From: Escherichia phage E20 | Strand: one strand, 5' to 3' | Length of the DNA: 64,000 nucleotides | Sequence record: OP745616 | Shown here: piece by piece, positions 1 through 64,000 of the stretch | Layout: every line of letters starts with the position of its first letter | How positions within the stretch are numbered: position 1 is the stretch's first letter | Notes under the pieces: generated by a model | Seen by the model: only the letters and a program-made list of their open reading frames with translations | Told to the model about the DNA's origin: nothing | Databases searched by the model: none | Program-made: the position numbers and the translations under genes

Positions 1-18
1 CCACCTTACACGTTACAC

Positions 19-31
19 GTTGCTCCGCAAC
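19..31 (+). promoter_or_regulatory. Putative virion-RNAP (vRNAP) early hairpin promoter, copy 1: GTTGC-TCC-GCAAC followed by CTATGGACATG
   Basis: 5-bp stem/3-nt loop hairpin (loop TCC on + strand, GGA on template strand) with conserved downstream GGA(T/C); three copies precede early gene blocks; matches the known N4 vRNAP hairpin-promoter architecture. Confidence 0.6.
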
Positions 32-74
32 CTATGGACATGTCGTCCTATCATCAACTATTGGAGCTATCATC

Positions 75-398
75 ATGACTACTACCGCTACTGTACGTAT
101 GACCGCAGGAACTTTACTTGGTACTGTTAACTCTGCTGCTACTACTGTTGCAGATACATTTGGTACTGCTACTAAAGCAGTAGGTATGCTTAACTCATAT
201 GTATCTACTATGGCAGAGAAACAAGCCATTCGTACTAAATTAGAAATGCATACATTCGTAAACAAATTAGCTGAAGAAACAGCTATGAACGAGACTATGC
301 GTAAGAAAAGTATCGAAGAATTCTGCAAAGATTCAGAGAACGCTCGTATCTATAACGCAGAATATTCCAAAGTAATCGACATCCTGACTAAAGACTAA
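75..398 (+). CDS. Hypothetical early protein (107 aa)
   Basis: First ORF after hairpin promoter 1; followed by a rho-independent terminator. Confidence 0.5.
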   Translation: MTTTATVRMTAGTLLGTVNSAATTVADTFGTATKAVGMLNSYVSTMAEKQAIRTKLEMHTFVNKLAEETAMNETMRKKSIEEFCKDSENARIYNAEYSKVIDILTKD

Positions 399-405
399 AT
401 CAATA

Positions 406-431
406 GGAGACTCTTCGGAGTCTCCTTTTAT
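406..431 (+). terminator. Rho-independent terminator (GGAGACTC-TTCG-GAGTCTCC + TTTTA)
   Basis: Perfect 8-bp GC-rich stem, tetraloop, T-run. Confidence 0.7.
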
Positions 432-683
432 AAACATTAGATAGATAGTCTATTTTGCATAAAAAGTTAAAAGAGAATCCTACTATGAGCAAACTAGAAA
501 ACGCATTTATCCTGACTGTTTGTGTACTTGCAATTGTTACTTTGGTTTCCATTCACATTGGGAAACCTCTGGTAAATACTGACTATGGCAATGGTCAAAA
601 AGTAAAATCCATCTTGCTAATGGATAAGTAAAAACCGCTGTTCCACAGCTTACGGATACATTTCAACCAATTAGGAGACATCC

Positions 684-899
684 ATGCACACAGAAAATAT
701 CCGTATAATTGAGAATTGCTTTAGTAACAAACCAGTAGACCTCAGCAACGCAAGAAGGTCTACTGATAAAGAGTATGGAGAGTTTCTATCCTTACTCGAT
801 GAGTATCGTATGCAAGGGCATGTTGAATTACATGCCTATCTGCATAACTCAGGCTACTTCATGGATAAACTGGAATCTGAAACAGGCTGTCCATTCTAA
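684..899 (+). CDS. Hypothetical early protein (71 aa)
   Basis: ORF with AGGAGA ribosome-binding site a few nt upstream. Confidence 0.5.
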   Translation: MHTENIRIIENCFSNKPVDLSNARRSTDKEYGEFLSLLDEYRMQGHVELHAYLHNSGYFMDKLESETGCPF

Positions 900-950
900 G
901 TAAACAATTCCCTCTTAAGAGGGAATCAGCACAGAGTGCTTAAAACCAGG

Positions 951-963
951 GCTGCTCCGCAGC
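951..963 (+). promoter_or_regulatory. Putative vRNAP early hairpin promoter, copy 2: GCTGC-TCC-GCAGC followed by CTTTGGATG
   Basis: Same hairpin and flank as copies 1 and 3; lies upstream of ORF 1076..1459. Confidence 0.6.
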
Positions 964-1075
964 CTTTGGATGATTTATGCATCCACTAATCATTGAAATC
1001 TTAAGTCTTTTCTTGGGTTTAGTCACCGACGGACAAACCCATAAATCAAACAATCATTTATCTGGAGAGTACAAA

Positions 1076-1459
1076 ATGTCTATTCAAAAATTCACTTTCG
1101 GTCAATCTAACCCTGCTGCTACCACTGAAACTAAAACTGCTAAGCCTAAAGCTCAGTTCTGGTTGAACATTGGTTATATTGCTAATGAAGGCTCTGAAGA
1201 TGAGAAGTTCATCTCTCTGCCTACTGGTATTCCACTGGATACTCAGGAACCACTGCCTACTAATAGCAGCAATGCTGACTTCCGTGCTATGCGTTGTGCA
1301 CAGAACGACTTGCTGGAACAGTTAATCGAATATGCTCAGAACCTGGAACCAGGTGAAGAAGGTATCATTAACCTGCAAGTTCAACTACGTCGTGTGAAAG
1401 CAGAGGCTGCTGACATCCCAGCAGACGAGAATAAATATGCTCGTAAACTGACTTTCTAA
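1076..1459 (+). CDS. Hypothetical early protein (127 aa; ORF track gives 977 as longest start)
   Basis: In-frame ATG at 1076 preceded by GGAGAG RBS; downstream of hairpin promoter 2. Confidence 0.5.
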
Positions 1460-1468
1460 TCAACAACT

Positions 1469-1497
1469 GGACTCCCTTCGGGGAGTCTTTTATTTTT
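1469..1497 (+). terminator. Rho-independent terminator (GGACTCCC-TTCG-GGGAGTC + T-run)
   Basis: GC stem, TTCG loop, TTTTATTTTT. Confidence 0.7.
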
Positions 1498-1602
1498 AAC
1501 TAGACGATAAGCTATTTCTACTTTTTGAGTATCTTTAGACGAAGGGTACTGAAACAGTAACCAGATAGATATAGATTTATATTAGATGAAGGAGTAACCA
1601 CT

Positions 1603-1899
1603 ATGCGTACATTATGTAACCGTTATAACTCACAAAAGTTGATTGATACGTTGCAACCTTGGGGTAGTAAGATGTCACTGAATGCTCGCTGGCAGGTAAG
1701 TGTAAAAGATGAAAACGGTCACTGCTATGACCACTTCTTTGTAACTAAACCTACTCGTAAACAAATCCGTAAACTTCACAATGTGCAAAAACATTACCTA
1801 TCACAAAAATGCTATGAGTGTGGTAAGAGAATAGAACTAGGTAAAGAATTTACTTTTGATGATCTCAACTATGCTCACACTGACTGCCTGAAAGGATAA
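1603..1899 (+). CDS. Hypothetical early protein with Cys/His pairs (possible zinc-binding), 98 aa
   Basis: RBS GAAGGAG upstream; CYDH...CYECGK...HTDC pattern. Confidence 0.55.
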   Translation: MRTLCNRYNSQKLIDTLQPWGSKMSLNARWQVSVKDENGHCYDHFFVTKPTRKQIRKLHNVQKHYLSQKCYECGKRIELGKEFTFDDLNYAHTDCLKG

Positions 1900-1903
1900 G
1901 ACT

Positions 1904-2122
1904 ATGCTGGACTTCATTGCGTTTGTAATACTCTGCTCTGTACTGTATCGCCTGCGTGGTTACATCCTCAATGGAGCCAAGTGGGTAAGAACTAAGTTGG
2001 TACTTATCTGTAAGTTACCCGTTGTATTCGTTAAGTGTCTGTTTGCTTCCATAGTAGCTAAAGAAGTTCGTAAGCAACTCTGGGCTAAAGAAGCAGAAGA
2101 GTTTGCAAAGAGGAACCAGTGA
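1904..2122 (+). CDS. Hypothetical small protein (72 aa)
   Basis: ORF in tight early operon. Confidence 0.4.
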   Translation: MLDFIAFVILCSVLYRLRGYILNGAKWVRTKLVLICKLPVVFVKCLFASIVAKEVRKQLWAKEAEEFAKRNQ

Positions 2123-2415
2123 TATTCACTAACATTGAGGATGCCATTGAAGAATGTATCTTCCGTAGATATCACACTGGAGTACAGAAGCGACACTATG
2201 GTGTTGTACAGCTCAATGGTTATCAAATGGCTGTAAGAATTGTACGTAACAATAAACCTTTTAACTTTATGTGGAGTACTAAACATGCGTAAGTCATTAA
2301 TCATGGGAACCAAAGCTGACGTACAGAAGATGAAAGAGCGTCTGGCTGCTAAGCAACAGACATCTGAACCAGTACGTAAGATTGTTACCTTCAACCATCC
2401 GTGCATAAAATAGTA

Positions 2416-2453
2416 AGGAGTCCTCCAATAGGAGGCTCCTATTTTTTATTTTT
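2416..2453 (+). terminator. Rho-independent terminator
   Basis: AGGAGTCCTCC-AATA-GGAGGCTCCT stem-loop then ATTTTTTATTTTT. Confidence 0.7.
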
Positions 2454-2490
2454 GAATAGTTAGTTATGTATTTAAATAGGAGAAAGAGCC

Positions 2491-2805
2491 TTGAATGAAA
2501 TAGTATGTATACTTCCTCACTTAGCTAAAGTAGCTGACAGGAATATACGGGTACATTTACCCTTCCCATTAAGTAATCCATTCACTCGTAATGAAAGAAC
2601 CACAGTAGAAGATATAGAGGTAGCTTATGAGGCTTATCTTCGTAATCGTCTTATTAGTGGTGACAAATTAATTACAGCAGAGATGGAAAGGATTGCATCC
2701 TTTGTCACAGATAGTACTAAGAAACCTGTTGGTTTAATTGGTACTGAATCTGATGTTAACGTTATTCGTAAAATATTAATGGAGGCTTTAGGTGAACAAC
2801 CTTAG
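2491..2805 (+). CDS. Hypothetical protein (104 aa)
   Basis: ORF; start codon uncertain. Confidence 0.4.
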   Translation: MNEIVCILPHLAKVADRNIRVHLPFPLSNPFTRNERTTVEDIEVAYEAYLRNRLISGDKLITAEMERIASFVTDSTKKPVGLIGTESDVNVIRKILMEALGEQP

Positions 2806-3025
2806 TGATGTAATAGTAGGTAATGAAATATTCGTTAACCGAAAAGGTTATGCACGAATTAAGCTAAAGAGTACTAACAGAACTATTGTTCGTAAGGTGT
2901 ACTCTAAACCTTTTAGTAATTTCTCTATTGATGAGGTGCGTATTAATAACAAAATGTACCTCATAGATAGTAAAGTATCTGTATGCCATACAGACGGTAA
3001 AACCTCACTTGAATATGCTTATTAA
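2792..3025 (+). CDS. Hypothetical protein (77 aa)
   Basis: ORF overlapping previous stop. Confidence 0.4.
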   Translation: MNNLSDVIVGNEIFVNRKGYARIKLKSTNRTIVRKVYSKPFSNFSIDEVRINNKMYLIDSKVSVCHTDGKTSLEYAY

Positions 3026-3037
3026 GGAATAAACAAA

Positions 3038-3259
3038 ATGTTGTTCAGCACTAATTATGGTATTTGCCCGATTTGCAATAAAGGAAGAGGAGTTGCTAAT
3101 CATAAGAAGTGTAGTCGTATCCTACAGAAACAACGGAACCAGGAAGAATGGGATAAGTTGTTAAATAATCAGCATAAAGAAGAGAACCAACAGATGGCTG
3201 TTAAGGCATCTACTCAACGTATTCGCCGTATTAACTATATACAGGGGTATCAGAAATGA
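3038..3259 (+). CDS. Hypothetical small protein with CxxC zinc-ribbon-like motif (73 aa)
   Basis: CPICNKG...HKKC pattern. Confidence 0.45.
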   Translation: MLFSTNYGICPICNKGRGVANHKKCSRILQKQRNQEEWDKLLNNQHKEENQQMAVKASTQRIRRINYIQGYQK

Positions 3260-3612
3260 AACTAATTGTAGCTGGGGGACGTGACTTCACTGACACCAAT
3301 CGTATGATTGCTGAATTACAGAAGCTAGTAGAATCAGGTGAAATAACTGATTCACCTGAACTTGTATGTGGTATGGCTCGAGGAGCAGATATGCTTGCAT
3401 ATAGTCTCTGGGCTAATAACCGTATGCCTATCCACAACTTCCCAGCAAACTGGAATAAGCATGGAAAGTCTGCTGGTTATAAACGTAATCAGGAAATGGG
3501 TGAATTTGCAGATGCTGCTGTATGTTTCTGGGATGGTAATTCCAAAGGAACCAAGCACATGATTGATATCATGAATAGGCTTAATAAACCTGTATACATT
3601 GTGAGGTACTGA
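3256..3612 (+). CDS. SLOG/DUF2493-like Rossmann-fold protein (118 aa)
   Basis: MKLIVAGGRDF ... GMARGADMLAYSWA ... CFWDG pattern typical of the DprA/LOG-like phage family. Confidence 0.5.
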   Translation: MKLIVAGGRDFTDTNRMIAELQKLVESGEITDSPELVCGMARGADMLAYSLWANNRMPIHNFPANWNKHGKSAGYKRNQEMGEFADAAVCFWDGNSKGTKHMIDIMNRLNKPVYIVRY

Positions 3613-3870
3613 GTGATTATTACATTCCCTGTAACTAAATCATTTAACTATATGGGACAAACTATTGAAGTCCCATTATGGGTTAAATATGTAGCATTAT
3701 TACCTCGTCCTCAGAAAAGCAAGAATGCCTCACTAATTGGATTTAGTAGAAAGCCTAAGCTAACCGAAAACTGTATTTGGAAGTCTAGTGGTAGACAAGA
3801 GGAAATTGGTTTTTGTGACTATGTGCTTCAACCAAATACAGTATATCTAACTCTGGAGAAAGTAGAGTGA
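3613..3870 (+). CDS. Hypothetical protein (85 aa)
   Basis: ORF, GTG or ATG start. Confidence 0.4.
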   Translation: MIITFPVTKSFNYMGQTIEVPLWVKYVALLPRPQKSKNASLIGFSRKPKLTENCIWKSSGRQEEIGFCDYVLQPNTVYLTLEKVE

Positions 3871-4187
3871 ATAACATTGTAGTAGTACATGATAATACAT
3901 TTACTGATGTCGATAAGATGATGCGTAATATTGATTACGTATCTCAGACTAGTAAAGCATTCAATGAAGAGTTCACTATTTACTGTGAACCAGAGTCACC
4001 ACTGGTTCCTGTATTAAAGGAAGCAGGTCTACCGTTCTCTACAGAGAACTTCCCAGAAGAACCAGAGTACATGATTACATTCATATATGACTTACATGAT
4101 GGCTCACATGCCAGTGAACTAGCCATGAACCAATGGCGTAGTAAACGTCCTGTATTCGCATTTCAGGTACTTAAACCAAAGGATTAA
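3867..4187 (+). CDS. Hypothetical protein (106 aa)
   Basis: ORF with overlapping stop/start. Confidence 0.45.
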   Translation: MNNIVVVHDNTFTDVDKMMRNIDYVSQTSKAFNEEFTIYCEPESPLVPVLKEAGLPFSTENFPEEPEYMITFIYDLHDGSHASELAMNQWRSKRPVFAFQVLKPKD

Positions 4188-4191
4188 TCAA

Positions 4192-4551
4192 ATGAAAGAG
4201 ATATTCGTATTCACTACTAACACATTAGGTCAGCATACCAATGCTGCTGCCAAGTTAGCCTATAAGAAGCATGGTGCTCGTTGGGGTATGGCCTATGGTC
4301 ATTATGGTAATAGCTTTGCCATTCCAGTAAGAGATGGCAATGGTAACCGTATCAAAGAGGGTGCTATTTATGGCTTCATTGAAGGTTTTATTGCCTATGC
4401 GTCTACTAATCCGCAGTGGGATTTCAAAGTCATGAGTAATGACTATCTGGACCCATACCAATTCATTAATGTAACTGGCAATGTACTGTTACCGGAAGCA
4501 TGGCGTAAACACTTAGGTGATGCTTACAACTACTGGGGAACATTCTCATGA
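4192..4551 (+). CDS. Hypothetical protein (119 aa)
   Basis: ORF. Confidence 0.45.
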   Translation: MKEIFVFTTNTLGQHTNAAAKLAYKKHGARWGMAYGHYGNSFAIPVRDGNGNRIKEGAIYGFIEGFIAYASTNPQWDFKVMSNDYLDPYQFINVTGNVLLPEAWRKHLGDAYNYWGTFS

Positions 4552-4808
4552 CATATGAAGAACTATGGGCTGCTCAGGTCAGAGCCAGAGCACTCACACG
4601 GCATGACATCTATTGTGCATTGCAGAACGAATTAAAAGGTCGTACTAAGCTAGGTCACATATCAGGTTTAGTTAAAATACCTATGCGTAGTCTAGTATGG
4701 CCTTATCAGAAAAAAAGTAATGAATTTAACGGTAATGGTTTATATGTACGTATTAACTACCTTGGTCAAGAGAACAGTATTCGTATTGCCTTTTGGACTA
4801 AGCGGTAG
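4548..4808 (+). CDS. Hypothetical protein (86 aa)
   Basis: ORF. Confidence 0.45.
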   Translation: MTYEELWAAQVRARALTRHDIYCALQNELKGRTKLGHISGLVKIPMRSLVWPYQKKSNEFNGNGLYVRINYLGQENSIRIAFWTKR

Positions 4809-4814
4809 GCAATA

Positions 4815-4827
4815 GCTGCTCCGCAGC
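4815..4827 (+). promoter_or_regulatory. Putative vRNAP early hairpin promoter, copy 3: GCTGC-TCC-GCAGC followed by TTGAGGATG
   Basis: Identical 13-nt hairpin to copy 2; upstream of ORF 4842 and the RNAPII genes. Confidence 0.6.
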
Positions 4828-4841
4828 TTGAGGATGTAATC

Positions 4842-5072
4842 ATGGCAGTATCCATTCAGGAAATCATTGTTAAAAGGCACAAGAGAAAATGGGAAAGCTA
4901 TTACAAGCTAAAAGAGGTAATTAATGCTGCTTACCTTAGTGAAGAAGGTTATGCCTGGGTTGAACTAAATAGTGTATGGCCTTGGAGACATAACATCTAT
5001 ACAGACAGTTTAATCATATTCTACAGCTATGCGAATGAGCATAGTGGTAGGCGTCTAATTGCAAGAATGTAA
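4842..5072 (+). CDS. Hypothetical protein (76 aa)
   Basis: First ORF after hairpin promoter 3. Confidence 0.45.
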   Translation: MAVSIQEIIVKRHKRKWESYYKLKEVINAAYLSEEGYAWVELNSVWPWRHNIYTDSLIIFYSYANEHSGRRLIARM

Positions 5073-5094
5073 TTAACTAATTGGAGAATATGCG

Positions 5095-5913
5095 ATGTAC
5101 TCATCAATAGAACATCAGAAGCAGCTTGAAGTCCTATTCAATAAAAATCAATTACTGCCTCGCATGAGGAAGGAATTCGAGGACTCCAAAGAAATTGACT
5201 TTAAGGCATTCGCTGCCTATTTAGAAATTGATTATAAGCTGCTCATTGATGCAATGGTGCAGATTGCCCTACATAAACGTGCTGACATCCAGACTATGAT
5301 TGGCTCTCTCATGAGTCACTCAGATGATGCTCAGTACATCGCTGACTGTCTATATAAGATGGCAGAGAATGACTGCTTCAACTATGACCCTACCATCGAC
5401 AAATTCGGTGTTATCTATGAGATTAGTGAAGATGTTCAGATGGAACTGGAAGCATTCCAGTATCCATTACCTATCGTAAGTGCTCCTAAGCCTGTTCTGT
5501 GTAACCGTGATACAGGTTACTACGAAAGCAGAGGCAGCATCATCCTCAAGAAGAATCATCATGAAATGGACGTCTGCCTTGACCACATCAACCGTATGAA
5601 CAATCAACGTCTCTGTATTAACTGGGACGTTGCCAACTATGTAAAAGACTCTCGTCCTAACATGGATAAACCCAAAGAGGGGGAAACCCGTCAGGACTAT
5701 GAGAAACGTGTTAAAGCCTTTGAGAAGTACAGTCGTACTGCTAAGGAAGTAATGGAGTTAGTAACTCAAGAAGGCAATAACTTCTCACTAGCACATAAGT
5801 ACGATAAGAGGGGCAGAACCTATGCCTGTGGATACCATATCAATTTTCAAGGGACTTCATATAACAAGGCAGTGATTGAATTTGCTGATAAGGAGCTGGT
5901 AAACGATGATTAA
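5095..5913 (+). CDS. RNAPII N-terminal (small) subunit of a split T7-like RNA polymerase (N4 gp15-like), 272 aa
   Basis: Size and position immediately upstream of the catalytic subunit; N4 RNAPII is a heterodimer of roughly 270 and 400 aa. Confidence 0.65.
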   Translation: MYSSIEHQKQLEVLFNKNQLLPRMRKEFEDSKEIDFKAFAAYLEIDYKLLIDAMVQIALHKRADIQTMIGSLMSHSDDAQYIADCLYKMAENDCFNYDPTIDKFGVIYEISEDVQMELEAFQYPLPIVSAPKPVLCNRDTGYYESRGSIILKKNHHEMDVCLDHINRMNNQRLCINWDVANYVKDSRPNMDKPKEGETRQDYEKRVKAFEKYSRTAKEVMELVTQEGNNFSLAHKYDKRGRTYACGYHINFQGTSYNKAVIEFADKELVNDD

Positions 5914-6054
5914 TAAACGTGCAGTAGAAGACTTCTATGCTCATAGAGAGTTGGTACTGAAACGCATCAATGAAGCAATGAAACGTGAGGCTGAAGCTAA
6001 AGCTAAGCATAACCGTAAATAAATCCAAATGCGAGCCAAGAGGACTAATCTCAA

Positions 6055-6297
6055 ATGAGTAAGCTATTAAAACTGTGGTTAATTAGCCAAAGTGAAAACC
6101 GTGGGCATGACTCCTTTGATTCTGCTGTTGTAGCAGCCTACACAGAGGAAGAAGCTAAACAAATTAATCCAGACGGAGAATGGAAACTATACACCGCCTG
6201 GTGTTCTTCACCAGATAAAGTACATGTTGAGTACCTGGGTATTGCCACCGAAGGCGTGGAACCAGGAATAGTATTGTCATCATTTAATGCTGGTTAA
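6055..6297 (+). CDS. Hypothetical protein (80 aa)
   Basis: ORF between the two RNAPII genes. Confidence 0.45.
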   Translation: MSKLLKLWLISQSENRGHDSFDSAVVAAYTEEEAKQINPDGEWKLYTAWCSSPDKVHVEYLGIATEGVEPGIVLSSFNAG

Positions 6298-6351
6298 TCA
6301 TCCAATAAGCAGGCTCTCCATAGTGGGGAGCCAAGAAGCGAGGAATATACA

Positions 6352-7569
6352 ATGCAACTGTTAACTGCCCGTGAATACCTGAAAGTAGATGTCGCTAACA
6401 ACTATGGCTTAGATAAAAAGACATGGGATGAACGTATTAGCTGGTTCGATGAGAACGAAGCTAATCTGCTCAATCTGGTAGATGAAGCTGAAGAATCTGC
6501 ACTGTTCTATGCTGGTGTAAACGCATGGAAAGATATGAAAGCTGGTAAGCCTATTGGTTATGCCGTAGCTCTGGATGCTACATCATCTGGCTTACAGTTA
6601 CTGGCTTGCCTGACTGGTGACCGTTCTGCTGCTGAACTGTGTAACGTAGTTAACTACATGGGCAAGAATGGTAAGCCATTACGTCGTGATGCTTATACAG
6701 TTATCTATCATAAGATGCTGGACATCCTTGGTGAAGCATCTCGTATTAAACGTAGTGACACCAAGCAGGCAGTTATGACTGCATTCTATGGTTCAGAAGC
6801 TAAACCTAAAGAAGTATTCGGTGAAGGTATCCGTCTCAAGACTTTTGAGAATGTAATGGAAACTGTTGCTAGTGGACCTTGGGCATTGAACAAGTTCTTA
6901 CTGCAATGTGGTAACCCAGACGCTAACCGTTATGTATGGGTATTGCCTGACAACTTCCATGCTGTCATTAAAGTTATGGTTCCTGAAGTACAGACTGTTA
7001 ACTTCTTAGGTAAGCCATTCGACATCACTCGTATGGTCCAAGGTACTGAAGAGAAGACCCGTATGCTCTCTGCTAACATCACCCACTCTATTGATGGGAT
7101 GGTAGTACGTGAGATGCTGCGTCGTTGTAACTTCAACATGAACCAGGTGAACTATATTAAGTCCCTCTGTGAGGGAACCAGTGAATACATGGTTGGCTCT
7201 GATGATAACTATGAAATGGTTAACACACTGTGGTCTAACTATGAGAAGTCGGGATTCCTGTCTACCCGTATCTTTGATTATCTGGACTCTGAAACAATTG
7301 CATTGGTTGATACAGATGTAATCATGGCTATGCTCAATACCATGCCTAAGAAACCATTCCCTGTAATGACCGTACACGACTGCTTCCGTTGTCATCCTAA
7401 CTACGGTAATGACCTGCGTCGTCAGTACAATCAGATTCTGTCTGACATTGCTAAGAGTGACCTACTGGGCTTCATCCTGTCTCAGGTACTGGGACAAGAG
7501 TTCTCTGCTGGTAAGCTGGATGACAGCCTTTGGCAGGACATCCTTGAAACAGATTATGCATTAAGTTAA
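6352..7569 (+). CDS. RNAPII catalytic subunit, T7-like single-subunit RNAP palm/fingers (N4 gp16-like), 405 aa
   Basis: T7 RNAP motif A-like DATSSGLQ, motif B-like RSDTKQAVMTAFYGS, motif C-like TVHDCF. Confidence 0.85.
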   Translation: MQLLTAREYLKVDVANNYGLDKKTWDERISWFDENEANLLNLVDEAEESALFYAGVNAWKDMKAGKPIGYAVALDATSSGLQLLACLTGDRSAAELCNVVNYMGKNGKPLRRDAYTVIYHKMLDILGEASRIKRSDTKQAVMTAFYGSEAKPKEVFGEGIRLKTFENVMETVASGPWALNKFLLQCGNPDANRYVWVLPDNFHAVIKVMVPEVQTVNFLGKPFDITRMVQGTEEKTRMLSANITHSIDGMVVREMLRRCNFNMNQVNYIKSLCEGTSEYMVGSDDNYEMVNTLWSNYEKSGFLSTRIFDYLDSETIALVDTDVIMAMLNTMPKKPFPVMTVHDCFRCHPNYGNDLRRQYNQILSDIAKSDLLGFILSQVLGQEFSAGKLDDSLWQDILETDYALS

Positions 7570-7575
7570 TAAACT

Positions 7576-7611
7576 GGCCTCATACCTTCGGGTATGGGGC
7601 TTTTATTTTTT
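7576..7611 (+). terminator. Rho-independent terminator
   Basis: GCCTCATACC-TTCG-GGTATGGGGC then TTTTATTTTTT. Confidence 0.7.
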
Positions 7612-7613
7612 GC

Positions 7614-7811
7614 TTGGAGGTAGTCAACATGCCAGACATCTATGATGTTATTACTAAAACCGTACTGATAGTTTTATCTGCTATTGTGATACTCACTATA
7701 GTTAACGCCCACAAATCCAAGTTTGCTTATTGCTACTATGGAGCATACTCTGCCGGATGTTTTGTATTAGCCGGTTGGATAGCTTACTGGATTTACCACA
7801 TCAACAACTAG
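7614..7811 (+). CDS. Small membrane protein (65 aa)
   Basis: Hydrophobic segments; bracketed by two terminators. Confidence 0.45.
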   Translation: MEVVNMPDIYDVITKTVLIVLSAIVILTIVNAHKSKFAYCYYGAYSAGCFVLAGWIAYWIYHINN

Positions 7812-7840
7812 CCACCCTCAAGGGTGGCTTTCTTTTTTAT
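7811..7840 (+). terminator. Rho-independent terminator
   Basis: GCCACCCT-CAA-GGGTGGC then TTTCTTTTTT. Confidence 0.7.
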
Positions 7841-7885
7841 CAGCCTTCATAATGATTAGGCATATTTACTCAAGAGGATACATAC

Positions 7886-8719
7886 ATGCCAACCCTAAAG
7901 ATTGCGTTTAATAAAACTACCAACGTTGCTACCGTGCTTGATTCAGGTGGCAGTGTTCCAGGTGGTTCCGTGGAAGTAGGTACTTTTGAACATCCAGATG
8001 CCACTTACCCTGATAGCTTAGTTATCTATCACGGTGTTCGTGACCTGTTGTATAAACGTTCTGCTAAAAACCCTGCTGAAGAAGGCTTCTGGCCTGACAA
8101 CATCGTGGATATGCAATCGGTCACTATCGACATGCAAGCTACTCCACGACTGACTGTTGCTACCAAACTGCCTCGTGTAGTCTCTGCCATCGAAGGAGTA
8201 GATGTTAACTGGCATATTGATGTAGCAGGTGGTAAAGCACCATTTACTTATAAGTGGCAATTCAAAGCTGATACTGCTGGTGCAGTATTCACTGATATTG
8301 ATTCTGGTGATAACGCATCTGCTATCACTGCAACATTGACCCTTAGTAACGTAACAGCTGCTTCTGCCGGTACTTATAAAGTGATTGTTACTGATGCTAA
8401 TGGAACCACGGTAGAAGATACCTCGTTGCTGGCTGTAGGTTACTACGAAGCAAGTTCACTGGTAGCTACTCCTACTTCACTGGCTCTGTCTGTTGCTGAA
8501 GATCTCGCCGCTGGCAAGACTGTAACCATTGCTGCTATGCCTGTTGGTTCATCTGCTGGTACTTTGTCTATCAAGACTGCTCCAGATTCTGCCCGTGCTA
8601 CAGCTACCATTGCTGGTAACGTACTGACAGTTAAACCTGTGGCTGCTGGTGATGCTACTTCTGTTGTAGTTACCAACGGTACTGTCGATGTAACCATCGC
8701 TGTTACTGTTGCAGAGTAA
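7886..8719 (+). CDS. Ig-like (BIG2-type) domain protein, putative capsid decoration protein (N4 gp17-like), 277 aa
   Basis: Two Ig-like stretches (TYKWQF...SAGTYKVIVTDANGTT; TVKPVAAGDATSVVVTNGTVDVTI); syntenic with N4 gp17, directly after RNAPII. Confidence 0.55.
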   Translation: MPTLKIAFNKTTNVATVLDSGGSVPGGSVEVGTFEHPDATYPDSLVIYHGVRDLLYKRSAKNPAEEGFWPDNIVDMQSVTIDMQATPRLTVATKLPRVVSAIEGVDVNWHIDVAGGKAPFTYKWQFKADTAGAVFTDIDSGDNASAITATLTLSNVTAASAGTYKVIVTDANGTTVEDTSLLAVGYYEASSLVATPTSLALSVAEDLAAGKTVTIAAMPVGSSAGTLSIKTAPDSARATATIAGNVLTVKPVAAGDATSVVVTNGTVDVTIAVTVAE

Positions 8720-8770
8720 GGGTATCCCTTATTTGGGGTTATAAACCCCGAAAGGAAACCCTCAAGTTTG

Positions 8771-8800
8771 GCCTCCCTATTGAAGGGAGGTCTTTTTTTG
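8771..8800 (+). terminator. Rho-independent terminator
   Basis: CCTCCCT-ATTGAA-GGGAGG then TCTTTTTTTG; a weaker hairpin also at 8735-8750. Confidence 0.7.
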
Positions 8801-8856
8801 ACTATTGTTTGTCTGTTATATGAATATGTATCAATCTACTAACTAAGAAGGTAACT

Positions 8857-9117
8857 ATGCGTAAAATTGCTATTGGATTCGGTTGTAGTGCTGTTACGGG
8901 CCTTATCGCTTATGCTGCCCACGTAATCTTGGGTATGTCACTGATTGACCTGACACCGGTCATGGTAGCTGCTATCGCAGCCCCACTATTTGGTATCGTA
9001 GTCTTTGACTTTAAAGCATTCAGCCGTGCTGCTGCTGAAGTAAGCAATCTAATCCTGGGCCGACTTGGACATCGTTCCTTTGGTTCTGGTAGTCTATGCC
9101 GACCTCATGGTCTGTAA
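8857..9117 (+). CDS. Membrane protein (86 aa)
   Basis: Two hydrophobic helices. Confidence 0.45.
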   Translation: MRKIAIGFGCSAVTGLIAYAAHVILGMSLIDLTPVMVAAIAAPLFGIVVFDFKAFSRAAAEVSNLILGRLGHRSFGSGSLCRPHGL

Positions 9118-9134
9118 AGTATAAACTGATAGAT

Positions 9135-9162
9135 AAACCCCAGCATTGACTGGGGTTTTTTG
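9135..9162 (+). terminator. Rho-independent terminator
   Basis: AACCCCAG-CATTGA-CTGGGGTT then TTTTT. Confidence 0.6.
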
Positions 9163-9178
9163 CATCTGGAGCCAGGAA

Positions 9179-9367
9179 ATGTATAAAGAGATTGCATTCT
9201 TCTCGTTCTTGTTAGGAGGGTTAATTGGTGCAGGAATTGTAGCTATTTCTAATACCTACTTTGGTTCTACTCCAAACTCTGTAACACAAACCCACAAGCA
9301 TGAATGTGAATTGAATATCCCTCGTAATCAAAACTGCGTAATGCAGTTCGTACCGGAGAAGAAATGA
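9179..9367 (+). CDS. Small membrane protein (62 aa; ORF track start 9146 lies inside the terminator)
   Basis: ATG at 9179 with GGAG RBS; TM helix FFSFLLGGLIGAGIVAI. Confidence 0.4.
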   Translation: MYKEIAFFSFLLGGLIGAGIVAISNTYFGSTPNSVTQTHKHECELNIPRNQNCVMQFVPEKK

Positions 9368-9549
9368 AACTTACCCAGTCCCAAGTAATATTCCTTCGCA
9401 TGGTTCAAGGTGGTTCTGCCACCAGCAACCGTAATAACAAAACCGCACAGTCTCTTAAGAAGCTGGGCTTAGTACAGTTCAATACTGGTCTTGGGTGGTC
9501 ATTAACCCCTACCGGAGTAATTCAACTCAACGAATTAAAAGGTAACTAA
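9364..9549 (+). CDS. Hypothetical protein (61 aa)
   Basis: ORF. Confidence 0.35.
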   Translation: MKLTQSQVIFLRMVQGGSATSNRNNKTAQSLKKLGLVQFNTGLGWSLTPTGVIQLNELKGN

Positions 9550-9876
9550 ATGAAAACTTTAATTGCTGTTGCTGTAGTAGCTTTATCAGTTCTGTCATTC
9601 GGTGCTCAAGCATCTAGTCGTGCAACCTTGCTGGAAGCTGCTGCTGATTACAAAGCTAATAATACAAACTTTGTGAACCAGGGTTACTTCATGGGCATGG
9701 TTACCATGGGGGTGGAAGCAGGAAAGAACTGTGTACCTGACGATATGAAGTTAGGGCACATTTTTGACAGAGTGGCTTCTATTATTCTGTATGACCGAAA
9801 GGTTAATGCAATGAAAGTACCTTCAGACATGGTTCTGTTAGCGATTGATACAGCGTATCCCTGCGTTAAATCTTAA
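9550..9876 (+). CDS. Secreted/periplasmic protein with cleavable signal peptide (108 aa)
   Basis: N-terminal MKTLIAVAVVALSVLSFGAQA|SS signal-peptidase I pattern. Confidence 0.5.
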   Translation: MKTLIAVAVVALSVLSFGAQASSRATLLEAAADYKANNTNFVNQGYFMGMVTMGVEAGKNCVPDDMKLGHIFDRVASIILYDRKVNAMKVPSDMVLLAIDTAYPCVKS

Positions 9877-9910
9877 TTAGTAATTCCATTAACTTTAGGA
9901 GAGTAAGTAA

Positions 9911-10963
9911 ATGGCGAGCATTGACTCCTTGACTGTATGTAATACACGCCAAGCCCGTAACTTTATTATCCGTGCCTTACAAGCAGGTAACGTACCGTTC
10001 CTGACTTCATCGCCGGGCATGGGTAAATCTGCAATTATCCGTTCTGTTGCAGAAGAATTTGGCATGAAGCTGATTGACCATCGTCTATCTACTTCTGCCC
10101 CGGAAGACTTATCTGGTCTACCATTCCGTAATGGTGACCGTGCAGAGTTTATCCCTTTCGCTGACTTATTCCCTATTGAGGGGGATGAAGTACCGGAAGG
10201 TTATAATGGCTGGCTCCTGTTCCTTGATGAGTTCAACTCAGCTAAGAAAGAAGTAGTAGCTGCTGCATACAAACTGATTCTAGACCGTATGACTGGACAG
10301 AAGAAACTACATCCTAATGTGATGATTATCTGTGCCGGTAACAAAGCTACTGACCGTGCTATCGTTAACCCACTGGGTACTGCAATGCAGTCCCGTGTTG
10401 TCCACTTCGAAATGGAACTTAACTTCGACATTTTTGTTGAAGACGTAATGATTCCGCAAGAATGGGATGAGCGTCTGGTTGCATTCTTACATGCTAATCC
10501 AGGCTATCTGCATGACTTCGACCCTGCCCATAAGAACAAAACATTCTGTTGTCCTCGTACCTGGGACTTTGTTAACAAAGACCTCAAGAACCGACCAGAA
10601 GGTGCTCTGCCTGATGAAGATTCTATCTACTATGCAGGCCACGTTACTGCCGGTAAAGCTACAGAATTTGTTCAGTTCACCCAGGTATATAATCGTATGA
10701 TTACGATTGAGAAGGTAGTCAAAGACCCATTGGGCTGTGCACTGCCTGAAGATAATAACCTGTGTTGGGCTACTGTTAACCATCTGGCTAACAAGACTAC
10801 TGAAGATAACTTCGTTGATGTACTTAAGTACATTGAACGATTCAAAACGTTCACCCATAAGATTCTGTACTTCCGTACAGCGGGTAAAGCATTACCAGAA
10901 ATTCAGGCTACTCCTGAATGGCGTAAAGCTGCTGCCAACATCTCTCGTTACATTCACGGATAA
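9911..10963 (+). CDS. MoxR-like AAA+ ATPase (N4 gp24-like), 350 aa
   Basis: Walker A SPGMGKS, Walker B LLFLDEFN, sensor region. Confidence 0.75.
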   Translation: MASIDSLTVCNTRQARNFIIRALQAGNVPFLTSSPGMGKSAIIRSVAEEFGMKLIDHRLSTSAPEDLSGLPFRNGDRAEFIPFADLFPIEGDEVPEGYNGWLLFLDEFNSAKKEVVAAAYKLILDRMTGQKKLHPNVMIICAGNKATDRAIVNPLGTAMQSRVVHFEMELNFDIFVEDVMIPQEWDERLVAFLHANPGYLHDFDPAHKNKTFCCPRTWDFVNKDLKNRPEGALPDEDSIYYAGHVTAGKATEFVQFTQVYNRMITIEKVVKDPLGCALPEDNNLCWATVNHLANKTTEDNFVDVLKYIERFKTFTHKILYFRTAGKALPEIQATPEWRKAAANISRYIHG

Positions 10964-10970
10964 TCACAAC

Positions 10971-12146
10971 ATGAACCAGATACCTCAGCACACACTTAGT
11001 GATGAACAACTCATGCGCGAGTATGACCGTATTCAGGCCCAAGCTTTCCTAGGCAAGTCTGCTGCGTTTTTTGGTTCATTGCTGTGTAGTCTTAAGTTCT
11101 CATGGAATCGTGAGGATTGCCCCACTGCATGTACTGACGGAATAGAACTCCATTTCAACCCAGACTTCTTTGTCTGGATGTGCCCTGATGCAAGAGAAAC
11201 AGTGCTAATGCACGAACTCTGGCATGTGGCATATCTACATGGCATCCGTTGTGGAAGCCGTGACCCGGAAGTCTGGAACCAGGCATGTGACCACTTCATT
11301 AACCTTCAGTTAGAAGAAGACGGTTACAAGTTCACTGGTATCGACAAAGGCATTTGCAAAGACCCTCAATATAAAGGATGGGTTGAAGAAGACATCTACG
11401 ATGACCTGATGAAGAACCCTCAGAAAAGGCAGAAGCCGTCAGGGGGTGCTGGAGCAGGTCTTGCTGGCGACATGAAAGCTCCCTCTTCGGGGCAGTCCCA
11501 GGGTGCTGTTGTCAACAACGTAGTACGTGCAATGCAAAGCCAGAAGATGGCTGGTGGAATAATGCCCGGTAAAGGTGCTGGTCGTATGGAAGAGGTTATT
11601 ACCCAATTCCTTAAACCAGTAGTTCCATGGCAGGAAGTCCTGCTGAACTTCTTTACCGACATTGATGACACACACTATACGTGGGCCAGACCTAACCGTC
11701 GTTTTACTGACATCTATCTACCATCACTGGAAGATGATGAAGGTCGTTTACGACACCTAGCTTACTTTGAGGATGTATCTGGTTCTATTAGTAATTCTGA
11801 CTCTCTGCGTTTTAACTCAGAGGTTGCCTACGTTAAGAGCCAGTTCAATCCTAAGAAGATGACCCTTATTACCTTCGACGATATTATCCAAGAAGAAATA
11901 GACATCACTGAAGAAGATACTTTTGAAGAGATTAAGATTACTGGTCGTGGTGGTACAAACCTTGAACCAGTGCGTGAATGGATTATTAAGAATAAGCCAA
12001 CCGCTGCAATCATATTCTCCGATATGTATGTTCGTCCTATGGAAGAATTACCATTTGATATCCCTATCATCTGGTGTGTTCTGAATAATCCCAATGCTAC
12101 CGTACCTTTTGGGGAGGTAGTTCATATCCCTAAAGGAATGAAATAA
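10971..12146 (+). CDS. vWA domain protein with N-terminal HExxH metal-binding module (N4 gp25-like), 391 aa
   Basis: HELWH motif; MIDAS DxSGS (FEDVSGSIS); ATG at 10971 directly after the ATPase stop (ORF track 10737 is an in-frame extension overlapping the ATPase gene). Confidence 0.6.
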   Translation: MNQIPQHTLSDEQLMREYDRIQAQAFLGKSAAFFGSLLCSLKFSWNREDCPTACTDGIELHFNPDFFVWMCPDARETVLMHELWHVAYLHGIRCGSRDPEVWNQACDHFINLQLEEDGYKFTGIDKGICKDPQYKGWVEEDIYDDLMKNPQKRQKPSGGAGAGLAGDMKAPSSGQSQGAVVNNVVRAMQSQKMAGGIMPGKGAGRMEEVITQFLKPVVPWQEVLLNFFTDIDDTHYTWARPNRRFTDIYLPSLEDDEGRLRHLAYFEDVSGSISNSDSLRFNSEVAYVKSQFNPKKMTLITFDDIIQEEIDITEEDTFEEIKITGRGGTNLEPVREWIIKNKPTAAIIFSDMYVRPMEELPFDIPIIWCVLNNPNATVPFGEVVHIPKGMK

Positions 12147-12652
12147 TGGTTGTTAATGGTAATTCTCTATACCGTTCATCTCAATTGCTGGACATCCCAG
12201 ACCATAAAGTATCCAAGCATGGTGTAAGTTATGGATTAGGTGAAGCCGGTTATGATATTCGTATCAAACAAGATATCACTTTCTATCGCTTATTCGGGTT
12301 GATTCCAATGGTGAAGACTGTCGATGCTGGGGTTGTTAAACGCCACTTCGGTAAATTCGCATTGGCTTCAGCAATTGAGAAGTTCAACATGTCCCCATCC
12401 TGTGTAGCTATCGTTCACGATAAGTCTACATGGGCAAGACGTGCATTATCAGTGTTCAATACTGTAATAGAACCAGGATGGAAAGGGTATCTTACTCTCG
12501 AACTGGTCTATCATGGTCGTAAGAAACTGCATATCCCGGCTGGTGCTGGGATAGCTCAAGTATTATTTCATCTGGTTCAAGAGCCTGCTAATTACAATGG
12601 CAAGTATCAGAACCAGGAAGACAAACCAGTATCTGCTAGACCTTCAAAATAA
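12146..12652 (+). CDS. dCTP deaminase/dUTPase-fold protein, 168 aa
   Basis: GYDIR ... EPGWKG pattern characteristic of the dCTP deaminase family. Confidence 0.6.
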   Translation: MVVNGNSLYRSSQLLDIPDHKVSKHGVSYGLGEAGYDIRIKQDITFYRLFGLIPMVKTVDAGVVKRHFGKFALASAIEKFNMSPSCVAIVHDKSTWARRALSVFNTVIEPGWKGYLTLELVYHGRKKLHIPAGAGIAQVLFHLVQEPANYNGKYQNQEDKPVSARPSK

Positions 12653-12682
12653 AAGGCTATCCAGATTAATCAAGGAAATAAC

Positions 12683-12868
12683 ATGTCTGTATTTCAAGTA
12701 ACTCCTGCTGACAGTACCCAACGTAAAACTATTGTTGCAACTAACGTAGTAGATGTAGATGAAACTCCGGCTGGTGCTGTAATTCATCTCATTGATGGGC
12801 GAACTGTAACTGTAAAAGAAAGCTACCGTTCGGTACGCGGTTACATTCGTAAAGCTTTAGCTGAGTAA
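12683..12868 (+). CDS. Hypothetical protein (61 aa)
   Basis: ORF. Confidence 0.4.
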   Translation: MSVFQVTPADSTQRKTIVATNVVDVDETPAGAVIHLIDGRTVTVKESYRSVRGYIRKALAE

Positions 12869-12880
12869 GTAGCTGCCTAA

Positions 12881-12907
12881 ATAGCCCAGCATAGTTGGGC
12901 TATTTGT
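12881..12907 (+). terminator. Possible terminator hairpin
   Basis: TAGCCCA-GCATAGT-TGGGCTA then TTTG; short T-run. Confidence 0.4.
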
Positions 12908-13202
12908 GAAGAAACTAACTCAACCCCACATAGGAACTATCATGGAATCTTTAGCAGCAATCCTTATTCTGTTATTTGCACTAGCTGTATACCTTATCCC
13001 TACTATTATTGCTTTTGCACGAGGCCATGCCTCTAAGTGGGGAATTGGTGTACTCAATATTGTATTAGGCTGGTCTTTGGTCTTCTGGGTAGTAGCACTG
13101 ATTTGGTCACTGTCTAATAAAGGACAGTCTCAGACTACAATCGTTAACGTTGGTAGTGGGAACCAATACAACGTGTCTCAAACGAGCCAGTCTGATAAGT
13201 AA
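12906..13202 (+). CDS. Superinfection immunity (Imm-like) membrane protein, 98 aa
   Basis: YLIPTIIAFARGHASKWGIGVLNIVLGWSLVFWVVALIWSL closely matches the Imm/superinfection-immunity family signature; two TM helices. Confidence 0.7.
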   Translation: MKKLTQPHIGTIMESLAAILILLFALAVYLIPTIIAFARGHASKWGIGVLNIVLGWSLVFWVVALIWSLSNKGQSQTTIVNVGSGNQYNVSQTSQSDK

Positions 13203-13276
13203 CTAACCTAAGCATCATTGCATAGTGGTGCTTGTGGAAGTTACTTTCAGCTCATTGCTTATCCATCTCCTAATCC

Positions 13277-13305
13277 AAGCCCACCTAACCCGTGGGCTTT
13301 TTTAA
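13277..13305 (+). terminator. Rho-independent terminator
   Basis: AAGCCCAC-CTAACC-CGTGGGCTT then TTTTT. Confidence 0.65.
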
Positions 13306-13319
13306 TTACAGGTACTCTT

Positions 13320-13703
13320 ATGTCAAACAGACAAAATGGTAAGTCTATCTTATATGGACTGGACTTAAGTAAACTGGAACAAACTGCAATGCTTACTTTA
13401 GGTAAAACTATACATGACCAAGTAGAGAATGAAATAGAATCAGATGTTTATGCAGCAATGCAAGCTGCTATTCTGAAAGGATGGACTAGTAGATCATTTA
13501 ATGTTTTCCCATACATCCCTCCTGAACCTCATCTGAAATCTAAGGTAGACCGTATCATAGATAAGTTCTGGCTTAGTCCTTGCTATGACGAAATGCATCT
13601 TTACCTGGCTCAAATACAAAAGAATCCACGTACTAAGGATTTGTTCAAAGGCAAGAGCACTACCCATCATTACCCTTGGTATAGAAGAGGTAGTAAATAC
13701 TAA
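13320..13703 (+). CDS. Hypothetical protein (127 aa; ORF track start 13218 spans the terminator)
   Basis: In-frame ATG at 13320 downstream of terminator. Confidence 0.45.
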   Translation: MSNRQNGKSILYGLDLSKLEQTAMLTLGKTIHDQVENEIESDVYAAMQAAILKGWTSRSFNVFPYIPPEPHLKSKVDRIIDKFWLSPCYDEMHLYLAQIQKNPRTKDLFKGKSTTHHYPWYRRGSKY

Positions 13704-14146
13704 TGCGTATCCCATTCCTAAGAAAAAGGGAACGAAATCCTGTTCTTTATAATAAAGGCATAGAGGATGAGTACGAACTTAACCGTAAGGCCCGTTCCTA
13801 CGCAGCAAAATTATTAATGGGGGCTACCAACCCTGATAGATTACTGGACTTTGTTTTCGAACAAGTCTTTATCATATACAGCTTAGCTATGTCTGCTGGT
13901 TCACAAGAAGTAAGTGATAAGGCAAGAGATGCTCTCTGTATGCTCCGTAAAGAGTATGAAGCCCTCATGTATGAAGACTTGTACTCCTTTAAAAAAGAAA
14001 CCGCTGTAGCGTGTTCTGTGGCTCTTACTGAAGGTATAGCAGTATTACAGGAACTACCACGTAGTGAGTTTAAACTGGTATATGTTCAGGCCAAGAGGAT
14101 TACAGAAAGCCGTAGTGGTATTACCAACTATCTAAGGTCATTCTAA
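13703..14146 (+). CDS. Hypothetical protein (147 aa)
   Basis: ORF with ATGA-type overlap to neighbours. Confidence 0.5.
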   Translation: MRIPFLRKRERNPVLYNKGIEDEYELNRKARSYAAKLLMGATNPDRLLDFVFEQVFIIYSLAMSAGSQEVSDKARDALCMLRKEYEALMYEDLYSFKKETAVACSVALTEGIAVLQELPRSEFKLVYVQAKRITESRSGITNYLRSF

Positions 14147-15090
14147 TGATTAAGGCAACTGTCATTGCAGATTCCGTTCATCATGCAACGGGTACTCGTA
14201 TTACTACCTTTGAATTGGTCTATCCCCGATTCATTCACAGTGAGTTTATGACCCACCGTGTATTCAACCGAAATGCTTCAAGTAGTCGTGCTATCCCTAC
14301 TTCTAAGTTCATCGAACAAGTTCGTAATGAACCAGTGATGCCAAGTCACTGGGGCAAGAACCAGAAGGGTATGCAGGCATTTGAGGAACTGTCCGAAGAC
14401 CAACGTAGTGATGCAATCTTTATCTGGAACCAGGCTGCGTCAAGTGCTGCTACCTATGCGGAAATGCTTCGTCGTGGACAAGTTCATAAGCAGATTGTTA
14501 ACCGTATTCTGGAACCATTCACACATATCCGTGTAGTGGTAACTTCAACTAGCTGGGCTAATTTCTATGGCTTACGTGACCATGAAGATGCCCAACCAGA
14601 GATTCGTGAATTAGCTCAAGCAATGCGTAAGGCTCATAATGAAAGCACTCCAAGAGCACTCCCACAAGGGGAATGGCATTTACCGTATATTGCTCATATT
14701 GATCGTGTCGGGGCTTATAATTACTGCAAACATCAGCGAATTACTCGTGATGAACCAAGTAGTGAAGAAGTGTATGGCTTACTTCTTAAGGTAAGTGCTG
14801 CTCGTTGTGCTCGTGCTTCTTACAACAATTTTGAAGGCCGTCCTTCTACTATTGAAGAAGACTTAGGATTGTTTGCTAAGTTAGTAGAGAACCAACCTAT
14901 TCATGCATCCCCTACAGAACACCAGGCAACTCCTATGCTGTTCGGTGATAAGTTCATTAACAACCAGAACCCATTAACCTGGGAACAGGGTGTTACTTCA
15001 ATGGATCGTGAAGGTAATCTGTATTCAGGTAACCTGTTAGATTTCATCCAATTCCGTAAACTAATCCCCGGAGAAACAATTACAGAATGA
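14146..15090 (+). CDS. thyX: FAD-dependent thymidylate synthase ThyX-like, 314 aa
   Basis: ThyX-like HR-x7-S motif (THRVFNRNASSSR) and AQPEIRELA motif. Confidence 0.6.
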   Translation: MIKATVIADSVHHATGTRITTFELVYPRFIHSEFMTHRVFNRNASSSRAIPTSKFIEQVRNEPVMPSHWGKNQKGMQAFEELSEDQRSDAIFIWNQAASSAATYAEMLRRGQVHKQIVNRILEPFTHIRVVVTSTSWANFYGLRDHEDAQPEIRELAQAMRKAHNESTPRALPQGEWHLPYIAHIDRVGAYNYCKHQRITRDEPSSEEVYGLLLKVSAARCARASYNNFEGRPSTIEEDLGLFAKLVENQPIHASPTEHQATPMLFGDKFINNQNPLTWEQGVTSMDREGNLYSGNLLDFIQFRKLIPGETITE

Positions 15091-15323
15091 AACGTTTAGC
15101 TATCCAAGCCCTGTTTATAAGTATCATCCTGGTTCTGGAATTTGTATTTGCACTGCATGGTGCACAGAGCCTAGAAGAGATGTTCTTCGTAGTAGCCCGT
15201 TTTTCTGCATGTGTTCTTAGCTTATGGTGTGTGTATTACTATGCACGCGATTATGTAGCCATCAAGGAACAGGATGATGCTAAGGAACGTCTATTACAAT
15301 TCGTAGAACAGAATCGTAAGTAA
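15087..15323 (+). CDS. Small membrane protein (78 aa)
   Basis: Hydrophobic helices. Confidence 0.45.
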   Translation: MKRLAIQALFISIILVLEFVFALHGAQSLEEMFFVVARFSACVLSLWCVYYYARDYVAIKEQDDAKERLLQFVEQNRK

Positions 15324-15326
15324 ACC

Positions 15327-15357
15327 TAAGACCTCCTCCGGGAGGTCTTTTTTTGGT
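15327..15357 (+). terminator. Rho-independent terminator
   Basis: AAGACCTCC-TCCG-GGAGGTCTT then TTTTTT. Confidence 0.7.
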
Positions 15358-15383
15358 TTCAATTAACTCTTTTAGGGGGGCAT

Positions 15384-15596
15384 ATGCCTGCTAAATACCG
15401 TATCAAAGACACTCCACTAATGTGTGAGGGTGAGAAGGGTGACATTGTATATGCCTGTATCCAGGATGATTTCAATGCTGCTCTGATGTTAACCCAAATG
15501 ACAAATACACTGCATGTATCAGTAACACTGGACCCTACCGGTGACTATCCATGCTTCCCTATCCCTGCCCATAACCTGGAGCAAATCCATGATTAA
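15384..15596 (+). CDS. Hypothetical protein (70 aa)
   Basis: ORF. Confidence 0.4.
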   Translation: MPAKYRIKDTPLMCEGEKGDIVYACIQDDFNAALMLTQMTNTLHVSVTLDPTGDYPCFPIPAHNLEQIHD

Positions 15597-15903
15597 TCCT
15601 GAAGTTATTCATAGTAAAACTGGTAAGGCTATTCCACTTAGTGATATTGCAGTTACCGGTGATATTGCTGCTTGTCCGGCTAACATCGCTTCCCTGTGTA
15701 TGTGCATTGCTGCACTAGCAGAGGAACGTAAATTATGGCTGGAACCAAGCAAAGAAATGGTACTAGCTGGCATGTCTGAACTGAATGCACTTCTGAAAGA
15801 AATGTATGACGAGGATGGTCAATTAGTTGAGCCAACTGATGACCAGATTTCTGATGCTGTAGTATTTATCCTTCAAGCAATGGCAGGTAAACGTAATGGC
15901 TAA
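15589..15903 (+). CDS. Hypothetical protein (104 aa from ATG 15589; ORF track GTG start 15541)
   Basis: ATG overlapping previous stop. Confidence 0.4.
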   Translation: MINPEVIHSKTGKAIPLSDIAVTGDIAACPANIASLCMCIAALAEERKLWLEPSKEMVLAGMSELNALLKEMYDEDGQLVEPTDDQISDAVVFILQAMAGKRNG

Positions 15904-16087
15904 TGTAAATATCGCCTCAGAGAAAACATATAGCATTCAAATTAATGGCTTAACAGAATATCAGGTCTTATTCCTAATGAATGCTTTTCAAAACAGTCCA
16001 GTGGGTCACCATCCTAATGATGAACCACGGGAAGAAGCTGAGCTTCGTAAAGCTATTTTTGATAAGTGTAAACAAGTACTACTTTAA
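15896..16087 (+). CDS. Hypothetical protein (63 aa)
   Basis: ORF. Confidence 0.4.
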   Translation: MANVNIASEKTYSIQINGLTEYQVLFLMNAFQNSPVGHHPNDEPREEAELRKAIFDKCKQVLL

Positions 16088-16114
16088 GCAACATTTAAAC
16101 TGGAGAGTAAATAA

Positions 16115-18682
16115 ATGTTAGTTGCAGATACTAATCAATCAGCCACTTCAGCGACACTGGGTGGCAAAGAAGCAATCGCCTTTGGCATCTCTGATGACCC
16201 GGCATTCTTTCACGTATTAAGTACTTCCTTGTATAACAACCCTACTCTGGCAGTAGTCCGTGAGACTATCTGTAACAGTTGGGATGCCCACATTGAAACA
16301 GGTAAGACTGATACACCTATCCGTATTACCATTGATACTGACAACTTTATTACCTTCCGTGACTTTGGTAACGGAATCCCGGATGAACTCATTGGTTCCA
16401 TTTACGGTGTCTATGGTGCATCCACTAAGAAGTCCAACAGCAGTGTTACTGGTGGCTTTGGTCTGGGATGTAAATCCCCATTCGCTTATACAGATAGCTT
16501 CCAGGTTACTTCATGGAACCAAGGAAAGATGTCTGTGTATAACGTAGCTAAGGCTGCAATTGAGAATGATGGTAAACCAGGTATTGTTCCTATTGTTACT
16601 GGTATTCCTACTGAGGAATCTGGTCTGGAAGTTAAATTCCAGTTAGGTAAGCACGACGTAAATACCTTTGTGCATTACATCACATCAATTGTGTTTAACG
16701 GTGAAATTAAGGCCGAGCTTAGTCTTCCCAAATTAATTCGTGAAGAAACAGGTAATAGTATTCAACAAGGTGACTACACGCTACTGAATACATTAGGTAT
16801 GTCATTTGAACCTGGTTCGTATGATATGTCTGATAGCTGGTATCAAAGCTATATGGGTAGCAGTAACATCTTTGTTCGTTACGGTAACGTAATGTACCCA
16901 ATAGTATCCAGCCCAGCTAGTGAAGAAGCTGTAGGTCTTATTCTCAACTTCATGAATATTATTGGTGCTGACACTTTAGTAGTTCAGGCTGCACCAGATA
17001 CCTTAGCTATTGCCCCTAGTCGTGAAACCCTGTCTAACCAGAAGCTAACTGACGATGGTATTACTGCTCTATGTGTAGATTTAGTAGACCGTATGGAGAA
17101 AGAGATTAAGGCTAAGATTCCTGAAGCTATTAAGCAGATTGAAGAATACGCCTCTGAATCTTCTACTCAATATTGGGAATACCCATCTTTCCTGGGTGCT
17201 GTTACAGATAGAACTGTTCAACGCTATATGTCCTCCAGTTTGTGGGCTAAGCAACGTAAGCATCATATTAAGCACTGGCGTAATCTATCCAATAAGGCAT
17301 TACTAGCTCGCCCTGAGTATGCAGGTCTTAAAAAACTGTATAGTAAAGCTATGAGTGCTCTTAAGGATACTCGTGCAGATGGTACAAGATACCCATTCCA
17401 GGAATTAGTATACCGGCATCTGCACTTACCTCAGCTTGCTGCTTTAAAAGCCACTGGTATTAAGTGGTCTGGTTACATAATGAACCAAGGTTATAGTGTT
17501 GACCTGGTGAAAGGTAAACTTACTGACTACTTTAAGATAGGTTATAACTCCCATCTAGGTATTGGTATTTTCACTACTAAGAACGTTGTAGTTACTCGAC
17601 GTTTATCCGACTGTGCAGTCTCTTTCGCATACTTCCCTGAATACAGTAAAGGTGACCTGGAGCGTACAGCTTTTGTTCACGTTGTTAGTCCTAAGAAGGG
17701 AGAAGCAGAAAAAGCTGTAGCTAAGTTCACTGCTATGGGTTATCGGGTTATTAACCTTACTCAATATAATGAGTGGGACAAGCCAACTAACCTCCGCAGA
17801 GAACAAGCTAAGATAGCTGCTGAGAAACGTGCTAAGACGATAGCTGCCAATAAAACCAAAGCAGGAGGTAAAACTAATGCACTGGTTTCATTGAATGCAG
17901 TACTTGGTACTAACCCTGTACGAGATAAAAGTGGCGATTGGGTATCTAAGCCGTACATTGACGGGGGATTTGCTGACCCAGCACGCCATGAGAAATACGG
18001 TTTTGTTGAGGTAGAACAGCCTAAGTACTACGTACTAGCCAATCAGGTTGGTTCTGGTAGTCCTGTAACTGCTCGAATTGGAACCATGTGGAAATGGTAC
18101 GAGTTATCTGATGAGATGAAAGCAGAGACTGTTGTCTGTCGCAATCAAATCGAGGCTAACAAGGCCAAACGACGTGGTGCTATACACATTGATGATGTTC
18201 GTTTTAACGAACTGATGTCAGTTATTACCAGTAAAGTTTTCAAGAAATATGTTACTGAACACCGTATTGGTATTCTGGAATATGTAGGACTTGATGACAG
18301 AGAATATTGGGAAATCCTTGATATTCTGGGGCTAACCTTCAAACCATTACAGAATCTGATTTTTAAACCAGAGTATGAATGGGCATATGACTTTCTAAGG
18401 AATCGACCACATGGCTACAAAGAAAAACTTGTTGAAATGGGTTGTATTAAGTCAGTGGATGACTTAGAGCCATATACAATGATGGTTAATCCACGTAATC
18501 ATAAGTACTTTGAAATGCTTAATCAATACAAAGGATTATTCCGTTATAGCTGGGGTGCTGGTGACATACTACAGAGTCTGGACTTAGGTAGTTTAGTTAA
18601 ACATCTCAAGAGAAATCCAGAGGATATTCCTGGGTTTAAGTCCCTCTACCGTAATCGTCTAAATAAACTGAAAGGTAAATAA
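16115..18682 (+). CDS. rIIA: rIIA-like protein with N-terminal GHKL-type ATPase domain, 855 aa
   Basis: GHKL N-box ETICNSWDA, G1 box DFGNG, G2 box GGFGLG; size and position as in N4-like phages. Confidence 0.6.
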   Translation: MLVADTNQSATSATLGGKEAIAFGISDDPAFFHVLSTSLYNNPTLAVVRETICNSWDAHIETGKTDTPIRITIDTDNFITFRDFGNGIPDELIGSIYGVYGASTKKSNSSVTGGFGLGCKSPFAYTDSFQVTSWNQGKMSVYNVAKAAIENDGKPGIVPIVTGIPTEESGLEVKFQLGKHDVNTFVHYITSIVFNGEIKAELSLPKLIREETGNSIQQGDYTLLNTLGMSFEPGSYDMSDSWYQSYMGSSNIFVRYGNVMYPIVSSPASEEAVGLILNFMNIIGADTLVVQAAPDTLAIAPSRETLSNQKLTDDGITALCVDLVDRMEKEIKAKIPEAIKQIEEYASESSTQYWEYPSFLGAVTDRTVQRYMSSSLWAKQRKHHIKHWRNLSNKALLARPEYAGLKKLYSKAMSALKDTRADGTRYPFQELVYRHLHLPQLAALKATGIKWSGYIMNQGYSVDLVKGKLTDYFKIGYNSHLGIGIFTTKNVVVTRRLSDCAVSFAYFPEYSKGDLERTAFVHVVSPKKGEAEKAVAKFTAMGYRVINLTQYNEWDKPTNLRREQAKIAAEKRAKTIAANKTKAGGKTNALVSLNAVLGTNPVRDKSGDWVSKPYIDGGFADPARHEKYGFVEVEQPKYYVLANQVGSGSPVTARIGTMWKWYELSDEMKAETVVCRNQIEANKAKRRGAIHIDDVRFNELMSVITSKVFKKYVTEHRIGILEYVGLDDREYWEILDILGLTFKPLQNLIFKPEYEWAYDFLRNRPHGYKEKLVEMGCIKSVDDLEPYTMMVNPRNHKYFEMLNQYKGLFRYSWGAGDILQSLDLGSLVKHLKRNPEDIPGFKSLYRNRLNKLKGK

Positions 18683-18686
18683 TCTG

Positions 18687-20717
18687 ATGAAAATCGAATT
18701 GATTTCTATCATCGCACTGGCAGTTGACAGTCGAAACCTTACACTGTGGAAGCCTGATGGCTCCACGGTTGTATATCCACAGAGTGACCCACGGGTTGCT
18801 CGTATTGTATCTGAAGCACAGACTAAAGGTCTGGGCACTATCCATGACCAAATAGAAGTAAACATTGCACCAGAAGTAGAGTTACGTACTGAATATCTGG
18901 AAGCAGAGAAGAACACCAACGGATTCGTCCGTTTCTTCAAGGTAGCTAAGGCTAAACTCATAGAGTTCTTCGAGGATGGTACAAGTGACCAACCAGCCCG
19001 TACCATCCCGGATATTAAGCTGGGTAATCCTACGAAAACTCTGGTGTCTAAAGCCATGGATACCTTCCTGGCTGTTCAGGCTAATGAACCAGAAGTAACA
19101 GTAGCAGACGGTTGTTACGATAAACGTGACAATCTAATGTGGGTTACTGGCTGGGATAAAGACCATAACCATCCTGCACTGGTTCGTTTTATTAACGACG
19201 TACTAGGTTGGGGTTATGACCATACTAACCGTATTCTTAGACGGGAATGGCCTATTGGAATTCGTGCAGTATCTGATGATGAAATGGGGGAGTTTGCTAA
19301 ACAAGCCCAGAACATCAAAGGTGTACACGTTGTATTTACCAACCGTGAAGAAACACCATTGCCTTATGAGGAAGTAGTTAAAACTACGAACCAGGATAAG
19401 CTGGCTGCTGCTTCTGAGAAGTTAGCTGCATTAGGTGCTATCAGTACCGATAATGCTAACTTCCACACTGATGTGAAGGAAGATGAGGTAGTTGTTGCTG
19501 TTACCAACAATGGGGTTATCCCTGGAGTTGAGAACCTGCAACGTCACCTGCGTCAATCTGCCAAGCTAAAAGACTACAAGGGCTTTACCAAGTTCCTTGA
19601 GCGTCTAGCTCCGGTTATTAAAGACCGTTTGCACTCAGTGGAAGACCTGATGAAGTTCATGGAAACTGCTGAACTGCCTATTGCTGATGATGGTTCCATC
19701 CTGTTCCTGAAACGCCTTAAGTTCAGAGGCGAAGAAAATGGTAAACGTGTATTCGTTGACTGTCACTCAGGCAATATCCGTCAATGGGTAGGCTGTAAGG
19801 TACAGGTACGAGAAGACCTGGTAGACCCTGACCGTCGTCAGGACTGCTCTAACGGTCTGCATGTGGCATCCATGAGTTACATCCGTACCTTCGGTGGTAA
19901 CGTAACTATTCTTGGTAAAGTAGCACCAGAAGATGTATTTGCTGTTCCTGAGTACAACACTAATAAGATGCGTGTAGCTGCGTATCACATTATTGCTGAA
20001 CTTCCAGAAGAGGAACGTATTAACGTTAACAATGGTATCTACCTGTCTAAGACAAAAGTGGGTAAGAAATTACTTAATGATGCCATCGTTGGGAACCATA
20101 GTTCACCTACCACACTTGTTATGGTTGGTGGTCACTATGGTACTAACCTCAAATACACCAATCTCTCATCTGGTTCTGTAGAACAATTCCGTACAGTTGC
20201 TAACAAAGAAGCACTGAATATGGAAGAGTCACTCAATGAAGCTGTAGCTGCTGAACCAGTGAAGGCTACTGACCTTAAACCTATTGTTAATAAGGCCCCT
20301 ACCGTGAAAGAACAAATTCAGGAACTGGTAAAAGAGTTCCTCACTGCAACAACCCCAGAAGATAAATTAGCTGCTGCTGACCTTCTGGTAGAACTGCGTT
20401 CCAAAGCCAGAAAGCCTTGGGGTGCATTCGATGTAGGTAGTGATGTAGTAGCTAAGATTGCTGATGTACGTGCAACCTATACAGCTAAGCCTGTTGGCAA
20501 ACCTGTGAAGGTTAAAGCCACCAAGTCTAAGTCAGTATCTAAGGGTAAGAATGCAGACATCATTCGTTCCTGGCTCAATGATACTGGTATGTCTGATTAT
20601 CAGAAAGCCCACTCCATTCATGACCTGAAACGTGCAGCTAAGAAGTCATATGCTGCTATGGGTCTTACTGAAGAAGAGTGCAAAGCCATTGATAAGCTGA
20701 AGCACCACCTTAAGTAA
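18687..20717 (+). CDS. rIIB: rIIB-like protein (by synteny), 676 aa
   Basis: Immediately downstream of rIIA-like gene, co-oriented; no motif recognised directly. Confidence 0.4.
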   Translation: MKIELISIIALAVDSRNLTLWKPDGSTVVYPQSDPRVARIVSEAQTKGLGTIHDQIEVNIAPEVELRTEYLEAEKNTNGFVRFFKVAKAKLIEFFEDGTSDQPARTIPDIKLGNPTKTLVSKAMDTFLAVQANEPEVTVADGCYDKRDNLMWVTGWDKDHNHPALVRFINDVLGWGYDHTNRILRREWPIGIRAVSDDEMGEFAKQAQNIKGVHVVFTNREETPLPYEEVVKTTNQDKLAAASEKLAALGAISTDNANFHTDVKEDEVVVAVTNNGVIPGVENLQRHLRQSAKLKDYKGFTKFLERLAPVIKDRLHSVEDLMKFMETAELPIADDGSILFLKRLKFRGEENGKRVFVDCHSGNIRQWVGCKVQVREDLVDPDRRQDCSNGLHVASMSYIRTFGGNVTILGKVAPEDVFAVPEYNTNKMRVAAYHIIAELPEEERINVNNGIYLSKTKVGKKLLNDAIVGNHSSPTTLVMVGGHYGTNLKYTNLSSGSVEQFRTVANKEALNMEESLNEAVAAEPVKATDLKPIVNKAPTVKEQIQELVKEFLTATTPEDKLAAADLLVELRSKARKPWGAFDVGSDVVAKIADVRATYTAKPVGKPVKVKATKSKSVSKGKNADIIRSWLNDTGMSDYQKAHSIHDLKRAAKKSYAAMGLTEEECKAIDKLKHHLK

Positions 20718-20732
20718 TAGCCTGTTCAAATG

Positions 20733-20764
20733 GCCTCACTTATAATAAAGTGAGGCTATCTTTG
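20733..20764 (+). terminator. Possible terminator hairpin
   Basis: GCCTCACT-TATAATAA-AGTGAGGC then TATCTTTG. Confidence 0.45.
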
Positions 20765-20779
20765 AAGAGGAAATAAGCT

Positions 20780-21175
20780 ATGTCTAAAGTATTCAGAAGT
20801 AATCGCAAAGCAACTGATGAAGACATCATTCGTATGAATGCTGTTGGTCTGTCCCTCGCAACTATCGCTAAGACGTTGGGGGTTCACCCCACTACGGTTA
20901 CTTTGCGATTGCGTTCTCTAAACATTGAACCAGCCGACACACGTCGGACGTTCATGGAGAATGTACTCCGTCCATTACCAACCCATGTGGCAGATTGGCT
21001 TTCAGAACAAGTTGGTCCTAAGTACGAGATTCGCTCATACGTAAGAGACTTGATTCTGGAGGCATATAATAATCGCCACCTTAACCAAGAGAGTGAGCAT
21101 GACAAGTTCATCCGTTTGTACGCTGGCAAAAACCGAAGCCTGGTTCAAGAAGGTAGTACCGAATCCAACGAGTAA
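20780..21175 (+). CDS. HTH DNA-binding protein (131 aa)
   Basis: GLSLATIAKTLGVHPTTVTLRLR helix-turn-helix-like segment. Confidence 0.45.
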   Translation: MSKVFRSNRKATDEDIIRMNAVGLSLATIAKTLGVHPTTVTLRLRSLNIEPADTRRTFMENVLRPLPTHVADWLSEQVGPKYEIRSYVRDLILEAYNNRHLNQESEHDKFIRLYAGKNRSLVQEGSTESNE

Positions 21176-21191
21176 GAATATTAGTACCCAG

Positions 21192-21563
21192 ATGGGTTGC
21201 CATTTGGAGGAAGTAGTAGAGATGCTGGATGTACTCCAGACTAAATATCCTGGTTACAAAAACAAGTTAGATGATGCTCGTAAACATTTACGCTTCATTT
21301 CCAACTTACTGAAACAGGAAGAAGGTAGCTTCTTCATTCAGGAAGAAGACCGTGTGGAACTACTGGACGCACTGGCAGATCAGATTGTTACAGCAACTGG
21401 CGTCGGTACTTTCCTTGGGATGAATGTCTCCGGAGCATTGGCAGAAGTAAATCGCTCAAACTATTCAAAATTTAACGCTGAAGGTGAACCAATCTTCAAC
21501 GAAAATATGAAAGTCATGAAAGGCCCATTTTATACAAAGCCTGATTTAACCCCTTACGTCTAA
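21192..21563 (+). CDS. Hypothetical protein, possibly all-alpha NTP pyrophosphohydrolase (MazG-like); 123 aa from ATG 21192 (ORF track 21093)
   Basis: Weak resemblance only; start chosen to avoid overlap with upstream gene. Confidence 0.35.
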   Translation: MGCHLEEVVEMLDVLQTKYPGYKNKLDDARKHLRFISNLLKQEEGSFFIQEEDRVELLDALADQIVTATGVGTFLGMNVSGALAEVNRSNYSKFNAEGEPIFNENMKVMKGPFYTKPDLTPYV

Positions 21564-21585
21564 CCCTCTACGGAGGGTTTTTTAC
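21563..21585 (+). terminator. Rho-independent terminator
   Basis: AACCCTC-TACG-GAGGGTT then TTTTT. Confidence 0.65.
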
Positions 21586-21596
21586 TGGAGATTTAA

Positions 21597-22907
21597 ATGT
21601 TTTCCAAACCTACCAAAGCCCCATTGAACCAGGGGCAAGAAGCGGTTGCGAAGGAGTTCTTCGACTTCCTGCTCGACCCTAATGCCACAGAGTTCGGAAT
21701 CAGTGGACCTGGAGGAACTGGTAAGACATTCCTGATGTCGCACCTGATTGATGACACTATGCCTGCATATATGGAAACCTGTTCTCTGATGGGAACCAAG
21801 CCTCTGTATAACGAAGTTGTCATGACAGCGACCACGAACAAAGCTGCTGAAGTTCTGGCTCAGGCTACTGGACGTCCAACGTCTACCTATCATTCCTTCC
21901 AGGGGCTGATTGTTAAGAATGACTTTAAGACAGGTGAGGCTAATGTCGTACCGTCTAAGTCATTCACTATTAAGAAGAACAAAATCATCTTCGTAGATGA
22001 AGCATCCATGATTGACCGTCAGTTACTTAAGTATGCTCGTGAAGGTACTCACCAGTGCAAACTGGTATTCGTAGGTGATGCTTCTCAGCTTCTGCCCGTT
22101 AAAGAGAGTAAGTCTCCAGTGTATGCAGGTAATATCCCAACACACTATCTGACTGAACAAATGCGTACCGATACACCAGAACTCAAAGCATTGCACCAGC
22201 AATTGCGTGATACGGTGGAGGGTAAGACAGGCTTCCTGCCTATTAAATGTATTCCGGGCATTATTGACTGGGTACAAGGAGAAGAGATGGAGAAACTGGT
22301 TCTCAGTCACTTCACCCAACCCACCAACAGCCGTATTGTTGCTTACACAAATGACCAGGTTATTAATTACAATAACTACATTCGTGAAGCTAATGGCTAC
22401 GTGGGTGAATACTCCATCGGTGAACAGCTTGTTTCTAACTCAGCCGTTCGCTTAGGCGTGGATGACCGTCTGTCTATCGAGCAGGACGTAAAACTCATTG
22501 ACCAGGATAGCAGTACTCGCATGATTAAGGTTACAGGTGACCTGGAACTGGAAGTTCGTGATAGTACTCTCGATCTTGGTTATGGTGGTATCGTAAGTGA
22601 AGTACCAGTTCCTACCGACCCAGACTACTTTAACCGTTTGGTTAAGTGGTTAGGTAAAGAGAAGAACTGGGAACCTTATTTCCGTCTTAAAGAAACCATT
22701 CCAGACCTCCGTGCTACTCATGCATGTACTGTTCATAAATCACAAGGCTCTACTTACGACACAATCTTCATTGATGCAGATGACCTCTCAAGCTGTCGCC
22801 AACCTGATATGGTTGCCCGTCTGCTTTACGTCGCTGTGTCCCGTGCCCGTAAGCGTGTAGTGTTCTATGGCAATCTTGCCAGTAAGTATGGTGGTCTAAC
22901 TTTCTAA
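21597..22907 (+). CDS. SF1 Dda/RecD-like DNA helicase, 436 aa
   Basis: Walker A GPGGTGKT, Walker B FVDEASM, C-terminal VHKSQGSTYD and AVSRARKRV motifs. Confidence 0.8.
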   Translation: MFSKPTKAPLNQGQEAVAKEFFDFLLDPNATEFGISGPGGTGKTFLMSHLIDDTMPAYMETCSLMGTKPLYNEVVMTATTNKAAEVLAQATGRPTSTYHSFQGLIVKNDFKTGEANVVPSKSFTIKKNKIIFVDEASMIDRQLLKYAREGTHQCKLVFVGDASQLLPVKESKSPVYAGNIPTHYLTEQMRTDTPELKALHQQLRDTVEGKTGFLPIKCIPGIIDWVQGEEMEKLVLSHFTQPTNSRIVAYTNDQVINYNNYIREANGYVGEYSIGEQLVSNSAVRLGVDDRLSIEQDVKLIDQDSSTRMIKVTGDLELEVRDSTLDLGYGGIVSEVPVPTDPDYFNRLVKWLGKEKNWEPYFRLKETIPDLRATHACTVHKSQGSTYDTIFIDADDLSSCRQPDMVARLLYVAVSRARKRVVFYGNLASKYGGLTF

Positions 22908-22917
22908 GGGAGGGTAT

Positions 22918-23448
22918 ATGCCTCAGATTGGTTCAGCAACTATTGGTCAGGTTGCCAATAGCAGCGAAATAGTCAAGCACCTGTTCTTAGCAGAACTGGT
23001 TCGTCTTGATGGTGTGTTAAACGGTATCATTGATAAGAATGACCGTATTAATGGTGTAGATGTATCGGCTGGATTCCTTCACCAAGGGGAGTTCTATCAG
23101 CGTTCTAATGCTTCCAGACCCCCAACCTACGGAGAACGATTAACGCTTAATCCAGAACTCTGGCCTGCAATGGACAAGTATCTAAAAGCCTCCAGCCGTC
23201 TGATTATGGAAGTACACCTTGTGAACCAGACTGTATATCGACTGGTTCGTGGTTGTATGTCCTATCAGGATGTACGTGATGCTTTACCTGAATGTCTGGT
23301 AGCACAAGACCAGACTGGTCAGTACAAAGGACTACCGCGTACTCGTGAAGCAGCTTGGACTCTTGCTGGTGATGCTATGGCAATCAAACAGTATGAGAAG
23401 ATTCTACCTTCTATTGAGTACTATGCAGCTTCACATCTGATCTTCTAA
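22918..23448 (+). CDS. Hypothetical protein (176 aa)
   Basis: ORF in replication module. Confidence 0.5.
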   Translation: MPQIGSATIGQVANSSEIVKHLFLAELVRLDGVLNGIIDKNDRINGVDVSAGFLHQGEFYQRSNASRPPTYGERLTLNPELWPAMDKYLKASSRLIMEVHLVNQTVYRLVRGCMSYQDVRDALPECLVAQDQTGQYKGLPRTREAAWTLAGDAMAIKQYEKILPSIEYYAASHLIF

Positions 23449-23457
23449 GGTAAAGCT

Positions 23458-26037
23458 ATGCGTTACATCACCTCTCAGGATACTGGCAAGTATCCTATTG
23501 CTATCCTCGGTCATCAAATCCGAAGGGAGGAGATGATTAAAACCTACCTGCTGCCTTATGACCTAAGCATGGAAGATTTCATCTTCCTTGAACTTCATTC
23601 TGCCCCAGGTAAGAAGAAGACTCCTGCAAGGGAGATCAAGGAGTTCATACAGCAGGAACTGCAACAAGTACTGGACGATGCAGAGACTCGGTACATTATC
23701 TGTACCGATTCTGACTATTTCAAAATACTGACTAAAGAAGCTAAAGCAGAGGCAAACCTCGGCTATGTTTGTGATTCAGTATGGGGTAAGCAGAAGGTTA
23801 TCTATACACCCAGTTACAGACAGGTCTTTTATGACCCACCTGTAGTGAAAGCCAAGATTGCTCAGGGTATGGATGCATTACTTAACCACATTCGTGGACA
23901 GTATGCTGAACCAGGACAGGGAATCATTGAGTTTGAAGCCTATCCAGATACGCCTGAAAAGATTAAAGCCTGGTTAGACCAGTTGCTTGAGATGAATAAG
24001 CCTCTGGCTATAGACATCGAATCCTTCGGTTTAAAGCACTATAACGCTGGTATAGGAACGATTACGTTCTGTTGGAGTAAGACACAAGGCATAGCCTTTA
24101 ATGTGGACTACGAGCCGATTAAGGGGGCTACTGAAGCTCCTTATGGGCGTATCAACAGGAACGATGTTGTTCGTAACCTATTACGTGAGTTCTTCATTAA
24201 GTACACACAGCGGCAGATGTATCACAACATTAGCTATGACGTGTACATACTTATCTATCAGTTATTCATGGATAATCTGATTGATACGGAGGGCTTACTG
24301 CATGGCATGGAAATCATGCTGCGTAACTGGGACTGTACTAAGTTAATCACATATCTGGCTACTAACAGTTGTGCTGGCAATCACCTTAGTCTTAAAGACC
24401 AGGCTCAGGAGTATGCTGGTAACTATGCTCAGGATGATATTAAAGACATTCGTCTTATTCCTAATGAGCAATTGTTACGCTACAACCTCATTGATGGTTT
24501 GTGTACGTGGTACACCTACGAGAAGCACTGGGATACTCTCATTGCTGATGACCAACTGGATGTTTACAACAACATCTTTAAACCAGCCTGTGAAGACATT
24601 ATTCAGATGCAGTTAACCGGTATGCCCATGAATATGGAAACCGTTAACCAAGTAGCTGAAGAGATGGAAACTGACAGGAACCAGGCACTGAAAACTATTC
24701 ATGAGTCTAAGCTCATGAAGAACTTCACCCTGATGCTTCGTCAGGAATGGGTAGACGATAAGAATGCTAAGCTTAAGAAGAAGCAGGTAACGCTGGCTGA
24801 TTGTGACATCGAGTTTAATCCTAACTCCGGTCCACAATTACAGAAACTGTTATTTGATTATATTGGCTTACCAGTTCTTAGTCTTACTAAGAGCAAGCAA
24901 CCTGCTACTGACGGTGACACTATTAAAGCACTGCGTACACATACGCAGAGTGAAGATGTTAAGGAACTGCTCAATGCACTTATCGACTATAAACTCGTGG
25001 ATAAGATTATCACTTCATTCATACCAGCTTTCCGTAATGCACAACCTGGACCAGATGGATGGCACTACCTGTTCGGTAACCTCAATCTTGGAGGAACGGT
25101 ATCAGGACGTCTCTCAGCGTCCGAACCTAATCTACAGACCATCCCCAGTGGTTCTAAATATGCCAAGAAGATTAAGAAATGCTTCGAAGCACCACCAGGC
25201 TGGATATTTTGTGGACTGGACTTTGCAAGCCTTGAAGACCGTATCTCAGCTTTAACTACGAAAGACCCTCAGAAACTTAAGGTATATACCGATGGTTACG
25301 ATGGGCATAGTCTACGTGCGTATGCTTACTTTGGTGAGCAGATGCCAGACATTGTAGATACAGTTGAGTCAATTAATTCTATTCAGACGAAGTACAAGCA
25401 CTTGCGTAGTGATTCCAAAGCCCCAACGTTCTTGCTTACCTATGGTGGCACGTATATGGGCTTGATGAAAAACTGTGGCTTCTCAGAAGAGAAAGCTAAG
25501 ACAACAGAGAAACGTTATCACGACCTCTATGTAGTTAGTGATATGTGGGTTCAGGCTAAGCTAGACGAAGCTGCCAAAACTGGTTATGTAACTGCTGCAT
25601 TTGGTTTGAGAGTGCGTACTCCTTTACTGGCTCAGGTATTACGTGGGACATGTAAGACTCCATATGAAGCAGAAGCTGAAGGTAGAACTGCTGGTAATGC
25701 CTTGGGGCAAAGCTGGTGTCTACTGAATAACCGTGCTGGTTCAGAGTTTATGCGTAAAGTCAGAGCCAGTGAGTTCAGATTAGATATACGTCCTAGTATT
25801 CACATTCATGATGCTCAGTACTTCATGATTCGTGACAACATGGATACCTTGCAGTACACGAACAAGCATTTGGTTGAAGCCGTTAACTGGCAAGACCATC
25901 CTGATATTGCTCATCCAGAAGTTGGTTTGGGTGGGGAACTATCCTTGTTTTACCCAACGTGGGCTAACGAGATTGAGATTCCAAATCACGCTACCCCAGA
26001 AGAAGTTAATCAAATAATTCAAAAGGCATTCGCATGA
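23458..26037 (+). CDS. Family A DNA polymerase with 3'-5' exonuclease domain, 859 aa
   Basis: Exo motif DIESFG; Pol A motif A LDFASLEDR, motif B KAPTFLLTYGG, motif C HIHDAQ; PNLQTIPS. Confidence 0.9.
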   Translation: MRYITSQDTGKYPIAILGHQIRREEMIKTYLLPYDLSMEDFIFLELHSAPGKKKTPAREIKEFIQQELQQVLDDAETRYIICTDSDYFKILTKEAKAEANLGYVCDSVWGKQKVIYTPSYRQVFYDPPVVKAKIAQGMDALLNHIRGQYAEPGQGIIEFEAYPDTPEKIKAWLDQLLEMNKPLAIDIESFGLKHYNAGIGTITFCWSKTQGIAFNVDYEPIKGATEAPYGRINRNDVVRNLLREFFIKYTQRQMYHNISYDVYILIYQLFMDNLIDTEGLLHGMEIMLRNWDCTKLITYLATNSCAGNHLSLKDQAQEYAGNYAQDDIKDIRLIPNEQLLRYNLIDGLCTWYTYEKHWDTLIADDQLDVYNNIFKPACEDIIQMQLTGMPMNMETVNQVAEEMETDRNQALKTIHESKLMKNFTLMLRQEWVDDKNAKLKKKQVTLADCDIEFNPNSGPQLQKLLFDYIGLPVLSLTKSKQPATDGDTIKALRTHTQSEDVKELLNALIDYKLVDKIITSFIPAFRNAQPGPDGWHYLFGNLNLGGTVSGRLSASEPNLQTIPSGSKYAKKIKKCFEAPPGWIFCGLDFASLEDRISALTTKDPQKLKVYTDGYDGHSLRAYAYFGEQMPDIVDTVESINSIQTKYKHLRSDSKAPTFLLTYGGTYMGLMKNCGFSEEKAKTTEKRYHDLYVVSDMWVQAKLDEAAKTGYVTAAFGLRVRTPLLAQVLRGTCKTPYEAEAEGRTAGNALGQSWCLLNNRAGSEFMRKVRASEFRLDIRPSIHIHDAQYFMIRDNMDTLQYTNKHLVEAVNWQDHPDIAHPEVGLGGELSLFYPTWANEIEIPNHATPEEVNQIIQKAFA

Positions 26038-26339
26038 CTAAAAGTACTAAAGAAACCGTCGTCAAAAAATATCATTGGATGGTGGCAGCACAGGTAATCT
26101 TCCAGCTTCCTAAAGCTGAAGATGGTTCCCTGCTTACCATGAACACAATGCTGCTCACTGACGAACCTCATGTGACTTATAAAGATTTGGCTCGTGTCAA
26201 TCACTCCCTGAAGATTAGTCTGGACCAGCGTTTCGACACCTCGGTTGACCTGAAAGATATTGTTTATCTGTCTCTTAGCAACCTGGGTCTGATGTCTGAA
26301 CCAGAGTTCCAGGCAAACATGATTCCCAAGGGGGAATAA
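26034..26339 (+). CDS. Hypothetical protein (101 aa)
   Basis: ORF. Confidence 0.5.
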   Translation: MTKSTKETVVKKYHWMVAAQVIFQLPKAEDGSLLTMNTMLLTDEPHVTYKDLARVNHSLKISLDQRFDTSVDLKDIVYLSLSNLGLMSEPEFQANMIPKGE

Positions 26340-26623
26340 TGACTAAGCTCTCCGGTGGTCTTAATAACTACTATGTAGTTCCAATTAAGAATCCCCAACG
26401 GAAAGAGCAAGAGCCATATCAAGCAGAGTGTGAGGATATTATCCAAGCACTGGGCATGACCTTCGATGAAGGTTGTGCCTTTAAAGCTCTATGGCGAAAT
26501 GCTGCTGCCCGTATGGGTAATGGTAAACCAGGTAACTCTTCGGTGTACGACTCAGAGAAGATTGTGCACTATGCCAATCGAATATTGAAAAAGGCTTATA
26601 ATGAAGATAACCAACAATCATGA
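26339..26623 (+). CDS. Hypothetical protein (94 aa)
   Basis: ORF. Confidence 0.5.
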   Translation: MTKLSGGLNNYYVVPIKNPQRKEQEPYQAECEDIIQALGMTFDEGCAFKALWRNAAARMGNGKPGNSSVYDSEKIVHYANRILKKAYNEDNQQS

Positions 26624-27581
26624 TGTCTCATTGGCTCTGGCTGTATGGCTATTACATGACGAGTATGATTACGTAGACAATCCTAAGTACCTGTCTGCTA
26701 CCACATTGCTTAAACCTATTAAGCAAATCGTCATGAAGCATCGTGTAGATTTTAGTGACCAGTCCATTGATGTTATGGATTTCGTATCCACATCAATGGG
26801 TACTGGCTTACATGACTCTATAGAGAAAGCCTGGAAGCTGGGCCATAAGACTGCATTGAAGAAGCTAGGTTATCCTCAGCGAGTAATTGATGCAGTAGTC
26901 ATTAACCCAACCAAAGCAGACTTTGCTGCTAATCCTGACCTTATCCCAATCTACATTGAACAACGTGGAACCAAACAGGTTAAGGGATGGACTATTGGTG
27001 GTAAGTTCGACATCGTAACGGAAGGTCTGCTGCAAGACTTCAAGTCTACCTCAACCTATTCCTGGGTTGCTGGTTCCCGTGATGATGAACACAAGATGCA
27101 AGGCAGCTTGTATCGTTGGATTCACAACGACATCATTACTGAGGATGTAATTCGTATTAACTACATCTTCACCGACTTCATGAAACACATGGCTAACAGC
27201 AATCCGAACTATCCTGCTAATCGCATTATGCATAAGGATATTCCATTGCTATCTGTCGAGAAGACTGAGCGTTGGGTAGAGGAGAAGATTCACTTAATTG
27301 AAAAGTACTGGGATGCACCTGAAGAGGAAATCCCTGAATGTACTGACGAGGAGTTGTGGCGAACAGAGCCACAGTTCAAATACTTCTCTGATGCTTCTAA
27401 GGTAGATGTACCTGGAGCCAGAAGTACCAAAAACTTTGACGATATGGCATCTGCCCGTATCTTCATGGCTGAAAAAGGTGGCAAGGGTGCTATCAAGGTC
27501 GTGGAGGGACAGGTTAAAAGATGTCTTTACTGTCCTGTCGCATCTATTTGCAAACAAAGAGAGAGATATTTTCCATCATGA
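26601..27581 (+). CDS. PD-(D/E)xK nuclease with C-terminal Cys cluster (Cas4/RecB-like exonuclease), 326 aa
   Basis: FDIV ... QDFK (D/ExK) core and C-terminal CLYCPVASIC (CxxCx5C) typical of Fe-S Cas4/RecB-family nucleases. Confidence 0.5.
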   Translation: MKITNNHDVSLALAVWLLHDEYDYVDNPKYLSATTLLKPIKQIVMKHRVDFSDQSIDVMDFVSTSMGTGLHDSIEKAWKLGHKTALKKLGYPQRVIDAVVINPTKADFAANPDLIPIYIEQRGTKQVKGWTIGGKFDIVTEGLLQDFKSTSTYSWVAGSRDDEHKMQGSLYRWIHNDIITEDVIRINYIFTDFMKHMANSNPNYPANRIMHKDIPLLSVEKTERWVEEKIHLIEKYWDAPEEEIPECTDEELWRTEPQFKYFSDASKVDVPGARSTKNFDDMASARIFMAEKGGKGAIKVVEGQVKRCLYCPVASICKQRERYFPS

Positions 27582-29731
27582 GTATTGACCTTACCGGAGT
27601 AGTGCACCATCCAGCGATTGAAGAAATCGTAGATGTGCTCTGCAATAAAACCCAGAATAACGACCGGGGATTCTTCCGTGTCGAAGTAGCCTACTTCTTG
27701 GCTAAAATGGCATCCTGCATGGGTGCAACCATCGTAACTAAAGACCGTGGTGACCTGCCGGTAAACATCTACGCTATGGCGTTGGCTACATCTGGTTTCG
27801 GTAAAGGTCACTCGGTAAATATCATTGAAGACGGGTTCATGACTGGCTTCCGTAAACGTTTTATGGAAGACACCATGCCCGTCATTGCAAATGACCGTTT
27901 ATGGAAGATTGCTAACGAACGTGCTGCTCGTCAGGGTACGGACCAGAATGATGAGTTTGATAAAGTCGAAGCAGAGTATAAACGTGCTGGGGCATTCCCA
28001 TTCACATTCGACTCTGGTACAGCACCTGCTGTAAAACAACTTCGTCACAAACTACTTATGGCTGGTTGTGGTGCTATTAACCTACAGATTGATGAGATTG
28101 GTTCCAACCTCATTGCCAACGTTGAAGTACTTAACCTGTTCCTTGAGTTGTATGACCAGGGGAAAGTAAAACAGAAGTTAACCAAGAACACTGCTGAAAG
28201 TATTCGTGGTGAAGAACTGGATGGTAAGACTCCTGCTAACCTGCTGCTGTTCGGTACTCCGAGTAAGCTGCTGGATGGTGGGCAGACTGAAGACCAGTTC
28301 TATGACTTCCTCGATACAGGGTATGCACGTCGTTGTCTGTTTGCGATTGGACACTTAGACAAGCGAGCACATGCAACGCTGACCCCGGAAGAAATCTACC
28401 GTAACCTGATTAAGCAGGATAACGTTCAATCTCTTGGTAAGTGGGCTAACCACTTCCATAGTCTGGCTGACCCAAACCTGTTTGGCTTTAAGATGATTGT
28501 GGAAGATGCAGTGGGTATTGCTTTAATTACTTACAAAATTGATTGTGAGAAAAAAGCAGAAGCTATGGCTGACCACGAAGAAATTCGTAAGGCTGAAATC
28601 TCTCACCGTTACTTTAAGGCTCTTAAGCTGGCAGGTGCACTGGCGTTTGTTGACCAGAGTTCATTCATTGAGATGTCTCACCTTAAACAAGCAATCCTGC
28701 TCGTAGAAGAATCCGGGGCAGCATTCCAGGGTATTCTCAATCGCGAGAAAGCCTATGTGAAGCTGGCTAAGTACATTGCCTCCGTAGGTAAGGAAGTGAC
28801 ACATGCTGACTTGCTGGAGTCATTACCGTTCTATAAGAGTGGTAATGCAGCTCGCAATGAGATGATGACTCTTGCTACAGCATGGGGTTACAAACAGCAC
28901 ATCATTATTAAGAAAACCTTCAATGAAGGTATTGAGTTCTTTCGTGGTGAGACTCTGAAAGAGACTGACACCAATGAGATGATAGTGGCATATAGTGATA
29001 GCTTTGCTTATGACTATGTTGGTGAACGTGTACCGTTTGACCAGCTACATGTATTAACCCAAGCTCCCGGTATGCACTGGGTGAACCATCACATGAAGAA
29101 TGGGCATCGTTCTGAAGAGAACGTTATTCCAGGATTTAACATGATTGTTATTGATTGTGATGGCGGAGTACCTCTGCATACGTGCCATGAACTGATGAAG
29201 GAATATAAGTTCATGACCTATACCACTAAGCGTCATACCGACGAAGAGAACCGCTTCCGTCTGATTATTCCAATGAACTATGAGTTACACCTCGACACTG
29301 AGGAATACAAAGAGTTCATGAATAACGTTATGGCTTGGCTACCATTTGAAACGGATGAGTCTGCTAACCAACGAGCCAAGAAGTGGATGTCCTGTGAGAC
29401 TGGTTCCTATCATTACAACCTTGATGCAAATCTGTTGGATGTACGTGACTTTATTCCTCGTACCAGTAAGAACGAGCAGTTCCAGAACCAGATGAAGGAA
29501 GTTCAGTCGTTAGACAATCTGGAGCGTTGGTTCGCTGGTCGTATTGCCTCCGGTAATCGTAATAATCAAATGATTAAGTACGCACTGGCATTAGTAGACA
29601 GTGGTTGGGACTTTGCTCAAGTACAGCAAGCCGTCTACTCATTCAATAAGAAACTGGCTAATCCATTACCAGATGATGAATTGAATTCAACCGTAATGGT
29701 CACCGTGGCTAAACGCTTCGCTGGCAAGTAA
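27578..29731 (+). CDS. Replication protein, putative primase-like (N4 gp43-like), 717 aa
   Basis: Large replication-module protein; IVIDCDGG acidic motif; ATGA overlap with upstream gene (ORF track 27521 is an in-frame extension). Confidence 0.4.
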   Translation: MSIDLTGVVHHPAIEEIVDVLCNKTQNNDRGFFRVEVAYFLAKMASCMGATIVTKDRGDLPVNIYAMALATSGFGKGHSVNIIEDGFMTGFRKRFMEDTMPVIANDRLWKIANERAARQGTDQNDEFDKVEAEYKRAGAFPFTFDSGTAPAVKQLRHKLLMAGCGAINLQIDEIGSNLIANVEVLNLFLELYDQGKVKQKLTKNTAESIRGEELDGKTPANLLLFGTPSKLLDGGQTEDQFYDFLDTGYARRCLFAIGHLDKRAHATLTPEEIYRNLIKQDNVQSLGKWANHFHSLADPNLFGFKMIVEDAVGIALITYKIDCEKKAEAMADHEEIRKAEISHRYFKALKLAGALAFVDQSSFIEMSHLKQAILLVEESGAAFQGILNREKAYVKLAKYIASVGKEVTHADLLESLPFYKSGNAARNEMMTLATAWGYKQHIIIKKTFNEGIEFFRGETLKETDTNEMIVAYSDSFAYDYVGERVPFDQLHVLTQAPGMHWVNHHMKNGHRSEENVIPGFNMIVIDCDGGVPLHTCHELMKEYKFMTYTTKRHTDEENRFRLIIPMNYELHLDTEEYKEFMNNVMAWLPFETDESANQRAKKWMSCETGSYHYNLDANLLDVRDFIPRTSKNEQFQNQMKEVQSLDNLERWFAGRIASGNRNNQMIKYALALVDSGWDFAQVQQAVYSFNKKLANPLPDDELNSTVMVTVAKRFAGK

Positions 29732-29787
29732 GCAAACAGGAGTCTTTCTTTGGTTTGAAGGACTCCTAAACTAAACGAGGAAAAATA

Positions 29788-30540
29788 ATGTCCGAAGAAA
29801 TCTCCAACGATATGAACACTCAGCTAATCCTGATTGCAGGATTCTCAGCAAGTGGTAAATCAGCATCGCTGCGTAATATCCGGAACCAGGAACGCTGGCT
29901 GTATCTGAATACAGAAGCAGGCAAGCGTCTACCTTTTCGTAATAAATTCAACACCTACAACATTGAAGACCCATATCAGATTTGGGAAGCATTTGATGTT
30001 GCATCTCCAGGTGGTGAAATGGCAGATGATGTTGATGGTATCATCATCGACTCTGCTACCTTCATGATGGACATGTTGGAATCCCAGTATGTATTGCCAT
30101 CTGCTAATACTCAGAAAGCCTGGGGAGACTTTGCACAGTTCTTTAAAATACTGCTGCAACAGAAAGTCGTTAAGTTTGGTAAGCCAGTAATTATTACTGC
30201 ACATGCCAAAGATGAACTCGACGAAGCTGCTGGTGTGATGAAAACATTCATCCCAGTTAAAGGCTCCCTGAAGAACAATGGCCTTGAGGCTTACTTCTCT
30301 ACAGTGGTTTACGCAGAACGTGTAGACATTAAGGAACTGGAGAAGTACGGCAACAAGATGCTTGATATTACGGAAGAAGAACGTGACTTAGGCTATAAGC
30401 ACGTATTCCAGACACGTCCAACCAAGAAGTCTGTTGGTAAACGACTTCGCTCACCGATGGGTATGTTTGATAAGTCGCAGACTTACATTGATAATGATGC
30501 CCAAAAACTCTTAGACCATCTGGCTGAATACTACGCTTAA
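29788..30540 (+). CDS. P-loop NTPase, possibly RecA/Sak4-like recombination ATPase, 250 aa
   Basis: Walker A GFSASGKS and Walker B-like IIIDSA. Confidence 0.45.
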   Translation: MSEEISNDMNTQLILIAGFSASGKSASLRNIRNQERWLYLNTEAGKRLPFRNKFNTYNIEDPYQIWEAFDVASPGGEMADDVDGIIIDSATFMMDMLESQYVLPSANTQKAWGDFAQFFKILLQQKVVKFGKPVIITAHAKDELDEAAGVMKTFIPVKGSLKNNGLEAYFSTVVYAERVDIKELEKYGNKMLDITEEERDLGYKHVFQTRPTKKSVGKRLRSPMGMFDKSQTYIDNDAQKLLDHLAEYYA

Positions 30541-30580
30541 GCGTTTGCCTGGTTGTTAATCACTTATTAGGAAAAATATT

Positions 30581-31384
30581 ATGTCACTGTTCGGTAACTT
30601 GAAAGAAAAAACCAAAAACGTTGAAGCTGCAAAAGACACTCTTGGTGGTGGTGGCTTCGGTGCTAAAGAATCTGATATCTACACTGGTACTGTAAAAGTA
30701 GCTTACGTAGGTAAAGCTGATTCTGGTGCAGACTGGATGCAGTTAATCATCGAAAACCTGAAAGGTTCTGACGGCAATGATGCTGGTGAGTTCCGTGCTC
30801 AGGTGTACTTTACTTCCGGTAATGCTAAAGGCAATAAGCCGACTTACGAGAAGAATGGTAAAGAATACTTCCTGCCTGGCTACACTGTCATTAATGACAT
30901 GATGCTGATGGCTACTGGTTGTGAACTGCCAGATGCAGACTTCGAAGAGAAGATTGTTAAAGTCTATGACTTCGACCTGAAAGCTGAAACCAATAAGTCT
31001 GTCATGGTTCCAGTTGACCTGGTTGGGCAGACTGTTACCTTCGCTCTGGAAAAGGTTCTGGAAGCTAAGCAGGTTAAAGGTGACAACGGTTACGTTGACT
31101 CCGGAGAAACTCGTGAAGTAAACGAGATTCAGAAAGTATTTCACCCGGAATTGCTGGTCACAGTCGTCGAGGCTCAGGAAGCAGAGAAGGCTGAGAAAGA
31201 ACTGACCCCAGAACTGGCTGTATTCTATGCAGCATGGCTGGAAAAGAACAAAGGTAAAACCCGTGATAAGACCAAGGGTTCTGCTGGTGGTAATGGTAAA
31301 GGTGGCTTACCTCCTAAACCAGGTGCAGGTGCTGGCACAGGTACTACTCCTGCTGGTGGTAAATCTCTGTTCGGTAAGCGTTAA
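30581..31384 (+). CDS. Putative single-stranded DNA-binding protein (N4 gp45-like), 267 aa
   Basis: Size and position as N4 SSB; Gly-rich flexible C-terminal tail; no OB-fold motif verified. Confidence 0.45.
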   Translation: MSLFGNLKEKTKNVEAAKDTLGGGGFGAKESDIYTGTVKVAYVGKADSGADWMQLIIENLKGSDGNDAGEFRAQVYFTSGNAKGNKPTYEKNGKEYFLPGYTVINDMMLMATGCELPDADFEEKIVKVYDFDLKAETNKSVMVPVDLVGQTVTFALEKVLEAKQVKGDNGYVDSGETREVNEIQKVFHPELLVTVVEAQEAEKAEKELTPELAVFYAAWLEKNKGKTRDKTKGSAGGNGKGGLPPKPGAGAGTGTTPAGGKSLFGKR

Positions 31385-31938
31385 TGAAAATCCCAATTGT
31401 CGGTGCAGACATTAGTCTCCGCAATTGGGGATTAGCTCGTGGGATGCTGGACATTGAGTCCGGCGTCTTCGAGCAGGTCGAACTTAAACTGGTTCAAACT
31501 GAAGTTGACCACAACAAACAAGTTCGAACCAACTCCAAAGATATACAAGCTGCCCATGATTTGTTTCTTGGTTGTGAGGAATGGTTACGGTCTGCTAAAG
31601 CAGTATTCGTAGAAGTACCAGTAGGCTCTCAGTCTGCTAATGGTATGAAGTCCTATGGTGTATGCGTAGGACTAATCGGTGCATTCCGTGCATTGGGTTG
31701 CCCAATCTTTGAAGTATCCCCAATTGAAAACAAACTTGCACTGGTCGGTGATAAAACTGCATCCAAAGACACGATGATCCGTGCTGCTCATGCCATCTAT
31801 CCTGAAGCCAACTGGCTCACGGATAAGAAAGGTAAACTTCTGAATAAGAATGAGCACTTAGCCGATGCAATCGGTGCAATCCACGCTGGGGTAAATCTAC
31901 CAGCTTTCCAGAATCTCATTAAATTAATAAAGGCATAA
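31384..31938 (+). CDS. RuvC-like Holliday junction resolvase, 184 aa
   Basis: N-terminal IVGADISLRNWGLA and C-terminal EHLADAIGAIHAG resemble RuvC catalytic motifs. Confidence 0.6.
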   Translation: MKIPIVGADISLRNWGLARGMLDIESGVFEQVELKLVQTEVDHNKQVRTNSKDIQAAHDLFLGCEEWLRSAKAVFVEVPVGSQSANGMKSYGVCVGLIGAFRALGCPIFEVSPIENKLALVGDKTASKDTMIRAAHAIYPEANWLTDKKGKLLNKNEHLADAIGAIHAGVNLPAFQNLIKLIKA

Positions 31939-31939
31939 T

Positions 31940-32389
31940 ATGCAAATCGTTCTGAACCAGTCTGAAGTAGAAGCTGCTATTGAAGCTTATGTAAATGAAC
32001 AAGTTAATCTTGCCGGGGACATTAATATCCTGGTGAATGCAGATGGTACTGCCACTATTGGTATCAATGAAGAGGTCGGTCATAGTGATGACACTCCCCC
32101 CGTGGTAGAGAAGAAGACTCGCCGTCCTCGTAAGAACCCACAAGAAGCCAAACACCGTCCGGTAGAACCAGAACCGGTTGTTGAGGATGAAGCCGAAGAA
32201 GAGGTAAAGGAAGAAGAAATCCAGACCTCTACTGGTGGAGCGAACGAGAGTTCTACGCCGGAACCTGAAGAAACAGTAGCTGAACCAGAAGCACAAGAAG
32301 AAGTTGTGCAGGAGGAAGTTAAGGCTGAAGAACCAGCAGAGAAACCTGCTGCGAAGCCTTCACTGTTCGCTGGCCTGAAACGTAGTTAA
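31940..32389 (+). CDS. Highly acidic Glu/Pro-rich low-complexity protein, 149 aa
   Basis: EPEPVVEDEAEEEVKEEEIQ and EPEETVAEPEAQEEVVQEEVKAEEPAEKP. Confidence 0.5.
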   Translation: MQIVLNQSEVEAAIEAYVNEQVNLAGDINILVNADGTATIGINEEVGHSDDTPPVVEKKTRRPRKNPQEAKHRPVEPEPVVEDEAEEEVKEEEIQTSTGGANESSTPEPEETVAEPEAQEEVVQEEVKAEEPAEKPAAKPSLFAGLKRS

Positions 32390-33394
32390 TCTGGTAGGTG
32401 GCTCAGAAGCTGCTGCTAGGTGTGGTAGTGTTTATAGTCCTGATGCTACTACTGGTCAGGATTATAGACGTGTCGGCTCCATACATAGCTTTTATCATCA
32501 CTGTCATTATCCTGTGGAAATGCAGTGGTAAACACGGTGGTGACAAGCCGCCAGAATAACAACAACCGAACCAGTGGATTGGAATACTCTCCCCAGTCCA
32601 TTGGTTCAATCGGGGTTACTATGAACAAATTTACTATTCACTGGCTCAATGGAAAGGTTAGTTCTTTCATGGGTGGAGAACCTGCTGAAGGAAGCATTGA
32701 AAAAGAGTAGTTAATATCGTGAAGGGTTCTGTTAGAATCTTTTGAGATAGGAACTCCTATCATAACCTTTCTTAACTTAATCTTTGCCGTATGGCACTGA
32801 CGCTAGGGGTGGCCCCCCATCCGTCAGACAGACTATTTTAAGAATGGGTTATCTCAGAAAATGTAAAGCAACATTCGGGTTAATCAATGGCCTCTCCTAT
32901 AGGGGCCATTTCTGAATCTTAGGCTATATCCCAAAGGTTAGTATCTTTGGGATAAGGCTTCAGATCCCTTATCAAACTAACCGCTCATGTTGAGCATATT
33001 AATTAACCCAGCCCACTAAGGGGGCGGGAGTTTAATGCCGGTAAGCATAAGCCTATCCGACTACAACATCGAACTGTTAGGTCTTACATGCAACATAGGG
33101 TATAAAGGGAGGATTCGTCCCCTCCCTCCTATTATGAACTACCGGAGAGTGCATTAGTTGATTAGCTGTGGAAGGTAGGCCGATGTCCACAAGCGTGGCC
33201 CAGAGCTAGTGTACTCCCCGATAGTTTTCGTAGCGATTATGCGGTTTTTTAGAAACGAACCAATAACATAAATGCAAACGAAGAAGCGTATCTGATGGTC
33301 GCCTAACAGCGTAACCTCAGTCAGGAGTGAGTCGTCCTGATTATCAAACGACCATGGAGTTCTCCCGTCCATGTATTAGAAACGGGGGGCCAAT

Positions 33395-33518
33395 TACCAG
33401 TTGCACGAGATGGCTTGACATGCTCAAGTTTGGACTAAGTGTGACACCGCTAGATTGGAGGGCTGCTGCGGTAAGCTATAGACTCCAACCGGAGGTTCGA
33501 ATCCTTCACTGGTAACCA
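33395..33518 (+). ncRNA. tRNA-like 3' domain (T-arm GGAGG-TTCGAAT-CCTTC, acceptor 3' strand, encoded ACCA); 5' boundary unresolved
   Basis: Canonical T-arm at 33491-33507 followed by ACTGGTA-A-CCA; only perfect acceptor complement TACCAGT is 120 nt upstream at 33395-33401. Confidence 0.25.
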
Positions 33519-33522
33519 ATCA

Positions 33523-33630
33523 GAAGTAGCACTGCATAGAACGCGAAAAGGTTCAGCGACGTTAGCCATACGGTATTGTAAGGTTCGAGTCCTTACCTAT
33601 GAGCAGTGACGACTGCAACAGTGCTACTTC
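33523..33630 (+). ncRNA. Structured element: 12-nt inverted repeat GAAGTAGCACTG/CAGTGCTACTTC enclosing a T-arm-like hairpin (TAAGG-TTCGAGT-CCTTA)
   Basis: Inverted repeat at 33523-33534 and 33619-33630; T-arm-like at 33579-33595; no acceptor stem could be paired. Confidence 0.25.
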
Positions 33631-33646
33631 TAATTGGAATAAATAT

Positions 33647-33724
33647 TGTGGGTGAGCATACGGTTATGCTACAGGCTTCCACACCTGTATGTGAAGTGAG
33701 GTTCAACTCCTCCGCCTGCAACCA
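33647..33724 (+). tRNA. tRNA-like gene with encoded CCA; anticodon loop non-canonical by hand fold (8-nt loop CTTCCACA)
   Basis: Acceptor TGTGGGT/GCCTGCA (7 bp, 3 G-U), D-arm GCAT..ATGC, anticodon stem ACAGG/CCTGT, T-arm TGAGG-TTCAACT-CCTCC, ACCA 3' end. Confidence 0.4.
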
Positions 33725-34291
33725 AACAATGGGGGTAAGTCGTAAATACGACGGCGTAAGTACCAGATGAAACCTCTGGACGCCCCTACCATATTTGAGA
33801 TGTAACAGTTAAATCCGTACCCGGAAGTGCTATTCTAGATACGCTGCCAATGTGGAGACGGTAAGGCTGTACAGGACTCGGACTCCCATCTCAAACCAAA
33901 GTCGCCAGGTACTTATGGCAAACGGGTAGTAACGAACTAGTCATTCGTCAAACGCCCACCTAATTATGAGTCAGCAAGAACGCCTTCACTTAAACTTAAA
34001 CAAAAAAGCTTAACGCAATAATTATGTAGGGGTATGTAAGGATTGCGAAGAAGGAGCCAGTTAGAGCCTGGCATGACTCACCTAATATGAGCACGTCTAA
34101 TCATCCTGGTTAAGCAGTAGCTAATTACTTATTGCTGTAAAATGAACTACTTAATATAGTTCTTCAGATACAGAGTAACTTGGTTGGATGGGGTAGGTAT
34201 CCTGCCCCTGCTCATTCTATTATAGGTAGCTCGTACTAGTTACGAGGCAGTCAATCTGTGGCAGTGTAAGGCTGCCCTACCCTTTCATTAA

Positions 34292-34364
34292 TACCCGGTA
34301 GGCTTAGTGGCAAAGCCCCACTAGTAAACTAACTAGGACGCAGGTTCGAATCCTGCCCGGGTAA
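34292..34364 (+). tRNA. tRNA-like gene; canonical acceptor, D and T arms, but anticodon loop folds as 6 nt
   Basis: Perfect 7-bp acceptor TACCCGG/CCGGGTA, D-arm GGCT-TAGTGGCAA-AGCC, T-arm GCAGG-TTCGAAT-CCTGC; anticodon stem CTAGT/ACTAG with loop AAACTA. Confidence 0.45.
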
Positions 34365-34373
34365 TCATACTAT

Positions 34374-34447
34374 GTCCACTTAGCTTAGACTGGGAAAGCA
34401 ACCGACTAATAATCGGAAGGTCACTGGTTCAAATCCAGTAGTGGACA
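34374..34447 (+). tRNA. tRNA, anticodon AAT by hand fold (would read Ile codons if A34 modified); needs tRNAscan confirmation
   Basis: Perfect 7-bp acceptor GTCCACT/AGTGGAC, D-arm GCTT-AGACTGGGA-AAGC, anticodon arm ACCGA-CTAATAA-TCGGA (C32 U33 ... A37 A38), T-arm ACTGG-TTCAAAT-CCAGT. Confidence 0.55.
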
Positions 34448-34683
34448 CCCATTCAGCAGTAACATAGTCCTGATTGCATAGCACTCTAAAGACAACACTG
34501 GTAAGACAGTCCAGTGGCTGCTAATGTATTGTTATTCCCCTCGACGGGAATTTCGCTAGTGAAGGTAACACTTAAAAATCCAAACCTACGTCTTACTACT
34601 ATCGGGCTATCAACCCACGGTCGCTTAACCCACTAGTGGTAGTAGTTTGACGGCCTGCCTCGTTGACTGCGTTAAAGTCACTA

Positions 34684-34720
34684 AGTCCCCTGGAGCCGTC
34701 ACTCTGGGGGACTTTTTTAT
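34684..34720 (+). terminator. Rho-independent terminator closing the tRNA-like region
   Basis: GTCCCC ... GGGGGAC stem then TTTTTTATTT. Confidence 0.6.
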
Positions 34721-34877
34721 TTGAGAACTACTTATTGGACGATTCATATGATTGACCTAATCTTAACCCCGTATGCCTATGAGGTAACGGATAACCGAGG
34801 ACGTAAGTCTTTGGTGTTTGCAGGTAGCGTAGCCTATAACAACGCAGTCATGTTTAAATACAAACTCAAACCACTCT

Positions 34878-35270
34878 ATGAGGCTAATAATGGCAACAGT
34901 AAGTAAAGAATCAATCGAAGCTAAGATTAAGAGCGTCTACTATTTCAATGGTGCTGATGCAGTAAAGTCTGCCTTCGTTAACCCTTCTGCACTTCCGGCA
35001 GATGATTTGACTAACCTGGGCCTAGTAACATACTGTATTATCATTCTGGAAAATGACTTCAAAGTTGAAGGTGTATCTGCCTGTGTTGACCCAGCTATCT
35101 ATGATGAGCAGAAAGGCCGTCAGTATGCATATGAGAATGCATTCAATAAGATTTGGGAATTGGAGGGTTACCTCCTACGTCAGGCACTGCATGAGAAAGA
35201 GGAGACTGCTAAGGCTCTGGCTTCCTTTGCAGAAAACAACACCTGTGATGGTGGTGGTTGCACCATTTAA
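34878..35270 (+). CDS. Hypothetical protein (130 aa)
   Basis: ORF after tRNA-region terminator. Confidence 0.45.
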   Translation: MRLIMATVSKESIEAKIKSVYYFNGADAVKSAFVNPSALPADDLTNLGLVTYCIIILENDFKVEGVSACVDPAIYDEQKGRQYAYENAFNKIWELEGYLLRQALHEKEETAKALASFAENNTCDGGGCTI

Positions 35271-35388
35271 CAAACAGGTATATGGTAGTTTTTACCGAAA
35301 GGTACTGAACTACCCGACATGTGGTAAGGCTCATGAAGCCAAAACAAAACAAGCCCTCCTAGTGAGGGCTTTATCATTTGAGGTAGTT

Positions 35389-35889
35389 ATGTCAGAAGAA
35401 ATTAAAGTTCACTTCACCAACTACATTGGAACCAAGTGTGTAAATGGTTTCAAGATGAACAAGGAAACATATTGCAAACTTCGTGGATGGGATGTGCCTG
35501 CTAATGAGGACCCGTTAGAAGTAGGTTACTTAGTAGAATACCCGGATTCTAAACCTAACCATGAGCAATTCCGTGGTTATATTAGCTGGTCACCAAGGGC
35601 TGCATTTGAAGCTGCATATTGTGATGTAGACAAAGGCTGCACGTTTGGTCATGCCGTAGAGCTTCTTAAAACAGGCTTCAAACTAGCCCGTAAAGGCTGG
35701 AACGGTAAGGGAATGTACATTGAGTATGTTGCCGCTGAAGAATGGAACAGCAGTAGCCTAGAGCGTCCAGGATTTGCCGATGAACTGAAGCCTCGACCGT
35801 GGATTGGTATCAAAACTGCTGATGACCAGTTTATGCCTTGGGTTCCTTCTCAATCGGATGTATTAGCCGAAGATTGGATAATTCTGTAG
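35389..35889 (+). CDS. DUF2829-like phage protein (KGWNGKG motif), 166 aa
   Basis: LARKGWNGKGMYIEY motif; ATG 35389 follows a hairpin at 35351-35372 (ORF track 35053 is an extension overlapping the upstream gene). Confidence 0.45.
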   Translation: MSEEIKVHFTNYIGTKCVNGFKMNKETYCKLRGWDVPANEDPLEVGYLVEYPDSKPNHEQFRGYISWSPRAAFEAAYCDVDKGCTFGHAVELLKTGFKLARKGWNGKGMYIEYVAAEEWNSSSLERPGFADELKPRPWIGIKTADDQFMPWVPSQSDVLAEDWIIL

Positions 35890-35898
35890 GAAACTATT

Positions 35899-36177
35899 AT
35901 GACGCAAGTATCTATTACCTCTGTTGTTCGTGAAGCCATTCTCAACAATACAGTCCGTACTTATTCATTCGATGAAATCGCAGAGAAGCTGGGAGTAACC
36001 CGTTACGTAGCTAAGAAACTTTACTTCTCTTTCCTGTGGTTCCCTACGGAAGAAACATTACAGAAGATAAAAGAGACTGGTAAATTACCTAGTGAAGGGC
36101 GTAAGTCTAAAATGTGGGAAACATATGACAAAATCATTAGCAGCACATCAAGTACGGGTACTAGTAGAAAGAGATAA
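35899..36177 (+). CDS. Hypothetical protein (92 aa)
   Basis: ORF. Confidence 0.45.
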   Translation: MTQVSITSVVREAILNNTVRTYSFDEIAEKLGVTRYVAKKLYFSFLWFPTEETLQKIKETGKLPSEGRKSKMWETYDKIISSTSSTGTSRKR

Positions 36178-36335
36178 TCTCAAAGAGAAGTATGAAGCTT
36201 TGGGTACTTTCTTACTCAGTCACAAGTCCCGTGAAATTGAGCCAGAAGATAAGTACCTACTTGGTTTACAGCATCAAGCTATGGGTTCTTATTTGTATGT
36301 TCTTAATAAGCGAATTGAAAGATTCTAGGAGCAGT

Positions 36336-36629
36336 ATGGAACTCTTTAAGAAAGGGCAGCTTATACCAAAGCGTATCGGTGGATTGCATGTCCATCGTAA
36401 AGCAAGACACCGTTTAGTCTTTGGTTGTGATGTACAAATTGATGGTAATAATTGGATTGCCATACCTGATACTGGTAACACAATGATTCACTGCAAGAAG
36501 TTAGGTATTCGTAGAAACAATGGTACTTATCAAAGTGTACATGCTGATTTTGTAGATATTCATTTTGAAGCTAACAAAATTGATTATGTAATCAAGACTG
36601 AACGAAAAATTCTTGTAGTTAAGAAATAA
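36336..36629 (+). CDS. Hypothetical protein (97 aa from ATG 36336; ORF track 36192)
   Basis: Last plus-strand ORF before convergent junction. Confidence 0.4.
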   Translation: MELFKKGQLIPKRIGGLHVHRKARHRLVFGCDVQIDGNNWIAIPDTGNTMIHCKKLGIRRNNGTYQSVHADFVDIHFEANKIDYVIKTERKILVVKK

Positions 36630-36635
36630 ATTAGA

Positions 36636-36666
36636 AGCCCCTCCTTTGAGGGGCTTTTTTATTTTA
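36636..36666. terminator. Bidirectional terminator at the convergent junction of plus-strand genes and minus-strand late genes
   Basis: AGCCCCTC-CTTT-GAGGGGCT flanked by A-rich upstream and TTTTTTATTTT downstream; overlaps vRNAP stop. Confidence 0.7.
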
Positions 36667-39600
36667 GTTTACTAAGTTCATCCAAGGGTTCAGGTTGTGA
36701 GCACGAAGACCCTGACCAAAGCCCCAAGAGTAATCCAGACTACCCTTAGCAGCAATACTAAAGATGTTGTCCTGAATAGGTAAGCCAACGTTACCAAACA
36801 TGGTAGGGGTTGGAGCCAGCATCGCCATTGCTGCATGAACCGGGTTGTTACGAATCATGGACACTGCAACCTTAGCTGAACGAATCTTAAAGTTGTAGAA
36901 CCACATCAAACCAACACTTTCCATATACCCACGGAAGCGACCTGGTAAACGGTCATAGTTAACGAACTCTTCCGTTACACGTCCCAGTGCTTCTTCACGA
37001 GTCTTACCTTTACGCTGAGTCAGTTCATCATAGATGATTGCTTTAGCGATGAAGTCGGAGTACTCAACAGTCTTCTGGATACCCTGGAACAAAGCAGTAT
37101 CCTTAGTGATAAGTGCATAACGACCAGCAGTACGTACAGACTTAGGTAATTTATCAGCCAGCTTTTCCATGTATTCGTGAAGTTTGCCCTCAGTAATCAA
37201 GATGTCATCACGACCAATACCAGCATCTGCAATTGAAGAGAACTCACCTGCTTCTAACAGAGGCCAGATACTCATACGCTTATGGCTATCAGTAATAGAC
37301 TGAATTTCAGCCTTAAGTTTACGAATCTGGTTCGGGTTAGTAGCTGCACGTAATTCTGCTTCTGCATCTACCTGACGCAGACGAGATTTAAGATACTGGT
37401 TAATCTCAGCAGTTTTCTGTGGAATGCTCTTAGCAATATTCTTAACAGGTACACCACGAGCAACCATCTGGTAAAGGTTAGCCAAGAAGTTAACAGCAGG
37501 TACGACTACTGACTTAACTACAATCAGCGTCTTAGCTTCTTTAACTAAGTTTTGAACCAGGTTCTCACCACCCATTGTGTACTTATAAGCACGGTTGCCA
37601 AATACACCCAGCATAGCTTTCTTGAAGGTATCCAATGTTTCCGGGGACCAACGAGAATTACCTGACCAGGCATCTCCAACGGAAGCTGCACGATAACCTA
37701 GTGCATCATTCAGCATGTCACGACGTACCCACAGTTCACCTTCACCGAACAAACTCTCTGCTTTCTGGCGTGTTTCACTATTCATCAGCTTAAGAGCATC
37801 AGCAGTTACTGGGTCCAGTTTAGAACCAAGAAGGTTAACGTACTGGGACTTATTAGCAGAAGACATCTTAATGTCATTCTCATACATGCTATGCAGGTTC
37901 TCAATCAGCATATCGTTGAAACGCTGAGCCTTAGCTTCTTCCACCTGACGACCACGCCATACACCTATTGCACGGGCAAGATGGTTTTCACCTTCAATGT
38001 GTTTCAGCATGTTAGGGTCAATGGATTGTTCATAGGCAACCACATTACCTTTATCGTCATATACAGGCATCAGTGGTTCATTACCACGTTCCCCACGAGC
38101 CAATGCTTTAGTGATACGGTCTACGGAAGGCTTGTCAGTAATACGACCAGCTACCATGGAACCCATCGTAAAACCTGTGCCGATGTCTACACCACCAGCA
38201 GTATTGCGAACGTTTTGTAGGATACCCTGTGAGAAAGGAGCTTGTGCCTGTACCGGTGCAAAATAGTAGCTACGTGCTGGACCACGATTAGCGGAGCTAC
38301 CTTGATAAGTACCCAGACGTACATAGGACTTCTCAATCAAATCACCAAACTGACTATCTTCAGCAACAATCAGATTAACACCTTGTTTAGTCTCACTCGG
38401 GATATGTCCTTTGTACTGGTTCAAGGTTGCACGCATATCAGATTTGGCTTTAGCCATTTCATCTTTACGCTGACCAACCAGGTAAGAAGTAGCAAAATCC
38501 ATTCCATCAACTTCTGATTGAGCCAGTGAAGATAACATCTCACGGTCGGACTTGTTCATTGCTTCCAGTGCATACAGGGTAATCAGCTTATCCAGTTGAG
38601 CTACATCTACAGTAGAACGAGCAGCCTGACGTTCGCCCAGCATACGGGAGATTGCAGTAGCATTACGCAGCAGGTTATTACCGACTGTACCGTTAATCAT
38701 GAACTGAGCCAGTTGCTTAGATTTACGACTAATCAGAGGCCAGTTACGGCCTGCTTGTTTCTGTAAATCTGCTTCCAGCTTATTCACTTCACGGTCAACA
38801 ATCTTCTGGTCAGACAGCAAGTCACGGATTTCAGCCAGAGACATGGTGTCACGCAGAACAGCCAAATCAGTTTTACCCATACCAGTGTGCATTGCTTTCC
38901 ACTCATCGTTAGTCAGCTTACGGCTGAACTTAGATGCGATAGTGGTAGGCAGATGTTCACGGAACTGCTGACGATCTGCCTGCACCTGTGCACGCACTGC
39001 TTTAATCAAATCGTATACAGAAGCATTACTCTTAGTACGACCAGTTAAGTCATTAACCAGGTCATGGAAAGGTTGCCATACCTTACCCTGGTTCATTGCA
39101 GCCATAACACCTTCAGCTACGATTGCACCATTCTTCTCTGTAGCAATAGCAGCTATCAGTTGTGCAGCATGAGCAGCACCTTTGACCAATGGATTCTTGG
39201 TATTAGCTGCAACTTCACGAGCACTTTCTAAAGCACGGGTAGACAGTGCATCAATAGAATCCACCAGATACTGGTTAGAACGGTCAATAGCATTACCACT
39301 AGGAGTAGCAACAGAATCATATAATGACTGTGCATTGAGGCTAGTCTGCATGATTGTTTGAGCCAGTGCATCCATACCTTCCTGTACGTTGGTAGCTTTA
39401 GTGTCACCTGCTACACGGGCATTCAAGCTAGACATTGCAGCAGTACCGATGTTAGTCAGCATTGCATCAATGGTATTCCCAGATTTCTTATCTGCTTTCA
39501 TAACAGGAATGTTAGCCAGTACGTTACGTACTTCTTCGCTTACCATTGCCAGACCAACAAAGGTAGGCAGTAAGGAAGAACGACCCTGTGCGTCAAACTC

Positions 39601-42600
39601 AATATTGTTAGCACCCATGATGGTATCGAACTTCTGCTGAGCATAGTAACGGTCAGCTGGGTTAGTGCTATCCGGGTCAGCCATGAATGCTTCAACTGTC
39701 AGGTTCTTAGTAACGTGTGCATAGTATTCCTGTGCCCGAGAAAGAGCAGCCGGACTAATAGCAGCTTCAATAGCCAAAGCAGCAACGATATTAGTGAACA
39801 GGCGTTGTTCCTGCATATTCATAGTAAAGCCATGAGCCTGAACATCACGGGTTACTTTAGTTGCATTCACTACTGCATCAGAGAACTTACCTTTACGAAT
39901 TACTTGCTGTACTGGTTCAGAACCAATGTAGTTAGTAATCAGTTTGTCAAAAGTCTGTCCCAACTCTTCCAGACGGATATTGTCACCATACGCCTTGTTA
40001 TGGAACAAGGTAGTGTCTTTGGATACAGCAGCCGTAGGAGCCTGTCCACGCATAACTACAGAAGAGTTAAACAGCAAGCCGGAGAACATATCATCTGCAT
40101 TAGCAGGTGCTTTCTTACGACCAAATACCAGACGCTTGATTGCCTCATACACAGACTGAACCATAGTTTTCAATGCAGTGGTTTTCTTCTGCTTACCAAT
40201 CAGTTCACGGTTGGTTAAACCCCAAGCCATATACTCATTCAGTGCAGCAGCTTTAGCCATTGCAGGTTCAATAAAGCCATTAGACAAGTGACCGTTAATG
40301 GTATTGAGAGCATCAGCATATGCTTCACGTACTGCCGGGGATTCATTCTTAACATCCAGAGTACGGAACTGGTTCATCAGGTCTTCAATATTCTGAACTG
40401 CTTCATTAGGAGTACCCTCATAGTGAGCCAGTACAGATTCAAAAGTAGAAGCATGTACTAATTCATGAACCAGAGTCTCTAAGGAAGGGGTAACTAAGTA
40501 GATGGTCTTATCATCAAAGTTAGTCCAGCCATATGCATTACCAGCTTCGGCAGCTTCAATATCTTCTGGTGCTGGGCGAGTAATGTTCTTCTCAATAGCA
40601 TAAGCATCCAGTTGAGCAGGAGTACCGTAAACAACCTTGTAGTCTTTAGCAGCAAGGGATTTCTGTACTTCTTTCAATACTGCTTGCTGTTCAGGAGACA
40701 TCTCTTTAGCCAGCCTAGTGATAGCAGTATTGGACAGCATACGTACACCAGACTTCAGTACACGACCAACCTGTTCCATTGCTGGTACTTCTTTAACAGG
40801 TACTTCTTTCACTGGTTCTGCTTTAGCAGCACGTACTGCATCGCGACGCTTGTTTAATTCAGCATCAAACAGTTCGTTCAGCTTAGCTACTTGCTGGTCT
40901 ACAGTCAGACCTTCCAGAGAGATTTTACCGTTGTTCACATAAGGAGCACCCACAGCAGCCATCTGATCAACAGTGGTCTGTACCTGGTTCATTACTTTGT
41001 GGCGAATATCTACACCCAGAGCAATGTTACGCAGGTTACGTTCAATAAGGTTAACACCGGAATTCTTAATCATATCAATCTTATACTGCCTGTCTCCCTC
41101 AACACGACTGATATGAGAAAGCTGTTCAAAATCCAAAGCAGAACGGGCAATGTCATCAATTGTCTTATCCGACAACTTATTAAAGTCTACGTTCTTCATG
41201 AACTTAGAGAAGGAGTCATAAACATTCTTGATAGGATTACCCTGCCAAGAAGTATATACAGCCTCATTAGCTTTACGGCTTGCATCAGTGATGTCATTGA
41301 TACCAATGTTCATACCATCAAAGATTTTCAGGGTATTCTTCGGTGCACCTTTCATAGTAGAAAGGGTCTGCATCATCATGCCATCACCAGTACCAATGGT
41401 CATAAATGGAATACCTGCAACACCTGCTTGTGAAGGAGCATAGACGCTCATTGGCACACGCATACGGTCATCTAAGTTGGTAGCCAGTACTTGGTTAGCA
41501 ACATCAGTATTCTCACTACCAGCAATGTAGAAAGTTTGTGAGCCAGTCTCAATCATTGGAGCCAGTGGAGATAATGATTCCTGGATTTCATTAAGTTCTT
41601 TCTGCGTTAAGAAATCGCCCTTCTTCCAGGTTGGGTCTTTTTCTTTTTCTGCTAGTTTAGCCTGTACTGCTTGTTGGAACATATCCTGCAATACTAAAGA
41701 CTGAATTTGAGTAGCCTTCTGCAAGTTCTCAGTGGAGTGCATCAGACCTTCACCAACAGTGAACCGGATACTTTGTCTCATTGGTTCAACGAAGAAGTGC
41801 AACATATTCTCTTGTAAGTTCTTAAGGGCATCACCAGATACAGTAAACTCCTGGGGATCTAACTCACCAGTCAGAGCACCATCTACCTCCTTAATAAATA
41901 ACTTACCTTTACGCTTGGCTGGAATTTTACCAGTCAGTGCTTCCATAGAAGTAAGGAAAGTATCCAGCATAGCCTGAGCATCCGCTTCAGACGCAGCCTC
42001 CTTACCAAACATTGCCATAGCTGGGGAAATGCTAGGGTCAGCAGCACGTGCTTGCAGAACGTCACTGAGGCGTTCATAGATGGTATCAGTAATTGCACTA
42101 ACCATCTTGCCAGCAATACCACGAGCACCAGAACCATAGATGGTAATGGTCAGTGGGTTTTTAGCTATACCACGTTTCAGGTCCAGAGTACCGTCTTCAT
42201 TCAGGTTAAAGTCTTTAATGAACAGGTCCATTAACTTCTGGAGATGATTCATCTGGCTCATAATCGGAACGTTGTTACGGTAAGCACTACGTAATTCATT
42301 TAGATAGAATTGCAAACTATTGGTAGATGCTTCATATAAGTCAATGCTGTCATCATATGAATGATGTTCATTCATAGTCTTACCGGCTTTACCGAAGAAC
42401 AAGCCACCCTTAGCAGTATTCTTAATCCAATTTTGGGTGAACTTACCACCAGTCATTAATACCATTGCGTTGATTGGGCCGTTGGTTACACCATCAGCTT
42501 CGACATACAGTGGGGTATTAAAGTTGGCACGGTCATCGCTGTTCAGGTAACGGGCATATTCCATCAGAGCCATGAGAGCTACAAAGGATTTGTTATCACC

Positions 42601-45600
42601 CAGGGAGGACTTCAGAATATCTACTGCATCTGTGGGTAAGTAACCAGACTTATTAAATTCAACCATCATATCAACAGCAGGCTTCAGATTGCCTTCCAGA
42701 GCTTTGGTCAGATTTTCAGACATAGCTTCACGGGACATTTTATGTACCTTAATGCCTAATGCCTGAGCCAGTCCCAGCTGGAAGTCAGAGAACGCTTGGC
42801 TATTTTCATTACTCAGGTCAATAGTAGAGAAGGTTGGCAGAATTGCTTCACGAACCAGCTTACTGGATTGTGGGTTGTTCTTACCAAGCATCTGCATACG
42901 ACCTACTCGGGTCATGTTATAGCCATAGTGAATGGGGGTATCCAAACCATTCTCTTGTTCTTTTAGCTGATTAATTAAACCGAACAAGGAATCATATGCC
43001 ATAGATACTGATAAGTTCTTACCTTCCAGTGATTTGGCATTGTTCTTATTCAGCAAATCGGGATTAAGAGTACCAGCACCCATTAGTTCCAGAATGCTGT
43101 CTCGACCCAATGCTTCATAGAAGTTAACCATCGGCATGTGTACACGGAACTCAGTAGCCTGTTCAGCTTTCAGTGCAGCTTTCTGTTCGGGGGTATTCTT
43201 AACAGCAGGATTACGTAACTGAGTTTGGGCCACGGAAGGAATGTCGTCACCAAAGTACATTTTCTCTTCCGGATTTACCAACACAGCTTCTTCAATTGCT
43301 GTAGGGAAATTATTAATAGGGTCTTTATCAGCCAACTTATTAATAGTGTACAGACCAATAGTCTTATTAGAGTCCGGGTCAATCTCAGACACATCCAGCA
43401 TAGTCTCTGTAACTGCACCCATCTCAATGAGGGAAGACAGAATCTCTGTAGCCATTGCCACTGGAATGCCTTTTGTATAACCCAGTGGTGCATTAGGGTT
43501 ACGATTCAAACCCCAATAAGATTCAATCTTCTGAGCCAGTGAGCTAGTAGCTTCGACCAGGGTCTGGGCATTCTCAAATTCAGCCAGAATACTTTCTGGT
43601 AACAAGGATGCTTCTACTCCAGTAATGGCAGCTACGTCTTTTATGTCTTTAATGGCAGCATTCTGTGCAGCAGTCAGTCGCCATTGCAGACCAGCAAGCA
43701 CGGCAGTCTCTAACAACTGGTCATTGAACTTAAAGGTATCACCATCTTTTTCAACGATATTCAGCAGTTTGCCACCTACCCAACGGTTAGCTTCAGTACC
43801 TTCTGCAAAACGTTTACCAACGTTCTTATTAGCAAGGAACTTAGCCAGTCGTTCAGACAGAGTAGTCTTCAGTGTTTCCCCAAAGTCCATCAAATCTTGG
43901 TAACGTTCTAACACATCACCCGTGAGAGCGTTATTTTCTTTTTGAGTGAATGCTTCAAAGCGAGCAGCAGAAGACAGTGCTTGCTTAATATCAGCTAAAG
44001 GAGATTCAGAACCAATGGTACGGGACTTGGGTTCTTCTGGCAGGGTAAATGCTTTCAGGAACTGGTTCGGTGTCTTTTCATTGTTATAGACAGGGAACAC
44101 TGTTTCCATCTCAGAAAGAGGTTTGCCACCTACTGTATAATCTGCTTTTAGCTGAGCCAGCGATACTTCATCTTTCTCCACGTTGTTAGTGTTACGGCCA
44201 GAGGTATCTACACCAACCAGAATCTGTGCATTATTGGCTTCAACGAAAGATTGAACAGTATTGAATTGTTCAGCGGTCAGCTTTTGATTATCAAACAGTT
44301 GTAGGGACACAAACGGTTGTTCACTGCCTTTATAGAAAGTAGAGCGAATAGAACCAGTATCCAAAGACATATCACGATAGCCATCATGCCCAAATACGTC
44401 AGACAGGCTGATATGGTCGCCATTAGAACCAACCACAGTACCATCAGCAAACAACCACGGACTCTCTCTACGGTCACCACTCTTATTAAGAGTTTCCTGT
44501 GAAATGGTATTTTCTTTCACATAAGCATCTCTTTCAGATTCAGTAGGTTGCTCAATGGTATCCTCATTAGTGAGGGTAGCATCTACTGTTTCAGGCTTAG
44601 TAGTAGAAACTTCTTCTGTTTTTGGGCTAGTCTCCTTAGTAGGAGCAGTCTTATTTTCTACCACTGGTTTAGCTTTAGGCTGTACAGTAGTAGTGTCCTC
44701 TTGCACTGGTGCAGGAGTTTCATCAACCTGATTCACTGGTTCATTAGTCTGTTGAGACTGAGTGGCATCAAGACCACCTTGACGGAACTCTTTAACTACC
44801 TGGGCAGCAGGCTTGTTCAGACGTGAATCCAACGAGGTAACTTTCACATGAGAAACATTAAGCTCCGGGTAAGCCGTAGCAAGTGCATTAGCAATATCAG
44901 CTACGGTCTTGGCTTCCAGTCCTACTTGCTGGGCAAACTTAACAGACTTGGTATCATACGGATTGACACCGAGGCCAGTACGACTACGTACCCATTCACG
45001 GGAAGGCGAGAGAGCCTGATAATGAACAGACTTATTCTTATCCGCATTCCCCGAAATCAGATGCTCATTCAACGCTCCGACCTTATTCTGCATGTGCTGG
45101 GCGAACTTCATAAAGTCGCTCAGATAAGCGGAGGCCAAATCGAAGTTACCAGAGTTATACGCAGAACGAATGCGTTTCGCATGTTGCAACGCAGAGTACT
45201 GTCCTTCATTAGAACGAGACTCATCGGTTTTAATCTGTTTACTAACAATGTCTTGAGGACGTAAGCCTAGTTCTTCTGCTTTAGCGTCGAACTCACGTGC
45301 ACCCTGTAACAAGGCAGCAGCAGATTGCAGGGCAGCACGTTGACGATTCCCTAATGTAATCTTACCTTCACTCGCATGTTTCAGAATCATGTTAACTGAA
45401 TCTGCATCCAGTACTTCTGGAGACACATCAGCAGCCATAGCAATATTGTTTGCTTGGGCTTGATTAGCTTCTTCAGTAGCTTTCAGCTTACCTGCTTCAG
45501 CCTGTTCCTGAATCATGGAATGGATGGCACGGAATGCACGAAGTACTTTAGGGGTATTCTGTACGTTAGCCATCAGGCCAGAGAACTGGTCTACGATTGC

Positions 45601-47496
45601 AGCAGCAGGGGAACCTTGTTCCAGATTAGCCAGAGCACCCGGGTCACGGTTAATGAAGCTATCCATAGACATGATGTTGTCGTACATCTGGATTGCAGCT
45701 TCCATTTGAACGTTGGGGTCTTCGGCAGTATTAACCAAGTCAGCCATCTTCTGAATAGCTTCTACACGGTTAGTGGAACCAGAAACAGCTTCACGGATTA
45801 CTGGGTTAACTTGTTCCAGTTCTACTGGGTCAAACTTCATTGCCTGAGTTAAGTCAGCAGCATACTGGGTAGCAGCAGCTTTCTCTTCCGGAGAAATATC
45901 CATTGCATCTACTGCTTCCTGTACAGTTGCTTGTGCTTGTTCTGCCTGAGCAGCAGCTTCCTGTGCAGCAGCATTAACCGTAGCATCAGCTACAGGGGAT
46001 GCTTGTTCATTACGCTTGGCAACTTCTTCACCACGTTGAACCAGAATGTTAGTAAGAGGAGATGCAGCTTTTGCTAGTGTTTTACCAACCAGAGAAGCAC
46101 CAGCCAGGGTAGTACGAAGAGTAGGGCCAGCAGCAGCACCGGCAGCTTTAACAGTTGCACCAGGGACTTGAGCAACTCCAGCACTACCGAAGCCATAAAG
46201 TGCACCAAGACCTGCTTGCTCACCAACCCCTTTGAGGGTGTCACGGGATGCATCAACGTTTTCTTTGATTGCAGTATTCTGTGCGAACTGACCAAAGCCG
46301 GATTGAATACCTTCCTCTACAGTTTCACGCAGCATATTAGAACCAGCACCTGCCAGTGAACCTACCTTAAGTGGGTTAAGTTCAAAGCGAGATACCAGTG
46401 GGCCGGTAGCAGCAGCAACTGGAGCAGTTAAGCCAGCAGCAATGATACCTGTTTCAGATGCAGTCTGACGACGTGCTTCATCAGGAGATAAACCATCAGC
46501 AATATGCTGTTGGTAAACAGGAGACTTACTTGCCAGTTCTTGGTGGGACATCTTCATGATTTCAGAAGCAGTCTGTTGGTATGCACCACCAGCTTCCATA
46601 CCACCGATTGCAATAGCAGGTGCAGCAACACGACCAGCAGACAGTGCAACCTGTGCAGGACGTGAACCTAACCCAGCAGCTAAGGTAATACCCTTAACAG
46701 CTTTATCACCACCTACCATTACTTTACCGAGTGCAGATACACCACGAATAAGTGGACCACCGGTAAAGAGGGAACCAACACCTTCACTCAGTCCGTCAGA
46801 GGCAGCCATACCATTATCAAGTGTATTAGCAACAGAATCGAAAGCATCACGACCAATACGAGACAAGGAGGCAACCAAATCGTTCTCCCCATTTTTGATG
46901 TCTTGTTCATAAAGTTTCTGATTCTTTTGAGCAGAAATCTGGTTCTGATTCTGAACAACCTTACGGGTAGCATTCAGTGCATCAGACTGTAGATTGTGTA
47001 CGCCTTCATTCAACCAATCCATCCCGGAAGCAATGGTTGCCCCGGCATTATCATTGACCAAACCTGTGCCAAGAGCAGCAATGCCCCCAAGGGTATTAGC
47101 AACACCAAGACCAACACCAGAAAGAGTATCGCCAAATGCTTCTGCGTTAGTACGTTGTTTAGATAAGTCCTGACGTACAACATCCGCAGCATTAGCTCGG
47201 CTATTAAGAATTTGTAGACCTTGCTCATTACCGTATTTATTAATGATTTCTAATGGGGAGGCTTGAGTGAAATCTGCCTGAAGTGAACCTGGTTCGAATG
47301 CACCGATTCCAAGATTACCTACACGTCCGGTCTGGAGATTGTAAGCATTCTCTGGGGTTAATTGGAAAGGGATTTGCCCTTGTGCAGCTTGCTTCTGAGA
47401 GGTTGCAGTAGAGACATCGACTCGCTTAGCATTAGTGATGCTGTCTGCGAAACCTGCCAGACGGTCAAATGTTGACATAGCATGTTTCCTGTTCAA
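36664..47496 (-). CDS. Virion-encapsidated giant RNA polymerase (vRNAP, N4 gp50-like), 3610 aa
   Basis: Single 10.8-kb ORF; central T7-like RNAP motifs (A-like EADGVTNGPINAM, B-like KNPLTITIYGSG, C-like KIFDGMNIG); position at distal end of late operon. Confidence 0.9.
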   Translation of the reverse strand: MNRKHAMSTFDRLAGFADSITNAKRVDVSTATSQKQAAQGQIPFQLTPENAYNLQTGRVGNLGIGAFEPGSLQADFTQASPLEIINKYGNEQGLQILNSRANAADVVRQDLSKQRTNAEAFGDTLSGVGLGVANTLGGIAALGTGLVNDNAGATIASGMDWLNEGVHNLQSDALNATRKVVQNQNQISAQKNQKLYEQDIKNGENDLVASLSRIGRDAFDSVANTLDNGMAASDGLSEGVGSLFTGGPLIRGVSALGKVMVGGDKAVKGITLAAGLGSRPAQVALSAGRVAAPAIAIGGMEAGGAYQQTASEIMKMSHQELASKSPVYQQHIADGLSPDEARRQTASETGIIAAGLTAPVAAATGPLVSRFELNPLKVGSLAGAGSNMLRETVEEGIQSGFGQFAQNTAIKENVDASRDTLKGVGEQAGLGALYGFGSAGVAQVPGATVKAAGAAAGPTLRTTLAGASLVGKTLAKAASPLTNILVQRGEEVAKRNEQASPVADATVNAAAQEAAAQAEQAQATVQEAVDAMDISPEEKAAATQYAADLTQAMKFDPVELEQVNPVIREAVSGSTNRVEAIQKMADLVNTAEDPNVQMEAAIQMYDNIMSMDSFINRDPGALANLEQGSPAAAIVDQFSGLMANVQNTPKVLRAFRAIHSMIQEQAEAGKLKATEEANQAQANNIAMAADVSPEVLDADSVNMILKHASEGKITLGNRQRAALQSAAALLQGAREFDAKAEELGLRPQDIVSKQIKTDESRSNEGQYSALQHAKRIRSAYNSGNFDLASAYLSDFMKFAQHMQNKVGALNEHLISGNADKNKSVHYQALSPSREWVRSRTGLGVNPYDTKSVKFAQQVGLEAKTVADIANALATAYPELNVSHVKVTSLDSRLNKPAAQVVKEFRQGGLDATQSQQTNEPVNQVDETPAPVQEDTTTVQPKAKPVVENKTAPTKETSPKTEEVSTTKPETVDATLTNEDTIEQPTESERDAYVKENTISQETLNKSGDRRESPWLFADGTVVGSNGDHISLSDVFGHDGYRDMSLDTGSIRSTFYKGSEQPFVSLQLFDNQKLTAEQFNTVQSFVEANNAQILVGVDTSGRNTNNVEKDEVSLAQLKADYTVGGKPLSEMETVFPVYNNEKTPNQFLKAFTLPEEPKSRTIGSESPLADIKQALSSAARFEAFTQKENNALTGDVLERYQDLMDFGETLKTTLSERLAKFLANKNVGKRFAEGTEANRWVGGKLLNIVEKDGDTFKFNDQLLETAVLAGLQWRLTAAQNAAIKDIKDVAAITGVEASLLPESILAEFENAQTLVEATSSLAQKIESYWGLNRNPNAPLGYTKGIPVAMATEILSSLIEMGAVTETMLDVSEIDPDSNKTIGLYTINKLADKDPINNFPTAIEEAVLVNPEEKMYFGDDIPSVAQTQLRNPAVKNTPEQKAALKAEQATEFRVHMPMVNFYEALGRDSILELMGAGTLNPDLLNKNNAKSLEGKNLSVSMAYDSLFGLINQLKEQENGLDTPIHYGYNMTRVGRMQMLGKNNPQSSKLVREAILPTFSTIDLSNENSQAFSDFQLGLAQALGIKVHKMSREAMSENLTKALEGNLKPAVDMMVEFNKSGYLPTDAVDILKSSLGDNKSFVALMALMEYARYLNSDDRANFNTPLYVEADGVTNGPINAMVLMTGGKFTQNWIKNTAKGGLFFGKAGKTMNEHHSYDDSIDLYEASTNSLQFYLNELRSAYRNNVPIMSQMNHLQKLMDLFIKDFNLNEDGTLDLKRGIAKNPLTITIYGSGARGIAGKMVSAITDTIYERLSDVLQARAADPSISPAMAMFGKEAASEADAQAMLDTFLTSMEALTGKIPAKRKGKLFIKEVDGALTGELDPQEFTVSGDALKNLQENMLHFFVEPMRQSIRFTVGEGLMHSTENLQKATQIQSLVLQDMFQQAVQAKLAEKEKDPTWKKGDFLTQKELNEIQESLSPLAPMIETGSQTFYIAGSENTDVANQVLATNLDDRMRVPMSVYAPSQAGVAGIPFMTIGTGDGMMMQTLSTMKGAPKNTLKIFDGMNIGINDITDASRKANEAVYTSWQGNPIKNVYDSFSKFMKNVDFNKLSDKTIDDIARSALDFEQLSHISRVEGDRQYKIDMIKNSGVNLIERNLRNIALGVDIRHKVMNQVQTTVDQMAAVGAPYVNNGKISLEGLTVDQQVAKLNELFDAELNKRRDAVRAAKAEPVKEVPVKEVPAMEQVGRVLKSGVRMLSNTAITRLAKEMSPEQQAVLKEVQKSLAAKDYKVVYGTPAQLDAYAIEKNITRPAPEDIEAAEAGNAYGWTNFDDKTIYLVTPSLETLVHELVHASTFESVLAHYEGTPNEAVQNIEDLMNQFRTLDVKNESPAVREAYADALNTINGHLSNGFIEPAMAKAAALNEYMAWGLTNRELIGKQKKTTALKTMVQSVYEAIKRLVFGRKKAPANADDMFSGLLFNSSVVMRGQAPTAAVSKDTTLFHNKAYGDNIRLEELGQTFDKLITNYIGSEPVQQVIRKGKFSDAVVNATKVTRDVQAHGFTMNMQEQRLFTNIVAALAIEAAISPAALSRAQEYYAHVTKNLTVEAFMADPDSTNPADRYYAQQKFDTIMGANNIEFDAQGRSSLLPTFVGLAMVSEEVRNVLANIPVMKADKKSGNTIDAMLTNIGTAAMSSLNARVAGDTKATNVQEGMDALAQTIMQTSLNAQSLYDSVATPSGNAIDRSNQYLVDSIDALSTRALESAREVAANTKNPLVKGAAHAAQLIAAIATEKNGAIVAEGVMAAMNQGKVWQPFHDLVNDLTGRTKSNASVYDLIKAVRAQVQADRQQFREHLPTTIASKFSRKLTNDEWKAMHTGMGKTDLAVLRDTMSLAEIRDLLSDQKIVDREVNKLEADLQKQAGRNWPLISRKSKQLAQFMINGTVGNNLLRNATAISRMLGERQAARSTVDVAQLDKLITLYALEAMNKSDREMLSSLAQSEVDGMDFATSYLVGQRKDEMAKAKSDMRATLNQYKGHIPSETKQGVNLIVAEDSQFGDLIEKSYVRLGTYQGSSANRGPARSYYFAPVQAQAPFSQGILQNVRNTAGGVDIGTGFTMGSMVAGRITDKPSVDRITKALARGERGNEPLMPVYDDKGNVVAYEQSIDPNMLKHIEGENHLARAIGVWRGRQVEEAKAQRFNDMLIENLHSMYENDIKMSSANKSQYVNLLGSKLDPVTADALKLMNSETRQKAESLFGEGELWVRRDMLNDALGYRAASVGDAWSGNSRWSPETLDTFKKAMLGVFGNRAYKYTMGGENLVQNLVKEAKTLIVVKSVVVPAVNFLANLYQMVARGVPVKNIAKSIPQKTAEINQYLKSRLRQVDAEAELRAATNPNQIRKLKAEIQSITDSHKRMSIWPLLEAGEFSSIADAGIGRDDILITEGKLHEYMEKLADKLPKSVRTAGRYALITKDTALFQGIQKTVEYSDFIAKAIIYDELTQRKGKTREEALGRVTEEFVNYDRLPGRFRGYMESVGLMWFYNFKIRSAKVAVSMIRNNPVHAAMAMLAPTPTMFGNVGLPIQDNIFSIAAKGSLDYSWGFGQGLRAHNLNPWMNLVN

Positions 47497-47547
47497 ACTT
47501 ATATCGTATATAGGTAACTTACTCTACAGTAAGCCAGTGTAAGAAAA

Positions 47548-47568
47548 AAGCCCCGTAGGGCTTTTATT
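47548..47568. terminator. Hairpin/terminator between virion protein gene and vRNAP gene
   Basis: AAGCCC-CGTA-GGGCTT with A-run on one side and T-run on the other. Confidence 0.5.
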
Positions 47569-47572
47569 AGTA

Positions 47573-49537
47573 TTACCGATTTTGTCTTGGTTGCATATAC
47601 TCGGGCAGTCCTTGTGCCTGACGTAAGTATCGTGCAGCACGCTCTTCATCTTCCTTGGCTCGTGCCCTGTCCACACTAGCCTGTGACTGGAAACCTCTTG
47701 GAGCCAGGTTAGCTGGGTCAGCTTGAACTTGTGCCTGTGCAGCTTGGAGCATTGCAGCAGCTTTAGTAACAGCTTCCTGTCTTGCAGGTAACAATGCAGT
47801 AAGACCTGTTTGTCCGGTGTTAATCTTATTCTGGGTATTTGCCAGTGCAGCTACAGCAGCATCATATGCAGTCTGTGCTGCCTGAATATTCTGCATAGCT
47901 TGAGCACGACCCAGGTTACGAACACTACCTTCCAGTGGCTCTCCCCGTTTCACACCCTCAATTAACTGTTCTACCTGACGGTCATTAAGACGCATACCAT
48001 TACCAGCTTCATTGGTAATGAATGGGTTAACTGCATCAATAGCACGGCTAATATAACCCTCCGGTACACCAGTCTGTGCACGTTGCATAACAGCAGCAGC
48101 CATAGCTGGTGACATATTCCCACGTTGAGAAATATCATTCAGTCGGTTCAGTACCCAGTTACGGTCAGCACCTTTAAAATCACCCTCCAACAGACGGTTA
48201 GCAATCTCACCTACTGGGGTATTATCAGTGACAGTACCAAGGAAGTCGGTGTTAAGACTACCGGTGTTATCCTGCATAGAACGAGTACCAATCATACCAG
48301 TAGCCAAAGTAGATACTGCCTGATTACCTTGATTATTCTGAACCATAGCGAGTGGGTCAGCCCCCACTTCTGCTTGGGCAATAACAGGTTTAATCTGTTC
48401 CCAAGTCATATCCTTATAAGCACCCGGAGTAGAGTTAGGTAGAGCAGCCCAGGTATCTTTAAGATTACCATTCTTGCGAGACTCGAAGATAGCCTTACCA
48501 ATCTTATCCTGGTTCTCAGGAGAAAGCGGCTGGCTTTGCCAATCTGAACCAAGAACTTTAGGAGCGAAGTCTTGCAGAGTAGCTTGGTTAATCTGGAATG
48601 CACCAACAGGTGAAGCACCCTGGTTCGTCTTCATACCTTCTTGATGCTTAACTACATCACCAATACTCATTTGAGTAATAGGAGTAGAAGTACCAGCAAA
48701 CTGGTAAGTAACATCATAAGGGGAACCCTGACGTGTACCAGCAGTACCCGGAGCAGATGCAGCACCCACACCATTACCGTATACACCCGGGTAAGCACTA
48801 GCCAGTAATCCCTGCAAACGTGCCTGTGCAACCGGGGACAGGTTCTTACTATATGCTTCTGCCAACAGACGGGCATCATTAGGGTTCTCAGCACCACGGG
48901 TAATCTGTGACATTACACCCATAGCAGCCTGACTATCAGCATCATTACGCTGAGCAACACCTAAATCAAAACGATTCTGAGCTTGATTAATAGCCTGACC
49001 ACCCTGACCTTGAAGACTACTCAGCATGTCCAATTGCTGGTTAGCAGGGAGTGCAGACAATGCATCACGGGTCTGACTTAATGCAGCATTAATACGGTTC
49101 TGGTCACCGGACTGATAAGCCTCAGACAGTAAACGAATAGCAGGGGAAGCATTATCTAATGCAGAGTTAGTATCCTGCAAACGTCCAAAGATATAAGCAT
49201 TGTAGTCATTGGTTCCCTGCTGACCTTGTTGAGTCAGTAATGTACCTGCTCTCTCGTCCAGATTCTGGAGAGTACGCTGGTTTATCAGTGAAGGGTCAAC
49301 CCCCTGAAACAATGCACCAGATGCTAAAGCATTACGGTACTCATTCGGGTCTTGATACTGCATAGCATTCATCATGACGGCATTGCCAGCCTCCTGCTTG
49401 GCAGCGTTCTGGAAATTACCCAGTGCATCACTTAAGCCGGAGGTGGCGTTACCAATCATGTTGCCAAATGTGCGAATGCTGTCACCAACTCCAGAGAAGT
49501 TAGGTGCATCAACATTTCTCCACGTTATCTGAGCCAT
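47573..49537 (-). CDS. Virion protein (N4 gp51-like), 654 aa; possible lytic transglycosylase-like segment
   Basis: Synteny; Q/N/A-rich; segment EG...GASPVGAFQINQATL loosely resembles SLT-domain core. Confidence 0.5.
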   Translation of the reverse strand: MAQITWRNVDAPNFSGVGDSIRTFGNMIGNATSGLSDALGNFQNAAKQEAGNAVMMNAMQYQDPNEYRNALASGALFQGVDPSLINQRTLQNLDERAGTLLTQQGQQGTNDYNAYIFGRLQDTNSALDNASPAIRLLSEAYQSGDQNRINAALSQTRDALSALPANQQLDMLSSLQGQGGQAINQAQNRFDLGVAQRNDADSQAAMGVMSQITRGAENPNDARLLAEAYSKNLSPVAQARLQGLLASAYPGVYGNGVGAASAPGTAGTRQGSPYDVTYQFAGTSTPITQMSIGDVVKHQEGMKTNQGASPVGAFQINQATLQDFAPKVLGSDWQSQPLSPENQDKIGKAIFESRKNGNLKDTWAALPNSTPGAYKDMTWEQIKPVIAQAEVGADPLAMVQNNQGNQAVSTLATGMIGTRSMQDNTGSLNTDFLGTVTDNTPVGEIANRLLEGDFKGADRNWVLNRLNDISQRGNMSPAMAAAVMQRAQTGVPEGYISRAIDAVNPFITNEAGNGMRLNDRQVEQLIEGVKRGEPLEGSVRNLGRAQAMQNIQAAQTAYDAAVAALANTQNKINTGQTGLTALLPARQEAVTKAAAMLQAAQAQVQADPANLAPRGFQSQASVDRARAKEDEERAARYLRQAQGLPEYMQPRQNR

Positions 49538-49549
49538 GATGGTTTCCTA

Positions 49550-50014
49550 TTAACGGGTTAGTTTATTAGCTGCAATGTAAGCATCAGCTGAAGACTGGTC
49601 ACGGTTCTCTGCTGTAGCACGACTACGAGCACGGTCTTCCAGTGCAGTGTTATAAGACTTAATCTGGTTATTCAGGTTAGTGTTAGTAACACTCTTAGTA
49701 AAGTTCAACTGGTCTTTGGCTAACTTGTTAGCCTGGAAACCACTATAGATACCAGCTAAGGAACCAAGTGCACCAAGTCCTAGTTGGAAGGTAGGTACAT
49801 TCATACCAAACTGATTAGCTGAACCAGACAAGAAAGAGGTAGGGGTAGTTAACCCTGTACCTGCATTCATACCAATAGCTGCACCGGGGGCATAGTTCAT
49901 AGCTGGGGTATTAAAGTTCTGATTGTTATTAGACATCCAAGACATAGCCGCTGGCTGTGGGGTTTGGTTGCCTGTTAAGAATGACAAATCCATAGGGATT
50001 CTCCTGTTAAACAA
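49550..50014 (-). CDS. Virion protein (N4 gp52-like), 154 aa
   Basis: Synteny; Gly/Asn-rich. Confidence 0.45.
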   Translation of the reverse strand: MFNRRIPMDLSFLTGNQTPQPAAMSWMSNNNQNFNTPAMNYAPGAAIGMNAGTGLTTPTSFLSGSANQFGMNVPTFQLGLGALGSLAGIYSGFQANKLAKDQLNFTKSVTNTNLNNQIKSYNTALEDRARSRATAENRDQSSADAYIAANKLTR

Positions 50015-52661
50015 GGTCAGTATTAAGAGTCATATCAGAGTAGCTGCCAACCATGTTTAAAGACATGTCAGCTATATCCGAACCAGTCATAAGAGTACGT
50101 GAGAGGAAAGAATCCAACGACTCCATTGACACAAATTGCATAGGGTCAATTACACCCTGCCCAGCAGTACCAAACATTTCTTCATACTGCTTATTGATTG
50201 CCATCATATCAGTATTGTACTGCTGCATTACATTCTCTGCTTTCTGAATAGTAACAGCCGTAGATGCATTAATATACTGGCTAATGCCGTTACCTACTGA
50301 ACTGGTAAGTTGCATGATGTTCTGAGCATTCATCATTTCACTGGCTAAAGTAGATAAGGATGTACCAGTAGACAGAGCAGTACCAACGTTCATGGCTACC
50401 ATTGAAGCAACAGCAGCAATGATAAAGCCTAGCTTATCACCAAAGAGTGAAGTGGATACTTTAGTGATAATAGATACCAGAATCATTGCAGCAATGGCGT
50501 TTGCTACAGCACCTACTATTACAGCAGCCAATCCAACAAAACCAAGTGATGCACCAACTGCACCGTATGCCCCAAGAATACCTGCACCACCAGCACCCAT
50601 AGTGAATACGGATACAACAACAGCAACTACAACAACCACAATCTTAAAGGCAGATGTTGTATACCATTTCTGCTTAACTTTCTTATATGAGTTCATTACT
50701 AAGTAGGAACAAGCAGTAGACAGTTGAGTACTACGAGTCAGTGACATTGAACGGTAGATGTTAGTGTGCAGTGGGATAATGAATCCACTCTCTTCTGCAT
50801 CACCCATTGCTTCAGCAACATCAATGCTTACTGACTTATTTTTATATACCCTGTTATTGTGATTTAAACCAAGTACCCTAAGTTTACGGTAGGTATTGTT
50901 ACCATCCTGCCAAAGCAATTCATACTCCTGCATAGAATAAAACGTAGTGGTAACTTCCAGTTTCTTAGTCGAACCAGAGTTACTAGCAGTTCGTATATTC
51001 TTACGGGTAAGTGTTATATCTCCTGCATACCTGGCTCGAAGTTGCCCTTGCTTAGCACCAGTCCATGCTTCACCGGAATGGGTAGTTTCAGACGCATAGT
51101 TCCACCCAATGGTCATGTCGTACTTGTACTGTTTATTACTATGTACCCTAAACTCTCGCTTAGGTATAACAGGGTATTCTGGAAGAGGTGGAGGTGTTCC
51201 AACAGTTTGACCTTCCTGCCTGTTCCACCATTCTACGTATGCATCAACTGCATCATTTGCTGCCTGATAACCTGCAATCACTGCTTCCAGTGTGGGGTAG
51301 GTTGGGTCAGGTGGGAATGCTTCAGTAGCCATCTGAAAGAAACGGTAGATGTATTCCTTAGCAGTATCCTCAGGAGTATTAAGAGATACACCGAATGTGC
51401 CATAGATGTATTGGATATCACCTATGTCGTCATTCTTCTTAAGCTCAGTCACTACTTTATTGAGCTTACCACCAGTAGCTTTATAGAGTGCCTTCTTGCA
51501 GTGAGGGTAGATTGGGTCATTCTCTACCCATTGCTTATCATTCCTGATTGGAATGAATGGATAGAATCGGTTATCAGTAGCTTCAGTCTCAAACAGAGAA
51601 TCGAGTGCAACGTTGCCAGAGTTCTGCTTATAGATAAGCATCTTAGGTGTACCAACAGCAGTCATCTCAGTATCAGTACGAGTAGTCTGGGATGAGTACT
51701 TACGAACCAGTGTCTCTGTAGTTGTAGTGATTGTATCAGTGCGAGTAACACCTCCACCTAAATCAACAACATTGGTAGTTACAGTAGTACTGGATTGAAT
51801 CTCACCAAACTTTGTATGAGTCATTACCCTGTCAGATACAACTACAGTTACATCATCAGGTTTCTCAGTGAACCCTCTACGGTAAACCTTAACGTAAGAG
51901 TTCCAGTTATCCACACTTGGTTCAGTAACAGTACTGTCTTCATCCGGTCTACCATCAGAGTAAACAGAATGAGTCTGTATAGTCTTAGTAAGATTGGTTG
52001 TGTTAGCTGTCGTATCGCTTGAGATGGTAGTCCACAACAAAGTAGACGGTAAGTCATCCTCGTCATCATAGACAGTAGTCGGTCCTACTACTGGTGGATT
52101 AGTAGCTGGGGACTTATAGAATGTGTAATCAGCATAGAGGTATAAAGCACCTGGTTCAAAGTTAGTAGGTGTGAATGTAATGGTAGAACCTCCATCCAGG
52201 GAGGTCATAGTAATTTCATTAGTATCCTCATCAATGTCTACGTCGAATCGTTCCATGATTCGACTTGGGGCATTCTCGTAAAGATACTGATCACACCATT
52301 GCTCAAAGTCAGCAAAGCCAATCTCTGCTGCCTGAACATAGACTGATTCACCAGCAGGTGGAGTAATTTGACCCTCTATAACAGTAGGGTCAATCTTAGC
52401 CAGTACACCTAATGAAGAACCTGCCATACCAACTTCTGAGTCATAGTGGTTCTTACTCCAGCTGGAGAACAGTCGCATACGAATACCAGGCCCATTCAGA
52501 TAACTATCAGAGATAGTGTCTGCCATAGTGAAACCTGTATCAGCAACAATCTTACCGATGACTACAGTCTTCATATAGTTTGGACGCTTATGAATATCCC
52601 CTGCCATGTTATAGACAGAGGATGCTACGTATACTTTGGTCTTCCCACTGAATAAGCCCAT
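50007..52661 (-). CDS. Large virion protein with C-terminal Gly/Ala-rich multi-TM region (N4 gp53-like), 884 aa
   Basis: Synteny; C-terminal KIVVVVVAVVVSVFTMGAGGAGILGAYGAVGASLGFVGLAAVIVGAVANAIAAMILV hydrophobic cluster. Confidence 0.5.
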   Translation of the reverse strand: MGLFSGKTKVYVASSVYNMAGDIHKRPNYMKTVVIGKIVADTGFTMADTISDSYLNGPGIRMRLFSSWSKNHYDSEVGMAGSSLGVLAKIDPTVIEGQITPPAGESVYVQAAEIGFADFEQWCDQYLYENAPSRIMERFDVDIDEDTNEITMTSLDGGSTITFTPTNFEPGALYLYADYTFYKSPATNPPVVGPTTVYDDEDDLPSTLLWTTISSDTTANTTNLTKTIQTHSVYSDGRPDEDSTVTEPSVDNWNSYVKVYRRGFTEKPDDVTVVVSDRVMTHTKFGEIQSSTTVTTNVVDLGGGVTRTDTITTTTETLVRKYSSQTTRTDTEMTAVGTPKMLIYKQNSGNVALDSLFETEATDNRFYPFIPIRNDKQWVENDPIYPHCKKALYKATGGKLNKVVTELKKNDDIGDIQYIYGTFGVSLNTPEDTAKEYIYRFFQMATEAFPPDPTYPTLEAVIAGYQAANDAVDAYVEWWNRQEGQTVGTPPPLPEYPVIPKREFRVHSNKQYKYDMTIGWNYASETTHSGEAWTGAKQGQLRARYAGDITLTRKNIRTASNSGSTKKLEVTTTFYSMQEYELLWQDGNNTYRKLRVLGLNHNNRVYKNKSVSIDVAEAMGDAEESGFIIPLHTNIYRSMSLTRSTQLSTACSYLVMNSYKKVKQKWYTTSAFKIVVVVVAVVVSVFTMGAGGAGILGAYGAVGASLGFVGLAAVIVGAVANAIAAMILVSIITKVSTSLFGDKLGFIIAAVASMVAMNVGTALSTGTSLSTLASEMMNAQNIMQLTSSVGNGISQYINASTAVTIQKAENVMQQYNTDMMAINKQYEEMFGTAGQGVIDPMQFVSMESLDSFLSRTLMTGSDIADMSLNMVGSYSDMTLNTDLV

Positions 52662-52662
52662 A

Positions 52663-53505
52663 TTAGTTCAGCCCGTTGTTAGACTTCAGCTTGGTCAGAA
52701 TGGTATCAATACTTGCGTTAGTGAAACCATTAGGTGGGTTCAAGCCTTCATCAATAGTCTTCTGTGTAATCCATGCATCAGTAAACAGTTTAGATGCTTT
52801 AACTTCTGCATCACGTTGGTAAGAAGTAATCTGTTGAGAGTACAACTCTTTCTGCTTACCTACGGAACCAGTAACAGTAGCTCCATCACTGCGAGTATCC
52901 AGTGTCTGTGCACGCTGTGCTTCGGTCTGCTCAGTAATCAGTTTAAGCTGTTGAGGTAACATCTGGTCAGCATTAAACAATGCAGCACAGTATGTTTCAG
53001 ACTCAGTAGCAATCTTCAACTTAGTGAGAGCATATTCACTCTTAGCAGACAGTGCCTGAATCTTAGCTAGCACAAACTGTGCCTTAGATGCTGCCAGTTG
53101 AACACGAGCAGTAACTGCCTGAATCTGTGCCATAGCAGCAGCCCAGTATGCTTGGTCACGACCAAGTAAGAACTGAACAGCATTGCTCATGCACGATTCC
53201 ATCATAGCAATATATGCTTTGGTATATTCACCACCGGTAATACGGTTAGCTTTAAACTCAGCTTTAAGATGGTTATGTGCAGATTCCATTAATGCATCAA
53301 ACGTACCACTACCACCTACTTCACGGGTAGTAAGTGATTCGTTGGTTACTTTAGAAATAGCATCAAAGATTGGGGAATCATCACCACCAGGAATATCCCA
53401 TTCAGGGCCAGACATATCAATATCAGGGAGGGTAAAGTCATCACCCTTAGTTAACTCTTCTAGGAGTCGGTTAGCTTCTACCTCAGCAGAACAAGACATA
53501 ATCAT
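52663..53505 (-). CDS. Virion protein (N4 gp54-like), 280 aa
   Basis: Synteny. Confidence 0.45.
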
Positions 53506-53575
53506 TCCTCTTGGTTCAAAAAGAAACGGCCCACGGAGTTACCCCAGTGAGCCGTGTTGAACTGTAGCTTATACG

Positions 53576-54217
53576 TTAATCGTTCAGGCTACCAGCAGCA
53601 ATCTGTGCTTGAGCCAGTTGAGCCAATTCTGCTTCAGTCAGCGGAGGCAATACTTCAATGGAGAACTCTCGTGCTTCTGTTGCACGGATATCCGGTAAGC
53701 CATTTTTACCTTTACGAGTCGTAATGTTGATGAACTTACGTTCTTTGAGGAACTCGTAGATACAGTACGGAATATGATAACCATTGTCGGTCACTTCACC
53801 GAATGGAACAAACTTACGTACAGTACCCATATATTCGTTAGCTACGGTGATAATCTCACCAGGCAGGTCTTTCTTCTTAGGATCAAGGTTCTGGATACGT
53901 ACACGAATCAGTCGAGTCTGTTCTGCACGAATCTTCTGACCCAGAGTCATTTTCTTAACACCTGCTTCTTGTTTTTCACCCAAAGGATTAACAGCAGTTT
54001 CTTTTACTTCTGGTTCATCTTTTGCTTGTGCAGCTTCAATCTTCTCACGGAGTTTCTCAACGGAGATGTTGTTAGAGAACTTAATATTCATCAACGTTGC
54101 ACGTTGCTTAAGAACTTCAAGTTCGCTAGGCATTGCAATATCGTTAACGGTATCTTCGTTGCCCTGTACGTCCAGTTCTACGTCAGTGGTCGGTTTATCG
54201 TTAATGCTCATGTTCAT
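53576..54217 (-). CDS. Hypothetical structural/assembly protein (N4 gp55-like), 213 aa
   Basis: Synteny, immediately downstream of capsid gene. Confidence 0.45.
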   Translation of the reverse strand: MNMSINDKPTTDVELDVQGNEDTVNDIAMPSELEVLKQRATLMNIKFSNNISVEKLREKIEAAQAKDEPEVKETAVNPLGEKQEAGVKKMTLGQKIRAEQTRLIRVRIQNLDPKKKDLPGEIITVANEYMGTVRKFVPFGEVTDNGYHIPYCIYEFLKERKFINITTRKGKNGLPDIRATEAREFSIEVLPPLTEAELAQLAQAQIAAGSLND

Positions 54218-54236
54218 ATTTCCTGTGGTTCAACTA

Positions 54237-54283
54237 GTTTTATTAAGAGGGGGACTTATGTCCCCCTTGTTTTATTTAGGACT
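54237..54283. terminator. Strong GC hairpin between capsid gene and downstream gene (possible attenuator/stability element)
   Basis: AGGGGGAC-TTAT-GTCCCCCT; T-run is on the plus strand side (GTTTTATTT), so minus-strand terminator function uncertain. Confidence 0.4.
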
Positions 54284-54284
54284 A

Positions 54285-55487
54285 TTACAGAGGAGCAACA
54301 GTCTTAATCAGAGCCAGACGTTCTGGACGTTTAACCAGGATACCGTAGTACCACTTGATGGAACTGAAGCCAGTCTCACCATACGGATCATTACGGTCAG
54401 CAGTTTCTCGACCAGGCATCTTAGTCATGATGGAGAACTTAACAGACTTACCATCAGTCTGGAAGCCAATGGTAGAGAAGGAGTCATCACCAACTACCAG
54501 CATCGGGAATACGTCGTAGTGTTCTTGACCACTAACCATAGAAGAACGATAACCTGGGTTAGTAGTAACCTGAGCACCAGCACCTGCCCAATGCAGCATT
54601 TCTGGAACCTGGATAATACGGAACTTGTCGATACAACCAATCTCACCATTCATCAGAGTACCAGCATCAGCATAGTGCTGAACCTCGATGAATGCTTTGT
54701 TACCGAACAGGTCTTTCATCGCTTTCAGTTCTGGAACCAGTTCAGAACCAACGTACATTACACGAGTACCACCAAGTACTTTGGTATCAGTAAGTTTAGA
54801 ACCAGTGATGATAGTAGTCTGGGTCGGAGTACGGTTCTCAGTAAGAATCTGGTCAAGACGCATCAGGTTCTTATAAGAAACTACAGACGGGGTAGAACCT
54901 TCGCCAGTGATGGTAGCATCAGAGGTAGCAGCACCTGCATACAGTACAGTACCAGCAGCAGCCAACAGGTCTTTCTGGAGAACAGCTTCAGTCAACTGTA
55001 CAGCACCGTTCATCAGTTCACGAGACAGGTGTTCTTTCAGCTGGTCATCAGAATCAAAGTCCAGGGACTCTTGAGTAAATTCGTAGAAGAAACCGAACTT
55101 ATGAATGGAACCTTCACGAGACAGACGGGTAAAGCCTACACGGTTAACACGACCACCGTTCTCTGACAGCAGAGGCAGTTTAGAGGTGATGTTACCAACG
55201 TCTTTAGAAGAACCGTACAGGTTACCATTAACGATGGTAGCACCGTTGGCATCAATACCCTGGTCGTTAATGTTCTTATCGTCAAGCAGTGGAACGTACT
55301 CATACACCTTAACAGTCTTACCGTAGTGCTTCGGCATGTTAATGGTGTTAGCCAGTGGCATGAAGTACTGGTCTTTACGAGACTGAATAATAGCTTTCTT
55401 CAGCCAGTAATAGGTATTCATCTGGTCGGAACCAGCACCATCAATGCTAGATTTCTGGCCGTCAATTGGGGCGTTATAGTTTAACAT
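54285..55487 (-). CDS. Major capsid protein (N4 gp56-like), 400 aa
   Basis: Size matches N4 MCP (about 400 aa); position between portal and vRNAP; followed by strong hairpin. Confidence 0.6.
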
Positions 55488-55503
55488 ATCATCTTATTCC
55501 TGT

Positions 55504-56724
55504 TTAAAGACTACCCGGTACTGGGAGTTTAGCGAAATCTTCATCACTCATAGCGAGTGGGTTTACAATAGGTGTTGCTTTACGTGTAGCAGCCCGATTA
55601 AGGGAAGCTGCTTTAGCTTGCTCACTGTTAGCCAGAGTCTGCTTAGGTTGTGCTACACGCACTACCGGCTGAACTACTGGTTTAACTGCTTGTACCGGTT
55701 CTGGCTTAGCTACTCGGTTAAATGCCCCTTGTTGTGCAAGGAGGTTACCGACGTGGTTATAAGCCTGAATGAACGGAGTACCTACCGGAATCTGACCTAA
55801 CATCTGAAGACGGTTCACTTCATTTGCAATGGTGTCATAAATACCATTCTCACGTTGTTCGTGAATAGTCTGGAGTAGGCCACGATTCTGGTAAAGAGCA
55901 TCTTTACTGGCAGCATCCCATGTCGAGCCGATAACACCTAATGTAGCTTGTCCTTCTTGAGTAGACTTTAAGTCGTCAATTTCGGTTGCAAAATCTGCTT
56001 CGGTGTCGGTAACACGGTGATTGCCACCCTGGTAGTTAATTTCCTCATCTGGGTTAAAGTCCAGAGGATCTGTACCAGAGTCTTTGAGCAACTTCTTAAT
56101 GGCTTCAGGATTCTTTTTATCCAGGTCAATAAGGAAAGAAAGTTTATCCTCATCCATTAAACCGTTGTTCTGTAACATCAGCATTACCTTACGGTAAGGC
56201 TTTAGTTCTTGCATCTTACGAGTATAGTTAGCACCCATCTGCATCAGGCTAATGGCCTCCTCCGGTGAACGGGGAGTAATCACTTTGCCGTTAGCTTTAA
56301 AAGGAGCCATCAACTTCTCGTAACTTTCCTTATAGTTGAAGTCAGCAGGCAGACCTTCAGACTGTTTGCCTTCTTCTTCCTGTTCCTGGCCTGGTTCAGT
56401 AGTAGAAGGTTCAGCTTTAGTAATCGGCTCGCCGTTACTATCAACTTCTGTGTCAACAACTTTATCATCAACTTTATCAGAAGTTAAAGGATTTGCTGAA
56501 TCTTCTTCATCAGGTTCAATTTCAGGGGAGGTTTCTTCGGTTGGTGGGTTTTCAACAGCAGGGGTGTCAACTTCTTCTTCAGGAGTCTGTACGCCGTTGG
56601 TTTCTGGGTTGTTCTGAGTGGAAGTATCTTCCTCAGCGATAATTGCTGGGGCTTCCATATTCAGAATCTCATCATCCGACATTGCGAGAATGTCGGAAGC
56701 TGTGGCTGCAGCTTCCGTAGTCAT
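55504..56724 (-). CDS. Virion protein with acidic N-terminal region (N4 gp57-like), 406 aa
   Basis: Synteny; possibly scaffold-like. Confidence 0.45.
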   Translation of the reverse strand: MTTEAAATASDILAMSDDEILNMEAPAIIAEEDTSTQNNPETNGVQTPEEEVDTPAVENPPTEETSPEIEPDEEDSANPLTSDKVDDKVVDTEVDSNGEPITKAEPSTTEPGQEQEEEGKQSEGLPADFNYKESYEKLMAPFKANGKVITPRSPEEAISLMQMGANYTRKMQELKPYRKVMLMLQNNGLMDEDKLSFLIDLDKKNPEAIKKLLKDSGTDPLDFNPDEEINYQGGNHRVTDTEADFATEIDDLKSTQEGQATLGVIGSTWDAASKDALYQNRGLLQTIHEQRENGIYDTIANEVNRLQMLGQIPVGTPFIQAYNHVGNLLAQQGAFNRVAKPEPVQAVKPVVQPVVRVAQPKQTLANSEQAKAASLNRAATRKATPIVNPLAMSDEDFAKLPVPGSL

Positions 56725-56743
56725 AGGAAATATCTCCGGTTAA

Positions 56744-57088
56744 TTATTCGTCTTCAGGTTCAGCACGAACTGCGTCGAGTTCTTCTTCTACCTGTAGAAT
56801 AACGTCAGCTTCATTTTCGCCCATGCGAATGGCGAGGTCGAGCCAACGACGTAAGTGACCAGCAGCTTGAGCCATGTTCAATGCATCTGCACGGTTATTA
56901 GCTTCAAGCAGTGGGTCACCAGACTCTTGCACGTAACGTGCACAATCTTCCGTACAGAACTGGCGAAGAATTACTTTACGGAACAGTGGATTCTCCAGAA
57001 GTTTACGTACATCTTCTGCATGTGCAACTGCACCTTTAGCAGCTTCCAGGCGATGTTCCAGTCCAGCGATTGTTGTTTCTTTACTCAT
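56744..57088 (-). CDS. Hypothetical protein (N4 gp58-like), 114 aa
   Basis: Synteny. Confidence 0.45.
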   Translation of the reverse strand: MSKETTIAGLEHRLEAAKGAVAHAEDVRKLLENPLFRKVILRQFCTEDCARYVQESGDPLLEANNRADALNMAQAAGHLRRWLDLAIRMGENEADVILQVEEELDAVRAEPEDE

Positions 57089-57101
57089 GTGAAGGTCTGC
57101 C

Positions 57102-59372
57102 TTACAGGTTCATGCCAAGAGCCGATGCTGGGTCTTGGCTAGGGTCATAGTATTGGGAACTAAGTGAATAAGCCGGGTCTTGCTGAGCAGCTAAATCACG
57201 TTCTGGTATAGAGTTCCCGTCAGTCAAAGTATTATATCCAACAGCAGCAGATATGTTGGGGGTAGTTTCCCCTTCTTTAATAGGTGTTGTCAATGCCTTA
57301 GTTATTTGAAGGTTCTGGTTTCCTTGGGATTGTGCTTTTTGTTTTTCCATATCACGAGCATGTTTAGTACCAGATTCCTGTTCCAGATAATCCAGATCTT
57401 TAAGGTCACCAGCAGAAGCAGCCTCTTTAGCCTTAGCCATATTGAGTGCAATCTTACTTTGTAACTCTTCATTCTCAAGCTGTGCTTTCTGAATTGCCAA
57501 TTGCTTAAGCTGTTCTTCCATAGGGTCTGGTTGTGGTTGCCAAGTACGTAACTCATGGGCCAGGTCAGGCATACGTTTAAGTTCTGCAATTTTAGCTACA
57601 AGAGATAATGTAATAGTCTGGTCAACCGTATTACCCAATGTTTGAACCATGAAGCTCAAGTCCTGGGATTTATGGTTATCAATTTCAGCAGTGTTAATAT
57701 CAACCTCAATGTCGAAGTTACCTTTAAGGTCTTCACGGTTAATCTCTACATACTGCTCGTTAGTAATACGTACTACTTCCTTCTCAGATAAGAACACAGC
57801 ATTCATTGCACAAATCTTAGTACCAATATCTGCCATACCCTTAGCTAATCGACGAAGGATTGCCATCTCACGTTTGGATGCTGCATCAAGTGCTCCACGA
57901 ATACCAGCAGCCACATCTCCATAAGCTGAACCAGTTACACCACCAGAGAATGCTTTAACACCAGTTAGGGATTCAGCTTCCTGGTTTTGCATCTGGGTCA
58001 TTATTATTGCCGACTGAGGTAACTCAGGGAACTTATGTTCCATAATGGCCTGACTAGGATTGCCCTGCATCGGGTTGTATTCATAGTCTTGCCCATCGTC
58101 ATATCGACGGCGGTTTAGTGTATCCAGCATCCCTTTAGGATAACCACGTTGACCATTTGCACTTCGACCTAACAGGTCAATCATCCCACGCATAGTTGCA
58201 CCAAGAATTGCTTGGTTATCTCCTAACAGTTCAGCATCAGCTTCACCGAATAGCTCTCGTTTACGTGGCATGTAAGGAACAACTACCAAAGGTAACTTAC
58301 CATCCGGGAAAGGGTTCTTCTCCATACGAATAAGAGTAGAGCCAATCCAGGTAGCAACAATTGGTTCCAGAGAACCATCATCATTGATGTCGTAAAATCC
58401 CCAGTACTCATAAGCAACGACTTTCTTACGTAGTGCATCCTTAAACTGGAAGTCGCTTGGAGTTTTACTCTCATGGTCTGGATCAGTCATAGGACTGGAG
58501 CTTTCCCAATCAATCTTATCTAAATTGTGGTAACGATCTTTGTTCTTCATGAGGTCTGCTTTACATGTCTCAAACGAGATAACTGCATACAGAGCCTTAT
58601 CCAAATCACCATTACAACTAGGGTCAATAACTACGTTATTAGGGTTAAGCATTTCAACGGTGGGTCTGTTAACCAGTGCCTTCTCTACTTCTACTTCAGT
58701 AACCCCAGTCTGGATTGCATAGGTAGCTTCCCCAGTTTCATTGAAGTAGTTAACAGCTTCTTTAATATCTTCAGGCATTGTTTCATCGTACTCACGAGGA
58801 TTCTCTGCCTGAAGCTGTAAAGCCTGTTGAAGAACATCTGCCTGTTCCTGGTTCTCAATTGGATACAACTGAAATACTGGAGTTTCAGTTTTAATCTTAA
58901 CAGTCTTACGTTCCCAACCAATACGAGCAATACCAGTACCGTCATCTACGACACTGTGTACGTAATCATCTATCAGTTTCACTTTATTAAGCTGGGTACG
59001 GAATTGGTAGTTAAGAACTAATTCATTCTGACGTGCAGCTAATTCATCTTCAAAAGTAACCGGAGTTACTTTAAAGAGTTTATTAGATGAGAGGAATGGT
59101 TCAGACAATGGAGCATATCGCCACTCTGCCTGACGGCGAACCAGTCTAGGCTGGACTTGCGAACGTCCCTTAACCTTTGGGGGTTTAGCCTTACCCTTGA
59201 CTTCCATCAGGTCATTCCACTCACGAATCTGTGCCATAATCGCATCGTGAGCAGGTTTAGCTGATTCCAAATCACCCTTCAGCAATTGGATACTTGGTTC
59301 CTTCTTCCAGTCCGTTATCTTCTCTGATTGAGCCGGGTCTGGTAAAGGCTTAAAAGTGTCTTGGTGTTCCAT
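57102..59372 (-). CDS. Portal protein (N4 gp59-like), 756 aa
   Basis: Size (N4 portal about 760 aa) and position upstream of capsid genes. Confidence 0.6.
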
Positions 59373-59380
59373 AGTTATTC

Positions 59381-59908
59381 CTATTCAAAAAGTTTACGGT
59401 CAGCCTGAATTTGTTTACCCAACTCAATTAGTTGGTTGTCACGGAGTCTAACAGTTGCCCGGAGTTCTTCAACCAAACGTCTGCCTTCTTCAAGACTGTT
59501 GTCGAGTCTGGCTGCATGGCTTGCAAGACTTCTGCACTCAAGGGTTCCGGCTTCGGCTTGACGTTTATATACCGATGCTCGTCTTTCAGACTGTTGCATC
59601 CGGCTGTCGTAATCACTGCTAACGCGAGCAAGCTCGCTTGCGTAATTACTCTCAGCCGTCTGCAACCGGGAAGTGAGTAACCCGACTTCATAACTATGGT
59701 TTCTTTGGAGAGCATTGTATTTGTCCTGTAGTTTTTGTATTGCCTTCAGGTCTTCAACCTTTTGGACATCCCACTTCTTTTGAACAGTAGACTGCCCATT
59801 GGAATTGCCCCAAAAGTAAATGGTGGCCCCGAGGACCACCACCAGAAGATAAGGCCAACCTTTAGAGATTAGCATCTTCATTACATGCCTCCAGTGGTAC
59901 ATTACCAA
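59381..59908 (-). CDS. Rz-like i-spanin (N-terminal TM + periplasmic coiled coil), 175 aa; start may be an internal Met
   Basis: TM helix [16 protein letters not shown] then charged coiled-coil; directly downstream of endolysin; contains embedded lipoprotein ORF. Confidence 0.6.
59428..59691 (-). CDS. Rz1-like o-spanin lipoprotein embedded in Rz in an alternative frame, about 88 aa
   Basis: Signal peptide with lipobox AVITTAG|C, then proline-rich KPKPEP segment; entirely inside Rz gene. Confidence 0.55.
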   Translation of the reverse strand: MKSGYSLPGCRRLRVITQASLLALAVITTAGCNSLKDEHRYINVKPKPEPLSAEVLQAMQPDSTTVLKKADVWLKNSGQLLDSVTTN

Positions 59909-60497
59909 TTCGGTTAGCTACCCAACCATACGTAAAGTCTGGCATGTTCAATGAGGTGTAGTGGTTCAGCTGTTTAGCATCAAGTAACTTAATCACTACC
60001 TGACATGCTGCAACTTTGCCTCGTTTTTTCTGTAATGCTTTATATGCATTAACAGTACCTGCACCGACTTTACCATCAACTTGTATTTTAGGGTAGTCTT
60101 TGCCATCACGGGACATTTCATTAAGAGATTGCTGCAACCACTTAGCTGGTCTGGTTACACCGGTATTAACACCAGCATCAACCAGTTTATGTGTTACAGC
60201 AGGAGATATATCAGCGAAGGCTACGAAGTTAGGCTTAAGTACGTAGTCATCAATGTATATCTCAGCAGCCATCTCTTTCGATAAACCCTTCATGGAACCA
60301 TTCCAACCATACTCCGTAGCCAGAACTTCTTTATGAGACTTAGCTACTGATTGGGTAATACCATGATTAGTTTCCCCACCTGGGTCACGGGGATTGTTTA
60401 CGTACCCTCCTTCCATATAAAACACTGCCCCCAGAATAGCAGCGACAACTCCTCCCACTGCACCACCTTTTGCAGCAAGTTTCTGTTTAGCTTTCAT
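59862..60497 (-). CDS. GH108-family N-acetylmuramidase endolysin with N-terminal membrane anchor (SAR-type candidate), 211 aa
   Basis: EGGYVNNPRDPGGETNHGIT catalytic signature; N-terminal GGAVGGVVAAILGAVF hydrophobic helix; C-terminal peptidoglycan-binding-like region. Confidence 0.8.
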   Translation of the reverse strand: MKAKQKLAAKGGAVGGVVAAILGAVFYMEGGYVNNPRDPGGETNHGITQSVAKSHKEVLATEYGWNGSMKGLSKEMAAEIYIDDYVLKPNFVAFADISPAVTHKLVDAGVNTGVTRPAKWLQQSLNEMSRDGKDYPKIQVDGKVGAGTVNAYKALQKKRGKVAACQVVIKLLDAKQLNHYTSLNMPDFTYGWVANRIGNVPLEACNEDANL

Positions 60498-60813
60498 GAG
60501 AATCTTCCTTTGGATGGAATCGTATTAGTCTGCCTACAATGTTTAGGGCAAACAAAGCGATTGTAATGCTGGAACCATGGGGAATATCTTCAAGGATGTG
60601 ACGAGGTAGTCCTGTTAGCATTGGTTGGATAATATCTACAGCAGAAAACAGAATTAACCCAAACGTACTAATCTGAACAGATGCCCACTTCCAGGACTTC
60701 TTCCAGTTAGGTACTAGCCCTATCTTTCTTTTTAGCCTGCAAACCATGCGAATATCTCCCGTCTTGCAGCAGCCAATACACCAATAATTGCACCTGCTCC
60801 AGCCCACACCCAC
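60487..60813 (-). CDS. Holin-like protein with two TM helices (up to 108 aa; likely starts at internal Met)
   Basis: TM1 VQISTFGLILFSAVDII, TM2 SSITIALFALNIVGRLI; immediately upstream of endolysin. Confidence 0.45.
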   Translation of the reverse strand: MGVGWSRCNYWCIGCCKTGDIRMVCRLKRKIGLVPNWKKSWKWASVQISTFGLILFSAVDIIQPMLTGLPRHILEDIPHGSSITIALFALNIVGRLIRFHPKEDSHES

Positions 60814-61064
60814 TTACCAAAAATTCCAGCACCAGCAACTTTATGTTTAATGGTGATGAACTCTTCGATAGTAGGTTCAGACTTAGTGATGCTCTCCTCT
60901 ACCCGTTTAAGTCGGGTACTAAGATCGCCCATAGACTCACTTAGTTTTTTAATAGACTCTTCCATTTTCTCCCTTTCCCTCGCTTCTCGGGTTTGGTTTT
61001 CGAAAATGTTTCTCAATCTCTCTTCGAGTCTGGCTAGAGTTACGTTATCTGGTTCATTTCCCAT
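60732..61064 (-). CDS. Coiled-coil protein with C-terminal Gly-rich TM helix (lysis-cassette membrane protein, possible holin/antiholin), 110 aa
   Basis: C-terminal VAGAGIFGKWVWAGAGAIIGVLAAA. Confidence 0.4.
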   Translation of the reverse strand: MGNEPDNVTLARLEERLRNIFENQTREAREREKMEESIKKLSESMGDLSTRLKRVEESITKSEPTIEEFITIKHKVAGAGIFGKWVWAGAGAIIGVLAAARREIFAWFAG

Positions 61065-61140
61065 AGGGACTTTCTCAGGTTAGTTAAGTCGTGATTGACT
61101 GAAACAGTCTACATAAAGGATTGTTTGGGATACAACAAAA

Positions 61141-61170
61141 AAGCCCCCAGACGGGGGCTTTGTTTTATTT
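61141..61170 (-). terminator. Rho-independent terminator after tailspike gene
   Basis: On minus strand AAAGCCCCC-GTCT-GGGGGCTTT then TTTTTGTTG. Confidence 0.65.
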
Positions 61171-63424
61171 AGGTGTTATCAGCAACTACCTCAAGTACTC
61201 CGTTATTAGAACGAAGGCGTTTGTAAGTACTATCCCCCACATCTCGGAGTATAATCCCTTTGGTAGCATACATAGTACCGAAACGTCCATCCTTAGAACC
61301 AATATCCTGCAAGGAATCTGTTACTGCTGTCATAACCCCTGCAACACGATTAACTTTACGGGCATACCAGACATTTTTGCCAACATCTTTATCCATAGCA
61401 ACATCGAAGTTAAAGTTTGCAGTATTGGTAGATAAACCATTCATTGCTGCACTAGAAGTATCAACAGTAATCTTGAGAGTACCTCCAGTAAGTCCATCAG
61501 CAGAAACGTACAACTCTGCATTCTTAAAGTTACGAATGCCACCTAGACCATTGGCAAAGGTAACTTTAGATGCATCACCATAAACAATTAACCGATTCTC
61601 TTTGAATCGTTCTGCGTAAAGACCGAAAGGAGTAGCGTCCTGATCTTCAATATTAATTGTTGCATGGTTAGTGTTAATGGTGGGTGGGATACCAAATGTA
61701 ATAGTATTCCCTTTAAACTCTTTAACTTTGAAATTCAAACGATACTCATCAGCATAATCATTTGCATATCTGTTCTGAAGTTCACAATCAATAAAGCTAT
61801 AACACTCAAAACCCATAGCAGCAGGCCAGCCAGTATCAATAATACTGCCTATGATGGTTGTGCCTACAAACTTAATATTACGGGCATTACCAGCATTGGA
61901 TACAGCACCCTCAGAGTGCATACTATGTAGCACGCCACCCACAACCAGAATATCGTTAACAGTCCCCGGTACGGATACAGTCTGGAATGCACACTTACCG
62001 GTGTTAACAATTTTAGGGTTAATAACACGAATGTTGTAAGGGTTTCCCCCTTCAGCTTCAATATCAATACCTGCTTCCGGTCCGGTATAATGAGTACCAA
62101 TCCCACCAGCTTTATTGCCTGAGCGGGTAATTACTGGATTAATGATATCAATGTTAGCTCCACCAGTCAGGGAGTAGCAGTTGCGCCCACAGGAATCCCA
62201 GTAACAGTCTTCAATAACAGTGCGTGGAACAATATCCAAGAAACTGAAGCTACCGGTAGATTGATGATATAAGCCATCTACAGGCGAATTAAGGTATTTA
62301 TGTCGGTAAACACGAGCACCTGCTGACTGGTTAATCCACATGTTATAACAAGGAATCTGATAACCAGTGTTACCAAACTTACCCCCCCATACAGCAGAGG
62401 CTAAGTTACCATCACTGGTCCCACCATTAATTACGACGTTAGGTGCTTTGTACAGTTTAATAAGAAAACCTTGGTAAGCCATATAGCTATAATCAGGGGT
62501 TTCAGCTACAACATCCGGTGCAATAGAACCAGTAACAGGATCAAAAGCCCCTAAACGCATACCGTCATTAATCTTAAGTGTCCAGTTACTCATCTCCAGT
62601 TCGATATTAGCATCCGTCATATGAATGGAGAACCAGCCTTTAGCAGAAGCATCTGTCCAGGCACGCTGCTCATAGGAAGGTTTATAAGAACCACCCTGAC
62701 CAGTAGAACCAGTGAGATACTGGGAACCTACTAAACTAGTGCCAGCAGGGAATATCACCTTAACCGGTTCAGTTACCTGTGTGCTTAAGTATTGACCCAA
62801 TTCCCAAAGAGCGTCTGCGTTATCAGCAGAGTCAACAGTTACACCAAAATCCGTAGCATAGATTACACGTCTACCCATTAAATCCATGTTAGCAGCTACG
62901 TTGGTATTAATTGCATTAGGCATACGAACATAGGGAACTTCTTCAGACTTAACTAATGGGCTTAACTTACTCCAGGCATCATTAGCTACACCACCTGAGT
63001 TTTCTGGTGTAGAGGATGCCGGGACAACTTTAGGGAATGCACCATTCCAAATATAATACTCACCATTATGAATCAGTCTTTGGTTTTTAACGGTAAGGGT
63101 AGCCCCAGTAGTAAATGAACCGGGAGAGTTAATATACTCCTTACGTTCTACAGCCAGAGCACCTAAGTCAACATTACCAGCAGAGTGAACTAATACCCCA
63201 GCAGGACTAAGACTTACAGCAGTAACACCTGAACCAATATCAGCAGGTAAGGAGTAAGCACGCTGTGACGCTTTGTCATAGATGACTTTATAACCGCTTA
63301 GTACAGCACCAGTAGAGAAGTAAACAACCTCAGATTGCTTAACCCCAAAGTGACGGGCTACTGCTTGTTTGTTGGTTAAGATTCCAGTTGAACCCTTACC
63401 ACCTTGTGAAAACATTTCGTTCAT
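61169..63424 (-). CDS. Tailspike/tail appendage protein with predicted right-handed beta-helix (possible polysaccharide depolymerase), 751 aa
   Basis: Gly/Asn/Thr/Val-rich repeats typical of beta-helix tailspikes. Confidence 0.5.
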   Translation of the reverse strand: MNEMFSQGGKGSTGILTNKQAVARHFGVKQSEVVYFSTGAVLSGYKVIYDKASQRAYSLPADIGSGVTAVSLSPAGVLVHSAGNVDLGALAVERKEYINSPGSFTTGATLTVKNQRLIHNGEYYIWNGAFPKVVPASSTPENSGGVANDAWSKLSPLVKSEEVPYVRMPNAINTNVAANMDLMGRRVIYATDFGVTVDSADNADALWELGQYLSTQVTEPVKVIFPAGTSLVGSQYLTGSTGQGGSYKPSYEQRAWTDASAKGWFSIHMTDANIELEMSNWTLKINDGMRLGAFDPVTGSIAPDVVAETPDYSYMAYQGFLIKLYKAPNVVINGGTSDGNLASAVWGGKFGNTGYQIPCYNMWINQSAGARVYRHKYLNSPVDGLYHQSTGSFSFLDIVPRTVIEDCYWDSCGRNCYSLTGGANIDIINPVITRSGNKAGGIGTHYTGPEAGIDIEAEGGNPYNIRVINPKIVNTGKCAFQTVSVPGTVNDILVVGGVLHSMHSEGAVSNAGNARNIKFVGTTIIGSIIDTGWPAAMGFECYSFIDCELQNRYANDYADEYRLNFKVKEFKGNTITFGIPPTINTNHATINIEDQDATPFGLYAERFKENRLIVYGDASKVTFANGLGGIRNFKNAELYVSADGLTGGTLKITVDTSSAAMNGLSTNTANFNFDVAMDKDVGKNVWYARKVNRVAGVMTAVTDSLQDIGSKDGRFGTMYATKGIILRDVGDSTYKRLRSNNGVLEVVADNT

Positions 63425-63435
63425 ATAAACCTCAT

Positions 63436-63462
63436 TGTTTTTCTATAAAAGCCCCCTCGGGG
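63436..63462 (-). terminator. Hairpin/possible terminator between tail genes
   Basis: AAAGCCCCC-GAG-GGGGCTTT; short T-run. Confidence 0.4.
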
Positions 63463-63469
63463 GCTTTCT

Positions 63470-64000
63470 TTAAAAGAATTGAGAATCAATTGAGTAGGTA
63501 ATTGTCCCACGTAATTCAGCAGTAGGAGTAATGTCCGATTCTAATAGTGCTGTCGTAGCCTCTTCAGGCTGTTTAAGTATTTGAATTACATTAGACCCTC
63601 TATTCATTACTACAGAAAGTTGTGGGGTTCCTGGTTGCAATCCAGTATATGCACTAATAGTACCACTTGCAGCATTCTTAGCAGGGTAGGGCATATTACG
63701 TATTTGCATAGCACCCGTTTGACCACCTGCACCATTAAGCTTAATAAAGAACTCTACGGTAACTGTATTACCTGTTTTAGTGTACTTAATATCTTTAGTA
63801 GCACCTCCCACATCTGAGGTTACTGAACCAAAAGTAATAGCTGCAAGGGGAACGTCAGCAGTTTCATTCCATGCCTCAAAATTGATGAGGTTGGAATCTC
63901 CAGTTACAATATGTATAAACTTGTTGCTGCCAGTATTAACAATAATCTTAGAGCCAGCAGCATTAGCACTTACCCCAATCTTAGGCAGTTCTCCATTAGA
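63470..64000 (-). CDS. Partial CDS (C-terminal part of a tail fiber/appendage-like protein); N-terminus beyond window edge
   Basis: Reading frame on minus strand stays open from 63811 to position 64000 with no stop; ORF track GTG start at 63811 is probably internal. Confidence 0.5.
   Translation of the reverse strand, partial: SNGELPKIGVSANAAGSKIIVNTGSNKFIHIVTGDSNLINFEAWNETADVPLAAITFGSVTSDVGGATKDIKYTKTGNTVTVEFFIKLNGAGGQTGAMQIRNMPYPAKNAASGTISAYTGLQPGTPQLSVVMNRGSNVIQILKQPEEATTALLESDITPTAELRGTITYSIDSQFF

Follow-up and report, generated by a model that had tools for sequence, protein, structure and literature searches.

A midasin-like AAA+ ATPase and its zincin-like vWA partner in the N4-type coliphage E20: a putative remodelling and cleavage pair

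What is the function of a gene pair that ranks among the most conserved non-structural genes of the N4-like phages? The question is raised here by a 64,000-nt stretch of Escherichia phage E20 DNA (sequence record OP745616; hereafter the window), whose source phage is a Gamaleyavirus, a G7C/PhAPEC7-like N4-type coliphage, and which is 95% identical at the DNA level to PhAPEC7. The pair itself is no discovery. In PhAPEC7 the first gene is annotated as “ATPase, similar to N4 gp24” and the second as “VWA-like domain-containing protein, similar to N4 gp25”, RefSeq carries the labels “ATPase” and “VWA-like domain-containing protein”, and both genes are listed in papers on N4-like genomes (PMC2784036, PMC6992544, PMC6950046). 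The initial annotation had called their role in N4-like phages poorly defined, and our literature search agreed, yielding the annotation-level mentions of these three papers only. No functional study of N4 gp24 or gp25 was found in this search: the CRISPRi-ART paper deals with gp25 of phage PTXU04 only, and the DEV paper uses “essential” and “knockout” but makes no mention of ATPase or vWA. For DUF2201, the Pfam family matched by the second protein, only unrelated, non-functional mentions were retrieved, and the search turned up no assay of a DUF2201 protein.

As had been claimed, the two genes lie side by side in the same orientation. The first (+ strand, 9911..10963) encodes a 350-aa orthologue of N4 gp24, as indicated by its open reading frame, the PhAPEC7 annotation, Pfam, PHROG, an AF2 model and profile comparisons. 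The second (+ strand, 10971..12146) encodes a 391-aa orthologue of N4 gp25, as indicated by its open reading frame, start codon, Pfam and the PhAPEC7 CDS annotation, which places the start at the same ATG, 7 nt past the ATPase stop. A GTG at 10737, a mechanical limit of the open reading frame only, was rejected as the start because it lies 227 nt within the ATPase gene and conflicts with the annotated orthologue. A dCTP deaminase gene follows (+ strand, 12146..12652), and its ATG and the stop codon at the end of the peptidase–vWA gene overlap (ATAATG), suggesting that these two genes are probably co-transcribed and translationally coupled. The transcription unit of the pair is flanked by terminator-like hairpins on the + strand, one closing the preceding unit behind the Hoc-like gp17 gene (8770..8792) and the other ending the unit itself (13277..13299); PhAPEC7 has annotated terminators at both equivalent places. 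A scan for sigma-70-like promoters returned 9 matches against 16.7 expected from shuffled controls, so that we assign the unit no host-type promoter, and this shortage is consistent with transcription by a phage RNA polymerase. Rfam revealed no RNA families between positions 8000 and 14000. The pair belongs, here as in every N4-like genome, to an early/middle + strand block, assigned as such from genome position, together with the genes for dCTP deaminase, ThyX and rIIA/B, and the late structural genes are distant and on the opposite strand.

Alignment of 24 homologues revealed that the catalytic apparatus expected of an AAA+ ATPase is retained in the gp24-like protein. The Walker A motif or P-loop (SSPGMGKS, aa 33–40, 10007..10030) begins with a serine, so that the strict G/AxxxxGK[ST] pattern fails, and P35, G38, K39 and S40 are invariant; in the Walker B motif (LLFLDE, aa 102–107, 10214..10231), D106 and E107 are invariant. 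Between them lies a helix-2 insert region (aa 56–99, 10076..10207), predicted from the AF2 model and conservation to form a beta-hairpin, with strands 72–74 and 77–79 placed between beta2 and the Walker B strand. This region is the best-conserved stretch of the ATPase (DHRLSTSAPEDLSGLP...), with D56, R58, T61, P64, D66, G69 and P71 invariant, and in NorQ it is the helix-2 insert that binds the vWA partner (PMC13036017). The model and conservation also point to a pre-sensor-1 hairpin (aa 126–136), modelled at about residues 127–134 before the strand 137–144, and to sensor 1 (AGN, N144), the two together spanning 10286..10342. R162 (in QSRV, 10388..10399) is a candidate arginine finger, judging from its conservation and its post-sensor-1 position. 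All these features are on the + strand, and K39/S40, D106/E107, N144 and R162 are invariant both in the 24 phage sequences and in a set of 28 phage and bacterial sequences. In several relatives the ATPase gene has been invaded by homing endonucleases; one of these insertions falls precisely within the Walker B codons and splits the gene between L105 and D106.

As to its class, the ATPase matched the Pfam AAA family (2.3e-6, 28.5 bits against a cut-off of 21.2) and PHROG 1297 (ATPase, 6e-134). The AAA_5 profile check proposed in the initial annotation gave a divided answer, in that the phage protein stayed below the cut-off (17.7 vs 22 bits; bpMoxR, 13.7 vs 27), whereas a homologous Telmatobacter protein passed it with 27.7 bits and fell just short for AAA_3 (25.6 vs 27). 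Single-protein searches of the PDB were insufficient for both proteins, the ATPase sequence alone matching only midasin (6e-5), and profiles were needed. A profile of phage and bacterial ATPases matched NorQ at 3.2e-7 and midasin at 2e-31, where the best stretch runs from Walker A through the arginine finger; the same profile scored other AAA+ proteins at 1e-8 or weaker, over shorter stretches. The AF2 model (pLDDT 84.5) found its best Foldseek matches in dynein AAA modules, NorQ, Rea1 and CbbQ, with a TM of about 0.6 normalised to NorQ or CbbQ. Judged from conserved motifs and the predicted fold, the gp24-like protein is thus an AAA+ ATPase with intact catalytic residues, belonging to the MoxR/midasin/dynein group and predicted to carry both hairpin inserts of that group; together with the vWA gene next door, these matches uphold the MoxR-like assignment.

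The gp25-like partner matched DUF2201_N (1e-54) and DUF2201 (1.2e-34), which together span aa 17–386, as well as phrog_1314 (7e-145), so that the suggestion of DUF2201-like metallopeptidase and vWA domains was borne out by profile searches. Its N-terminal part (aa 17–150, 11019..11420) is a putative zincin metallopeptidase domain, as suggested by Pfam, conservation and weak profile matches to M48 HtpX (0.0097), minigluzincins (0.05) and BepA; fold searches listed no matches for this domain. The HELWH motif noticed initially (aa 81–85, 11211..11225) lies inside this domain, is invariant in 24 homologues of 47–86% identity and falls within a predicted helix (aa 72–87), the model having a pLDDT of about 90 over aa 11–150. 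Conservation marks out a second helix (R93..R97..W102-N-x-A-C-D107..N111, 11247..11303), and H81, H85, R93, R97, W102, A105, C106, D107, N111 and Y143 are invariant across phage and bacterial members. From its place on this next long helix, the invariant D107 is a candidate third zinc ligand. The catalytic E82 is kept in more than 90% of phage and bacterial members; one bacterial member carries HLVMH in place of HExxH, which suggests that peptidase activity may not be universal.

Model confidence and conservation delimit, beyond this domain, a Gly/Ser-rich flexible linker (aa 151–213) followed by a conserved low-confidence segment (aa 214–262), together covering 11421..11756. The segment reads LKPVVPW...W-x-RPNRR...YLPS, has a pLDDT below 50 at 214–220 and 230–256, and contains ten residues invariant in 24 homologues (L214, P216, W220, F227, W238, R243, R244, Y249, L250 and P251); it may serve as a docking or regulatory element. 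The C-terminal part is a minimal vWA-like domain (aa 263–386, 11757..12128), identified by its MIDAS residues and by a fold search that returned the vWA fold, although the gp25-like sequence alone found no match in the PDB. The MIDAS site comprises D268-x-S270-x-S272 (the DVSGS of the initial annotation, 11772..11786), T329 in GRGGT (11955..11957) and D351 in FSD (12021..12023), and all five residues are invariant in the 24 homologues; absence of Walker and MIDAS motifs on careful alignment, which had been named as grounds for abandoning the assignment, was therefore not what we observed. All the features of the partner are on the + strand. On the strength of motifs and modelling, we describe the gp25-like protein as a zincin-like domain with HExxH that a flexible linker joins to a minimal vWA domain whose MIDAS site is complete. 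An “anti-sigma factor” label on some records was rejected as annotation carry-over.

Both proteins are broadly conserved in phages. Orthologues of gp24 and gp25 keep about 50% identity across the Schitoviridae, the window proteins are about 60% identical to those of the Enquatrovirus type, and in one comparison identity to N4 was 50% for gp24 and 42% for gp25, the same range as for RNAP subunits and helicase (PMC6992544). The catalytic residues of both are invariant among phage homologues at 47–88% identity and are also found in bacterial members at 22–42%. Within a phage collection, 738 records have the partner and 827 the ATPase; the lineages are the same for both and include Rak2-like jumbo phages and rV5/PVP-SE1-like phages. 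Matches in K64-1, GAP32 and XbC2 cover more than 90% of the gp25-like protein at about 24% identity (E 1e-10 to 1e-12 for K64-1 and GAP32). In GAP32 the ATPase gene is immediately upstream of the partner gene, and the pair directly follows three genes for virion structural proteins. In rV5-like and PVP-SE1-like phages the ATPase gene is several kb away on the opposite strand, and in the rV5-like phages the match is limited to the N-terminal domain of the partner, suggesting that the parts of the pair are separable.

Relatives of the pair also occur in cellular genomes, on plasmids and in ICE-like regions. The partner family is large, with 21,604 cluster representatives (50% identity) matching at E <= 0.001. 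Analysis of 80 cellular loci revealed an ATPase homologue upstream on the same strand in 71 (about 90%), most exceptions being contigs that end upstream, and a DUF3150-like gene of about 310 aa between ATPase and partner in 57; an HMM of this middle gene found no counterpart among all ORFs of the window at E <= 10. The neighbours at these loci include genes for RNase H, Gp157, PRTRC ThiF, PRTRC E, VirB11 and VirB4, and on the conjugative plasmid bgla_4p of Burkholderia gladioli the cassette lies between PRTRC and T4SS/TraI/TraD genes. A catalogued defence system was considered for the bacterial cassette and dropped: NCBIfam returned no matches for the phage proteins and no meaningful family for the bacterial homologues, and PADLOC on both sets gave weak partial P-loop matches only (DolB, 0.0044; IetA, 3e-5 over about 35 residues).

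What, then, might the pair do? In our preferred reading, to which we give a probability of roughly 0.55, it would be a two-part, ATP-driven, MIDAS-targeted machine for remodelling and cleavage that acts on a non-virion client in the infected cell. The templates for this analogy are NorQ/NorD, CbbQ/CbbO and Rea1/midasin, with structures and biochemistry available for NorQD (PMC13036017, PMC9976466), and from motifs, models and these analogues we infer ATPase activity, zinc binding, proteolysis and a gp24–gp25 interaction. The gp24-like ATPase would assemble as a hexamer, and the vWA-like domain of gp25 would dock on its conserved helix-2-insert face. The MIDAS metal would then bind an acidic side chain of the client, ATP hydrolysis would remodel the client by pulling or twisting the adaptor, and the attached zinc peptidase would cut the client. 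Because related cassettes reside on plasmids and ICE-like regions, which have no virions, and because the phage pair has an early/middle position, the most likely client is an intracellular factor, either of the host or of replication/establishment, and not a virion protein. Several observations count against this explanation, namely the short vWA domain, the HLVMH member, the separable parts and the structural neighbours in GAP32; so does the status of core genes at about 50% identity across genera, which is unusual for host-specific counter-defence genes.

A more specific proposal, which we advance tentatively and consider unlikely, is that the pair represents the phage branch of a mobile-element machine that would seize a conserved host protein through its MIDAS site and cut it on entry. 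Such a machine would combine a MoxR/midasin-like motor with a zincin–vWA adaptor, joined on plasmids and in ICEs by a DUF3150-like protein as third subunit, and its carriers would be the otherwise unrelated Schitoviridae, Rak2-like jumbo phages, rV5-like phages, conjugative plasmids and ICEs. If true, this would be an ATP-dependent protease of a new class, serving host takeover or counter-defence.

The alternative that the pair is a chaperone and protease of virion assembly, which would help structural proteins to fold and assemble and would also process them by proteolysis, appears to us improbable, even though virion assembly has already been proposed for the same MoxR and metallopeptidase–vWA architecture in group 2.2 jumbo phages (Iyer et al., 2021; PMC7824862) and a MoxR–vWA pair has been reported in tail assembly of the archaeal virus ATV. 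The homologues in K64-1 and in GAP32, with its adjoining structural genes, speak for this role, and the strict core-gene conservation would fit a conserved assembly step such as the handling of the giant virion RNA polymerase. However, the separation of the pair from the opposite-strand late genes in all N4-like genomes argues against it, as does the frequency of catalytically intact homologous cassettes on elements that build no virions. In addition, MS of virions of the N4-like phage KP8, which gave a partial proteome, did not cover the orthologous ATPase and metallopeptidase (PMC6950046), although a chaperone would not be expected in the particle anyway.

Decidedly doubtful is the reading as a chaperone for metal-cofactor insertion or enzyme activation, in the manner of NorQ/NorD, CoxD/CoxE, CbbQ/CbbO or the chelatases, with the HExxH domain acting as a metal- or client-binding module and the activated target being a phage or host enzyme, for example of nucleotide metabolism. 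Enzyme activation is the best-characterised job of MoxR–vWA pairs (PMC13036017, PMC9976466), NorD shares the layout of N-terminal domain, linker and vWA, and nucleotide-metabolism genes recur nearby, with dCTP deaminase and ThyX here, thymidylate synthase in GAP32 and thymidylate kinase in PVP-SE1. Virulent phages, however, generally have such neighbours in their early/middle regions, the phage and plasmid contexts share no conserved candidate client enzyme, and the wide retention of the catalytic glutamate of HExxH points to hydrolysis rather than mere metal binding. Finally, we give practically no credence to the second gene as an HNH endonuclease, a database label of PHROG 1314 and many RefSeq phage records. 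Some relatives have true HNH homing endonucleases within or next to these genes, and the label was probably carried over from them. Pfam matches at E <= 0.1 include no HNH family, DUF2201_N and DUF2201 fully cover the protein, and the C-terminal fold is vWA.

Nothing new was revealed for this particular window. With relatives in several virulent phage lineages and on conjugative plasmids, and with so large a partner family, the identity of the client would explain a widespread mobile-element function; its identification would also correct the widespread “HNH endonuclease” mis-annotation.

Comparison with known systems places the pair most closely beside N4 gp24 (AAA ATPase) and gp25 (vWFA superfamily) and their Schitoviridae counterparts, to which the window genes are orthologous, with similar lengths and domains and no difference in kind; the N4 order of RNAP2 ... 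gp24, gp25, dCTP deaminase gp26 ... ThyX is common to the window. The Rak2-like (group 2.2) jumbo phages have homologous proteins in the same two-gene architecture, but there the pair lies beside structural genes instead of in an early/middle block. The ATPase/DUF3150-like/DUF2201 cassettes of plasmids and ICE-like regions are homologous as well (22–42%), with catalytic residues, order and strand alike, and differ from the phage window in their usual third gene and in their flanks of PRTRC (ThiF/ParB-related) and type IV secretion genes.

More distant are the characterised MoxR systems. Compared with NorQ/NorD and CbbQ/CbbO, the N-terminal domain of the phage partner differs in being a zincin-like HExxH domain, and there is no evident metal-insertion target. 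Relative to NorQ and CbbQ, the phage ATPase is extended at its C-terminus by a helical domain of about 110 aa (helices at aa 237–342), and the phage vWA domain (about 125 aa) is too short for, and has no recognisable equivalent of, the 45-residue “finger” with which NorD enters the ATPase pore. A complex of the NorQD type is marked by this finger and by a partner whose C-terminus binds the post-sensor-1 loop. In the eukaryotic protein midasin/Rea1, which acts in ribosome assembly, six AAA modules are fused into one chain of about 5000 aa that has no peptidase, whereas the phage system consists of two small proteins, the ATPase presumably a homo-hexamer. For the peptidase domain, M48 proteins (HtpX, BepA) and minigluzincins are candidate relatives: they share a weakly similar core, in which an edge strand is followed by an “LAHEvxH” active-site helix (E 0.0097–0.9), but the phage protein is soluble and no membrane protein, and in place of the gluzincin glutamate helix it has a family-specific second helix with an invariant W-N-x-A-C-D.

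The window represents a Gamaleyavirus (Schitoviridae), an N4-type coliphage resembling G7C and PhAPEC7; across 9500-12700 its DNA shares 95% identity with phage PhAPEC7 and >90% with about 50 other records. Two plus-strand genes stand here in tandem: ORF A, which encodes an ATPase of 350 aa (9911-10963; ORF scan and PhAPEC7 annotation), and ORF B, which encodes its 391-aa partner (10971-12146) and has its ATG, as annotated in PhAPEC7, 7 nt past the ORF A stop. The mechanical ORF limit, a GTG at 10737 that falls within ORF A, was rejected as the ORF B start. RefSeq describes the PhAPEC7 copies as "ATPase, similar to N4 gp24" and "VWA-like domain-containing protein, similar to N4 gp25". The dCTP deaminase gene (N4 gp26) comes next, its start overlapping the ORF B stop codon. 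Terminator-like hairpins at 8770-8792 (5' flank) and 13277-13299 (3' flank), both with annotated terminators at equivalent positions in PhAPEC7, enclose a unit in which the pair is preceded by four small ORFs and followed by the dCTP deaminase gene and two further small ORFs. Immediately before the ATPase gene, 9550-9876 (+) encodes a 108-aa protein with a signal-like N-terminus and a weak, sub-threshold likeness to Rap1a/Tai4 T6S immunity proteins (Pfam PF18602, E 0.0022), and several related phage records carry a 'Tai4' feature somewhere in the corresponding 3.2-kb region. The last gene of the unit, at 12906-13202 (+) and directly ahead of the 3' hairpin, encodes a small membrane protein; its positional counterpart in PhAPEC7 carries the annotation 'immunity to superinfection'.

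The product of ORF A is an intact MoxR/midasin-type AAA+ motor. Walker A (SSPGMGKS, aa 33-40) and Walker B (LLFLDE, aa 102-107) are present, as the initial annotation had claimed, and P35, G38, K39, S40, D106, E107, sensor-1 N144 and R162 are invariant in 24 homologues (50-88% identity); G38, K39, D106, N144 and R162 remain so when 21 bacterial homologues (22-31% identity) are included. Pfam assigned AAA at 2.3e-6, and the phage ATPase alone scored 17.7 bits against the AAA_5 threshold of 22 and matched only midasin (6e-5) in a PDB sequence search. Bacterial homologues matched the phage profile at 1e-40 to 1e-70, and one exceeded the AAA_5 threshold (27.7 bits). A joint phage and bacterial profile retrieved midasin (2e-31), the strongest stretch spanning Walker A through arginine finger, and NorQ, a MoxR protein (3e-7), the remaining AAA+ proteins being weaker or matched over shorter stretches. 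In the AF2 model (pLDDT 84.5) one beta-hairpin follows beta2, ahead of the Walker B strand, and a second precedes sensor 1; Foldseek matched the model best to dynein AAA modules, NorQ, Rea1 and CbbQ. Together, the AAA_5-passing homologue, profile matches, hairpins and Foldseek matches justify the label "MoxR-like" at the level of the MoxR/midasin/dynein group. The best-conserved stretch, DHRLSTSAPEDLSGLP (aa 56-71), lies within the helix-2 insert, which in NorQ contacts the vWA partner (PMC13036017); aa 237-342 form a helical extension without any Pfam match. The window gene is uninterrupted, unlike split copies in relatives: in phage U1G an 882-bp insertion with an HNH homing endonuclease (L002, the retrieved U1G locus, 2227-3108) falls exactly between Walker B codons L105 and D106 (window 10225|10226) and contains a weak match to the group I intron family (RF00028, 23.7 bits, E 0.0013). 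A comparable 'ATPase x2 + HNH' arrangement is annotated for Pseudomonas phage ZC08 and Escherichia phage Pollock.

The ORF B protein combines an intact HExxH site with an intact MIDAS site. Both motifs noted initially were recovered, the N-terminal HELWH at aa 81-85 (H81, E82 and H85 invariant in 24 homologues) and the C-terminal DVSGS at aa 268-272 (D268, S270, S272, T329 and D351 invariant in the same set), and the profile searches then suggested gave Pfam DUF2201_N, "putative metallopeptidase" (1e-54, aa 17-253), and DUF2201, "VWA-like" (1.2e-34, aa 263-386). With 18 bacterial members added, H81, H85, R93, R97, W102, A105, C106, D107, N111 and Y143 are invariant and E82 is kept in >90%; D107, in the invariant second-helix motif, is a candidate third ligand. 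The family profile of the N-terminal domain gave weak, consistent zincin matches (HtpX/M48 0.0097, minigluzincins 0.05, BepA), aligned over a strand and the "LAHExxH" helix; a PDB sequence search with ORF B alone gave no match for this domain. The zincin fold is argued from the Pfam assignment and the motif, because fold searches with the ORF B model gave no N-terminal-domain match among the matches listed. The AF2 model (pLDDT 76.6) divides into four regions: a helical N-terminal domain predicted with confidence (aa 11-150), a low-confidence Gly/Ser-rich linker, a highly conserved segment at aa 214-262 (window 11610-11756; W-x-RPNRR...YLPS) and a compact alpha/beta domain (aa 263-386). The third has AF2 confidence <50 and invariant L214, P216, W220, F227, W238, R243, R244 and Y249-L-P251; it may fold only when bound to the ATPase or client, or may be a regulatory or cleavage segment.

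Both proteins are conserved at about 50% identity throughout the Schitoviridae, including phages of Escherichia, Klebsiella, Achromobacter, Pseudomonas, Rhizobium, Vibrio and roseobacters; one comparison with N4 gave 50% for gp24 and 42% for gp25, in the range of RNAP subunits and helicase (PMC6992544). In the phage collection, gp25-like genes occur in 738 records and gp24-like genes in 827, in the same lineages: Schitoviridae, Rak2-like jumbo phages (e.g. K64-1, GAP32), PVP-SE1-like and rV5-like phages. The ATPase gene is directly upstream of its partner in Rak2-like phages (GAP32), and a "MoxR ATPase" lies a few kb from it in PVP-SE1-like and rV5-like phages. Although filed in the plasmid database, the circular 75,126-bp Acinetobacter baumannii record pRBH2-3 (NZ_CP110465.1) is in fact the genome of an N4-like phage, with an RNAP2-like polymerase, AAA ATPase and VWA-like protein in N4 order.

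The partner family is a large one, with 21,604 representatives (50% identity clusters) at E <= 0.001 and 5,264 at E <= 1e-30. A homologous ATPase gene lies upstream on the same strand in 71 of 80 cellular-genome loci, most exceptions being contigs that end upstream of the partner gene. Genetic linkage of the pair is tight in phages and plasmids alike. In 57 of the 80 loci a DUF3150-like gene (about 310 aa) is also present, usually between both genes (for example, 7033-7977, 9150-9989 and 8013-8942 in retrieved loci L047, L017 and L086); in the phage window, an HMM for this third gene matched none of the ORFs at E <= 10. Genes found repeatedly beside the cassette encode RNase H, Siphovirus Gp157, PRTRC ThiF, PRTRC protein E, VirB11-like and VirB4 proteins, ThiF/ParB-related PRTRC genes and type IV secretion genes being among them, and in the Burkholderia gladioli conjugative plasmid bgla_4p the cassette lies between PRTRC genes and VirB3/VirB4/TraI/TraD. 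NCBIfam and PADLOC gave no name for any of these bacterial proteins.

N4-like gene blocks were also observed inside two large bacterial contigs. In Mesorhizobium yinganensis (L004, 727-kb contig), 5900-17137 holds gp24, gp25, dCTP deaminase and ThyX together with a gp37-like helicase, and housekeeping genes flank the block on its left; in Xenophilus sp. (L006, 914-kb contig), 6100-16400 has an integrase-like gene directly before a gp25-like gene, then a helicase and a stretch that weakly matches (26% identity, E 7e-9) the long ORF at window 36667-47523, taken to be the virion RNA polymerase. Schitoviridae are regarded as strictly virulent; these blocks may be integrated Schitoviridae-like elements or else assembly chimeras.

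By analogy with characterized MoxR-vWA systems, the ATPase would assemble as a hexamer whose helix-2-insert face docks the vWA-like domain, the MIDAS metal would bind an acidic residue of a client, ATP would move the adaptor and remodel the client, and the tethered peptidase of gp25-like would then cut it; we put the probability of this generic mechanism at roughly 0.55. From genetic context we infer an intracellular client rather than a virion component, because plasmids and ICEs carrying the homologous cassette make no virions, because the pair of N4-like phages lies in the early/middle plus-strand block, well separated from the late structural genes, which occupy the opposite strand, and because neither orthologue has MS coverage in the partial KP8 particle proteome. 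An alternative role as chaperone and protease in virion assembly, the one put forward for jumbo phages with this architecture (PMC7824862), is rather unlikely, the three-gene cassette on conjugative elements arguing against a purely virion-assembly role. Still more doubtful is a NorQD-like role in metal insertion or enzyme activation. The label "HNH endonuclease" (phrog_1314 and many RefSeq phage records, e.g. NC_070869.1, NC_070871.1 and NC_027399.1) can be dismissed as a propagated mis-annotation, because the protein consists entirely of DUF2201_N and DUF2201, without an HNH domain. Some rV5-like records name the family 'anti-sigma factor', a label dismissed on the same grounds.

The ATPase/vWA pair proposed in the initial annotation is thus correct and already known, having been described in 2009 ("N4 gp24 AAA ATPase / gp25 vWFA, function unknown"; PMC2784036), entered in the tables of later N4-like genome papers (including PMC6992544) as "ATPase / metallopeptidase" and pointed out in 2021 as a phage architecture of MoxR ATPase and metallopeptidase-vWA partner (PMC7824862). 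Our additions are modest: a second-helix motif found to be invariant, in which D107 may be the third ligand; a connection to the three-gene cassette of conjugative elements; and the midasin/NorQ affinity of the ATPase. The templates for the remodelling-and-cleavage mechanism are NorQ/NorD, CbbQ/CbbO and Rea1 (PMC9976466, PMC13036017).

Follow-up and report, generated by a model that had tools for sequence, protein, structure and literature searches.

An imm-like gene in a repeat-bounded accessory cassette of the N4-related Escherichia phage E20

Introduction

Does the short gene between the gp27 and gp28 homologues of an N4-related podophage encode a superinfection immunity protein of the T4 Imm type, and what might such a protein do there? 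We addressed this question in Escherichia phage E20, using a window of 64,000 nt (record OP745616), by which we mean the whole stretch of DNA analyzed. A preliminary description of this DNA had proposed an Imm-like protein of 98 aa with two transmembrane segments. It had also grouped this protein with a signal-peptide protein and several small membrane proteins into an "envelope-directed exclusion toolkit."

T4 Imm and Spackle (Sp) together bring about superinfection exclusion (PMC7677548). Imm is a cytoplasmic membrane protein with two transmembrane domains that interferes with the passage of DNA across this membrane, probably together with a partner; it reportedly acts on T-even phages (PMC9952470).

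Results

Location of the imm-like gene

The window belongs to a G7C-like, N4-related podophage of the genus Gamaleyavirus (Schitoviridae). Eighty phage records matched the 5 kb around the imm-like gene, all of them Gamaleyavirus. The best match was vB_Eco_F22, with 97% identity, followed by PhAPEC7, Bas96, G7C, and others. Gene order follows the N4 map: the RNA polymerase II subunits, the capsid decoration protein, gp24, gp25, and dCTP deaminase (gp26) are followed by gp27, the imm-like gene, gp28, gp29, and ThyX (gp30), and then by rIIA/rIIB. The imm-like gene is therefore found on the rightward strand, 3' of the RNA polymerase II subunit genes and inside a nucleotide metabolism block, in what N4 nomenclature calls the middle region. 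The rIIA/rIIB homologues, identified from the F22 annotation, lie a few kilobases downstream of it in the window. The lysis cassette, with a GH108 endolysin (muramidase) at 59862-60497, is 46 kb away. Scanning the imm cassette for sigma-70 promoters returned nothing above the shuffle expectation; N4-type promoters fall outside that scan.

Start codon and family membership

The features needed to define the gene are the following.

12878..12906, plus strand: hairpin 1, which follows the gp27 homologue directly after its stop codon and has a stem of 13 bp and a loop of 3 nt; dG -18.1 kcal/mol, z -3.4
12906..12941, plus strand: non-coding 5' leader, read in the preliminary description as a 12-codon extension from a GTG; it holds the AGGA at 12932-12935
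12942..13202, plus strand: imm-like gene, 86 codons and a stop; orthologue of G7C gp27.1, F22_0032, and PhAPEC5_25
12987..13112, plus strand: Imm_superinfect domain, residues 16-57 of the 86-aa protein (YLIPTIIAFARGHASKWGIGVLNIVLGWSLVFWVVALIWSL), which are residues 28-69 of the 98-aa translation

The true start is the ATG at 12942, which gives a protein of 86 aa, and not the GTG at 12906, which gives 98 aa. Both the ATG and its Shine-Dalgarno sequence, the AGGA six bases upstream, were invariant in an alignment of 10 relatives. We rejected the GTG on three grounds. It is not conserved, being GAG in one of the 10 relatives (locus L010); it lies inside the conserved hairpin at 12878-12906, the 3' arm of which ends in the GTG as its last three bases; and it has no Shine-Dalgarno sequence. 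Database homologues (n = 85) are 67 to 96 aa long, mostly 86 or 80 aa, and begin with ME(S). The GenBank annotations of G7C and F22 likewise give a gene of 261 nt.

The Pfam search proposed in the preliminary description was run. The protein matched PF14373 (Imm_superinfect) over the entire profile (1-42 of 42) at 61.1 bits, with a gathering score of 27.9 and an E value of 9e-17; T4 Imm itself scored 58.2 bits on this model. It also matched PHROG 1039, "immunity to superinfection" (E 2e-34). In a BLASTP alignment of 69 aa with T4 Imm (E 2e-10), 32% of the positions were identical and 57% were positive; the alignment ran from residue 1 in both proteins, and Y17, P20, R27, I35, and W55 were invariant as far out as T4 Imm. 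The annotated imm genes of T4-like phages such as Merlin and Mineola matched at 47 to 52% identity. Closer to E20, the F22 protein, annotated "superinfection immunity protein," is 100% identical, and 53 GenBank phage records of the G7C-like group contain the gene. Searches with the PADLOC and NCBIfam models gave no match to the protein. From the profile and alignment matches, membership in the Imm_superinfect family is close to certain. The motifs first quoted for the family, IIAFARGH, LNIVLGW, and VVALIW, are all within the frame +3 open reading frame 12906..13202. Family and two predicted membrane segments were thus assigned correctly from the outset, and it was the start, and with it the length, that was wrong by 12 codons.

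Predicted architecture of the protein

Three parts can be distinguished downstream of the start codon.

12948..13019, plus strand: first predicted transmembrane helix (residues 3-26, approximately), with a 19-residue Kyte-Doolittle mean that peaks at 2.79
13035..13115, plus strand: second predicted transmembrane helix (residues 32-58, approximately), with a Kyte-Doolittle mean that peaks at 2.26
13116..13199, plus strand: polar C-terminal tail rich in Q, S, N, and T, residues 59-86; allele A, ...QSQTTIVNVGSGNQYNVSQTSQSDK

A Kyte-Doolittle scan placed the hydrophobic segments at residues 1-28 and 33-59. The AF2 model was built from an alignment of 21 homologues outside of which T4 Imm stood, and it reached moderate confidence (pLDDT 69.7). 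In it, a helix spans residues 2-26, in two pieces (2-17 and 19-26) with a kink at the invariant P20, and a second helix spans residues 32-58. The loop RGHASK (residues 27-32), the most basic part of the protein, joins the two; in the model, the loop comprises five residues (RGHAS). The tail has no secondary structure in the model and a pLDDT of 43 to 55. When the PDB was searched by sequence for a solved relative, the sole match was a designed helical protein, with no single stretch above the threshold.

The protein is predicted to be a two-helix membrane hairpin followed by a disordered polar tail. By the positive-inside rule, the RGHASK loop is predicted to be cytoplasmic and both termini, including the variable tail described below, periplasmic. 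The topology of T4 Imm was reportedly studied experimentally by Lu et al. in 1993, in a paper whose title is said to speak of an "unusual membrane topology."

Selection on the core and exchange of the tail

The imm-like gene is under purifying selection. Over the core (codons 1-61) in ten genomes, pS was 0.191 and pN was 0.019 (pN/pS 0.10), the pairwise comparisons counting 401 synonymous and 119 non-synonymous differences.

Past a conserved SNKG motif, the sequence splits into two forms. Five of the ten genomes continue with ...QSQTTIVNVGSGNQYNVSQTSQSDK (allele A, 86 aa), and the other five continue with ...QNQVTNVTVVQTNGGSKAE (allele B, 80 aa). Nucleotide identity between A and B drops to 34% in the tail, compared with 93% in the core and 92 to 95% in the flanks. 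Within allele A, the tail had a pN of 0 and a pS of 0.156. The tail is thus kept within each allele and swapped as a very short cassette. In GenBank, the long form occurs in about 11 distinct phages and the short form in about 25; nithesis, ZQ2, and ShWW44 have hybrid tails, and phage Bp4 has a truncated version of 67 aa.

We then compared the tail alleles with the rest of the genome. Nine allele-A and nine allele-B genomes were divided into 400-nt tiles from imm to +50 kb, and divergence between alleles was set against divergence within alleles by permutation of the labels. The left 13 kb, the tail-fiber genes at the right end, and the non-alignable tailspike lay outside this comparison. The only tile associated with the allele was the imm tile itself (P = 0.002). 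The adjoining tile was not associated (P = 0.82), which indicates that these genomes are finely mosaic. No other co-variation with the allele was seen from imm to +50 kb, a region that includes the vRNAP, gp51 to gp54, capsid, portal, and lysis genes. One vRNAP tile, at 40942, gave a P value of 0.024, which with about 105 tiles is no more than chance would produce. The idea that the tail allele sets specificity by matching the ejection proteins of its own phage found no support, as the alleles co-vary with no gene over these 50 kb.

A repeat-bounded cassette with natural empty sites

Two further structures follow the imm-like gene.

13207..13237, plus strand: hairpin 2, directly 3' of the imm stop codon; a diverged copy of hairpin 1, dG -13.9 kcal/mol
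13277..13305, plus strand: intrinsic terminator with an 8-bp GC-rich stem (13277-13299) followed by T6; dG -12.5 kcal/mol, z -4.6

Across the relatives, the stem of hairpin 1 is conserved and its loop is variable; the G7C annotation records it as "stem_loop." With their flanks, hairpins 1 and 2 make up the two copies of an imperfect direct repeat, each about 60 bp long (about 12861-12922 and about 13192-13255), on either side of the imm-like gene. Both copies start at a stop codon. The local alignment score of the two copies was 40; 500 shuffles gave 15.5 ± 3.4, with a maximum of 31. The terminator at 13277..13305 is invariant in the relatives and is annotated as such in PhAPEC5 and PhAPEC7. 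It closes the cassette ahead of the gp28 homologue, which begins with the ATG at 13320.

Several related genomes lack the gene. In N4, gp27 adjoins gp28, with no imm between them. Two close relatives of E20, phi G17 and Moonfish, have neither imm nor gp28. At their empty site stands a single hybrid hairpin, the left half of which resembles hairpin 1, while its right flank equals the sequence after hairpin 2. Judged from its sequence, this arrangement is the remnant that recombination between the two repeats would be expected to leave. Since imm is absent from N4, phi G17, and Moonfish, it is an accessory cassette and dispensable.

The neighboring small proteins and a Tai4-like fold

The other open reading frames named in the proposed toolkit are real, with products that either are hydrophobic or have a signal peptide. 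The toolkit itself held up in part: the protein at 9550-9876 lends the envelope theme some weight, and the remaining small frames do not. Those at 7614-7811, 8857-9117, 9179-9367, and 15087-15323 matched only conserved PHROGs of unknown function. None of the four had a Pfam match above the cut-off (15087-15323 had weak ones below it) or a match in PADLOC or NCBIfam. They are spread over 8 kb, among genes for RNA polymerase, capsid decoration, and nucleotide metabolism.

9550..9876, plus strand: signal-peptide protein of 108 aa, homologue of G7C gp17.3, with a predicted Tai4/Rap1a fold

The N terminus of this protein, MKTLIAVAVVALSVLSFGAQA|SS, has the shape of a Sec-type signal, with a hydrophobic segment at residues 1-23, and two Cys residues are invariant. 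The product is predicted to be exported to the periplasm. Against Pfam Rap1a (PF18602), it scored 18.9 bits (E 0.0022), below the cut-off of 27.7. A profile of 20 homologues found no match in a sequence search of the PDB, and PADLOC and NCBIfam gave none for the protein. An AF2 model of the protein reached a pLDDT of 85.4. The top seven Foldseek hits for this model were all Tai4/Rap1a, with probabilities of 0.77 to 0.99 and E values that were not significant (0.2 to 1.3); sequence identity to Tai4/Rap1a proteins was 9 to 15%. One GenBank record labels a homologue "Tai4," and the protein belongs to a PHROG of unknown function.

Tai4 and Rap1a are described as periplasmic inhibitors of peptidoglycan amidases secreted by type VI systems (PMC3695027, PMC3852654). 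The amidases to which they give immunity are Tae4/Ssp1. The gene at 9550-9876 is carried by a lytic phage. Its neighbors are small open reading frames of unknown function and a gp24 ATPase homologue; no cognate amidase gene (Tae4/Ssp) adjoins it. A phage-encoded amidase or NlpC/P60 partner was considered and rejected for the virion and lysis proteins scanned: Pfam found no such domain in gp51 to gp55, in gp57, in the tailspike, or in the region of the spanins, and it is to the GH108 muramidases that the endolysin belongs. The Tai4-like gene is present in phi G17, which lacks imm. By its modeled fold, this protein gives some substance to the suggestion of envelope-directed protection, which is not in itself evidence for phage exclusion; any functional link to imm is hypothetical.

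Discussion

The best explanation of the locus, to which we give a probability of roughly 60%, is that the gene encodes an inner membrane protein of the Imm family that blocks the entry of a later phage's genome. By homology with T4 Imm, the protein would be made soon after infection, in the early or middle period, and would insert into the cytoplasmic membrane. The genome of a phage arriving later would be stopped at that membrane, so that the secondary DNA would never reach the cytoplasm and the cell would be left to the phage that infected it first. The periplasmic tail could meet the incoming ejection machinery, and the phages excluded may be the phage's own kind or T-even competitors on the same host. 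As proposed for T4, a secondary benefit could be less envelope damage from secondary adsorption and support for lysis inhibition of the N4 type.

The likeness to T4 Imm (imm, NP_049660, 83 aa), the founding member of PF14373, carries this reading. Both proteins have the same full-profile domain and are collinear from Met1. They are of the same size, with two hydrophobic helices joined by a short basic loop (RGHASK in E20 and RGSKST in T4) and a short polar tail with a beta-prone hydrophobic run (TTIVNV in E20 and VIII in T4). In both cases, the gene sits on a virulent coliphage and apart from the modules for structure and lysis. There are also differences. E20 is a podophage of the Schitoviridae, whereas T4 is a T-even myophage; imm in E20 has the gp27 and gp28 homologues on its two sides, with dCTP deaminase and ThyX nearby, whereas in T4 it lies with imm.1 between genes 42 and 43; and only the E20 tail is described here as rich in Q, S, N, and T and occurring in swapped alleles. 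No homologue of Spackle (gp61.3), which inhibits the tail lysozyme of incoming virions, was matched by Pfam among the small open reading frames scanned, and no lysozyme or amidase domain was matched in the virion proteins gp51 to gp55.

Against a block on entry, the function is carried over from a single characterized protein to one that, by sequence, is just 32% identical. N4-like genome delivery is very unlike that of the T-even phages, as a virion RNA polymerase of 3,500 residues is co-injected. In the searchable literature, we found neither a report of exclusion by an N4-like phage nor an experiment on an N4-like Imm, so the proposed exclusion function rests on homology.

Relatives nearer to E20 and analogues farther away frame the comparison. 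At the same locus, the Gamaleyavirus and Moovirus orthologues (G7C gp27.1, F22_0032, PhAPEC5_25, PhAPEC7_26, Bas96_0062, Moo19 gp41, and others) are 77 to 100% identical over the aligned part, and nothing of substance differs; in about half of the sampled orthologue records, the tail is a hybrid or that of the other allele, with its protein of 80 aa. The closest proteins outside the N4-like group are the Imm proteins of Acinetobacter myophages (P711, AbP2, WCHABP1, and others), with 62 to 64% core identity. These share the SNKG motif after helix 2 and differ in their shorter tails, the host genus, and the type of phage. P22 SieA, P1 Sim, and lactococcal Sie2009 are small membrane proteins of resident phages that stop the translocation of incoming DNA (PMC9952470). 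The logic proposed here is the same; we detected no sequence relationship, and these proteins are encoded by prophages, whereas the E20 gene is on a virulent phage.

An unlikely alternative that nevertheless deserves some weight is that the protein is a generic PF14373 membrane module unrelated to conflict between phages, its "immunity" label being merely inherited annotation. Such a module might serve in host takeover, alter membrane permeability or ion balance, or anchor another phage protein. The family is very large, with 8,265 cluster representatives (at 50% identity) of 60 to 350 aa at an E value of 1e-3 or below, many with extra domains, a diversity greater than would be expected of one function. 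Apart from T4 Imm, we know of no family member with a tested function. For both reasons, belonging to the family says little about phenotype. The lack of a matching PADLOC defense-system model and the accessory status of the gene within the genus point the same way. Set against this are the collinearity with T4 Imm over the whole length (86 versus 83 aa) and the Y..P...A..RG basic loop and W-rich second helix that both proteins share; the position in a virulent phage, in what is probably an early/middle gene block, as in T4; and the fact that the nearest relatives beyond the genus are phage genes annotated imm.

Quite improbable, in our view, is a role in envelope protection or lysis timing in place of a block on entry. 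Here the protein would stabilize the membrane against secondary adsorptions or modulate the balance of holin and antiholin; lysis inhibition triggered by superinfection would be prolonged, and secondary genomes would still enter. T4 imm mutants are partly defective in lysis inhibition, with shortened lysis-inhibited latent periods, and T4 Imm, which "reportedly molecularly resembles a holin," has been proposed to resist secondary traumatization (PMC6832632). Lysis inhibition is also known from one other coliphage, N4, where it is seen with superinfection, and the authors of that work link the two (bioRxiv 10.1101/2025.11.12.688109). The E20 protein is also small and has two predicted transmembrane segments, like holins and antiholins, and the rIIA/rIIB homologues are a few kilobases downstream of its gene. 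However, the gene is 46 kb from the lysis cassette, imm is missing from N4, the very phage for which lysis inhibition was reported, and the best-documented activity of the only family member studied is the exclusion of DNA entry.

That the reading frame is spurious or decaying, and hydrophobic by chance, is refuted by the selection and profile evidence: the gene is short, was first read with the wrong start codon, and is truncated to 67 aa in Bp4, and against these points stand the Pfam E value of 9e-17, the core pN/pS of 0.10, the invariant Shine-Dalgarno sequence and ATG, and the intact gene in 53 phage records.

The block on genome entry may be extended into a broader picture of which we are distinctly doubtful. 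Imm with its exchanged periplasmic tail and a peptidoglycan shield of the Tai4 fold would make up a two-layer protection of the envelope, parallel to Imm and Spackle in T4 although assembled from other components. The allelic cassettes of the tail would possibly set which incoming phages are excluded, and the Tai4-fold protein would shield the peptidoglycan from a type VI effector of neighboring bacteria or from a wall-degrading enzyme of a competing phage. We know of no lytic phage that gives its host immunity to type VI attack.

As an annotation, the imm-like gene was already known. G7C gp27.1 is annotated "putative membrane immunity protein," similar to JS98 Imm, and a membrane or superinfection immunity label is found in this and more than 30 other GenBank records. 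F22, PhAPEC5, PhAPEC7, Bas96, Moo19, and the RefSeq copies have the same or an equivalent label, and the annotation of EC1-UPM has an equivalent Imm label (PMC3853248). New here are the corrected start, the evidence for selection, and the repeat-bounded cassette with its natural empty sites, as well as the tail alleles without linkage to other genes and the Tai4-like fold predicted for the neighboring secreted protein.

The finding as first given changes little, since an Imm homologue has been recognized since the annotation of the G7C genome; its start is now corrected. More out of the ordinary is the Tai4-like periplasmic protein, with which the phage may shield its host from type VI amidases. 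The mechanism of T4 Imm is still obscure, and a homologue from a podophage with a different genome delivery machine could reveal whether the target of the family is shared, as the membrane itself or a host factor would be, or is specific to the phage. The natural tail alleles, the cassette structure, and the imm-less phages N4, phi G17, and Moonfish provide ready controls for that question.

Direct repeats and empty sites around imm

The gene imm, of the superinfection immunity family, lies between the two copies of an imperfect direct repeat. Each copy is roughly 60 bp long and comprises a stop codon and a hairpin. A site matching the cassette but empty, with a single hybrid hairpin, was found in phages phi G17 and Moonfish.

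12861-12922 and 13192-13255, direct repeat copies around imm
L013 1470-1650 and L014 1432-1612, imm empty sites of phi G17 and Moonfish

Together, the bracketing repeat and the matching empty sites with one hybrid hairpin suggest that the imm cassette is gained or lost by recombination between stem-loops. Mobile cassettes bounded by stem-loops have been described in T4-type phages, and imm with its flanking stem-loops is reminiscent of them.

The gp27-gp29 interval

The genes on either side of imm are homologues of gp27 and gp28.

12683-12868, +, gp27 homologue, 61 aa
13320-13703, +, gp28 homologue

The gp28 homologue is variably present: the window, F22, PhAPEC5 and PhAPEC7 have it, whereas G7C, phi G17 and Moonfish lack it. 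A mechanically called ORF at 13218..13703 (TTG start) is over-extended, since the match to PHROG 12812 is limited to residues 35-161. The gp27 homologue is labelled 'flagellar and swarming motility protein' in some GenBank relatives; its match to FlbD (Pfam) is weak and below threshold (16.7 bits versus a cut-off of 24.7), and the motility label is probably an over-annotation. In gene content, the gp27-gp29 interval forms a small hot spot.

Imm tail alleles and linkage

The C-terminal tail of Imm occurs as two alleles with sharp boundaries, nucleotide identity being 34% between alleles compared to 93% in the flanks.

13116-13199, Imm tail (positions 1-261 of L015-L032, the loci of nine genomes with each allele; reverse strand in L021-L023 and L030-L032)

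Purifying selection acts on each allele. Hybrid tails were seen in nithesis, ZQ2 and ShWW44, and a truncated one in Bp4. A permutation test over the next 50 kb (about 105 tiles) revealed no linkage of tail allele to anything. The sole nominal association outside imm, at 40942-41342 in the virion RNA polymerase gene (- strand; divergence 0.145 between alleles, 0.123 within, permutation p 0.024), was not significant once the roughly 105 tiles were allowed for.

Other variable sites and gene starts

~32500-36600, region with tRNA genes and small ORFs, upstream of the virion RNA polymerase gene
10737-12146, +, gp25 homologue, mechanical ORF with GTG start, overlapping the end of the gp24 homologue
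8857-9117, +, hydrophobic ORF, 86 aa, matching PHROG 26763 over its full length

From imm to the tailspike, variability is highest in the first of these, which is alignable in just 1-10 of 19 related genomes; in the relative Mimir124, ORFs in its counterpart carry an automatic anti-CRISPR annotation. For the gp25 homologue, GTG 10737 was rejected as the start: relatives annotate a gene of 1176 nt (RefSeq name 'VWA-like domain-containing protein'), which places the true start about 230 nt further in. F22 has an annotated gene for the ORF at 8857-9117, which is flanked by the capsid-decoration gene and the gp17.1 homologue; in G7C and PhAPEC7 no gene is annotated there, and the intergenic gap measures just about 105 nt. 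The ORF has the look of a further small accessory insertion.

Follow-up and report, generated by a model that had tools for sequence, protein, structure and literature searches.

A gp42-type PD-(D/E)XK exonuclease of N4-like phages with four conserved cysteines and a predicted, relocated fourth metal ligand

In the genome of Escherichia phage E20, an open reading frame in the replication block encodes a protein that combines the core motifs of a nuclease with a cluster of cysteines near its C-terminus. What kind of nuclease this is, what its cysteines could hold and what it would do next to a DNA polymerase and a primase are the questions that this locus raises. Here, we have analysed a window of 64,000 nucleotides of this genome (sequence record OP745616), following up an earlier note that had been made from the letters alone. 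We show that the gene is an N4 gp42-type exonuclease, which is a core family of a well-known phage group and is already deposited and annotated. The relocated fourth cysteine is the sole point that is mildly new, and it is mainly of interest to specialists in Fe-S nucleases. The features discussed below are collected in Table 1.

The reading frame proposed in the note is real: in the list of open reading frames it starts with an ATG at 26601, runs for 326 codons on the plus strand and ends with a TGA at 27581. A weak Shine-Dalgarno sequence, AAAGG, is located 8-13 nt 5' of the ATG. Reading of the DNA shows that the TGA of the exonuclease and the ATG of the primase share the sequence ATGA (27578-27581), and because the primase start overlaps the exonuclease stop in this way, the two genes are probably translationally coupled. 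Compared with the gene of phage ST4, the DNA identity is 96.5% and the protein identity is 100%. Since ST4 differs at 3.5% of the nucleotides but at 0 amino acids, the gene is, as judged from this comparison, under purifying selection. Minus-strand open reading frames of 56-87 aa within the gene were rejected as by-products of the coding strand, as the plus frame is strongly conserved.

Table 1. Positions in the window of the gene, its conserved motifs and the surrounding replication genes
Feature	Position	Strand	Remarks
gp37-like Dda/RecD-type SF1 helicase	21597..22907	+	PHROG 325, E 1.8e-135; AAA_30, UvrD_C_2; opens the replication block
gp39-like family A DNA polymerase	23458..26037	+	PHROG 17, E 5e-171; DNA_pol_A; upstream of gp42
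gp42-like exonuclease ORF	26601..27581	+	326 aa plus stop; F22_0050 / WBF79681.1 in OP870143.1
N-terminal motif S32-A-T34-T-L36-L-K38-P39-I-K41-Q	26694..26726	+	site of the first Cys of canonical Cas4/AddB; here Lys/Arg
H71...E75	26811..26825	+	long helix 58-88 (model); H71 100%, E75 97%
E120-Q-R122	26958..26966	+	first core beta-strand; acidic E120 100%, basic R122 99%
RecB motif II (D137) and motif III (D146-F-K148), predicted catalytic core	27009..27044	+	100% in 145 representatives; kept in LE4
QhxxY motif Q167-G-S-L-Y171	27099..27113	+	Q167, Y171 100%
Apparent family-specific stretch, residues ~216-305 (~90 residues)	27246..27515	+	helix 219-236, long loop, small beta-beta-alpha-beta unit (model); boundaries inferred
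P245-E-C247-T-D-E-E-L-W253 motif with fourth Cys	27333..27359	+	C247 100%, P245 89%, L252 97%, W253 99%
C308-xx-C311-x5-C317 triad	27522..27551	+	each Cys 99% in 145 representatives
gp43-like DNA primase	27578..29731	+	PHROG 2135, E 0; PriCT_1
gp44-like Sak4-type ssDNA annealing protein, RecA-like core	29788..30540	+	PHROG 124, E 7.6e-50; AAA_24
gp45-like single-stranded DNA-binding protein (SSB)	30581..31384	+	PHROG 743, E 4.9e-89
gp46-like RuvC-type Holliday junction resolvase	31384..31938	+	PHROG 159, E 3.5e-42

That the gene belongs to the gp42 family came from several comparisons. Its DNA corresponds letter for letter (100% identity) to 27041-28021 in the genome of Escherichia phage vB_Eco_F22 (OP870143.1), where the gene F22_0050 was deposited as 'exonuclease'. 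Phage vB_Eco_F22 is a Gamaleyavirus of the Schitoviridae (N4-like phages). At least 90% DNA identity is found in 56 further phage records, nearly all of them from Escherichia or Shigella phages, and in tblastn 471 phage records contain a homologue over the full length, the majority of them records of Vibrio, Pseudomonas, Escherichia, Klebsiella, Erwinia and Achromobacter phages. Residues 1-325 match PHROG 2139 'exonuclease' (E 7e-153), and the protein is 71% identical to N4 gp42 over its full length. This full-length similarity and the site between the polymerase and the gp43 primase place it in the N4 gp42 orthologous group (PHROG 2139). Length, motifs, the four cysteines and the gene neighbours are shared between the gene described here, N4 gp42 and the Schitoviridae orthologues. 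Differences are seen nearby: upstream of gp42, N4 has a 202-aa gp41 and F22 a 94-aa ORF, and G7C-like phages have a gene for an HNH homing endonuclease inserted in the vicinity. As most of the seven informative loci in the genome collection are on contigs of 69-76 kb and represent N4-like phage genomes binned with MAGs, the family is essentially phage-restricted.

The name of the family has changed with time. Genome papers refer to it as 'N4 gp42-like': one of 2009 gave N4 gp42 as 'Unknown', later ones call it a PD-(D/E)XK nuclease or an exonuclease, RefSeq now labels N4 gp42 as 'exonuclease', and the UniRef name for the Schitoviridae orthologues is 'PD-(D/E)XK endonuclease-like domain-containing protein'. 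The database label 'exonuclease' is an annotation by similarity; a search of the searchable literature found no biochemical or genetic data on gp42 or its close homologues.

The earlier note had called the protein a Cas4/RecB-like PD-(D/E)xK nuclease. Its motif core, given in the note as D ... D/ExK, is indeed present, as D137...D146-F-K148 followed by Q167-xxx-Y171; these correspond to the motif II Asp, the motif III (D/E)xK and the QhxxY motif by which the RecB-like branch is recognised, the last of which was defined for Cas4/RecB nucleases (PMC4176176). To examine conservation, we aligned 145 representatives of clusters formed at 50% identity, which share 35-53% identity with our protein. 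In 100% of these representatives we find H71, E120, D137, D146, K148, Q167 and Y171. Even the homologue of Leptospira phage LE4, which is only 28% identical, retains every one of these residues and all four cysteines. In the Cas4 protein SSO0001, the metal ligands are His62, Asp99 and Glu113 (PMC4176176), and by analogy H71 is predicted to be the metal-binding histidine, the counterpart of His62.

Profile searches gave a more distant picture. The Pfam family PDDEXK_1 (PF12705) matches residues 106-318 with 17.6 bits (E 0.0038), which is below the gathering threshold of 22 bits; the same family matches 33 of 60 close relatives at E ≤0.1, with a best value of 1e-4. These profile matches indicate that the relationship of the gp42 family to PDDEXK_1 is real, though sub-threshold. 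The Cas4 family proper is another matter: the protein had no match to PF01930 (Cas4/DUF83) in the Pfam search, none in NCBIfam at E ≤10 and none in PADLOC with its Cas4 model, which was reached solely by the distant LE4 homologue (2.2e-5). A second, weaker PHROG match was to PHROG 1706 'CRISPR/Cas system associated' (3.7e-12), and searches against sequences of solved structures, with the single protein and with profiles built from 60 or 141 sequences, returned nothing meaningful. The relationship to Cas4 is visible only via the fold and the PHROG and Pfam profiles. What stands of the name given in the note is therefore the RecB/Cas4 branch, with its motifs invariant, but not membership in the Cas4 family itself, as PF01930, NCBIfam and PADLOC give no match and PDDEXK_1 stays below its cutoff.

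The fold was predicted with AlphaFold2 from 60 homologues, and the model has a mean pLDDT of 90.5, a pTM of 0.80 and no segment below 50. It shows the restriction-endonuclease-like alpha/beta fold. The top four structural matches are all Fe-S proteins, and 182 residues of the model align with SSO0001, which has 202 residues in all. In BFVD, the whole model is matched by one N4-like phage protein alone (TM 0.90), while the remaining viral Cas4-like or RecE-like nucleases have TM ≤0.45. On the basis of the model, gp42 can be assigned firmly to the RecB/Cas4 branch of the PD-(D/E)XK fold as a single-domain protein, and the nearest structures to it are those of metal-cluster-bearing, 5'-end-directed nucleases. 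In the model, the last core strand is followed by a stretch (residues ~216-305, pLDDT 87-97) that precedes the C-terminal cysteines and appears to be specific to the family.

Compared with Cas4 (DUF83/PF01930; SSO0001, 4IC1; Pcal_0546, 4R5Q), the gp42-like protein is ~125 residues longer, is without profile membership and is without a cas neighbourhood. Moreover, Lys/Arg stands where Cas4 has the N-terminal cysteine of its cluster, and the stretch after the core contributes a fourth invariant cysteine. The protein resembles the 'iron staple' domains of AddB, AdnAB, Dna2 and EXO5, which have the same fold and a C-terminal cysteine triad and are 5'-end-directed nucleases for end resection and replication. 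AddB, AdnAB and Dna2 have helicase motors that are fused to them or cooperate with them (EXO5 is the exception), whereas gp42 stands alone, with a separate Dda-like helicase encoded ~3.7 kb upstream. In 'iron staple' domains the N-terminal helix is bound to the C-terminus; gp42 is predicted to have a different fourth ligand.

The protein has exactly four cysteines, at positions 247, 308, 311 and 317. The note had pointed to a C-terminal CxxCx5C cluster, and this is confirmed on the DNA: the triad is C308-LY-C311-PVASI-C317, with the codons tgt at 27522, tgt at 27531 and tgc at 27549. At a cysteine frequency of 4/326, the CxxCx5C pattern is expected by chance ~6e-4 times anywhere in the protein. 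Cys200/203/209 of Pcal_0546 have the same CX2CX5C spacing (PMC4176176), so that the three C-terminal cysteines of the Cas4/AddB 'iron staple' nucleases are found in gp42.

The N-terminal cysteine of these nucleases is not. In the two solved Cas4 proteins it is located 30 residues ahead of the metal-binding histidine (C32/H62 in SSO0001, C64/H94 in Pcal_0546; PMC4176176), and applying this spacing to H71 puts the canonical cysteine position at residue 41 of the gp42-like exonuclease. There is no cysteine before residue 247 in the protein; within the first 100 aligned positions, 115 of the 145 relatives have no cysteine at all and no column has more than 5% cysteine. Positions 38 and 41 are occupied by Lys or Arg (K/R38 90% and R/K41 97% among the 145 representatives) in a motif in which S32 (99%) and T34 (97%) are also conserved. 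The comparison of this motif is based on alignment by eye together with the published Cys-to-His spacing, and it was by eye only that the 'LSATTLLKP' of the exonuclease was aligned with the 'SSAMWLTCP' of gp75 of Burkholderia phage AH2. When the two proteins were compared by hhalign, the C-terminal cysteine triad alone was matched, at 9.7% probability, and AH2 gp75 itself had no match among solved structures.

The fourth cysteine, C247, lies in the family-specific stretch, in a region (residues 241-250) with a pLDDT of ~93. The pattern [LI]PxC[TS]x[EK][ED][LK]W around it by itself pulled 558 relatives from IMG/VR. The note had advised a check for all four cysteine ligands: four invariant cysteines are there, but the fourth of them comes after the nuclease core and not at the canonical N-terminal position. 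C247 is predicted to complete a reconstructed metal site as its fourth ligand, so that C247, C308, C311 and C317 would jointly bind a single structural metal centre. Judged from the homology of the CX2CX5C triad, a [4Fe-4S] or [2Fe-2S] cluster is the most likely form of this centre, and zinc is possible. Such a centre would connect the C-terminal helices with the family-specific stretch, and not with the N-terminal helix as in canonical 'iron staple' nucleases. The gp42 family could have branched off from the iron-staple nucleases as a 're-stapled' lineage, in which the ancestral N-terminal cysteine of the cluster was lost (now Lys/Arg), C247 of the family loop became the new fourth ligand and the centre fastens an added C-terminal subdomain to the core. 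We put this forward tentatively, as a scenario with slightly less than an even chance of being right.

That the four cysteines bind structural zinc, in which case gp42 would not belong to the Fe-S enzymes, is conceivable, though somewhat doubtful. A precedent is given by 3L0A, a putative DUF3799 exonuclease of Eubacterium rectale that is closer to RecE: this related nuclease has the canonical arrangement of one N-terminal and three C-terminal cysteines and carries Zn in its crystal structure (PMC3466216). However, zinc in over-expressed proteins with four cysteines may be an artefact (PMC3466216), the CX2CX5C spacing of gp42 exactly matches that of proven Fe-S nucleases, and Fe-S proteins take all of the top four places among the structural matches. 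Of the 'Fe-S nuclease' of the earlier note, the cysteine triad holds, but Fe-S is not a settled fact, as sequence cannot decide between Fe-S and Zn and the related 3L0A holds Zn.

We now turn to what the enzyme does. The note had located the gene between DNA polymerase and primase-like genes, and this is correct, with two small ORFs separating the polymerase from the exonuclease. The order of the block is Dda-like helicase, a gene of unknown function, DNA polymerase, two small ORFs, gp42, primase, Sak4-like protein, SSB and RuvC-like resolvase. The primase is immediately 3' of gp42 in 80 of 80 IMG/VR loci. The order gp42-primase-Sak4 is kept in all 7 informative loci from the genome collection and in 64 of 64 IMG/VR loci that extend far enough downstream; in the latter, a Sak4-like protein and an SSB, as expected around an exonuclease that partners a phage single-strand-annealing recombinase, are co-encoded 2.2-3 kb downstream of gp42. 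A phage unrelated to the N4-like ones, Leptospira phage LE4, has a RecT-like annealase two genes upstream of its gp42 homologue, which is the classical pairing of exonuclease and annealase; as our search for related loci returned almost only N4-like contigs, this is the one example of an association with an annealase outside N4-like phages.

The recombination or replication role suggested in the note fits this conserved gene order (polymerase, gp42, primase, Sak4-like, SSB, RuvC). From the fixed order and the RecT neighbour of the LE4 homologue, we read gp42 as a nuclease for 5'-to-3' end resection. The best explanation of the data, and one that we consider probable, is that gp42 is a RecB/Cas4-fold PD-(D/E)XK exonuclease that resects ends in the 5'-to-3' direction for replication and recombination. 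Mg2+ or Mn2+ would be bound by H71, D137 and D146, and water would be activated by K148, as in SSO0001 and RecB. By analogy with its relatives, a free 5' end would be threaded and then degraded 5'-to-3'. SSO0001, Pcal_0546, AddB and yeast Exo5 degrade DNA in this direction from a free end (PMC3466216, PMC4176176), and some Cas4 proteins have 3'-to-5' cutting or endonuclease as an additional activity (PMC4176176). At the ends of the genome or at breaks, resection by gp42 would expose single-stranded 3' tails, which SSB would coat and the Sak4-like protein would anneal. Annealing could then lead to recombination-dependent replication, to concatemers and to genome joining via terminal repeats, and the RuvC-like resolvase would resolve the junctions. 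The SSB of N4, gp45, has been characterised by experiment and is related to the HK620 SSB, which stimulates annealing by Sak4 (PMC5928155). The Sak4-type, gp44-like protein is likely to be the recombination partner of gp42. We infer this partnership, the polarity and the substrate of gp42 (ssDNA, dsDNA or flap).

The exonucleases of lambda and Rac offer a comparison. Lambda Exo and RecE have the 5'-to-3' polarity that is predicted for gp42, but they are without a cysteine metal site. Lambda Exo, RecE and YqaJ exonucleases are toroidal trimers or tetramers. The recombinase partner of lambda Exo and RecE is Redbeta/RecT, whereas that of gp42 would be the RecA-like Sak4. Because the primase gene intervenes, the pairing of gp42 with its annealase looks looser than in lambda or Rac.

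The flanking polymerase and primase could also be taken to suggest that gp42 works with them as a nuclease of the replication fork, like eukaryotic Dna2/Exo5, and removes 5'-flaps or RNA-primed ends in lagging-strand maturation. We find this unlikely, because an annealase, an SSB and a resolvase are in the same block, the distant LE4 homologue is near RecT and not near a polymerase, and primer removal in N4 is attributed to the 5'-3' exonuclease of host Pol I. The fork role and the recombination role are compatible, however, and may coexist.

A role in counter-defence, in which gp42 would supply CRISPR adaptation with host-derived fragments or break down host DNA or competing DNA, is very improbable: although Campylobacter phages with a Cas4-like protein have been associated with the acquisition of host-derived spacers (PMC4283603) and PHROG 1706 matches the protein as described above, the Cas4 models of Pfam, NCBIfam and PADLOC do not, and the same replication block surrounds the gene in every locus examined, from phages of Escherichia to those of Vibrio, Pseudomonas and roseobacters, with replication and recombination genes as neighbours and neither cas genes nor CRISPR arrays beside gp42. 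Since it is universally kept in this block across very different hosts, gp42 is better seen as a housekeeping replication gene than as an accessory counter-defence gene, and the link to CRISPR spacer acquisition mentioned in the note finds no support. Degradation of host DNA was likewise rejected, as the context that would support it is absent.

Returning to end resection by gp42, there is a classical activity that it may account for. A phage-coded 5'-to-3' exonuclease was reportedly purified from N4-infected cells in a study of 1986. An explicit assignment of this enzyme to a gene was not found in the literature. In the F22 record (OP870143.1), the gp42-like gene alone is annotated as an exonuclease, and gp42 is probably the gene behind the enzyme of 1986. 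The value of this is modest: as the only exonuclease-annotated gene in N4-like genomes, gp42 is the strongest candidate for the classical 5'-3' exonuclease of N4. The predicted topology of its metal site differs from that of textbook Cas4/AddB, which would make gp42 a convenient small model for what the 'staple' does. If the site were to hold a true Fe-S cluster, DNA replication of every N4-like phage would need the Fe-S assembly of its host.

The start of the exonuclease gene is overlapped by 23 nt by a short ORF that carries a kinase annotation. When this 94-aa ORF was compared with the 316-position PHROG for 3'-phosphatase/5'-polynucleotide kinase, the match was confined to the final ~85 positions (229-312), and its top PHROG matches were families of unknown function. 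A Pfam search with the ORF gave no match, and its counterpart at this place in N4 is gp41, a protein of 202 aa. Judged from these comparisons, the kinase label looks unsupported.

Downstream of the replication block lies a stretch of ~1.9 kb in which no ORF exceeds 72 aa, and two tRNA genes in tandem close this ORF-poor stretch. In the GenBank record, annotation of this region is limited to a single tRNA and a CDS of 40 aa. A comparable gap is found in N4 between gp47 and gp48.

Features discussed in the text and their coordinates
Feature	Sequence	Coordinates	Remarks
94-aa ORF, annotated 'polynucleotide kinase'	window	26339-26623 (+)	directly upstream of exonuclease gene
ORF-poor stretch, tRNA genes at its end	window	32390-34450	downstream of replication block
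tRNA-like match	window	33646-33721	weak, sub-threshold
tRNA gene	window	34292-34364	Rfam tRNA, 40 bits; ARAGORN assigned no anticodon
tRNA-Ile, anticodon AAT	window	34374-34447	65 bits
LE4 gp62, distant gp42 homologue	Leptospira phage LE4 (L003)	6001-6909	28% identity
N4-like replication block	L088, NZ_CBDDFJ010000021.1, Roseococcus sp. MAG, 296,681-bp contig	59615-72580	
Replication block	L087, JANQNF010000027.1, 'MAG: archaeon isolate PL23a_bin.95', 69,347 bp		

The LE4 homologue lacks a ~30-residue segment that corresponds to residues 89-118 of the coliphage exonuclease, a short helical excursion preceding the first core strand. C247 and its loop motif are retained in both proteins, whereas the triad of LE4 gp62 has CxxxC where the coliphage exonuclease has CxxC. 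The partners also differ, being RecT in LE4 and Sak4 in the coliphage.

Related replication blocks were also found in two contigs from metagenome-assembled genomes. In L087, which was binned as archaeal, the proteins of the block are 81-94% identical to those of the coliphage, and this contig almost certainly represents the genome of a Gamaleyavirus-like phage that was wrongly assigned to an archaeal MAG. The block of L088 is complete (helicase, polymerase, gp42, primase, Sak4, SSB and RuvC, at 41-56% identity), but it sits within a contig of 297 kb, compared with ~70 kb for a phage-sized contig. N4-like phages are considered strictly lytic. Either the L088 contig was assembled chimerically, or it represents a relative that is integrated or unusual in some other way.

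Close relatives differ in what lies beside the exonuclease gene. Since an HNH homing endonuclease gene is annotated directly adjoining it in several of them (G7C, PhAPEC5, Mimir124, U1G and ZQ2) but is absent from this place in F22, our comparison suggests that the gp42/primase junction is a hot spot for homing-endonuclease insertion.

Follow-up and report, generated by a model that had tools for sequence, protein, structure and literature searches.

What does a small, strongly acidic protein do beside the replication and recombination genes of an N4-like phage? We addressed this question in Escherichia phage E20 (sequence record OP745616), using a stretch of 64,000 nucleotides that was analysed as a whole and that we call the window. 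The gene occupies positions 31940..32389 on the plus strand and encodes 149 amino acids plus stop. A preliminary description, made from the DNA letters, had called its product strongly acidic and had placed it next to replication and recombination genes, and it was right on both counts. The protein (16.2 kDa) has a pI of 4.30 and a net charge of -22, with 31 Glu, 5 Asp, 9 Lys and 5 Arg, and its gene lies directly after genes for a primase, a Sak4-like ATPase, an SSB and a resolvase. The same description had proposed, from the charge, a DNA mimic that inhibits restriction or other DNA-binding defences, and had named an unstructured linker or scaffold as the fallback. We return to both proposals below.

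Over 3.3 kb around the gene, the DNA shares 98.7% identity with Escherichia phage vB_Eco_F22 and 93-97% with G7C-like phages, which identifies the window as coming from a Gamaleyavirus (N4-like, Schitoviridae). The open reading frame is 94.6% identical to gp47 of phage G7C, whose record labels that protein 'similar to gp47 from phage N4'. In both G7C and N4, gp47 stands at the same position, and the gene order primase, Sak4, SSB, resolvase, gp47 is that of the window. The genes upstream of gp47 in the window are the gp43 primase (27521-29731), the gp44 Sak4-like ATPase (29788-30540), the gp45 N4-type SSB (30581-31384, plus strand, two genes upstream) and, directly upstream, the gp46 RuvC-like Holliday-junction resolvase (31384..31938, plus strand; PHROG 159, E=3.5e-42). 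The gp47 gene starts with ATG, has AAGG 8 nt upstream, and begins 1 nt after the end of the TAA of the resolvase gene. An open reading frame on the minus strand (31919-32296) probably just mirrors the GAA-rich coding strand.

The protein matched PHROG 7641, a family of unknown function, over its entire length (E=2e-70, residues 1-149 to profile positions 1-151 of 151), and this match makes it a member of the gp47/PHROG 7641 family. A search of 5.8 billion proteins returned 641 relatives, and dN/dS ranged from 0.13 to 0.42 across all regions of the gene. With the family match, the relatives and these dN/dS values, we conclude that the open reading frame is a real gene. A single-sequence search of 1.84 billion cluster representatives gave 15 clusters, at least two of which (P0130 and P0132) are unrelated to gp47. 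We saw no informative homologues outside the N4-like lineage among the sequences inspected, and profile searches of Pfam, NCBIfam and PDB sequences gave no meaningful match. Within the lineage, gp47 is present in essentially all N4-like phages sampled and is kept in phages of enterobacteria, Pseudomonas, Vibrio, rhizobia and roseobacters, where its only annotation is that of a hypothetical protein. The literature that we searched describes no function for it; the 'gp47' of a 2026 preprint is another gene, a tail-fibre chaperone of Pseudomonas phages, and the CRISPRi-ART paper makes no mention of gp45, gp46, gp47, Schitoviridae or vRNAP. Taken together, the best explanation of gp47 is a conserved accessory protein of the replication-recombination module in Schitoviridae.

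Four parts of gp47

Alignments of diverse family members divided gp47 into an N-terminal domain, a basic stretch, an acidic stretch and a tip. The parts differ in charge: residues 1-50 include 9 acidic and 0 basic residues, residues 51-75 include 8 K/R and have a pI of 11, residues 76-135 include 24 D/E and 3 K/R, and the last 14 residues include 3 basic and 0 acidic residues. The first part, amino acids 1-47 (31940..32080, plus strand), was the sole domain modelled with confidence by AlphaFold2 from a 25-sequence alignment (pLDDT 83-90 for residues 1-45). Its predicted structure consists of a first strand (MQIVL), a helix at residues 7-21 and further strands at residues 28-32 and 38-42. The consensus is MQIxLNQxEVExAxxAYV...DGTAT, with M1, I3, L5, E9, D35 and G36 conserved, and dN/dS is 0.15-0.23. 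An HMM of this domain found it in 101 loci, and this same portion is joined straight to RusA in the fusion proteins considered below. We found no fold neighbour in the PDB, and for a domain without a recognisable fold homology lends no support to any particular function.

The second part is a conserved basic stretch at amino acids 51-75 (32090..32164, plus strand; DTPPVVEKKTRRPRKNPQEAKHRPV). In the enterobacterial clade its consensus is TPPVVEKKTRRPR..EAKHxPV, residues P53, P54, V56, R61, R64, E69, K71 and H72 are near-invariant, and dN/dS is 0.13-0.26. Across the family, only 48 of 74 members have a net positive charge in this segment, and the alignments indicate that the basic stretch is specific to the enterobacterial clade. 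Within it, KKTRRPRKNP resembles an AT-hook (RRPRK) but has no Gly-Arg-Pro core; that core appears in some relatives only, such as RGGRPRK in EE36phi1, and an RP/GR-type tripeptide in 8 of 74 modules. A basic, AT-hook-like stretch followed by a long acidic disordered tail is also the layout of HMGA and HMGB proteins. Unlike these, gp47 has neither a canonical GRP core nor an HMG box, and its basic stretch is confined to one clade.

The third part, amino acids 76-135 (32165..32344, plus strand), is a predicted intrinsically disordered acidic linker (pLDDT 42-53), and residues 83-132 were modelled with pLDDT below 50 and no secondary structure. Within gp47, conservation is lowest here and indels are most frequent (52 of 100 alignment columns), and dN/dS is 0.40-0.42. 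The low complexity that the preliminary description attributed to the protein applies to this segment, but not to the folded residues 1-47, the basic residues 51-75 or the basic, conserved last 14 residues. Its picture of Glu/Pro/Val/Ala repeats needs correcting: these four residues do make up 51% of the protein, but Tandem Repeats Finder detected no tandem repeats in gp47 at the DNA level. The fallback of an unstructured linker or scaffold comes close to the evidence, since the acidic part is predicted to be disordered and lies between a conserved N-terminal domain and a conserved tip.

The gp47 tip and both SSB ends carry one motif

The fourth part of gp47 is a basic C-terminal tip of 14 residues (amino acids 136-149; 32345..32386, plus strand; PAAKPSLFAGLKRS) that ends in KPSLFAGLKRS. 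Here the AlphaFold2 pLDDT climbs back to about 70, and dN/dS falls between 0.16 and 0.21. The tip was seen in all sampled relatives, with P140, S141, F143 and L146 invariant, and can be written as the short linear motif [KR][KRP]-S-[LI]-F-[AG]-[GN]-L-[KR]. It is net positive in 73 of 74 relatives, and its internal Phe lies 2-19 residues from the end.

The loose pattern [ST][LIVM]F[GASN] occurs at 8 sites in the roughly 77 proteins of the window, and three of the eight are at protein termini: the gp47 tip, the SSB N-terminus and the SSB C-terminus. We then built a position-specific scoring matrix (PSSM) from 52 unique gp47 tips and scanned it over 20,191 positions in the window's proteins. The gp47 tip scored 25.3 bits, followed by the SSB N-terminal tip MSLFGNLK (30581..30604, plus strand; 17.1 bits) and the SSB C-terminal tip AGGKSLFGKR (31358..31381, plus strand; 11.7 bits), and the next site reached 8.6 bits. 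When the matrix was applied to related SSBs, the two top sites were the two termini in 64 of 76 unique proteins. The reverse test gave the same picture: matrices made from SSB C-terminal tips only, or from SSB N-terminal tips only, ranked the gp47 tip best in 69 and 68 of 74 modules, respectively. As a control, we scored 1,017 other open reading frames of the same loci, and 8 of 168,186 positions attained the median gp47 score.

The SSB ends are themselves conserved. In a set of 120 diverse SSB homologues with 35-46% identity to the window SSB, the last 14 residues contain [LIMV]F in 120 of 120, nearly always as [RK]KSLFG, and the first 12 residues contain a hydrophobic residue followed by Phe in 113 of 120, mostly in a form like MSLFGNLK. 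F4 and F264 of the SSB are invariant. Position by position, the gp47 tip has the basic residues of the SSB C-terminal tip before SLF and the G/N-L-K of the SSB N-terminal tip after it. Within genomes, the SSB and gp47 tips covary only weakly (permutation p-value of 0.046, confounded by shared ancestry), and we place no weight on this. In the roseophage EE36phi1, the SSB ends in KSSLFDD, without the terminal lysines, and the gp47 module ends in KKSSIFDVD, so the two tips are altered alike. These comparisons show, at the level of sequence, that the gp47 tip and both SSB termini carry the same motif.

An AlphaFold2 model of the SSB (86-sequence alignment) was confident for residues 28-232 and low for residues 1-25 and 234-267. 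In this model the SSB tips were not docked on their own core, and we found no pocket for them. The low pLDDT of the tails suggests that both SSB tips are carried on flexible tails, with no docking in cis. N4SSB (gp45) and gp47 are alike in ending a disordered tail with [KR]-S-L-F-G/A-..-K-K/R, conserved across the family and encoded in the same module. They differ in that gp47 has no SSB core, that its linker is acidic whereas that of the SSB is Gly/Pro/Ala-rich, and that its tip continues with G/N-L-K, as the SSB N-terminus does and the SSB C-terminus does not.

Resolvase neighbours and in-frame RusA fusions

The gene order SSB, resolvase, gp47 was found in 101 loci from viral metagenomes and isolates, with gaps between the resolvase and gp47 mostly of -4 to +10 nt. 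After these were reduced to 75 unique modules, gp47 stood directly after a gp46-type RuvC-like resolvase in 52, after a small classical RuvC in 9 and after a RusA-type enzyme in 3; in 7 more it was fused in frame to the C-terminus of a RusA-type enzyme. Four modules appeared at first pass to have no resolvase, but on inspection these were ORF-calling artefacts with the resolvase present. A resolvase therefore adjoins gp47 or is fused to it in 75 of 75 unique modules. Six RusA loci were missed by the N-domain HMM. Four of them have the same layout with a diverged protein ending in ...KQSLFG, ...KTSLFG or ...KKVFN; of the other two, one encodes a diverged RusA fusion and one locus ends before the gene position.

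In one fused protein from the survey (locus L014), residues 1-145 match four RusA PHROGs and residues 146-280 match PHROG 7641. Among isolates, the same fusion is annotated as a single coding sequence in Rhizobium phage RHph_X3_15 (QWY83752, 252 aa), Sulfitobacter phage EE36phi1 (gp55, 312 aa) and Pseudomonas phage ZC08 (gp13, 280 aa), and all three retain an SLF or SIF tip. The RusA-gp47 fusions (PHROG 14238 and 33948) occupy the genome position of gp47 after the SSB gene and, like gp47 of the window, have the N-terminal domain, the acidic linker and the SLF tip. They differ in being covalently joined to RusA, whereas gp47 of the window is a separate gene after a RuvC-like resolvase.

Because the gene order is conserved throughout the family, adjacency alone could be inherited synteny. 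The finding that three types of resolvase accompany the same module, and that one of them has repeatedly been joined to it, is good though indirect evidence that gp47 works with the resolvase. Between adjacency and fusion, it is the fusions only, all of them to RusA-type enzymes, that argue for a functional link.

A putative tether to the SSB-tip receptor

The analysis showed directly that gp47 has four parts and how they are conserved, that its tip motif is identical with that of the SSB termini, and that it adjoins resolvases or is fused to them. The model that we favor to connect these results is that gp47 is a resolvase-associated tether whose docking site is that of the SSB tips. In this model, the N-terminal domain (residues 1-47) would associate with the Holliday-junction resolvase, the product of the gene directly upstream. 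The basic stretch and the acidic disordered segment of roughly 60 residues would serve as a flexible, non-sticky tether, and the tip, KPSLFAGLKR, would be a docking motif common to both flexible ends of the SSB. The tip would engage the receptor used by the SSB tips, and gp47 would then either bring the resolvase to that receptor or compete with the SSB for it. Candidate receptors, of which one or several may apply, are the beta' C-terminus of RNA polymerase, the SSB core (in cooperativity), a replisome protein and the host clamp. We put the probability of the adaptor model as a whole at about 50%.

In its working logic, this model would have its closest parallel in phage T7. The T7 SSB (gp2.5) and helicase-primase (gp4) have a C-terminal tail in common, through which both engage a single site on the polymerase, and the C-terminal tip of E. 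coli SSB forms a similar hub. As we propose for gp47, a terminal peptide on a disordered linker gives these proteins access to one shared docking site. The chemistry is different: the tips of these T7 and E. coli proteins are acidic and end in an aromatic residue (DDDIPF, ...DF), whereas those of gp47 and N4SSB are basic with an internal Phe, and the tails of T7 gp2.5, gp4 and E. coli SSB have no sequence homology to gp47.

One candidate receptor has a documented role in N4. N4SSB directs host RNA polymerase to late promoters, and its ssDNA-binding activity is dispensable for late transcription (review PMC4496689). PMC2784036 (citing Miller et al. 1997) and PMC4496689 place the activating region of N4SSB, required for activation of host RNA polymerase, at S260, K264 and K265, and the same two sources give its target as the beta' C-terminus of that polymerase. 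N4SSB has 265 residues and ends in ...A-K-S-L-F-G-K-K, so S260 is the Ser of SLF and K264 and K265 are the terminal lysines. From these positions, the published activating region is the tip motif. The equivalent residues of gp47 are S141, K147 and R148. For gp47, no role in directing RNA polymerase to late promoters has been reported; activation is a feature of N4SSB, which gp47 resembles in its tip sequence.

A broader version of the adaptor model, speculative in our view and unlikely as it stands, is that the SLF peptide is a docking code of the whole family Schitoviridae, with the N4SSB activating region as one copy and further copies at the SSB N-terminus and on the resolvase-linked gp47. 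Under this version, gp47 would bind the beta' C-terminal region and either deliver the resolvase or compete with the SSB. Delivery would take the resolvase to transcription complexes or to replication-transcription collisions, and competition between gp47 and the SSB would alternatively time the middle-to-late switch. If this were true, the processing of recombination intermediates and late transcription would be physically coupled through one peptide.

The same evidence could also be explained by a regulator of the middle-to-late switch that acts mainly on host RNA polymerase, with the gp47 tip at the beta' site of N4SSB and the resolvase neighbourhood incidental. Such a regulator could be a competitor that delays late transcription or a co-activator. 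The gp47 tip matches the experimentally defined activating region (S, L and F, then two basic residues), and the motif persists in phages of many hosts, in keeping with a host target that is itself conserved. Repeated in-frame fusion to RusA, however, is difficult to account for if the resolvase plays no part, and the motif is also present at the SSB N-terminus, which has no known role in activation. We consider it improbable, but worth keeping in mind, that gp47 acts mainly as a switch regulator.

A further explanation starts from the acidic linker. In sequence the linker is not conserved, yet in 74 of 74 unique relatives it carries a net negative charge (median -0.22 per residue); the charge of the tip is positive in 73 of 74. 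This conserved negative charge suggests that the linker may do more than tether. It may be an internal, nucleic-acid-like competitor that acts on the phage's own SSB or resolvase, with the acidic segment on the DNA-binding surface of either protein and the tip as an anchor. The outcome would be SSB unloaded from ssDNA, or a resolvase that stays auto-inhibited up to its recruitment. Parallels for such a mimic are the acidic tails of T7 gp2.5, T4 gp32 and HMGB1. A dN/dS of 0.4 means that the linker is under some constraint, and in the fusions it is in cis to the resolvase. Against this, the charge density of the linker varies eight-fold among relatives (-0.05 to -0.41 per residue), and the net charge of the whole protein ranges from -3 to -22, with the window protein at the extreme. 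We regard such internal mimicry as quite unlikely.

We give very little weight to the host sliding clamp as the site of action, with the SLF peptides as variant beta-clamp-binding motifs that tether SSB and resolvase to DnaN. The bacterial clamp-binding motif is QL[SD]LF (the tails of the RB69 and T4 polymerases can be compared), and the gp47 and SSB tips have its L-F at positions 4-5 within an S-L-F core, at the very ends of disordered, low-pLDDT tails, where clamp motifs usually occur. No phage sliding-clamp homologue was noticed among the profile matches in the window. The canonical motif is missing, however, as its defining Gln and hydrophobic residue are absent: before S-L-F, gp47 has K, R or P in place of the Gln at position 1, the SSB has R/K-K, and position 2 is not hydrophobic. 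In addition, N4 replication is largely independent of host replisome proteins.

Least probable of all is the original proposal, in which gp47 would be a DNA mimic of the Ocr/ArdA type directed against type I restriction or other DNA-binding defences. Small acidic anti-restriction proteins are indeed known from phages, and gp47 resembles Ocr (T7 gp0.3) and ArdA in being small and very acidic (pI 4.3, net charge -22), but those are rigid folded scaffolds that imitate B-DNA, whereas in gp47 the acidic part is variable and has predicted disorder, and the conserved elements are the non-acidic ones. Family, sequence and fold searches gave no sequence or fold match of gp47 to Ocr, ArdA, anti-restriction families or solved structures. 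The gene lies in a replication module syntenic with N4 gp43-gp47, outside the early anti-host genes, and is kept across Schitoviridae of very different hosts, always with a resolvase. The disorder, the lack of matches, the module location and the co-conservation with a resolvase lead us to give this reading almost no credence. The preliminary description had counted full disorder without conserved homologues against its own proposal; we found predicted disorder in the acidic part (pLDDT below 50) together with many conserved homologues. Because gp47 fails a defining feature that we tested in each case, we place it outside the Ocr/ArdA, AT-hook and canonical clamp-motif classes.

Before this analysis, gp47 was already catalogued as an uncharacterised core gene. 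What is new is the putative docking peptide shared between SSB and gp47 and the recurrent fusion to resolvases, which together give gp47 a testable function and turn an orphan gene into a specific hypothesis. The analysis also corrects a tempting misannotation of gp47 as an anti-restriction DNA mimic. By its tip, gp47 bears a copy of the one N4SSB peptide that is genetically tied to activation of host RNA polymerase. Schitoviridae are a phage family now widely isolated for therapy, and if the hypothesis is true, a shared docking site would organise replication, recombination and late transcription in these phages.

Conserved segments in SSB and gp47

The first 25 residues of the SSB (window 30581-30655) form a strongly conserved N-terminal segment. 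Across 86-120 diverse homologues, we found high conservation of a consensus reading MSLFGNLxxDGLEExQDRLGG over approximately these residues, with D19 invariant and G24/G25 almost invariant. Despite this conservation, AF2 assigned residues 1-25 a pLDDT of only 44-51. The segment appears to be a long element whose folding is coupled to binding, with no role described so far.

Within gp47 (window 31940-32389), we identified two islands of clade-specific conservation embedded in a part of the protein that otherwise varies: QTSTGGxNESST (residues 94-107, window 32219-32260) and EAKH(R/V)PVE (residues 69-76, window 32144-32167). Both may be additional short linear motifs. The gene is also overlapped by an antisense ORF of 125 aa (window 31919-32296, minus strand), rich in Phe, Leu and Arg, which is most likely not a gene in its own right but a shadow cast by the GAA/GAG-rich coding strand.

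Reading frame and annotation of gp47 homologues

As annotated in the phage N4 reference (NC_008720 / EF056009; locus L002, 7679-8113), gp47 ends in ...KPNLLCLQV, and a different reading frame of the same DNA ends in ...KEVQEEEAKEPVQAKPSLFAGLKR*. The frame-corrected protein is 147 aa long, and six other Enquatrovirus genomes (PMBT57, BEU5, BEU14, SPSP, AL25 and Jura) encode it with 100% identity from end to end. The N4 reference record is therefore likely to have a single-base indel in an A-rich run close to the 3' end.

A separate observation concerns Klebsiella phage vB_Kpl_K57alpha1.2 (OY979416.1), in which the gp47 homologue (70404-70850) sits under a "tail spike protein" feature. This label covers the entire SSB-gp47 region, and the annotation seems to be offset or mis-transferred.

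DNA downstream of gp47 and insertions into the module

Starting 8 nt past gp47 is a 53-aa ORF (window 32398-32559, plus strand) that matches PHROG 19025, has a single hydrophobic helix and ends in ...KPPE. Homologous DNA is present in N4, where it is unannotated. At distant loci (L063 5121-5318 and L097 3177-3368), gp47 is likewise followed by a comparable small membrane ORF with a PPE or PPSE end.

In the following 2.3 kb (window 32560-34870), no ORF longer than 72 aa was found. This stretch contains two tRNA genes, one with no anticodon called (34292-34364) and a tRNA-Ile (AAT) (34373-34451), as well as a sub-threshold tRNA-like element (33646-33721). Relatives have an annotated pseudo-tRNA or tRNA-Cys at this region, and matches to parts of it come from 176 phage records that span several host genera. 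G7C carries an inserted HNH endonuclease gene here, which is absent from the window.

An insertion is also found between the SSB and RusA genes of one related contig, L091, as a 155-aa ORF (3738-4205) that, judged by its sequence, looks like an HNH/AP2-type homing endonuclease. Like gp41.1 and gp47.1 of G7C, this insertion adds to the signs that selfish elements use the module as an insertion hotspot.
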